A DNA stretch of 48,333 nt, counting the filler, from Catajapyx aquilonaris (lineage: Eukaryota), in the NCBI GenBank assembly GCA_000934665.2. It is 2 parts of 2 records of this genome, joined end to end, with 100 filler letters (N's around TTAATTAATTAA, not from the genome) between each part and the next. Parts side by side here need not be neighbours in the genome. Positions count along the whole stretch, not along the records: positions 1 to 24,109 come from JYFJ02005569.1; 1 more part is not named here. The stretch is one strand, 5' to 3'. Within the stretch, counting starts at the first letter, position 1; the number at the start of each line of letters is the position of its first letter. Positions 1 to 48,333 of the stretch are shown here, piece by piece. A program made the position numbers and the translations under genes. The notes beneath the pieces are model-generated. The model did no database searches and had not been told where the DNA came from. It was given only the letters and a program-made list of their open reading frames with translations.

Positions 1-69
1 AGGCCCAGGTTAAGGTGTATTGCAAAGGTCCAAATCAATGAGTCACTCCTATGAAAAAGTATTTCATAA

Positions 70-96
70 CCCGAGCAACGCCGGGTATCCTGCTAG
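70..96 (+). mobile_element. Helitron-like 3' terminus (hairpin + CTAG) abutting NACHT paralog 1; element probably extends left beyond the window
   Basis: CCCGAGCAACGCCGGG hairpin (70-85), then 7 nt, then CTAG (93-96) followed by T. Coding homology to the paralogs starts right after, at 97. Confidence 0.7.
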
Positions 97-3000
97 TCCT
101 CACTATTTGAAGGTGAAATTGACGACTTTGTCATTTGCACAAATACTAGTTTTGACTTTTCTGAGGCTGCAGAGACGAGGAAGAGAAAGAAGCCGGTTTT
201 TGCCTTCAGAGATTATATGTTCCAGCAAATTGACGATAAAGATGATTTCTTAGAAGGACGGAGGTTTAAATTCGTAGGTGATTTTCCAGGCAAGGTTGAC
301 TTAGTTTCCAAACTAACAGGTTCCACTTACCCATCTAAGCGGAGAAAGAGACACGCTGGAAGAAGCAAAACAGGTGTGGCCCATTCAGACGAGAAAAAAG
401 ACGACATTGGCTCGTTTTTAGAGAAACTTACTTTTGCACTGGATCAACCTAATGAAAAGAAATTAAGTGCCATTTTCCAAAAAGAGTGTATAGAATTTAG
501 TTACATTGAGAGTGATTTTATTGCCGACCACATTCAAAGAATGATGTTGGAGTGGTTCAAGAAGGAGGAAGGTGAATTTCTGACAAGTGAAAAAGGCAAA
601 GAGTGGTTTGAAAGAGCTAAAAAAGGAATACACAAAATAACTCTGCTTAATGCAAAAACTGTAGAGTATGAGAATATGACGAAACAATCTGGCATTAAAT
701 TTTCACGTGATGCTTGTAAAGCTTTACTCCAGAAATCGACTCCCAGTGATCAACACCCAATTGTCAATCTTGTTGGACCAATGCCACTCACTGCCATGAA
801 GTTATGGCAAAGCCTTTATCACAAGGACAAACGGACAAAATTTTTAAACTTGAAGGATTTTGCCCCTCATAAAGATATTGTCAAGTCAATTTTTGATTCC
901 ACTGATTTGGAATATCTGTTGGTAATAGTGTGTGACTTCTCTCTGACTCGTCGTACCCGTTCTCAGAAAAAATGCATACACAGAGCGAAAGACTTTTTAG
1001 CCCAAAATATGCATGCTGTTATTGTTAGTGAAGAAGACCTGACAAGCATTTTCCCAAATTGTTGTGTTCTACGTGACAGCAATGATTTGAGTAACCTCAC
1101 TCCAGAATCCATATCTTCGTTGCTTGATAAAACCAAAATTAGGTTTCAAGGACATGACTTTTCCTTAAAAAAGCTTCTCCCCAACGACTGTTGCCACGAA
1201 GCCATAAATTCTGAACTGTTAAATGCTATTGCAGCTGAGAAGATCATAGACATTAAAGTAACTAAGCCAAAGTTAGAAGTTGGTAGTTGTTATGTTCAAA
1301 GGACTTTCAAACATTTCCAATTTAGCATTGAAAAGCAAGACCTGAAAGAACTGGTCACTAGTTGCCATGACATGTTTGCCATAAGTAACATTACAAAGCA
1401 CAAACTCAGTGCATTGCTTCGTGGACTAGGAATCTCAGATGATGAGCAGAAGAACAGAATGAAAATTTTGGATCTTGGTGATGAAACGAATAGTTTCATA
1501 AAAATGTGCAATGAAGCAAAACACCAGGTTGTCCACTGGATGGAATACAATAAGGCTGATCCAATCTTGAAGTGGAAACAGTCCAGTTGCAGTTTGTCCA
1601 AATTGCGGAAATTAAAAACCGGGAGAAATGTGAATAAAAATGACGAAATTGAGGACCAGTTGGTCATAATTTCTGGAGATCCTGGAGAAGGAAAATTGAC
1701 TCTTCTAAATCATTTTGCTGCTGCTCAGTCACAGTCCTCAGTCTGGGACATGAAAATATCACTAAACGACTTCCATAATGAAATATCTGCATCAAATGCT
1801 ACAGACTTGGAGGGAGCTGTAGACTTCTTGTTTCAGACTGGGTGTGCAGGTTCACAATCAGATTGTGCAAAACCTTTGCTTTTGCATCACCTTAAAGAAC
1901 ATGGTGAGGTTATAGTGTTGCTGGATGGTTACGATGAAGTACCTCCTCATCTGACTGTGAGAGGAAACGTGATACGTGATCTGAGAGGAAAAGTTATTGA
2001 CTTGATCAAAGCTTTGAAAGCTGGAAGTCCTAAGGCCAAAGTGTGGGTATCGACGCGATCATATCTGCAGGATCATTTAGAAGATGCTCTAGGGATATTC
2101 TCCTACATCTTGAATCCATTCAATGAAGTAGAGCAGAAGAGGTTTTTTAACAGTTATTGGGGAGTCAAGGTAGGAGTTAACACCACTGAAAATCTAAAAG
2201 TGAAAGCCATTGCAGAGAAGGCAATTGGCAAATTTACCACTAAATTTGTGAAAATCTTTCGCCAACTGGGATTTATGAAAGAGGGATTAGTTGGAAATGC
2301 TCAGCAAGCAAAAATGCTGGCTGATGTTTACAAGGATGAATGCAAAAAATATTGCGATGATAAAGCCAGCTACAATTTTAAAAGTCTTCCGGGTAGTAAT
2401 TTTGACTTGACTGGACTATATAATCTATTTATCTCAGTTAAATTTGATGTGTTGTTTAAAAAATCACCATTAGCCTTATTACTTCCGGAAAGTTACAGAA
2501 AGGCAATTTCTTATGCATGCAACATGGATCATAAGATTCCAGCAGTGAAAGCGCTATTCTCTGGCCAAAATCATGTTATGCAACTAATAGAAGGTGAAGA
2601 ACGGATACTGACAGATGATGACATTTCTCAAGTTGGTATTGTTCAGAATGTTCACAAGGCAAAGTTTGTGCATTTCACCTACTCTGAATACTTTGTGGCC
2701 TGTTTCTATGTGGATATGATGAAGCAGTGCAGACTGAAAAGCTCCGTACCTTTGATGTCAAATCTTTTTACAAGTCGTAGTAAACTAATTCGTGAGTTCA
2801 TAGTGTCTATGGTTGAAAAAATGAATTTGATGGAAAAGTGGGAGCAGATAAATGAATGTGACATCACTAGGGTACAACCTAATTCTACTTTCCCAATGAT
2901 TTCAAATCAGCGATCATTATATGAGATTGACGAAAATATACAATTATCAGAATTAATCAAGGATATGGAGCTGAACATTACATCGGAAACATAACACCAG

Positions 3001-4042
3001 TGAACTACGAGGTTGCATCAGGAAATTGGAATATTTTATCTCCCTTTATTTTTGTCCTATTGATGCAGAAAATGAGGCAATGAAGAAATTAATTGAGACG
3101 TTATTTGAAATTTACAGAAAATCAGATGACTCCTGGACTAAAAGTATCGTGTGTTATTGCCTTTGGGAATCAATTATGTACTTCTTTGGTCAAAAGAAGT
3201 GGCGAAAAGATGATCAGTTTGTTGGATTCATCAAGAAAAAGCTTGATCCATTTGTATCACAAGAAATAAAGGCAGTTTCTGTTCAATTTCAAGGGGCTGC
3301 TGATAAACACAAGGAACCGCTACAATTATTATTAAGAGGAATAGATTCGGTAATGGACCTTGCATGGGCTTATATTCATTTGATGGACTGCATACCCAGA
3401 ACATGCCTGATGGACTCAGTTCACATAATATTCGAAGAGAAAAATGACAGCAGGTGGATTTCAGAAATAGGTTTCAGAATTTCCACAAGTATGCGAATGT
3501 TGAGCTGGGAAATGGCCTCTATTTTCGAGCGTTATGTAGTATCCCCTGACAGGGAAGACCTTTACGACATCGACATTTATTATAAGTTGGTAATCCCTCT
3601 TGCACAAATAATCAGACAAGGCTCTCCCCACTGTATTGCTAAATTAGGTCTTCTGTCAATCACAGCAACATATGTACAACTGGCTTGTTCATCCTTGAAC
3701 ACTGATTTTCTCAAAACTATTTTGGAAGCAATGAAATCAGTTTTCAATGGAAAATGGGGACCTGATGTGTATGCAGTATGGGAATACAGTCTGAAACTTA
3801 TGCTGGCTCTAGGACGCATCGGCTTAAAAATAATCGATGTGGGTGACAAGCTTCTCATTTTGGACCCAGCAGGAAATTTTCAGCATTTACTGAAAATTAA
3901 TTCACATGAAAAACTTGTGAAAGTAATCAGGCCCAAGCTTGCAGTTAGTCCCGAGGAAGAATTTGCTCAATTAGAAGCCCTTGCTCGTACTTCTGGAAAA
4001 GAATTTTTTTATAGAGATAATGAAGACATCATTCCTTACTAA
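97..4042 (+). pseudogene. NACHT/STAND paralog 1, disrupted (track ORFs 217-2994 and 3026-4042)
   Basis: Frame-1 homology begins at ~97 (SLFEGEIDDFVICTN, matching FEGEKKDFVLCTN). Walker A reads GDPGEGKLT (1675-1701, S/T replaced by L). Walker B VLLDGYDE and the WHD-like FVHFTYSEYF motif are present. TAA at 2992-2994 plus a frame change separates the C-terminal domain (LVIPLA...AGNFQ...KINSHEKLV). Confidence 0.8.
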
Positions 4043-4119
4043 TTTGGGATTAGGAGGATATTTGTGTGTCATGTCATGCTTCAAAAGTGTCGCATGATGT
4101 GGGTTGATAATAATAACTC

Positions 4120-5460
4120 TCATGAACTGTGTCAATATAACATTATCAGTTGTTTAGGTTTTTATTCATTTGCCTGCTTTATTATTGTGGCTGGAGGCCT
4201 TCAATCTTAATTGGGACCAATGGTGATAACAATGAAGACTGATTTTTTACACTTTGAATAATGTATAATGGATATTCTCTCTCAAAACACAGCTTTCAAA
4301 GGGTAAAAATTGATAATCATCCATTTTACAATATTGTTTCATTCACTGATGAATGATATACTGATGATATGAAGACAAGTGGCAAGGACAAATTGGGACT
4401 CTGACAATGAGAACAATGGCTCTGTAGAGAATATTCATTTGATTTCATTTGGTTGCGATGAAAAGTCTACTAGTGTCACATGTGTAAGAATGTATATTGC
4501 ATCATGTAAAATCCCGAGATTAAAGTTGGAGACGCTGCGGGCCTTCTCTGACCTTCCTTTATCAGACTCAAATTAATGGACTATTTTTGGACCAAGTTAG
4601 CTGTTTTAGGCATGTGTTCGTGTTAAAAACCGTACAATTATGTGATACCGTAATGGCGGGGATTGTCAGATCATCATGCCGAAGGGGAGGGCCTGCCATC
4701 TCCAACTTTATGTTCGGACTTTACATGGTATAAGTTAAGTGCCATGGATTTCAAATGGTTCGCACATGTCTCAGAAATGTTTCACTAGGTCAATGGTGCA
4801 TGAAGTCATGTCCTCACTATATAATGCAATGTGTCAAAACATATTTTTGCAACACTGTCACTTCACTATCATCTGTATCATTTTTATAAGTTTTTACTGT
4901 ATAGTGTAGTCTGTGTGCCAAATAAATTGTGCCACAAATTGTTGTATTTTCCTGCTGAATTATCATTTCAATACCTTTCCTGGTCCTTCCGTCTCTTTCA
5001 TCCAAAAATTTATTGCGTCAAAAAATATTTGTGGTCTCACATCCACAGGTACAGAAGCTTAAGATTCCACAGAGAGCGGGTGACACCAGAAAAATTAATT
5101 GAGCCTCATAAATTTAGGTTGAAATCGAATTTATATTTCGAAGAGGTGAAACACGAACTGGTCTAGCTGTGACGACACGACATTTTAAAAAATTCTCACC
5201 GTCATCTTAATCAAAACTGGTGAGCTTCGAACTCCGGAAGTGATGAAAGAGAGGTATTCTGGTTAATTGAGAGTTAATTATGGGTTACTCCAGGTGTGTT
5301 TGGGGCTGGGCAGATGCACTTGGGCTGTGGGTGTCAGAGGGGTGTCTTAAGATTTAGGGAGGAAGGGGAATGGACGATGCGGAAAGGGCTGAGGAGAGAA
5401 CCGGGTCTTTTGTGTTCCTGTTGGACAAAGAGATTACCACGTTTGTTCTAACTGGATGGA
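4120..5460 (+). repeat. Duplicated 3'/intergenic block of the tandem unit (homologs ~12740-13920 and ~21480-22610)
   Basis: Shared words include GACCAATG(G/C)TGATAACAAT, TATTCTCTCTCAA, TGTAGAGAAT and AAATGTTTCACTA. Confidence 0.85.
4921..4926 (+). promoter_or_regulatory. Candidate polyadenylation signal conserved in three paralog 3' regions (also 13308-13313 and 22517-22522)
   Basis: GTGCC(A/T)AATAAATTGT occurs at the homologous position downstream of paralogs 1, 2 and 3. Confidence 0.45.
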
Positions 5461-5983
5461 TTTTGCCTTATCCTGCAATTAATACCAAAATATTGCATGT
5501 TTAATTAGCAAGCGATCTACCCTTCGACGTAGAAGATAGCCCAACAGCTTCCTCCAAATGTACAAATATTCCAATTCCAGTCATTTAAAATTAGTAGATT
5601 AATGTGGCGCTTTTTGAAGAAACAATTTGAAATTAATATTACACTCCTTTTCAAGGTTTGCGACAGAAGGGTGGAGCTTCCAACTGCCTGCAAGACTCAC
5701 GGAGGCGGACAATCATAATGCCCTATGCCCCCGATGGCATTGTTCAGCAGACTCATGAACTCAGCTTTGAGGTGTTGAAATGAGAGATTGGATTTGGAGA
5801 GGAGGGAAAGATTCGATGTGGACCGGCAGCTCTGACAAATTTTGTCAAGGGGGCTGGTCGACACAGAATCCCTGCATGTTAGTGACAAAAAATAAATTAT
5901 ATTATACAATGGCATGATCTGTTTGGTGAAGAAGTAATGCCTGAGTTTGACATGCATTGATGTAAGCAAGAGCTAGTGAAGAG

Positions 5984-6490
5984 GCCTTGTCATTATTAGA
6001 TTTAATACCCGAACAAGAGGCGGAAATTCTGCATGGGTATGATTATTTTTATGGCTTTAAAGGCATTTCCATTGTAACACTTCCCTTGCTCCATATGCTG
6101 ACATATTGCCTAGCTGCTGGCATGAGGAATACCATCAAAAGGTTCAGTGACTTGAAAGAGAATATGTCAGAATTTCCACAGGTCTGAAAACTTTGAGCCT
6201 GAAAATGGCCTGTGAATTCAATAAGCCATTACTACGTGTTCGCTCATCAATTTGGGATGATGTCTATGGCCGCAACATTTTTCATACTAATCATACATTA
6301 TAGTAACCCTCTTGCAGAAGTCATCTGACGAGGCTCTTCCTCGTTCCTCCCATATTAATAATAGATCAGCCTTTTTGAAAATCATGGCAGATTATGTACG
6401 GTACACTTTTGCATTATTACACGAGGATTCACGTTGTTCTTGGAACCTGAGGTTCTCATAACTACAGTATTTTAGAAGTAATGGAATCAC
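5984..6490 (+). pseudogene. Degenerate C-terminal fragment of a paralog-3-like NACHT gene, fused directly to the start of paralog 2
   Basis: Aligns to ~20635-21110 (GCCTTGTCATTATT...AACAAGAGGCGGAAAT...TATGTCAGAATTTCCACAGGTCTGAAAA...CCCTCTTGCAGAAGTCAT...TTTAGAAGTAATGGAATC) with several frameshifts. Confidence 0.85.
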
Positions 6491-9400
6491 TGATCCAGGT
6501 GATGCTCAATCAGGGAGACGTCGAGATCAATCCTGGACCCGACAATGGCCTGACAATGAGGGACTCTGAATCTAATCCCACATTACCTGTATACATTCAA
6601 CGCCCTCCTCTACCTCCTGGTTTTGTGTATGGTCATTCAAGGAGTGATGGAAGCTGTTTTTTTGATTCGTTCCGGCAGGGGTTGTGGCAACAGAAGGGAA
6701 TAAGCGTGACTGTTGAGGGACTAAGGCAAGTTTGCAAGGAGTTTGCAGAGAATAATCACGAAGAATGGTTTAAGAGAAACATTAATAAGTGCCATGATGA
6801 AACGGGGAAACTCATTCATAGTGAATCTCAGAGTCAATATGCAGAAAACATTTTACGTGATGATCGGTGGGGTGATTCTAATGTGGAAGGCAGGATACTG
6901 TGTCAAGAATATGGAGTTACTATAGGTCTGATTGAGAAAAACCCCATTAATGTAAATCCCCGGTGGTTATGCAACATCATTTGTGCTGATAGGACAGGAC
7001 CTGTAGAAAGTATAACTTATGGGACAGAAGATCAAGTGTGCATGATAAATGAAGGTAATAACCATTTTCAACCAATACTTAAAAAGATTACTCATGAAGT
7101 GTCACCTGGTCAAATAGATCAAAATAAGAGAAAAATGGGCGACTCAGTGCCAGATAATCAAGGCAGACCTAGCAAAATAGTTAGGTGGGAATATCCAAGT
7201 GAGGAAAATGTAAAAATTGAAAATTTAAAAGCTCAGAAAGAAAATGGTTATAAAAGACAGAAGTTGCATAGTCCTGGACCCAACAGTGGCACAGGGATAG
7301 ACTCTAAATGTGATATCACATCACGTGAACATTTGAAAGTTCAGCCAGACAATCAGCACGAAAATGCAACAGGGAATGAAAGAGCTGGCGATTTAAAACA
7401 GCCTGTAGTAGGATTAAGACGCAGCCTCCATGGTATAGTCTATCAACTAAAGTTGCTGATGTTATTTTTAACTCGAGGACTGAAGAAGGGGTATGATTTT
7501 AGATTAGCAACAGAAATGGAAGATGCTGGGAAATTTGACGACATTGTGTTTCTATGCAAAGGAAAGGGTGAGGTCAAAGAGCATTATCGCTTCCTACAAG
7601 CCAAGCACAAGTTGGAAGAGACAGAGAAAATATCTGGCCAAGATTTGCTAACAGAAAATACAAAGGGGGAGTTCTGCCTGGCAAAGTATTTCGATTCTTT
7701 TCGAAAAATTGAACACTCTCCAGTATTTGAAGGTGAAAAGAAGGATTTTGTCCTTTGCACGAATATTGGATTTGACTTTCCTAAAGCTGAAAAGGTGAAG
7801 GGGAAGAGGACGGGTTTCCCCTTAAGTGAAGCCATGTTTGATGAATTAGATGGTAAAGATGATGTTTTAGAAAATCCAAGGTTTAAATTCAAAAAGGAGT
7901 TTGATGGGAAGCCACTCTTGGTTTCCGCACTTAGAGGTTCCACTGACATATTCAAGCTGGCAAAGGGACTGGCTGAGTGTGTGTTGGATGGAAAGAAAAT
8001 AGATCCAGGCTACTCGAAAAATGATCCAACAGGAAATGCTCTTAGATCATATCATGTTGCATTAGGGAAGGGAGTTATTGATGTAAAGGAAAAAAAATTG
8101 CAGAAAGATTTTTGCAGAGTAGGGGAAAACATGTCCACTGATTTTGCAAAGTTTAGAGAAGTGTTCATGGAAGTGGCATATGTGGAACGAAGAAAGGGCT
8201 ATGAGCCAGTTGACGATCCCAGGATAGTTGAAGCTGACTTGAAACCATTTGCTGAACTACTTGCACAACGTTTAAAAGACCAAAAGAACCTGGGTCAGAA
8301 TAAACTCATAAAACAACATTTTGGCAAATTGTCTGGACATGTATTAGTAACGAGGAATGGCAAGGTCATGTTCCGCCCTGGGTTTTTAGATGGCACCAGT
8401 GCATTACCTGGAAATTTACAAGCCTTTAGAGAGCAATTGGAATTGGAACTGAAGGAGGTTCAACTGGAGTTAAATGACCTGCATTCCAAAGTCTTCAAAG
8501 TGCCTAAGACGTTTGAATGCTGTGAAGAAATTTTTATTGATGAAGACTCTTTTTGGAATGGCATAAGAACGAGGGAACTAAATATATTTGATGGCTTTGG
8601 AGAAGAGACGGAACCTCTCAAATCATGTGATGATTTTACCAATTTAATAGAAATAGCAATCGGGCAAAGTGATGAACCTGGAAGACATAAACTGGTTAAA
8701 ATAGAGGGAAAAGACAAAGTAACGATCGGGTATCTAGAACGATTGACGAAGGTATTAGAGCTAACTGATGATGGAAATCTAAAATTCAGTGAACCTTTTT
8801 TAAGGAATGGTAATGAGAGGAAAGATTTGAAGTATTTACGAACTAAATTAGCTGCTAAATTTTCACTTGAAGAACTTGGAAAGTACTGCTTTGATGGGAG
8901 TGGTTTCCGCCACTTTTTCATGCCAGATGAGAGCATGGAAGAGATCAATCGCGACTTTGGCACTTTTTTAAAGAAACTTACTTTTGCAGTCGAGCAACCT
9001 AATGAAGATAAATTAAGTAAAATTCTCCAAGGTGAGTGTAATGAGCTTAATGATATTAAAAGTGATTTAATTGCCGACTACATTCTTAAAAAGATGCTGA
9101 ACTGGTTCAAGAATCCAACAGGTACTTTCATGACCTCGGAGGATGGCAAAAAGCGGTTCAAAAAAGTGGGAGAAAAAATTCACACTATAGTTGTGTTGCA
9201 TGCAAAAAGGATAAAGTTTGAGCATAAGGTTAAACAGCTTGGCATTAGATTTTCAAACACTGATCGTGACTACTTAAGAGAGAGCCCACTTGTCAATCTT
9301 TTTGGACCAATGCCACTCACTACAATGTATCTTTTGCAAAGCCTTCGTAGCAAGGACATAAGCCCAATATTGTTAAACTTGGAAGATTTTGACCGCCTTC

Positions 9401-12400
9401 AAAAAGAACTTGTCAAGGAATATTCTCGTGCCACTGAAAGGGAATATTTGTTAATATTAACCTGTCGGAACTCTTTGAAGAGTGTTGTCTCTGATGAGAA
9501 ATCAACCTTAAGCAGAGTGAAGGAATTTGCAGACAGAAAGCGTCCTGTTGTTATTGTTAGTGAAGAAGCCCTGCCAGACATTTCCACAAAATGTTGTGAA
9601 GAGGTTGACAGGAATAATTTGAGTAACATCACTCCAGAATCCATATCTTCGTTGCTTGAGAACACCAAAATTAGGTCTCAAGGACATGACTTTGCATTAA
9701 TAGACTTTCTTTCCAACGATTGCTGCCACAAGGTCATAAATTCAAAAGTTTTAAATGCTTTTGTCAGTAGTCAGATCATAGAAATTGGAGCAACTTTTCC
9801 TGAGTTAGGAGAAGTCGGTTATTTTGTCGAAAGGACTCTGAAGCATTTCCAAGTTCATATTACAAAGGAACAGCTGAAGGGACTGCTCACTAGTTGTGGT
9901 GACATATTTGCTATAGATAACATTACACATCAAGAATTCTCTGCTTTGCTTGTTGAAGTAGGATTATCAGCAAATGAAGGGAAGAATAGAAAGAAAATTT
10001 TACTCTTTTCTGATAACGACAGTGATTTCAAAAAACTGTGCACAGACTCAACAGATCAGGTTGTCCACTGGATGGGCTACAGTAAGGATCATCAAACCCT
10101 GAAATTGAAACAGTCCCATGGCAGTTTGTTGAACTTGCGCAAATTTAAAAAACCTCTGGAAGGAATGGATGAAAATGATGACCAGCTGGTCATAATTTCT
10201 GGTCATCCTGGGGAGGGAAAAACTACCTTTCTAAATAATTGTCCTTCTGATCAATTGCTCTCATCATTTTGGTACATGAAGGTAAAACTCAATGACTTCC
10301 ATAATAAAATAAAAGAATCAAAGGCAACAGACTTGAACGGAGTTGTAGACTTCCTGTTTGAGACTGGGTGTGCAGGTCCAAAATCGGAATTTGGAAAACA
10401 GTTGCTTTTGCATCGCCTTAAAGGACATGGACAGGTTATGGTGTTGCTGGATGGCTTTGACGAAGTACCACCTGATCTGAGAGGAATCGTTATTAAATTG
10501 ATCGAAATTCTGAAAGCTGAAAGTGTTGAGACCAAAGTGTGGGTGTCGACTCGATCATATCTGCAGGATAATTTAGAAGATGCCCTAGGGATATTCTCCT
10601 CCATCTTGAATCCCTTTGATGAAGAAGAGCAGGAGATATTGTTTAACAAATACTGGAAATTCAAGCTAAATGTGAAAGAAAGTCAAGTGAAGAAAATAGG
10701 GCGAATAGGCGAATTTACTACTAAAATTGTGAAATATTTTCGCAATCAGGAATTTATGCAAGGGGGATTAGTTGGAAATGCTCTGCAGGCCCAAATTCTG
10801 GCTGATGTGTTTAAAGATGATTGCGAAAAATATTGCCAGCATAATTTCAGGCACGATTTTAAAGATCTCCTAGGTAGTAATTTAGATTTGACTAAACTCT
10901 ATAAGGCTTTTCACTCAGTTAAATATGATGAAATGTTTGCAAAGTTAAAAATACGATCAACATTTCCCATTGGTTTCAAAAATTCAATTTCTGATGCATG
11001 CAATAGAAAGCACAAGACTCTTGCTGTGAGAGCACTATTCTCTGGCCAAACTAAAGTTGTGCAATTAATAGAGAGTGAAGAAGAGGCTCGATTGACAGGT
11101 GAAGAGATTTCTCGTGCCGGTATAGTTCAAAATGCTGATAAGGCAAAGTTTCTGCATGGCACATACGCTGAGTACTTTGTGACTTATTTCTATGTGGATA
11201 TGATGAAACGGGACATACTTCAGGGCTCTGAACCTTTAATTTCAAGTCTTTTCACAGATCGTGGTAAACTCATTCGTGAGTTCATACCATCCATGGTTGA
11301 AAATACGATTTTGATGAAAAGGTGGGAGCAGATAGAGCTTTGCGACATCACTAGGGCACTTGATAATTCCACTTGTTTAATCATTTCAAACTTGTTTACA
11401 TTTGGAAGGGAAGAATATCGTCCACGATTATCAGAATTAGTCGAGGACATGAAGTTAAGCATCACATGGGATGAAACTAACCATCAGTATTACATCACTG
11501 AACTGGAATGTTTCACCACTAACCTGGAAAAATTTTCATCTTATTCTTTTTGTACTTTTGATACAGAAACTGAAGAGGCAATGAAGAAAGCAATTGAGTT
11601 CTTATTTAAAGTTGCAGGTAAATCAGAAGACTCCAAGATAAACGAGACAGTGAGTGATTGTCTTTGGGAATCACTAATGTACTTTATCAGTCATGAGAAG
11701 TGGCGAAAGGATGGCGATTACATTAAGCACGTAAAGAAGAAGCTTGTTTCACTCATGTCACCCAAGGTGAAAAAATATTTTGATAAGTTTCAAGAGGCTA
11801 TCAATAAAAAGGCTGCTGATAAATTATTTAAAGGAATAGAACCAAATAATCTAATCCACCTTGCATGCACTTATATTCATTTGATGGACAGCATGCCCAC
11901 AGATTACCTGATTAGGTGTGTTGACGAGATGTTCAAAATGATGAATGACCTTGGGTGGATTTTAAAAGTAGGTTTAAGAATTCCCACAGGTCTGAATATA
12001 ATGATGAGTGACCTAGGGTGGATTTTAAAAGTAGGTTTCAGAATTTCCACAGGTCGGAATATTTTGACTTTGCCAATGGCTAATATTTTCAAGTCTCATT
12101 TAATAACAAGCACTACCTCACCACAAAGGGATCCCTGTGTCCACATCATTTATCACACAAAGTTGGTAATCCCTCTTGCAAAAATAATCAGGCGAGGGCC
12201 TTCCGACCAGATTAATAAATTAGCTTTTCTGAGAATCACAGCAACAGCTGTAGACTTTTCCATTACACGAGGATTCCAGTTGTTCTTGAAACCTGATGAT
12301 CTCGACACTATTATGGAAGTCATGGAATCGCTTCTCAACAAAGAAAAGTCTCCGAAAGTGTTTGAAGATAGTGTGAAACTCATGTGTGCTCTGGGACGCG

Positions 12401-12543
12401 GTGGATTAAAAATAATCGAGGTTGAAGACAAGCTTCTCATTCTGGACAGAGCAGGAAATTTTCAGTATAAGCTGAAAATAAAGTCACATGAAAAACTTGT
12501 GGATGATATCAGGCGCAGGCTAGCAGGTGCAAAGAGCTTATAA
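6481..12543 (+). CDS. 2A-OTU-nuclease-NACHT multidomain protein (paralog 2), 2020 aa, intronless
   Basis: GDVEINPGP (6514-6540). OTU-like D56/C59 (SDGSCFFDS) and H195 (NHFQP). FDDIVF (7534) and QAKH (7597). Walker A GHPGEGKTT (10201-10227), Walker B VLLDGFDE (10441-10464), VWVSTR, and FLHGTYAEYF (11149). Confidence 0.9.
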   Translation: MESLIQVMLNQGDVEINPGPDNGLTMRDSESNPTLPVYIQRPPLPPGFVYGHSRSDGSCFFDSFRQGLWQQKGISVTVEGLRQVCKEFAENNHEEWFKRNINKCHDETGKLIHSESQSQYAENILRDDRWGDSNVEGRILCQEYGVTIGLIEKNPINVNPRWLCNIICADRTGPVESITYGTEDQVCMINEGNNHFQPILKKITHEVSPGQIDQNKRKMGDSVPDNQGRPSKIVRWEYPSEENVKIENLKAQKENGYKRQKLHSPGPNSGTGIDSKCDITSREHLKVQPDNQHENATGNERAGDLKQPVVGLRRSLHGIVYQLKLLMLFLTRGLKKGYDFRLATEMEDAGKFDDIVFLCKGKGEVKEHYRFLQAKHKLEETEKISGQDLLTENTKGEFCLAKYFDSFRKIEHSPVFEGEKKDFVLCTNIGFDFPKAEKVKGKRTGFPLSEAMFDELDGKDDVLENPRFKFKKEFDGKPLLVSALRGSTDIFKLAKGLAECVLDGKKIDPGYSKNDPTGNALRSYHVALGKGVIDVKEKKLQKDFCRVGENMSTDFAKFREVFMEVAYVERRKGYEPVDDPRIVEADLKPFAELLAQRLKDQKNLGQNKLIKQHFGKLSGHVLVTRNGKVMFRPGFLDGTSALPGNLQAFREQLELELKEVQLELNDLHSKVFKVPKTFECCEEIFIDEDSFWNGIRTRELNIFDGFGEETEPLKSCDDFTNLIEIAIGQSDEPGRHKLVKIEGKDKVTIGYLERLTKVLELTDDGNLKFSEPFLRNGNERKDLKYLRTKLAAKFSLEELGKYCFDGSGFRHFFMPDESMEEINRDFGTFLKKLTFAVEQPNEDKLSKILQGECNELNDIKSDLIADYILKKMLNWFKNPTGTFMTSEDGKKRFKKVGEKIHTIVVLHAKRIKFEHKVKQLGIRFSNTDRDYLRESPLVNLFGPMPLTTMYLLQSLRSKDISPILLNLEDFDRLQKELVKEYSRATEREYLLILTCRNSLKSVVSDEKSTLSRVKEFADRKRPVVIVSEEALPDISTKCCEEVDRNNLSNITPESISSLLENTKIRSQGHDFALIDFLSNDCCHKVINSKVLNAFVSSQIIEIGATFPELGEVGYFVERTLKHFQVHITKEQLKGLLTSCGDIFAIDNITHQEFSALLVEVGLSANEGKNRKKILLFSDNDSDFKKLCTDSTDQVVHWMGYSKDHQTLKLKQSHGSLLNLRKFKKPLEGMDENDDQLVIISGHPGEGKTTFLNNCPSDQLLSSFWYMKVKLNDFHNKIKESKATDLNGVVDFLFETGCAGPKSEFGKQLLLHRLKGHGQVMVLLDGFDEVPPDLRGIVIKLIEILKAESVETKVWVSTRSYLQDNLEDALGIFSSILNPFDEEEQEILFNKYWKFKLNVKESQVKKIGRIGEFTTKIVKYFRNQEFMQGGLVGNALQAQILADVFKDDCEKYCQHNFRHDFKDLLGSNLDLTKLYKAFHSVKYDEMFAKLKIRSTFPIGFKNSISDACNRKHKTLAVRALFSGQTKVVQLIESEEEARLTGEEISRAGIVQNADKAKFLHGTYAEYFVTYFYVDMMKRDILQGSEPLISSLFTDRGKLIREFIPSMVENTILMKRWEQIELCDITRALDNSTCLIISNLFTFGREEYRPRLSELVEDMKLSITWDETNHQYYITELECFTTNLEKFSSYSFCTFDTETEEAMKKAIEFLFKVAGKSEDSKINETVSDCLWESLMYFISHEKWRKDGDYIKHVKKKLVSLMSPKVKKYFDKFQEAINKKAADKLFKGIEPNNLIHLACTYIHLMDSMPTDYLIRCVDEMFKMMNDLGWILKVGLRIPTGLNIMMSDLGWILKVGFRISTGRNILTLPMANIFKSHLITSTTSPQRDPCVHIIYHTKLVIPLAKIIRRGPSDQINKLAFLRITATAVDFSITRGFQLFLKPDDLDTIMEVMESLLNKEKSPKVFEDSVKLMCALGRGGLKIIEVEDKLLILDRAGNFQYKLKIKSHEKLVDDIRRRLAGAKSL
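6514..6540 (+). other. 2A/StopGo ribosome-skipping motif GDVEINPG|P
   Basis: Exact match to the D(V/I)ExNPGP consensus, preceded by hydrophobic LIQVMLNQ. Confidence 0.8.
11938..12063 (+). repeat. In-frame 63-bp (21-aa) tandem duplication in the paralog 2 C-terminal domain
   Basis: MMNDLGWILKVGLRIPTGLNI followed by MMSDLGWILKVGFRISTGRNI; single copy in the other paralogs. Confidence 0.95.
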
Positions 12544-13594
12544 TTGCATTGCAATGCAATGCATTTTCAATTGCCTGATTTGCTATTTGCATTGCAATGC
12601 TATTATAAGCTCTTTGAGCCGGTGGTGATGACATGGAGGACCTTAGTCATGCATTTGAGTGACTTTATTTTCAAACACCCACCATGTGAAGACATCATGT
12701 CTCACCCATTTGATGTATGGAGGGAATTTATTTGTAATAACTTTCATGGACTGTGTTACTAGAACATTGTGAGATAAGGTTTCATTTATTTGCCTAGTTT
12801 ATTATCGTGACTGGAGATCTTAACCCTGAGTTGTGACCAATGGTGATAACAATGAAGACTGATTTTCTACAGTTGATATCTAATGAATATTCTCTCTCAA
12901 TAAACCATTGCATTGCTTTCAAATGGTGAAAATAAATTATTAACCATTCCTTTGGACAGTATTGTTTCATTCACTGAAGACAATTGCCAAGTACTGATTG
13001 GGACAATGAGAGCATTAGCTGTGTAGAGAATATTCATTTGATTTCATTTGGTTGTGATGAAATATCTTGTAGTGTCATATGTGTAAAACTGTATACAGCG
13101 TGATGCACACGACATATTTTAAGTGCCTTGTATTTCAAATGGTTCCTACATGTCTCAGGAAATGTTTCACTATGTCAGTGATGCATGAAGTCATGTGTCC
13201 ACGATAATGCAATGGTGTCAAAACATATTTTTGTAATACTGTCACTATATTTTTTAAATTTTTTATTGTATAAGTTACCGTATACTGTAGTTGTAGCTTG
13301 TGTGCCTAATAAATTGTAGGATTTTCCTGCTGAATTATCATTTCAATCTGAAAGTTTTTCCTCGACCTTTCCTTGGGTCATTCTGTCTCTTGCATCCCAA
13401 AATTAATGGCGTCAAAAATATTGTTGCTGTCGTCACATCCACAGACAGATGCTGAAGCTTCATATTCCGTAGATAACGAGGGGTGACACCAGTAATAATT
13501 TATAGAGCCTAATGAAATAAATTCTGGTTGAAATGGAATGTTCATTTCGAACAGTATTGTTTACAAACAAACAAGAAAGTGTAGCAAACCCATC

Positions 13595-13740
13595 TGTGAC
13601 GTCACGACACTTTTCAAACGCTCAAGCTCAGCGAGCTCAGCTGATCAAACCCGGTGATTTCCGAACGCGCCCAGGTTCTAGATTCGGAAGAGAAGCGCGT
13701 GACGCAAGAGAGACATTTCGGGTTAATTGAGAGGTAATTA
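13595..13740 (+). promoter_or_regulatory. Candidate promoter / non-coding first exon of the repeat unit (homolog ~5167-5280)
   Basis: CpG-richer patch with TGACGTCA and CGGAAG words and a possible donor GAG|GTAATT at 13733/13734. A possible acceptor TTTGCTTGGCAG ends at 15646, just before the ATG at 15673. Confidence 0.3.
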
Positions 13741-14174
13741 AGGGTTAATCAGGGTGGGTTTGGGGCAGGGCAGATGCGGGTGGACTCTGGGCGTCGGTGG
13801 AGAGTCGAATATTTCGGGAGGAAAGGGAATGAAGAGGCGAAAAGCTCCTTTTTTTTTTTTTTTTCCTTCTTCCCGCCTTGGCCGGTGGACAAAGAAATTG
13901 CCGCGTTAATTCCAACTGTGGAAAATGTAGGGTTTATGCCAACTAAAATGGCATATTTCGTGGTGTTGGGAACTATTTTGCCTATTCTGTTTTTTTTTGC
14001 AACTGTTCATGCCTATTTGCCCCCCTTTTTTGGGATAGTTTCTGAACTTTTTGAAGCATTTTCGGGACTTTTTGGGCCTATTACTATTTCTTGAAAGGCA
14101 TGTTTATTTGCGGAGTATTTTTTGTGCTCTCTGAAAGGACCAGAACCGTTCAGAAGTAATACAAATCATGTTTT

Positions 14175-14374
14175 CAGGAGGGGATGTGCAAGGTGCGGTG
14201 CATGGCCAATTTTAGTGAACTCCCCCGGGTGGTTTAGTATATTGGAAATACCACCCAAGACAAAGCCAGAGGCGACCCTGAACTCTGCACGAGATGAAGG
14301 GGGTGTCCCCGGGCAGGATTTGATCCTGGGACCTTAATATCCATAGGCATTACCGCAGCACCACTTCGCCTCCC
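14175..14374 (-). mobile_element. tRNA-derived SINE family A, partial copy
   Basis: Reverse complement of the head and body of 21531-21868. Confidence 0.8.
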
Positions 14375-14844
14375 CCTGAACCTGGATATAAGCGTCCAGA
14401 GCAAGTGGTACTTGCTTGCACTTCTTGCCTTTTGCCCTAGTTTCGTGATTTCCTGCCAGTTTATTGTTGTTACTCGTTTTTGATATGGTTTGTGACCTTA
14501 TATTTTATACTTTAGGGCTATAAAATTATTCTAGCATTTTAATTTTACTGTAACATTGTCCTCCATAGTCCATACGCCAGAAAAAGTAAAATTTTTGCGC
14601 CTATTTGAGGTTTTTTCGTGCCTAAATATCTGGACTCTACTAATGAAGATCTGGAATTCAAAAGAATATACAGGGTGGTCGGTAAATGGCGGACAAGCTT
14701 CAGGTAGCGAGATTCCTTGTGAAAAATCTGTATATGGAAGTGAAGGTCATATTGCTCTACGAGGCCTGGTTAGGGCTCGCGAGGCCTCCAAAGTTTGGGC
14801 CAAATAATGATGTCACATCCGGCTGCGAAATTCAAACACTACCG

Positions 14845-15535
14845 TATCGCTACCGTACTCTACATACATAGTTAGCTTACATGTACTCCGAAGATACGGA
14901 CAAGATATTTTACAAATAATAACAGCTATACTTACCCGTTCATGCAAAACATTATGTGTTGGGATCAATTTTACTCGTCTAGAAGTCCCAAAATCAATTT
15001 TCAAAAATATAGCTGTAAACACTGGAAATTCAAATACTATCGGGCAACTGTTAGGCCGATTTAATTATGAAATACATTAAACCATACGCAGCATTTCCCT
15101 TGAGAATGGTGCCAAAAGAATTTGCTGAGAAATCGTCATACTTCTCTAGAATTAAATTGATACTTATCTGTGGCTTGATGCCACTTCGGAGAACTCCCAA
15201 ATTTATTTATTTCTCCTGAAGTACAACGACTTCAGAAAATTCTTGTGGAACAGTTTTCAAGATTGTCATTCCGTATATTTTAACATATTTCATAATTAAA
15301 TCAGCCTAACAGTTGGCTGGTAGTACTTGAACATTGAGTTTTTACAGCCCTATATTTGAAAATTAATTTAGGGACTGCTAGGCGAGGAAAATAATTGTTC
15401 CGAAGACATTCATACTGATGAGCATGAACGTGTAAGTGTAACTGTTATTATTTGTAAAACATCTTGTCAGTCCGTATATTCATAGTATGTGTAATCGAAA
15501 ATCTGGGCTTTTTTGGCCTTGCTGGTAGCGAATGA
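14845..15535. mobile_element. Degenerate copy of the palindromic piggyBac-like MITE at 30931-31680
   Basis: Shares GTACTCCGAAGATACGGACA.GATATTTTACAAATAAT and CATAATTAAATCAGCCTAACAGTTGG with that element. Confidence 0.75.
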
Positions 15536-15672
15536 TTGTACCTTCTTTTAATGCAAGAGGCCAATACAACTTTGACCGTAAAGACCGCTTATGAAGATGT
15601 AGCTTTAGGTGTAATAATTATAGCTAAAATTGCATTTGCTTGGCAGGCTACAAGGCATAATTGGCCATCAGC

Positions 15673-18600
15673 ATGGGAGTTGACCTGGTGGCCTGGAGGA
15701 GTCGACAAGGGTGGGGCTCCAAGGTCAACTGGGGTCAGAGGAGATGCCTCCAGCAGACTGGACAGAGGATGTCACAGCCACTCTGGCCTGCCTTGGCCCT
15801 ACTGGTCATGACCCTGCTAGCAACACTCAACTGTGCATCGGCCGTGGCTCAAAGCAATCCAAACAAGTCAATGGCATTGAAGCAGGTAACACTTCCAAGC
15901 CTTGGGGTTTGGAAGCATGGCACAGACCAAGGGAGGTGGATTCTCGAGTGCAGCATGGGAAGGGGACTGATCCAGGTGATGCTCAATCAGGGAGGGGTGG
16001 AGATCAATCCTGGACCCAACACTGGAACTGAGAAGGACTCTCAATCCAATCCCACTCCATCGGAAAGCATGGATATTCAGGGAGATAATCACCAAGAAAA
16101 TGTAGAAAAAAATGTAAGAGTTGTTATCATTGCGGATGAAGTATCACATAGTCAAAAAGGTCAGTACAAGAGAAAAATGGGCGATGATCAAGGCAGTCCT
16201 AGTAAAAGATTAAGGCAAGAATACTTTAGTGATGAACATGTAACTAAGGGTGCAGAGGAATATTCTGTTAAAGGAGTTAAGTCCATGTTCCATGGCTACA
16301 TGTATCAAGTCAAGTTGTTGACGTTATTTTTAGTTCGAGGCCTGAAAAAGGGGTACTCTTTTCATTTAGCAACAGAAATGAAAATAGCAGAAAAATTTGA
16401 TGATATTGTATTTCGATACAAAGAAAAGGATGAGGAAACAGTGCATTATCGCCTCGTACAAGCAAAGCACAAGTTAGAGGAGACGAACAAGAAAATATCA
16501 GGCCACGATTTGCTAACAGAAAATACACACGGAGAGTTCAGCCTGGTAGAGTATTTTCGCTCTTTCCAAAAAATAGAATCCTGCCCAGAATTTAAAGGTG
16601 AAAAGAAGGATTTTGTCATTTGCACAAATATTGGTTTCGACTTTTCTGAAGCGGAAAAGAAGCCTGTTTTTCCCTTAAGTGATGACATGTTCGAAAAATT
16701 AGATGGTGAAGATATTTTGATAGGTCCTACGTACAAATTCAAGGATAGTTTTGTTGGGAAGCGATTCTTAGTTTCTAAACTAGCAGGTTCCACTGACATG
16801 TTTAAGTTGGCGAAGGTCCTGGCTGAGTGTGTGTTGGATGGAAATGGATGTTTGAAAAACTATCCCACTCTTCTATTATATCAAGTTGCATTAAGGAAAC
16901 ACGTTATTGATGTAGAGAAAAGAACATTGCAGGAAGATTTTTGCACAGGAAAAAATATGTGCTCTGATGTTGCAAATTTTAGGCAAGTGCTTTTGAAAGA
17001 GGGATTTCTGGATCGTCAAATGGGCAACAAGTTTCATGAAAATCCTGTGATAGGGGAAGGTGCCTTGAAACCATTTGCTCAACTTATTGCAAAACTTTTA
17101 AATGAAGCTGACAAAGTGAAAGTACAAGATAATCTTTTTTGGAAATTGTCTGGACATGCATTAGTAAAGAGGGATGGTGAGGTCAAGTTCTGCTCTGAAT
17201 TTTTAGATGGTACTAGTGCATTACCTGGAAATCTCCAAGCCTTCAGAGATCAATTGAAAAAGGAACTTATAACTTGTGGGCTCACGTTAAATGACTTGCA
17301 TTCAAAAGTCTTCGAATTCACTGATCAGTTCCAAGGCCGTTGGAAATATTTTATTGATGAAAACCTCTTTTGGGATCGCGTAAGAAATGAAAAATTAATT
17401 ATACCATTTGAATTTGGGGAAGCATCACAGACTCTCACATGTGTTGATGACTTTACTAATATAGTAGAAGACGGCATCAGGAAAAGTGATGAATCTGGCA
17501 GACATAAACTGGTTAAAATAGAGGGAAGAAAGAAAATAACTGGGAACCTTGAACAATTGATGGAAGTATTAGAGGTAACTGAAAATGGCAATCTGAAATT
17601 CAGTGCATCTTTCTTTGGGAATGATGACTTGCCCAATAATAATTTGAATGAGTTTCGAACTAAATTGACAAGTAAGTTTACTCTTGAAGAACTTGGAGAG
17701 TACTGCTTCGATGGGAGTAGTTTCCGCCACTTTTACATACCAAATGAGAGCGTGGAAAAGATCAATAGGGATGTTGACACTTTTTTGAAGAAACTTACAT
17801 TTGCAGTCGATCAACCAAATGAACATGATTTAGGTGAAATTCTCCAAGATGAGTGTCAGGAGCTAATTAATGATGATAAGACTGATTTAGGGTTAACCTG
17901 TATTCTGAAGGAGACACTGACATGGTTCAGTAATCCGAGAGGTACTTTCGTGACGGGTCAGTGTTTCAACAATTGGTTAGAGGAAGCAAGAAAGAGAATT
18001 GGCACAATTGTATTGCATTCAATATCGCTAGAGTATCAGCATTGGGTTACACATTGCGGCATTGAATTTTTGAACACTGCTTGTGACGATTTAAGCAAGT
18101 TGCTGAATACTAATCTCAGTGATCAACACCCACTTGTCAATCTTGTTGGACCAACTCCACTCACTATGATAAAGCTGTGGCAGACACTTCATTACATGAA
18201 CAAACCCACAATATTTCTAAGCTTGGAGAATATTTCTCCACATCAAGATCTTGTCGAGTCAGTTATTTCTTCCAGTGAGAGCCAAGTTGTGGTAGTAATG
18301 GAGTGTTCGAACTCTTTTCGGGGACATGCCACATCACATGATGAAAGCATAGTGGCAGTAAAGAAATTTGTGGACAGCATGATAAATAAGGGTAAAAATA
18401 ACTTTGTTATTGTCAGCCAGAAAGCATTGACAAATATTTTCACAAACTGTTGTAAAGAAGTTCACAGCGATAATTTGAATGACCTCACTCCGGAATCCAA
18501 AACTAGGTTGCTTAATAAAACCAGAATTAAGTTTCAAGGACAAGACTTGTTCTTGAAAGAGCTTCTTCCCAACTATTGCTGCCACAAGATCATAAATTCA

Positions 18601-21327
18601 GAAGTGTTAAATTATATTGCTGAAGGTCAGCGCACAGAAATTGGAGCAAAGCAGCCAGGGTTAGGAGAAGTTGGTGGCTATTATGTTCCGAGGACTCTCA
18701 AGCATTTCCATGTTATTATTGAAAAGGAAAACCTGAAAAAACTGCTCACTAGTTGTTATGACATGTTTGCCTTAAGTAACATTACAAAGCGAGAGCTCAG
18801 GAAATTGCTTGCCGGAGAAGGAATCTCAGAATTTGATCAGAAGGACAGAATGAAAATTTTGGATATTGGTGATGAGGAGCATAGTTTCAAAAAACTGTGT
18901 GCTGATGCAGAACATCAGGTTGTCCACTTGATGGACTACAATAAGCATGATCAAACCCTGAGTTGGAAACGGTCCCGTGGCAGTTTGTCCAACTTACGAG
19001 AATTTAGAAAACCTGTGGAAGGAGTGCAAGAAATTAAGGACCAGTTGGCCATAATTTCTGGAGATCCTGGGGAGGGAAAATCTACCTTCCTCGATCATTG
19101 TGCATCTGATTTGTTACACCCCTCACTTTGGTACATTAAGATAACACTAAATGACTTCCATAATATAATAGACAAATCAAATGCAACAGACTTAACCGGT
19201 GCTGTAGACTTCTTGTTTGAGACTGGGTCTGCAGGTCCAAAGTCACATTTCGCAAAATATTTGCTTAAGCATCGCCTTAAAGGACATGGTCAGGTTATGG
19301 TGTTGCTGGACGGTTACGATGAATTGCCACCTCGTCTGAGAGGAAGAGTTATTAAATTGATCAAAACTCTGAAAGCTGGAAGTCCTAACGGCCAAGTGTG
19401 GGTGTCGACACGTCCGTATTTGCGGTATCATTTAGAAGACGCTCTAGGGATTTTCTCCTACGTTTTGATTCCATTCAATGAAAAAGAGCAAGGTAGATTT
19501 TTTAGAAAATATTGGCAAGTCAAGCTTAAAGTCAAGGCAGAGGAAGTAGGGAGATTTACCATTGCATTCTTGAAACATTTTCGCAAGCATAAATTCATGC
19601 AAGAGGGATTAGTTGGAAATGCTCAGCAAGCAAAAATGCTGGCAGATGTTTTTAAGGATAGATGTAAAAAATATTGCGATGCCAAAGTCGGTTATGATTT
19701 TAATGACCTCTCAGGTGATGATATTGATTTGAATGAACTGTATAAGAAGTTTTTGTCAGTTCAATATGATGTATTGTTTACAAAATTAAAATCTGAATTA
19801 TCGGGTCGTGAAGGTTTCAAAATGGTAAATTCTTATGCATGCGACAGACAGCACAAGAATATAGCAGTGAAAGCGCTATTTTCTGAGCAAAATGAAGTTG
19901 TGCAAATAACAGAAGGCGAAGAAGAGCTACTGTCTGATGATGATCTTTGTTTTGCTGGTATTGTTCAGAATGTTAAGGAGGCAAAGTTTGTGCATTTCAC
20001 TTATTCTGAGTACTATGTGGCTTGTTTCTATGTGGATATGATGAAGCAGGACAGGCTTAAAAGTTCTGTACCCTTCATTTCGATTTTTTTCGCAGATCGT
20101 AGCGAACTTATTCGCGAATTCGCCCTATCCATGATTAAAAAGACGAATTTGATGGAAAAGTGGAAGCTGATAATGCATTGCGACATAACTGGCTCAGTCG
20201 ATATTTCCATGAGACAGTTGTTGCAATTTGAAATGAAACAAAATTATCCTGGGCTATTACATTGTATAGACACCTTTAAATCATGCATTGGGAGGTATGT
20301 AAATGGCCTTTTTTATTATGATAATGATGTTGAACTGGAAAATGTTTCTAACCTTGCTTCCTGTATTCTTCAAACAAAAGTTGAAAAGGAAGTGAAGACT
20401 GCACTTGACGTGTTGTTTGAATTTAGAGGAAAATTTCGTTACCTTAAGTTAAATAAAAAAGTGGATCAATGTCTTTGGAAGTCAATTTCGTACTATATCA
20501 ATCAGAAGAAGTGGCGAAATGATGAATACATTAAAGCGTTAAAGGAGAAGGTTGTTTTACTCATGCCACCAGAAATCAAAACAGCTATTGACAGATTTGA
20601 AAACGCTACCAGTAGAGAGGACAAACTGTCTTCAGCCTTGTCATTATTGAATTTATTATCCAAACAAGAGGCGGAAATACTGCAGGTGTATGCATATATT
20701 TACGGCAGTAGCGGCATACCCATACGTACCCTTGCTCCCTATGTTGACAAATTGCTTCCTTCCCATTGTGAGCAATACTCTGATAAGATCAAGTGGCTTG
20801 AAAATCAATATGTCAGAATTTCCACAGGTCTGAAAATTTTGACCTTGAAAATGGCTGGTGAATTCAATGAGCCTTTGGTCTCTGGTCTCTCCCCATCAAG
20901 TGGCTGGGAAAATATCTATGGCCACAGCATTTTTCATACATTAGTAATCCCTCTTGCAGAAGTCATCAGAAGAGGCTCCTCCTCCCGCATTAATAAATTA
21001 GCGTTTCTGAAAATCGCAGCTGTATCTGTACGCTTTTGCATGTCACAAGGATTAAAGTTGAACTTAAAACTTGATGCTCTCATCACTATTTTAGAAGTAA
21101 TGGAATCGCTTCTCAATGAAACAGATATACGTGATGACGTGTATGAAAACAGTGTGAAACTCTTGTGCGCTCTGGGACACGGAGGATTAAAAATAATCGA
21201 GGTTGATGACAAGCTTCTTGTTCTGGAGAGAGCAGGAAATTTTCAGAAAGTGTTGAAAATCAATTCACACGACAATCTTGTGAAATTAATCCGGTCCAGG
21301 CTAAAACGTGAAGACAGGGAAAAATAA
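15673..21327 (+). CDS. Leader-2A-nuclease-NACHT protein (paralog 3), 1884 aa from the first ATG (track starts at TTG 15661), no OTU
   Basis: Leader MGVDLVAWRSRQGW with hydrophobic LWPALALLVMTLLATLNCASAVA. GGVEINPGP (15991-16017). FDDIVF (16396) and QAKH (16459). Walker A GDPGEGKST (19060-19086), Walker B VLLDGYDE, and FVHFTYSEYY. Confidence 0.9.
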   Translation: MGVDLVAWRSRQGWGSKVNWGQRRCLQQTGQRMSQPLWPALALLVMTLLATLNCASAVAQSNPNKSMALKQVTLPSLGVWKHGTDQGRWILECSMGRGLIQVMLNQGGVEINPGPNTGTEKDSQSNPTPSESMDIQGDNHQENVEKNVRVVIIADEVSHSQKGQYKRKMGDDQGSPSKRLRQEYFSDEHVTKGAEEYSVKGVKSMFHGYMYQVKLLTLFLVRGLKKGYSFHLATEMKIAEKFDDIVFRYKEKDEETVHYRLVQAKHKLEETNKKISGHDLLTENTHGEFSLVEYFRSFQKIESCPEFKGEKKDFVICTNIGFDFSEAEKKPVFPLSDDMFEKLDGEDILIGPTYKFKDSFVGKRFLVSKLAGSTDMFKLAKVLAECVLDGNGCLKNYPTLLLYQVALRKHVIDVEKRTLQEDFCTGKNMCSDVANFRQVLLKEGFLDRQMGNKFHENPVIGEGALKPFAQLIAKLLNEADKVKVQDNLFWKLSGHALVKRDGEVKFCSEFLDGTSALPGNLQAFRDQLKKELITCGLTLNDLHSKVFEFTDQFQGRWKYFIDENLFWDRVRNEKLIIPFEFGEASQTLTCVDDFTNIVEDGIRKSDESGRHKLVKIEGRKKITGNLEQLMEVLEVTENGNLKFSASFFGNDDLPNNNLNEFRTKLTSKFTLEELGEYCFDGSSFRHFYIPNESVEKINRDVDTFLKKLTFAVDQPNEHDLGEILQDECQELINDDKTDLGLTCILKETLTWFSNPRGTFVTGQCFNNWLEEARKRIGTIVLHSISLEYQHWVTHCGIEFLNTACDDLSKLLNTNLSDQHPLVNLVGPTPLTMIKLWQTLHYMNKPTIFLSLENISPHQDLVESVISSSESQVVVVMECSNSFRGHATSHDESIVAVKKFVDSMINKGKNNFVIVSQKALTNIFTNCCKEVHSDNLNDLTPESKTRLLNKTRIKFQGQDLFLKELLPNYCCHKIINSEVLNYIAEGQRTEIGAKQPGLGEVGGYYVPRTLKHFHVIIEKENLKKLLTSCYDMFALSNITKRELRKLLAGEGISEFDQKDRMKILDIGDEEHSFKKLCADAEHQVVHLMDYNKHDQTLSWKRSRGSLSNLREFRKPVEGVQEIKDQLAIISGDPGEGKSTFLDHCASDLLHPSLWYIKITLNDFHNIIDKSNATDLTGAVDFLFETGSAGPKSHFAKYLLKHRLKGHGQVMVLLDGYDELPPRLRGRVIKLIKTLKAGSPNGQVWVSTRPYLRYHLEDALGIFSYVLIPFNEKEQGRFFRKYWQVKLKVKAEEVGRFTIAFLKHFRKHKFMQEGLVGNAQQAKMLADVFKDRCKKYCDAKVGYDFNDLSGDDIDLNELYKKFLSVQYDVLFTKLKSELSGREGFKMVNSYACDRQHKNIAVKALFSEQNEVVQITEGEEELLSDDDLCFAGIVQNVKEAKFVHFTYSEYYVACFYVDMMKQDRLKSSVPFISIFFADRSELIREFALSMIKKTNLMEKWKLIMHCDITGSVDISMRQLLQFEMKQNYPGLLHCIDTFKSCIGRYVNGLFYYDNDVELENVSNLASCILQTKVEKEVKTALDVLFEFRGKFRYLKLNKKVDQCLWKSISYYINQKKWRNDEYIKALKEKVVLLMPPEIKTAIDRFENATSREDKLSSALSLLNLLSKQEAEILQVYAYIYGSSGIPIRTLAPYVDKLLPSHCEQYSDKIKWLENQYVRISTGLKILTLKMAGEFNEPLVSGLSPSSGWENIYGHSIFHTLVIPLAEVIRRGSSSRINKLAFLKIAAVSVRFCMSQGLKLNLKLDALITILEVMESLLNETDIRDDVYENSVKLLCALGHGGLKIIEVDDKLLVLERAGNFQKVLKINSHDNLVKLIRSRLKREDREK
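15991..16017 (+). other. 2A-like motif variant GGVEINPG|P
   Basis: LIQVMLNQG.VEINPGP is otherwise identical to paralog 2; consensus D is replaced by G. Confidence 0.65.
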
Positions 21328-21530
21328 TTTAAGGATTCATCTGACAGTGAGCATCATTTTTCGAAGCACCCACCCTGGAAAGATTCCTCGCCCATTTGAG
21401 ATCCAGAAAAAATCAGAGTATATTAAAGGCCATAATTATCATGCAGTGAACGTGTCTCATGTGCCAAAGACACTGTTGGGTTCAAATGACTCACATCCAC
21501 TCCATAATGAAAACATTATTATTCATTAAG

Positions 21531-34250: not shown

Positions 34251-34492
34251 GATTATTATTATTATTATTATGATTATTATTATTATTATTATATCTTACG
34301 TTTTCCTTGTACAGTATAGGGCTCCATACTAGATGGTACATTTGCCGAGTGTCCCCTGTAGGGGACGGCCCTTTTCTTACAATCTAGCATTCCATAATTT
34401 TTTTTATCATTTTTGTTGTGTTTTGGGGACTTTATAATTGATATTTAAGGAGGTTGGCCCAGCATTGCCTTTCAACCTCCAAGGATAGGGAA

Positions 34493-34667
34493 GAAAGGAA
34501 GCGGCTGTGGCCTATATAATACAAAAGCGACCCCGGAATTATCCGAGAAAGACCGTGGAAAACCACAGAAAACCACGGTCAGGGTTGCCGGCCCCGGGAT
34601 TAGAACCCAGGACCTCCCGATTAGAAGTCGGACGCCTTATCCACTATGCCAACCTGCTTCGGTGTGT
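34493..34667 (-). mobile_element. SINE family B
   Basis: Reverse complement of 33596-33770. Confidence 0.85.
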
Positions 34668-34744
34668 TTTGGGGACTACCGTATTATGAACTAATAAAAA
34701 CAAACAAAAAAACAAAATTTAAACAAAAAATCTTTCTGGCATAT

Positions 34745-35764
34745 CTACTATCCGTTTATTTAATATAGAGCCCTGTGTTTGACTCTAAATAACTCCCAGG
34801 CAAATTATTCAAAAAAATAAAGTTATATATCGTTCAAAAGCTAGTTTAAATCCACGTTACATATATGCGAGTTGTTTTCCTATCGTCAGTCTCTAATTTT
34901 TTATCGTAAAAAGAAGGCAGAAAAGTGTCATTTTTTGACTAGTTGCCAACGTTGCACCGCAAAGTGAATTTTTTTATGACACTTTCAGGAGGCCAAAAAA
35001 ATCCCCCTGTGAACCCTGGATAGTGCACATCTTTGTCTATCTAATGATATATTTGAAACGTTGAGATCGCCATTTCTGTAATCATAATTAAGTTAATACA
35101 CCTCTGTTATCTCGGCCATTTATAATCCGAATTACTTCGCGAATGTATCGACGGCAGGCCCGAAATGTACGTGATAAGATTACATTGTGCTCTATTACAC
35201 TTAAAAAATTTAAAGTATTGTTTTAGTAGGTTTAATAAAAAAGGACCCAGCCCGCTTTCTGGCGGGAATAGACGGTGATACTTTTAAATACGTTTAAAAT
35301 TTTTAGTGTAATAGAGTACGGTGTAATCTTATCAAGCACATTTCTGGCTTGCCGTCGATACATTCGCGAAGCAATTCGAATTATAAACGGCTGAGATAAC
35401 AGAGGTGTGCAATTAACTTAATTATGATTACAGAAATGGCGATCTCAATGTTTCAAATATATCATTAGATAGACAAAGATGTGCACTATCCAGGGTTCAC
35501 AGGGGGATTTTTTTGGCCTCCTGAAAGTGTCATAAAAAATTCACTTTGCGGTGCAACGTCGGCAACTAGTCAAAAAAATGACACTTTTCCGCCTTCTTTT
35601 TACGATAAAAAATTAGAGACTGACGATAGGAAAACAACTCGCATATATGTAACGTGGATTTAAACAAGCTTTCGAACGATATATGACTTTATTTTTTTGA
35701 ATAATTTGCCTGGGAGTTGTTTAGAGTCAAACACAGGGCTCTATATTAAATAAACAGATAGTAG
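34745..35764. mobile_element. ~1-kb foldback/palindromic element
   Basis: CTACTATCCGTTTATTTAATATAGAGCCCTGTG... is mirrored at the right end; ~480-bp arms with few mismatches. Confidence 0.85.
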
Positions 35765-36708
35765 GTTAATGTAATATTTTCAACAGATTTTGCAGTCTAT
35801 CTGTGAAGTCAGGCTGTAAATTGCTATTCGTTAGCAGAGAAATGCCATCAGCTTTTTAATTCATGTGGCAGACTGTTACGTTAACATTGTAAATATTTCG
35901 CTGGCAATCGAAAATCAAAAGCACGGTTTTCTCTCTTTTACTCCAATTTGCAGTTTAACAACATTAATGAGCAGTGGACCACATTCCTAATTTTGCTTGG
36001 CTTTTTCCCCCCCTCGTGTCAACAGCATGTGAAAGGTGTTGAGAACATGATTGTAATGGTGTTCATCATAATCGTCATCATCACCATCACGACATTTCCC
36101 TATAAGGGGTTGTCAGCGATGACGGTCCGAGCCACAAGGTAACCCAAAATATGAACTAAATTATAACTTGTAAAAATAAACCTATAAACAACCCGTCCCG
36201 CCCCCCACCCCTGCCCATTTCAGATGACAAACACTCAATATTAAATTTAAATATTACACTATGCAACGCGGTACAGGGGAAGAGGAATCAGCAACTGTTA
36301 AATTCCTCCAAGTGACTACAATATGTAATTAATGCTATTAAAATTGTGTAACTAAATGCCAGATTTATTACACAATTATTGTAATAGCATTAATTACTAT
36401 ACAGTAAATACAGTAAACGTGAGATTTAATTACACAATTGTAATAGAATTAATTATTATTCATCCCATTACTTACAATCCTGTTCTCAATCCCTTACGAT
36501 TGGTATAAGGGAAAAAGCTGAATGCAACATTAGGTGGTCGGTTGCTCATCAGTTATGTTAATGCACCTGCAAGAACTTCTTACATGTATGGGAAAGTTTG
36601 TTTGTTTGTCCATGGCAGGAAACAGGCTGTGGGAAGAACAGGCTCCGCTGCTAGCCTATTTGTTCGATAAGTACTAAGTATTAATGGGACCAATATTTTT
36701 CCCCAAAG

Positions 36709-37383
36709 CACTCTTTTCTCTGGGCCTGTGAACACGGCAGCATGATGGAGGTGGAACGAATGGTGGAGAAGCAAAAAGGGATCGAAGGACTTGTGGGCCT
36801 GGTGGACGACACCAACGGCTGGAGCGGGCTGCACTTGGCGGCCAAGAGAGGCGAGGATGCAGTGGTCGCTTTTCTGGTGAAGCAGGGCTGGCCAATTGAC
36901 CAGCAAGGGCTGGCGGAGGACACACCGCTGCACCTGGCCGCCATGGGTGGACATCCATCAACCTGCGGGCACCTGATCCGTGCAGGGGCGGAGGTCAAGG
37001 CCAAGGACGTCGATGATGATGAGCCGATCCACTATGCCTCACGGAAAAACCACGTAACAGTTGTTGACATCCTCCTGAAAGAAGGGGCATGCCTGAATGA
37101 ACCAGGCCTCATGAACTTTACACCTTTGCACCATGCAGCAGAGTGCGGCTGTCTAAACCTGGTTAAGTATCTCGTAGAGGCAGGTGCAGATCACTCCAAA
37201 AAGGATACTTATGGTCTGATGGCCCTCCACTATGCTAGGAAGAAGGGGAAGGCACAGGTGGTGAAGTATCTGGAGGTGAGCTTGTCCGCCAACCATTGAA
37301 CCTATCAGAAGAACAGACTCATTAATGACTTGGTCATAATTATGACGATGCTTCCCTCTTACTCTTTGCAGGACATCATGTGA
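36709..37383 (+). CDS. Ankyrin-repeat protein, 3' exons (36709-37275 and 37372-37383); 5' exon(s) not located
   Basis: Five to six ANK units (GWSGLHLAAKRG, DTPLHLAAMGG, DEPIHYASRKN, FTPLHHAAECG, LMALHYARKKG). Acceptor TTTTCCCCAAAG|CAC, donor GAG|GTGAGC, and acceptor CTCTTTGCAG|GACATCATGTGA. Confidence 0.8.
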
Positions 37384-37570
37384 GCAGTGAGCAAGACCCA
37401 CAAGCTCTGGCAGGAAGTTTCACTTCAAGTTGGGGATTGCAATTTTTTTTTTAACATGATGATGTGATTACAATTTTTTTAGCTTCCCATATTCTACTGT
37501 AGTATGTAATTGTGGTCATCCTGAGACATCTTTAGATAATTCTGTTAAAACTATCAGGTCCACCACCAGA

Positions 37571-38257
37571 GCTGTACAGTACCTATTGCTCTTCAGGCGT
37601 GTCTTCATTTCTGGAGAAAGAAAAGAAGTCACAAGGCACACGATATGGGCTGTATATGCCTGATGAGGAAGTGCAGGGAATTGAGTGTTTGGAGGGCATC
37701 TGCACTTCTGTGTGTGATTGCATGTGTTTGTGATCGAGCATTATTGTGGTGAACAATGACATTGGCCCTTTCCTGGGAGCATCCTGTTAACTTGTGCCGG
37801 AAACCTCTGCGGAGTGTCTACATTCACTTCAGAATTCACAGTTTTGCGACCGGGACAGGAACTCCACATGAATGACACCTTCTCCAGAGTATCAAATTCC
37901 CTGAACTTCCTCATCTGGCATATACAGCCCATATCTTGTGCCTTGTGACTTCTTTTCTTTCTCCAGAAATGAAGACACACCTGAAGGCAATCGGTACAGC
38001 TCCAATGAAGAAATTGAGGCTGTTGTTCGTGCTTGGTGCCTCTCCCACATCCCAGAGTTGTACGCCAACAGGAGGGAAAAACTAGTGCATCGTTGGTGAA
38101 AGGTTACTGCTGTGGGTGGTGGTTATGTCGTAAAGTAAATATATGATTATGAAGAGGAGATTCCAGGCTCTCATTTGATGGCACTCTCATTGTTTTGTGA
38201 CATGTATTAAAAATTCTATGTGCATGGAAGCAAAAATTATCAGCATGCCCTCATATA
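37571..38257 (+). mobile_element. Mariner transposase 3' relic (~37880-38140) with an inverted partial duplicate (~37571-37700)
   Basis: Degenerate YSP.L.PCDF motif and C-terminal KLVHRW...GGYV; the two segments are reverse complements. Confidence 0.7.
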
Positions 38258-39283
38258 TGATGTTGCACAGGCTGCATCATTAACTACTGCATGAAAAGAA
38301 TCGAAAGTGCATCATTGTGTGGCCTGAGATTGGGAGTAACGATGGGCTGCATCGCGCAATCCCCCCATTGTTGTAACAGGGAATAGCAGCAAATCAATTG
38401 TCACTGGAGCAGCAGATATGTACTGTACTTTTATACAGGGTGTCTCAACTTTTTTGTCCAGTTGAGGGATGTGCCATTAATCCTGAAATGATTCTGGCTA
38501 CATAGCTAGAAGATACATAGGCTTTTCCGATAACTGATTGGACAAAAAAGTTGAGATACCCTGCATGTTTATACTCCACAAGAAACAATTATGCGGAGGT
38601 GAAACGAAGGATGGCAGTTGAGTTTAAAGGCAGTGACTTTGTTGGTGCAATGTACCGGAAACGTGAAATCTGACCTCATCTGCCCAAATGAATCCAAACG
38701 TGGATTTTTCTGCAGCATTCCTGACCATATGTCTGTGAACTGCATATTTATTATATGCCTGTCCATTGAGAGCATTAAGCAAATGAGGGTGATACAGCTT
38801 TAAGTTCAGGCCCTTCTCTATTTTCTGTAGTGTTCAGGGAGGAATGTTCAGCTGTTTCAACACACACTGCTGTGATTTTGGCTTCTCAGGCATATGCCAC
38901 AAGAGCTTTGTTGTCATCAGTACGCACACTCCTCCGTCTACCTGCCCCTTCGCTTGCACGACAGTGCCTCTTGGCGTCGAATTTTGTGTTTACCCTTGTG
39001 ATGTTAGCACGCTGGGGCCACTGCCTCCATACTCAGCTGCTCTCCTTCGTTTCACCTCCACTTAATTGTTTGTTGCTGAGTATAAGCGCATACAATGAAT
39101 GCACTACTCAAGATGGTGCTGCTCCAAGAATTGCTCTGACAATTGATTCGCCGCTCTTCATTATCACAACAATGCAATGGGGAGATTTCCCGATGCGGCG
39201 CATCATTACTCCCAATCACATTGATGCCACTTTCGATACTTGATGCACAGTAGTTCAAATGCTACAGCCTGTGAAACATCATA
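38256..39283. mobile_element. Old TIR element with ~160-bp degenerate arms, containing a nested MITE (38436-38563) and a Tc1/mariner relic
   Basis: TATGATGTTGCACAGGCTG vs CAGCCTGTGAAACATCATA. Nested TA|CAGGGTGTCTCAACTTTTTTGTCCA TIR. Minus-strand FIWADEVRFH near 38662-38692. Confidence 0.6.
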
Positions 39284-39876
39284 TACATAAATATGCGCCA
39301 CTCTGTGCATATATATGAGCAGAACTAGCACAGACCACTTGCTTTGAGCTGGATTGCTGCTGAAGACGTGGGGTGTGTTTTTGGTCCCTCTCCAGGAAGC
39401 TGGGGAAGGGGCACTGAGGAGAGGTGGAAGCGGGCGATACCCGTGGACTGGGGTTCACGCTGCTGGCTAATGAATAGAGCAGTTTTAATATGACTTCCCA
39501 TGCTCGCCAGTCTGAGTAATGATGTGATTAGTGAATCGTTTGCAATATATTCATCCAAATGGATACAAACTGATTTTCTTCCACATGGTATACACTCCGT
39601 AAAGAATGAGTTCCTCATTATGATAAAATAAATAATTGATTTATGATATTATTGCATGTTTCTTAACTTTAATTGGCTCATTACATTTCCAAAATTAGCG
39701 CGATGAACGAAGAGTGTCGTGTCTGTTAGTTTCGCGCAGCCACGGTTTCGGCTCATCTCGTCTCTTGATTTTCTCCCCACGCCATCTTCCATTCCCGTTC
39801 ATGTGATTCCAGTGTTCCTGTTCTACCGTTCCTTTGTTGGCATGTCCTCACTGTGAACACTGTCCCATGGGCGCCG

Positions 39877-42178
39877 CACAGTGGCCAATGTCAGGAAAAA
39901 CACGAAAGAAAATGGTAGCTCCTAAACTAAACCGTTTAAGTACGTAAAAAACACTTCTCCCCATGTTTTCCGAGTCGCTGATTTCGATTTTTATGTCATT
40001 TTGAACATAGGCCTACAGGGTGTACTAAAAACTCACTATGGAATCTACGAACGTGTACAATATGCATTACAAATAGGTGAAAATAACATTTACCGATGTT
40101 TTCGCGGTCCTAATTTTGATTTTTTAGCTTATTTTGTACCAGGACATACAGGGTGTACCATAAAAAGACCATCGAATTTAAGAACTTGTGGAATCTGCAT
40201 TACAAGTACGGATATGTGAAAATAGTATTTTACCGTATGTTGGTGGACAATGATTTTGATTTTTAGGATATACTGAACCCAGACAAATAGCTTGTATCAA
40301 AAACACCGTCAAATTTGAGATATCGTGGAATAAATAGTACAGTAGCTATATAACACGATAGCATTTAATAATAGGCCTATATGTAGGTGAAAGGAATGTT
40401 TCCCCAGTTTTTATGGTCGCTGATTTAGATTTTGAGGAAAATTCCAACCCAGGCCAACAAATTGTATCGTAAACACCATAACCCCTCCAAAAGTAACAGA
40501 AAATAATATACAAAATACGCAGTTCAAACATTCGGCATTCTTCTGATTCATTGGAACGCGCCTGCTTTTGACATGATTGCATAATGTTAAAAATTAAATG
40601 TTTAGGAATATAAGTACTTGGTCTCGTAGAGCATGGATTTGGAACTGTTAGCAGAATATCAATAATGGGTACTTGTTTCTTGTAAATCCGAGAAATTTCA
40701 ACTTGTAACATTCCGCAAATTTTCACAAATTTTGAAGTTCAATTAGGCATACAAAACGGAGTCAGTACGAGTCAGTGATGAAATTGGATTTAAGTTGACC
40801 TGAGGATAATAGGGAAACTATCCAAGTAAGAATCAGCTGCGGCGAGCCGCAGCTGAAGGAAATATTCTACGATATTCACTTTCAGAGGCCACTTCATCTT
40901 CTTTTTGCACTGAATTACTGCAGTATTAGTATTACGGTGCGACCCAACTTCACAAAATGGTACCTTGGGACAAAAATTATTAGTCCAAAAGAGACCCTGT
41001 GGTTTGAGGCATAAAATTTTGAAGCTATACCTACAGGGTGTCCCAAAAACTCACTATGGAATCTACGAACGTGTACAATAATTTTTGTCCCAAGGTAGCA
41101 TTTTGTGAAGTGGGATCGCACCGTACTACCAATACTGCAGTAATTCAGTGCAAAAAGAAGATGAAGTGGCCCCTGAAAGTGAATATCGTAGAATATTTCC
41201 TTCAGTTGCGGGTCGACGCAGCTGATACTTACTTGGATAGTTTCCCTATTATCCGCAGGTCAACTTAAATCCAATTTCATCACTGACTCGTACTGACTCC
41301 CTTTGGTATGCCTAATTGAACTTCAAAATTTGTGAAAATTTGCGGAATGTTACAAGTTGAAATTTCTCAGATTTACAAGAAACAATTACCCATTATTGAT
41401 ATTCTGTTAACAGTTCCAAATCCATGCTCTACGAGACCAAGTACTTATTTTCCTAAACATTTAGTTTTTAACATTATGCAATCATGTCAAAAGCAGGCGC
41501 GTTCCGATGAATCAGAAGATTGCTGAATGTTTGAACTGCGTATTTTGTATATTATTTTCTGTTACTTTTGGAGTGGTTATGGTGTTTATGATACAATTTG
41601 TTGACCCTGGGTTGGAATTTTCCTCAAAATCTAAATCAGCGACCATAAAAACTGGGGAAACATTCCTTTCACCTACATATAGGCCTATTATTAAATGCTA
41701 TCGTGTTATATACTGTACTATTTATTCCACGATATTTCAAATTTGACGGTGTTTTTGATACAAGCTATTTGTCTGGGTTCAGTATATCCTAAAAATCAAA
41801 ATCATTGTCCACCAACATACGGTAAAATACTATTTTCACATATCCGTACTTGTAATGCAGATTCCACAAGTTCTTAAATTCGATGGTCTTTTTATGGTAC
41901 ACCCTGTATGTCCTGGTACAAAATAAGCTAAAAAATCAAAATTAGGACCGCGAAAACATCGGTAAATGTTATTTTCACCTATTTGTAATGCATATTGTAC
42001 ACGTTCGTAGATTCCATAGTGAGTTTTTAGTACACCCTGTAGGCCTATGTTCAAAATGACATAAAAATCGAAATCAGCGACTCGGAAAACATGGGGAGAA
42101 GTGTTTTTTACGTACTTAAACGGTTTAGTTTAGGAGCTACCATTTTCTTTCGTGTTTTTCCTGACATTGGCCACTGTC
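39877..42178. mobile_element. Transib-like non-autonomous foldback element (2.3 kb)
   Basis: Left end CACAGTGG; right end CCACTGTC (one terminal mismatch). 5-bp GC-rich TSD CGCCG at 39872-39876 and 42179-42183. ~1.1-kb near-identical inverted arms around a 95-bp spacer. Confidence 0.8.
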
Positions 42179-43030
42179 CGCCGGTCGGAATGCAGCGATG
42201 GGTACATATGTACCAAAATGGCGTCGCATTTTCCTTTCTTATTACCTCTTCTTACTATCGCAAGGCCACATTGCTTTTCCGACATGCGTTGTTGCGGGTA
42301 CACGCCACGTTTGGGGCAGTTCTCTTTTGACGGGTCGGTGTTGTCTGTTTTTATTGATTTTGGAAGTGTATCAAAATAAACCCATGTTAGGTTCATGTAA
42401 TTTTGGGAAAACTGTACTACACCCGTTGGTAATACTGTTCATATTTTGCAACACTAACACCGTGATATTTAGTATATGAATGCGTAGAATAGGGAGATGA
42501 CGGTATATATTTCAGTACTGCTAAATTATTAAGTTCTATAGTTCACACATTTTGTGTGCATGTTGGCATTATGAAGTCATCAACTTCCGGAGTAAAATCA
42601 TTTCGTTCGACGGTAGTCGGTACTCGGTAGTTTCTGCGCACGTTTCTGGCGGAACCTGCTTTGTGGTTTGTGCCACAGACGACGCCACAACGGAGAGAGA
42701 GAGGGATTCACTATGGTAAGGTTTTATACTTTTATCCAGTGTAATGTTGCATATTTGCCTGATTGTGCGTCATGCAAGGGGACTAGTTTATTGTATGTGT
42801 ATTGCATTTTTGTGGGGAAGACAAATCAACTCTGAGGATAGAAAGAGGGAGTATTACATTGTGTATGTCACCTGCACTGAGAAGCCCTCAATTGCTTTGA
42901 GGCCCTGCAAGTAAACAGCTTAGCTCTTGGTGTCGCTGAAGAATGGAAACCTTACAGCATAGCAAGGTGGAGTAGCCATATGAGAGGAATATGGAGAATT
43001 TGGGACAGCTAGAAGTGGCATTGCGCCTTA

Positions 43031-43163
43031 AGGCCGGTATCCACGTACGTAAGAGGAAAAAGTAGAAAATTTTCTACTTTTTCCTCTTTTCTCGTATCTG
43101 GGCATGCGCAGTTGGCTCCTCGCGGCTCCTCGTATGCGAGATTCTCGTACGTGGATCCGGCCT
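43031..43163. mobile_element. PIF/Harbinger-like MITE
   Basis: TTA|AGGCCGGTATCCACGTACG...CGTACGTGGATCCGGCCT|TTA. Confidence 0.8.
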
Positions 43164-43655
43164 TTAGGGTTGGATTCACGAATGGATGCAAATAAGCTGT
43201 GTAGCACCAGTTGATTGCAAGTTGTTGTTGCTACCAAATCCTTGGAAAATGTTAGGTTTTACCAGGTCTAAAAGAAGAGTGGAGATATCAATGTATTTTC
43301 GAATTTTAAAAAAACAACTCCACACGATACCATTTACAGCTTGAAACTGGTTGAAAGAAGCTATTCCATTCAATCATTGCAACCAATGTAGCTGAACACT
43401 ATTTTAAAATGGTAAATTTAACCTGCATTGTGAGGTGGTTTTGAGGTGTAGAAAAACTAAACTTGAATTTAGCCTCCAGTTGGAGGTTGTCTTCTGGTGA
43501 ATAAAAATTGAACCTCATTTCAATTTAGGAGGTTGCTGGGAGGAATTTGAAAAATGAATTATGGGCTTTGAGAATTTTAGATGGGAAATTAGACAATTTT
43601 AATTGCATAAGTTATATGAAAATTACAGATGGAACCCTTCACTACATGAGATAAA

Positions 43656-43904
43656 TGAGGGGTGTGGTGGAAAAAGGTGATAATCCACAAAAGTTTAATT
43701 TTCCAGGAGAGCGAATGGAAGTTTGCAATCTCTTCGCAAATCATAGAGAATGCGGGCTATGATCTAGTCTGTGTTGCTGTATCGTGCATGATCCGGAACT
43801 TGAAGTACACCAAACAGTTTGTCGTGTCTTTTACATAGTTGCTAGGTGTTTAGGTCAAAAATGACAAAAATGAGGGTTATCACCTTTTTCCACCACACCC
43901 CTCA
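43656..43904. mobile_element. Mariner-like MITE
   Basis: TGAGGGGTGTGGTGGAAAAAGGTGATAA and its exact reverse complement. Confidence 0.7.
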
Positions 43905-43960
43905 AATGATAAGGTGATTGTTAAAGAATATATCTGTAGAAGAATAAAGAACTTCAAATA

Positions 43961-44499
43961 CAGTGGGACCCGCTTATTTGGACCACATCGTGGCCACGGC
44001 ATTTCGGCCCAATAAAGCCGGGGTTCGATTAACCGGGGTTCATGTGAAACAACGGGGGGAAAACACAAAAAATTAGACTGCACTACCAGCTTTAATCCTA
44101 AAAAATGATTGCGCAACAGGTTAAGGTAAAATCGATGTATAAAAGTGACTGAGACATGCAAGTGTCGTGGAAGTGCAAAGTACTGTACTGTACAGTAATT
44201 TTAGTGCTCATTCCGCTGTAAAAAATTGTGTAGTAGTAGTAACACCTGTCAGGCTCTTGTTTTTGGCTTCATGTTAACAAAGTCCGCCCAGGTGTCGAGT
44301 GCAATCACAGGACTGCCGTCATTCCCTACTTGCATAAAACATCGTCAGTAGCATAGCATTATAGCAACCAAACTGGTCCAACTAACCGGGGAAATCACCA
44401 GCTATGCGGGGAAAAATTACATTTATGGTATTCATTTGATTCCAGTCCTGGCGATTCGGTCCAAAAATGAGGGGGGGGGGGATTAAGCGGGTCGCACTG
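43961..44499. mobile_element. Tc1/pogo-like MITE
   Basis: TA|CAGTGGGACCCGCTTA...TAAGCGGGTCGCACTG|TA. Confidence 0.7.
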
Positions 44500-45139
44500 T
44501 ACTTGCTTTGATGGGTGCTTGCCCCAGATAGATTTGATGTTGGCAGTTTTTTGGGCAAAGCCTGATTGTTACAGTGTGAGGATGATTCTTTTCACACTTG
44601 ATTATTTTAGACCAAGCCTGTTCATGTTTTCAGGAGAAGTTAGGATTAATGTACTCTCCGAATTGCATAAGTGTGAACCTTTCTTGGATATCCATATGCC
44701 GAAAGTAGTGCCCACCATGCCGGGCCCTACCGCTTCTCACAACAGAATGTGCAGTTTGTGTAGCGCTGCAGCTTCCGCATGAGCTGCCCATGATAATTAG
44801 GTATTCGAATTACATGTACCAGCACTGTTTCTTCGAGAAAGCCAGCGATACTGGGGACTAATTTTGCGGCGGCTCACCCCTTCAGGCGTATGTATGCCCG
44901 AAAAGGTTCGGACTTACGCGAATCGGAGAGTAACTGGATCATGTCTATGTTCCCATGGAATTACCCAACTATTTGAGGAGAGTAAAGATTTTAAGAGTAG
45001 TAACAATCTGCTCAATAAAATGATTCTGTTTTTAGGGGGAACAAAAAGCAAATTTGGATTCAACTTCACGTACTCTCCATTGCAAATTTTGTTTTTTCGC
45101 TGGGTGGAGGAGGGAAGGTGTGGGGTATAGTCTTTGGTA

Positions 45140-45421
45140 TAGTGTTGGACATTAATCGCGTCATACTGCTTGCGACATTTCGGATGCGGCAGAAGTGCAA
45201 ATCGAAGTGATAGAGTGTGAGCCATGTGAGTAAGAAGAGGTAGGCCTTGAGTGATGTCACCGGCTGGGGGGCAATGGAGAAAAGGCTTGTCCCCAGCCAG
45301 TGACGTCACCCAAGGGTTACCATTTCTTACTCGCACATCTCGCACTCTATCACTTCAATTTGCACATGTGCCGCATCGGAAAATGTCGATAGCAGTATGA
45401 CAGAATTAATGTCCAGCACTG
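45140..45421. mobile_element. MITE with ~95-bp degenerate TIRs
   Basis: AGTGTTGGACATTAAT..GTCATACTGCT is mirrored by AGCAGTATGAC..ATTAATGTCCAGCACTG, with TA flanks. Confidence 0.75.
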
Positions 45422-45990
45422 TACAGGTAGCCTGCCAACCGGGGTAATGTTTTCCTTTACACAAGCCCAGTAACGTGAAGATTCCCCACCAGTTGGTAGC
45501 ACCAGAGGGGTTGGCAAAGATTTACTTGTGTTATTATGGATTTACATGATTTCCTTGCCATTTTCCATGGTTTTGTTGTAGGAAGGTGGGTTATTTCCCT
45601 GTAATATGTTTTAAGAGTATTCCTATGGCACCTATTTTGAGATTGAATTCCAAAGTTCTTGGATTTGGAGAAATGGGGCCAAACTTGAGCATGATAGCAG
45701 TCCATACTGGTCTCTGGCTGTCTACTTCCACCTGACTTATAAGTGATGATAGTCACTTTCATTGTCAATGAATGAACTGACAGATAACCTGAGTTGCACT
45801 GGCTTCTTCCCACTCAACTATACAGGGGGATCCAAAGTACTCATCCACTTACTATTTGGAATTTATTGGACCGACCAAGCCATTAAGGCCCAACAGCCCA
45901 TTCACTCAACATTTACAACAAAATTAATACAGAACAAAACAGACCACCAGTCATCAGTCCATCATAGTTAAAACCACCAGTCATCACATG

Positions 45991-46084
45991 ATTGAACCTA
46001 ATATTAACAACTAGTGCTTTTGATAACATCCAAAGTAACTTCTTAATGTTATCAAAAGCACTAGTTGTTAATATTAGGTTCAAT
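45991..46084. repeat. Perfect 39-bp inverted repeat with a 16-nt loop
   Basis: ATTGAACCTAATATTAACAACTAGTGCTTTTGATAACAT and its exact reverse complement at 46046-46084. Confidence 0.95.
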
Positions 46085-46447
46085 TGCATCATCTATCCCA
46101 CCTCAAAATTGCAACGAATTTCTGATTGGGAATGGCCCATTGAACAATTGGTGTCAACCTGCCAAACATACAATTGGCCATAATCCACATTGGATTGTGT
46201 GGCTGGAATCAGTAATCCTGACATTAAATTGAATTTTTTTATTTATTTTATTTATTTTATTTTTCTATTACCCCGTGATAACCCGATCAGGGTTGATAGG
46301 GGATTGGATCGTCGTTTCTGTAATAATGAGCCACAGCCGCTTCCTTCCTTCCCTATCCCTGGTCCCATCCAATGGTCGTAATCCACCCCCCTAAGGGAGC
46401 CAAAGGCTCTAGCACAGGGTATGATTTAAAAAAACAACAACAACAAA

Positions 46448-46580
46448 CATTTCCCTATAATAAGGGGTAGTCAGCGATGAAAGGAGACGCAAGTTAACTC
46501 CACATATGAACTAAATTGAAACTTGTCAAAATAAAGCCATAAACCACCCGTCCAACCCCCCACCCCTGCCTATCTCAGAC
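46448..46580 (+). repeat. Dispersed repeat fragment (second copy ~36092-36230)
   Basis: ACATTTCCCTATAA...GTCAGCGATGA...ATATGAACTAAATT...CCCCCACCCCTGCC in both places. Confidence 0.7.
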
Positions 46581-46806
46581 AACGGACAGGGTAGCAGGTA
46601 GCCCGAGCCACCATGTGCCGGCCAGCAGGATCCTGTCCAGCCACTACGACACCTGGTTGACTTCACTCCTGCACTAAGTTAAGGCATGCAGGCCCTACTC
46701 CACTGCGTACCGAGCGTCAGGGCTCTCCCCACCCGCCCAATCTCGCGGCCGCCTGGTGTGTGTAATTGTCTGCGTGAATGCTCCTGTCATTTCCTGTGTA
46801 CCTCCA

Positions 46807-48333: not shown

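Follow-up and report, generated by a model that had tools for sequence, protein, structure and literature searches.

Few cellular genes use 2A peptides, and what they use them for is not settled; to our knowledge, the signal of the sea-urchin NLR proteins is the only host example that has been worked out. In Strongylocentrotus purpuratus, as described in the accessible part of Roulston et al. 2016 (PMC4981915), a 2A fronts a NACHT protein of innate-immunity type (SpNLR2A), and so it does at the locus studied here; in both, a hydrophobic element could route the read-through product to the ER. A second likeness is with the N-termini of 2A-bearing non-LTR ORF1p and ORF2p (Odon et al. 2013, PMC3708506; PMC13405545), whose leaders of 80–125 aa place a hydrophobic stretch ahead of the 2A.

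Our locus belongs to Catajapyx aquilonaris and lies in a window, i.e. the whole stretch of DNA analysed, of 48,333 nucleotides, filler included; all features given below are on the plus strand. It contains an intact single-exon ORF of 1884 aa, P3 (15673..21327), ordered as leader, 2A, NLS, nuclease, NACHT and an unnamed C-terminal region. The sequence-only reading had described a leader of 114 aa with GGVEINPGP ahead of a 1770-aa body, and this is what we find: residues 1–114 are the leader (MGVDLVAWRSRQGW ... LWPALALLVMTLLATLNCASAVA ... LIQVMLNQGGVEINPG), the body starts at P115, and the 2A/StopGo block covers L99-P115 (15967..16017) with its predicted skip between G114 (16012–16014) and P115. 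The ATG at 15673 stands in a strong context (AGCATGG). As an in-frame stop occurs four codons upstream, and no ATG lies between a putative acceptor at 15646 and 15673, this ATG is the first possible start of P3. The putative 3' splice site (ttgcatttgcttggcAG, 15621..15646; 26 nt 5' of the ATG) has a moderate pyrimidine tract and failed the crude pyrimidine cut-off of our splice-site scan. A block conserved upstream of both P3 and its paralog P2 (13119..13918, candidate donors 13734 and 13754) probably acts as promoter and non-coding first exon.

The leader might not be translated with the body at all: splicing from 15886 or 15976 would remove it, or initiation further downstream would leave it untranslated, and the 2A would then be a relic. 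Two donor-like sites within the leader, CAG/GTAACA (15886) and CAG/GTGATG (15976), each matching 7/9, are in line with this. We find it quite improbable: the scan gave no good acceptor near the 2A (16375 alone passed the crude filter), start motif and 2A share one reading frame, and the leader frame is open, which only 115 of 20,000 base shuffles reproduced (~0.6%), the remaining five frames having 1–6 stops.

The leader had also been noted as GC-richer than the rest of the ORF, and the figures agree: GC is 0.57 in the leader versus 0.38 in the body, GC3 0.64 versus 0.37, and CpG o/e 0.15 versus 0.55. A change-point fit delimits this GC-rich, CpG-poor island at 15638..16063 (leader, 2A and ~15 codons more), and just 0.5% of the 345-nt windows across the whole stretch are as GC-rich as the leader. 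The similarity between P3 and P2 ends, on the leader side, at 16055. These observations support that the leader is compositionally foreign, a graft onto the body that supplies the first ATG. An assembly artefact as the source of the join was rejected: a divergent contig independently links leader, 2A and body, with the reservation that the runs used may be the source sample and that none of the identical contigs listed covers the leader in full; one run (X5), covering 4 of 30 bins, was uninformative for the leader. Among the pieces listed, leader-like sequence occurs on 3–6 other contigs, at a depth like that of the body; one such copy (X3 record 7) joins leader, 2A and a paralog body. Read depth, which is not a copy number, is no greater in the leader than in the body; this speaks against a young transposon present in many copies of at least 80% identity.

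The first residues of P3 (MGVDLVAWRSRQG, 15673..15711) follow the motif MG[IV]x[LIV]xx[WY]Rx[RS]IG, and in register its looser form MG[IV]x4[WY]Rx[RS]IG, with I12Q as sole deviation; the chance of the motif tail given MG[VI] is ~1e-5, for a motif drawn up after examples were seen. In a published table of 344 2A-bearing proteins, [WY]Rx[RS]IG stands at positions 8–13 in seven of the eight proteins starting with MGV or MGI. These seven come from four phyla (tick LINE ORF1p, cockroach, coral, clam, sponge), and just one, the ORF1p, is curated as a LINE protein. Thus the leader type named in the sequence-only reading is real, but a restriction of it to arthropods and to CR1/L2-like elements had to be rejected, since coral, clam and sponge proteins carry the motif too. 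Among 121 metagenome 2A loci a strict in-frame test detected it in none; a relaxed six-frame test detected it upstream of the 2A in three, four further loci and one site in the window being treated as chance. Its DNA pattern had six matches in viral contigs, and no locus retrieved around them contained a 2A. We found no prior description of this 13-residue motif in the literature searched, and a term search of the available text of PMC13405545, where 20-mer 2As alone were tested, returned no discussion of the leader. In the published screen, the motif-leader peptides (n = 7) gave fall-off in five cases, skipping in one and non-skipping in one, and four of the seven reduced the protein level. 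If an informal leader group is drawn up on the start motif at residues 1–13 and on a hydrophobic segment that has a 2A behind it in the same frame, within ~120 residues, P3 shows both features.

The intact paralog P2 (6481..12543; 2020 aa) has a 19-aa, 2A-only leader followed by OTU, nuclease and NACHT. A broken C-terminal coding copy of a paralog (5984..6491), fused to the P2 2A, supplies the ATG of P2 and replaces the long leader. P2 retains exactly the 17-residue 2A, in its canonical Asp form (LIQVMLNQGDVEINPGP, 6490..6540), without long leader or hydrophobic signal; the 19-aa leader is absent from the hydrophobic peaks of P2. Between P2 and P3 the 2A block is identical at 48 of 51 nt, compared with 72% in the body—an identity equalled by just 1 of 1644 body windows—and only ~67% over the 45–48 nt that follow the block. 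Replacement changes in the block number 1–2 against 7–10 expected (P 0.0004–0.02), with silent changes at the background rate. As conservation between the two intact copies peaks in the 17 codons of the 2A, and as P2 keeps them in the absence of a signal-like leader, it looks like the 2A, and not ER targeting, is the part under selection, on the evidence of one paralog pair in which a short gene-conversion tract could mimic the same pattern.

Both 2As fit the core (D/G/C/N)(V/I)ExNPGP defined in PMC12846837, as GVEINPGP in P3 and DVEINPGP in P2; in six frames ~0.0004 core matches are expected, and the two found are mutually homologous. The Gly of P3 (codon 15994–15996) is less odd than the sequence-only reading had it, and we rejected the idea of an unprecedented variant: GG-type 2As account for 10 of the 121 metagenome hits and precede APE domains in some non-LTR elements (L036, L070, L108), and 25 of 48 GG[VI]ExNPGP peptides skip in the published screen, several in the register xRxLIxxLLxxGG. 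The P3 2A peptide itself was not found in the searched supplements of two large screens. A suitable upstream context has hydrophobic residues at F2A positions 4, 6 and 7 and a Gly at 11; here these places hold I, V, M and G, with a polar N-Q at 9–10, and in viruses a Gly at p12 goes with upstream motifs other than this one. Its upstream context LIQVMLNQ has a hydropathy of 0.96 against a median of 1.94 for 117 natural examples, and the lone QGDVE peptide of the published screen did not skip, so the Asp version might itself skip poorly. For P2A and F2A, no D12 substitution kept an activity of at least 0.6 (bioRxiv 10.64898/2026.09.24.754024), hence the change from Asp to Gly probably lowers skipping in P3. 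A tuning of the skip ratio between paralogs by this change would be plausible as a hypothesis.

The same observations could describe decay of P3: the 2A of the family would be of Asp type and that of P3 damaged, and the changes D-to-G, I12Q, R33M and R38W would be neutral or harmful in a paralog turning into a pseudogene like its broken neighbours. There are indeed three broken paralog pieces in the cluster; the changes, the Gly included, appear private to P3 by comparison with the 3–6 other contigs; I12 is invariant in the seven tabulated and three metagenome examples of the motif; and D12 substitutions reduce P2A and F2A activity. However the ORF is intact over its 1884 codons, its dN/dS to P2 is 0.44 in the nuclease and 0.53 in NACHT, about half of the GG-type peptides skip as indicated above, and the motif-leader proteins of clam and cockroach naturally have Gly at the canonical Asp position. 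We hold decay to be unlikely.

The body carries a bipartite NLS-like motif (KRKMGDDQGSPSKRLR, 16168..16215, residues 166–181), a pattern match that may function as such. It had been called a nuclease-NACHT protein. NACHT is clearly recognised by Pfam (PF05729, 19048..19515, residues 1126–1281, E 4.7e-9), while the nuclease region had no Pfam hit and is proposed as a PD-(D/E)XK-type nuclease-like domain (16258..16842; KFDD...QAK) from a motif KFDD...QxK invariant in 15 of 15 aligned relatives and from fold matches with LmuA, Avs3 and Cap4 on top, which are weak (pLDDT 62, Z 5–6.7, Foldseek E at least 0.03). No LRR, ankyrin or TPR was detected in P3 by Pfam at E 0.01 or better, i.e. the C-terminal LRR of canonical NLRs was not found; searches for DEATH in the P3 body and for latrotoxin-CTD in P2 or P3 gave no hit, and PADLOC returned 0 families for both proteins. 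Over the nuclease region the body aligns at 33–55% with Wolbachia and insect proteins, and none of 22 body relatives has NPGP in its first 900 aa. A tree of 24 nuclease domains, made from all 22 hits plus the two paralogs after exclusion of the unrelated P0023, groups P2 with P3 as sisters (100/99). As the deeper branches are open, including an origin of the body from Wolbachia, we claim no donor for it.

A hydrophobic stretch (15781..15846, residues 37–58, within LWPALALLVMTLLATLNCASAVA at 37–59) with a 13-residue core and a possible AVA/Q cleavage site looks signal-peptide-like or signal-anchor-like; no 19-mer of the P3 ORF is more hydrophobic than residues 40–58 (KD 2.05, runner-up 1.36). 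The leader had been described as hydrophobic over its 114 aa, which holds for this one stretch of 13–22 residues and not for the remainder. Dual targeting had been proposed as a possibility. In a version modelled on the sea-urchin NLR 2A, the skipped product would be cytosolic or nuclear, the read-through a functional secreted or membrane form, and the Gly would raise the read-through share. The accessible parts of PMC4981915 give a precedent in HeLa and plant cells, and those of PMC2978324 indicate that a signal ahead of the 2A can inhibit skipping and direct fusions to the ER. P3 has a strong core with its AVA/Q site, and the D12 data quoted above imply that the Gly should shift the ratio. 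On the other hand, P2 has a 2A and no signal; the signal-peptide-like start of P3, MSQPLW.., hinges on M33 and W38, which are both Arg in other genomic copies; the urchin signal and 2A are a single 26-aa peptide while those of P3 lie 40 residues apart; and the combination of helix and 2A is frequent on transposon proteins, which have to reach the nucleus. Besides, the body displays no luminal or extracellular domain, and we infer that its NLS-like motif, nuclease and NTPase would be of no use in the ER lumen. Dual targeting as the purpose of the leader is thus weakened, and seems to us doubtful.

The sequence-only reading saw in the leader a captured transposon leader supplying the translation start. 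The graft and its first ATG agree with this; the donor transposon did not turn up. No leader homolog was accepted from phmmer over 1.84 billion representatives, its lone hit (a 3339-aa repeat protein, E 3e-5, in 11 stretches) being rejected as unrelated, nor from word-seeded protein searches (0 of 76 and 0 of 374 candidates). Two atlas searches peaked at 0.82 and 0.78, both under the lead level, and of 166 and 196 pattern matches in viral and metagenome contigs none was confirmed. Without its 2A the leader reached at best E 0.81 against the 121 metagenome leaders; blastn within the window matched solely the P2 2A; and an exact look-up of four proteins in the collection found none present. On the other hand, a separate hydrophobic stretch occurs in 20 of 40 long 2A leaders and the frame downstream of the 2A is APE or RT in 15 of 27 tested, which suggests that helix plus 2A is a generic anatomy of transposon leaders. 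In one locus (L038) the frame behind the 2A had been read as DEATH-like; this was dropped, as Pfam gave no match. Since the same leader type also heads sponge and clam host genes, P3 may have taken its leader directly from a gene and not from a LINE.

We favour, with a probability of roughly 0.55, that P3 owes its start to a captured mobile leader, that skipping frees and rations a cytosolic or nuclear nuclease, and that the 2A is what selection maintains. The leader would be a copy of a mobile module (start motif MG[IV]x4[WY]RxRIG, one hydrophobic helix, 2A/StopGo) carried by LINE ORF1 proteins and by some immune-type genes of hosts; a single graft onto the ancestor of an intronless, Wolbachia-phage-related nuclease-NACHT family would have provided a eukaryotic start. 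Translation presumably begins at 15673. From SRP geometry, the helix would emerge when ~95 residues are made and may dock the ribosome at the ER before the 2A is reached. Judging from reporter data on related peptides, skipping at NPG/P would then release on the cytosolic side a Pro-started 1770-aa NLS-nuclease-NACHT protein, the working product; alternatively the ribosome would fall off, or read through, which would divert the body to the ER, a dead end. With these three outcomes, the 2A would both remove the leader and ration a potentially toxic nuclease. In signal-anchor-2A reporters with a working skip, the protein after the 2A does stay in the cytosol or nucleus, according to the available text of PMC2978324. 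A bolder version, which we regard as rather improbable, makes the leader a portable cassette for translational control: retroelements would have spread it, and dangerous immune effectors in several phyla would each have taken it up independently, with an ER-docked split between free, fallen-off and membrane-trapped product that paralogs would retune by D/G exchange or helix loss. The effectors concerned would be sponge death/ankyrin proteins, the clam giant GTPase and the Wolbachia-phage-related nuclease-NACHT.

The cluster offers a natural experiment, with a long-leader Gly copy, a leaderless Asp copy and signs that selection acts on just the 17 residues of the 2A; the contrast between P2 and P3 favours removal of the leader and control of dosage over sorting. 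P3 also indicates how a mobile leader can equip an intronless symbiont-related gene with a start for eukaryotic translation and with a safety valve, and its 13-residue start motif, conserved from sponge through tick, is directly testable.

Compared with SpNLR2A, in the accessible account of PMC4981915, P3 differs in several respects: there the 26-aa 2A is itself the signal, before DEATH-NACHT-LRR, whereas the P3 leader has 114 aa with hydrophobic stretch (37–58) and 2A (99–115) separate, a Gly at p12 and a nuclease-NACHT body without LRR or DEATH, and P2 lacks any signal. There is also a likeness to the NACHT/OTU/ankyrin proteins of the eukaryotic association module of prophage WO and to their arthropod homologs (Bordenstein 2016, PMC5062602, in its available part), in that the body aligns with Wolbachia and insect proteins and P2 has the OTU; unlike the module proteins, P2 and P3 have no ankyrin or latrotoxin-CTD hit, and the relatives have no 2A. 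In having a nuclease N-terminal to a STAND-class NTPase, P3 recalls the bacterial STAND nucleases Avs3/Avs4 and also Cap4/LmuA, a resemblance and not a membership given the Z scores, Foldseek E values and PADLOC result mentioned above. With the tick ORF1p KAH9367238.1 (available material of PMC13405545) it shares the start motif MG[IV]x4[WY]RxRIG; by contrast with non-LTR elements, the P3 leader is followed by no ORF1 coiled-coil, APE or RT, and no alignable homology was found. A like architecture, in the same material, is that of Mercenaria XP_045168672.2 (very large inducible GTPase-like) and of the ankyrin-3-like Halichondria XP_064388148.1 and XP_064395439.1. Their phyla differ from that of P3 and their bodies are unrelated, but all combine motif, helix and 2A on a large immune-type protein, and in the two sponge proteins (helix ~50–61, 2A at 86–106) the spacing is almost identical to that of the P3 leader.

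P3 is an intact reading frame (15673-21327, plus strand, 1884 aa) whose leader opens with MGVDLVAWRSRQGW, bears a single hydrophobic stretch (residues 37-58) and ends in a 2A, a ribosome-skipping peptide: residues 99-115 are LIQVMLNQGGVEINPG and P, the predicted break falling between G114 and P115, with 1770 aa remaining. The sequence-only reading had described a 114-aa, GC-richer leader with a signal/TM-like stretch and a variant 2A before 1770 aa, and the first 115 codons bear this out: GC is 0.57 in the leader vs 0.38 in the body, and GC3 0.64 vs 0.37. The leader is spanned by a CpG-poor GC island (15638-16063; o/e 0.15 vs 0.55) whose frame stays open in just 115 of 20,000 shuffles, and ~0.0004 StopGo cores are expected by chance in six frames. 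Judging from the sequence, ATG 15673 would be the earliest possible start of P3 after a putative acceptor at 15646, and 13119-13918, conserved between P3 and its intact paralog P2, looks like a candidate promoter and first exon. A non-translated P3 leader seems to us improbable.

P3 belongs to a tandem cluster of intronless paralogs, with P1 (217-2994 and 3080-4042), broken by an internal deletion and a frameshift, P2 (6481-12543, 2020 aa) and a last copy, a remnant riddled with stops (~22948-23967); the spacing of ~8.5-8.8 kb is typical of a birth-and-death cluster. The window also contains long inverted-repeat (MITE or foldback-like) elements at 14872-15532, in the putative first intron of P3, at 30918-31691, related to the former, at 34745-35764 and at 39872-42183; a SINE-like repeat at 14175-14380, 21526-21748, 27517-27738 and 34027-34277; and a GC-rich ankyrin-repeat frame at 36685-37299 (Pfam Ank_2, E 2.5e-32) that probably serves as an exon in a host gene nearby. 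Taken with AT-rich repeats and the insect homologs, the SINE- and MITE-like elements are signs of an arthropod-like animal.

Pfam recognizes NACHT in P3 (1126-1281), and OTU and NACHT in P2. With residues 98-450 of P3 as query, 22 relatives align at 33-55% identity: ankyrin or TPR proteins of Wolbachia, genes from insects (ant, beetles, mealybug, fly) and records without a name. NPGP is absent from the first 900 residues of all 22, so that the leader appears as an addition to a body normally devoid of one; the tree does not fix the direction of transfer of this body. Its first domain carries a KFDD...QxK motif invariant in 15 of 15 aligned sequences, and its modest model (pLDDT 62) gives weak but consistent matches to the Cap4, LmuA and Avs3 nucleases (Foldseek E 0.03 or worse; Z 5-6.7). 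A bipartite NLS-like motif lies upstream of this nuclease-like domain, and the parts of the body would suit the cytosol and nucleus. Between P2 and P3, dN/dS is ~1 at P3 residues 700-1120 and 1460-1884, vs ~0.5 in nuclease and NACHT; these regions without Pfam name are candidate fast-evolving sensors.

The start motif MG[IV]x4[WY]Rx[RS]IG was searched in a supplementary table of 344 proteins (PMC13405545). Eight begin with MGV or MGI, and seven of these have [WY]Rx[RS]IG at 8-13, then a 2A-like peptide: two from sponges (one named ankyrin-3-like), two from corals, a clam very-large-GTPase-like protein, a cockroach ORF and a tick protein curated in that supplement as LINE ORF1p. P3 fits the motif in register bar I12Q; the chance of the motif tail given MG[VI] is ~1e-5, for a motif defined after examples were seen. 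In a metagenome set, at least 121 loci have a G[DG][VI]E[TILPM]NPGP-type codon pattern. Among the 121 matches listed, none has a strict in-frame start motif and three have a degenerate one upstream (L038, L047, L086); a separate hydrophobic stretch about as strong as that of P3 is found in 20 of the 40 leaders of at least 65 aa; and APE and/or RT (one below the Pfam cut-off) in 15 of 27 downstream frames, picked as long or GG-type. Together with the table proteins, this suggests a mobile layout that recurs, composed of start motif, helix and 2A. The leader type named in the sequence-only reading is real as to its motif, although not restricted to arthropods, and this layout also fronts host genes. 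The proposed capture of a transposon leader is supported for the graft and the predicted first ATG, by composition and by the relatives without NPGP; for a transposon source, homology searches of protein, viral and metagenome collections gave no support, returning no homolog of the leader. In the literature searched, most of it outside the subscription journals, theses and Repbase reports, no description of the start motif and nothing relevant beyond PMC13405545 was found, and the word "leader" is absent from the text of PMC13405545; a motif spanning phyla and apparently undescribed adds to the significance of the finding.

Other arrangements deserve mention. In L038 (1774-2530) and L047, 560-710 nt separate the 2A from a start motif and hydrophobic stretch upstream, which stand in a different frame; these may be forms of this leader that have decayed or been split by an intron. 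In two further metagenome loci, L023 (305-985) and L077 (1124-1969), a herpesvirus-tegument-type deubiquitinase domain (PF04843) directly follows the 2A, and the post-2A start of a coral motif-leader protein resembles these loci.

P2 and P3 share 72% identity in the body (dN/dS 0.75 overall, 0.44 in nuclease, 0.53 in NACHT), and their homology begins exactly at L99. The 17 codons of the 2A block are identical at 48 of 51 nucleotides, matched by only one of 1644 body windows; replacement changes number 1-2 vs 7-10 expected (P 0.0004-0.02), silent ones are near expectation (~2 vs 3.9), and identity drops to ~67% in the next 45-48 nt, a pattern that points to selection on the 2A, with the caveat of a short conversion tract. 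Decay of the P3 copy seems unlikely. Upstream of its 2A, P2 has a broken copy of the C-terminal coding region of another paralog, whose ...EVMESL provides its ATG in strong context; in this start region (5984-6491/6481), 21 nt identical to ...LEVMES of P3 are joined directly to the 2A. This 5' end is new, made by rearrangement; P2 thus lost motif and helix and kept a complete 2A. P2 further contains a degenerate post-2A junction copy (HSPGPNSGTG..., 7270-7390) ahead of the nuclease, which suggests an internal duplication; its OTU domain, lacking in P3, sits between both copies. Its C-terminal region has an in-frame 63-nt tandem duplication (11937-12062, 92% identity).

Other DNA contigs, from one sample that is possibly the assembly's own source, cover the P3 leader (3-6 among the matches listed). 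In the 40 of 918 difference rows listed, they read Arg at residues 33 and 38 and C at 15996, and codon 49 differs silently. A low-depth contig of 831 nt links leader, 2A and body (115 differences, 32 gaps). Identical contigs start at 15965 and P2 shares just 15966-15994, which suggests a third copy differing at 15995, most simply GAC. If so, Asp is probably the family state at the canonical D12 position, and Gly (codon 15994-15996) private to P3.

How well would a Gly form skip? The 2A core is now drawn more broadly, as (D/G/C/N)(V/I)ExNPGP, and in viral 2As Gly occurs as often as Asp, though in company with other upstream motifs; D12A abolishes F2A (PMC12846837), and no D12 substitution reaches 0.6 in P2A/F2A (bioRxiv 10.64898/2026.09.24.754024). 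GG-type cores occur at 10 of the 121 metagenome loci listed, before APE domains in three of six tested. In a human-cell 20-mer screen, 54 rows have GGVE or GGIE; after dropping six without intact NPGP, 25 of 48 skip, 5 show fall-off only and 18 do not skip. The 18 GDVEINPGP peptides there divide into 7, 5 (fall-off) and 6, and the sole QGDVE peptide does not skip. The xRxLIxxLLxxGG register of P3 is common to several skipping peptides; the P3 and P2 peptides themselves are absent from the searched supplements of two large screens, PMC12338488 included. Skipping by the P3 form is predicted to be partial and probably reduced.

We favour, at roughly 55%, the following reading: the leader, captured from a presumed donor, would supply the translation start of P3; if P3 is expressed, the 2A would remove the leader and free the NLS-nuclease-NACHT protein, now starting with Pro, for cytosol and nucleus. 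Fall-off and, should the helix engage SRP, ER-bound read-through would limit its yield. Among the seven motif-leader peptides screened, five gave fall-off and four a reduced protein level, and abundance control is the usual 2A role proposed by the authors of that screen (PMC13405545). Sorting of the read-through product to the ER or membrane, as the sequence-only reading proposed, is physically possible: in signal-anchor-2A reporters, a 2A that skips lets the downstream protein reach cytosol and nucleus, and inhibition of skipping pulls it into the ER (PMC2978324). That such an ER form is useful is nevertheless unlikely, for P2 has no signal, M33 and W38 are private to P3, and the nature of the body argues against it. 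P2 and P3 form a genuine series, made by nature, on which ideas about why cells retain 2A peptides can be tested.

The body and its relatives fit the NACHT/OTU proteins common to prophage WO and arthropods (PMC5062602). The P3 leader would work like the 2A leaders of sea-urchin NLRs, but is set apart from them by their defining trait, because its signal and 2A are separate (PMC4981915). It would also work like the 2A leaders of non-LTR elements (PMC3708506, PMC11512398), a likeness of layout without homology match to an element.
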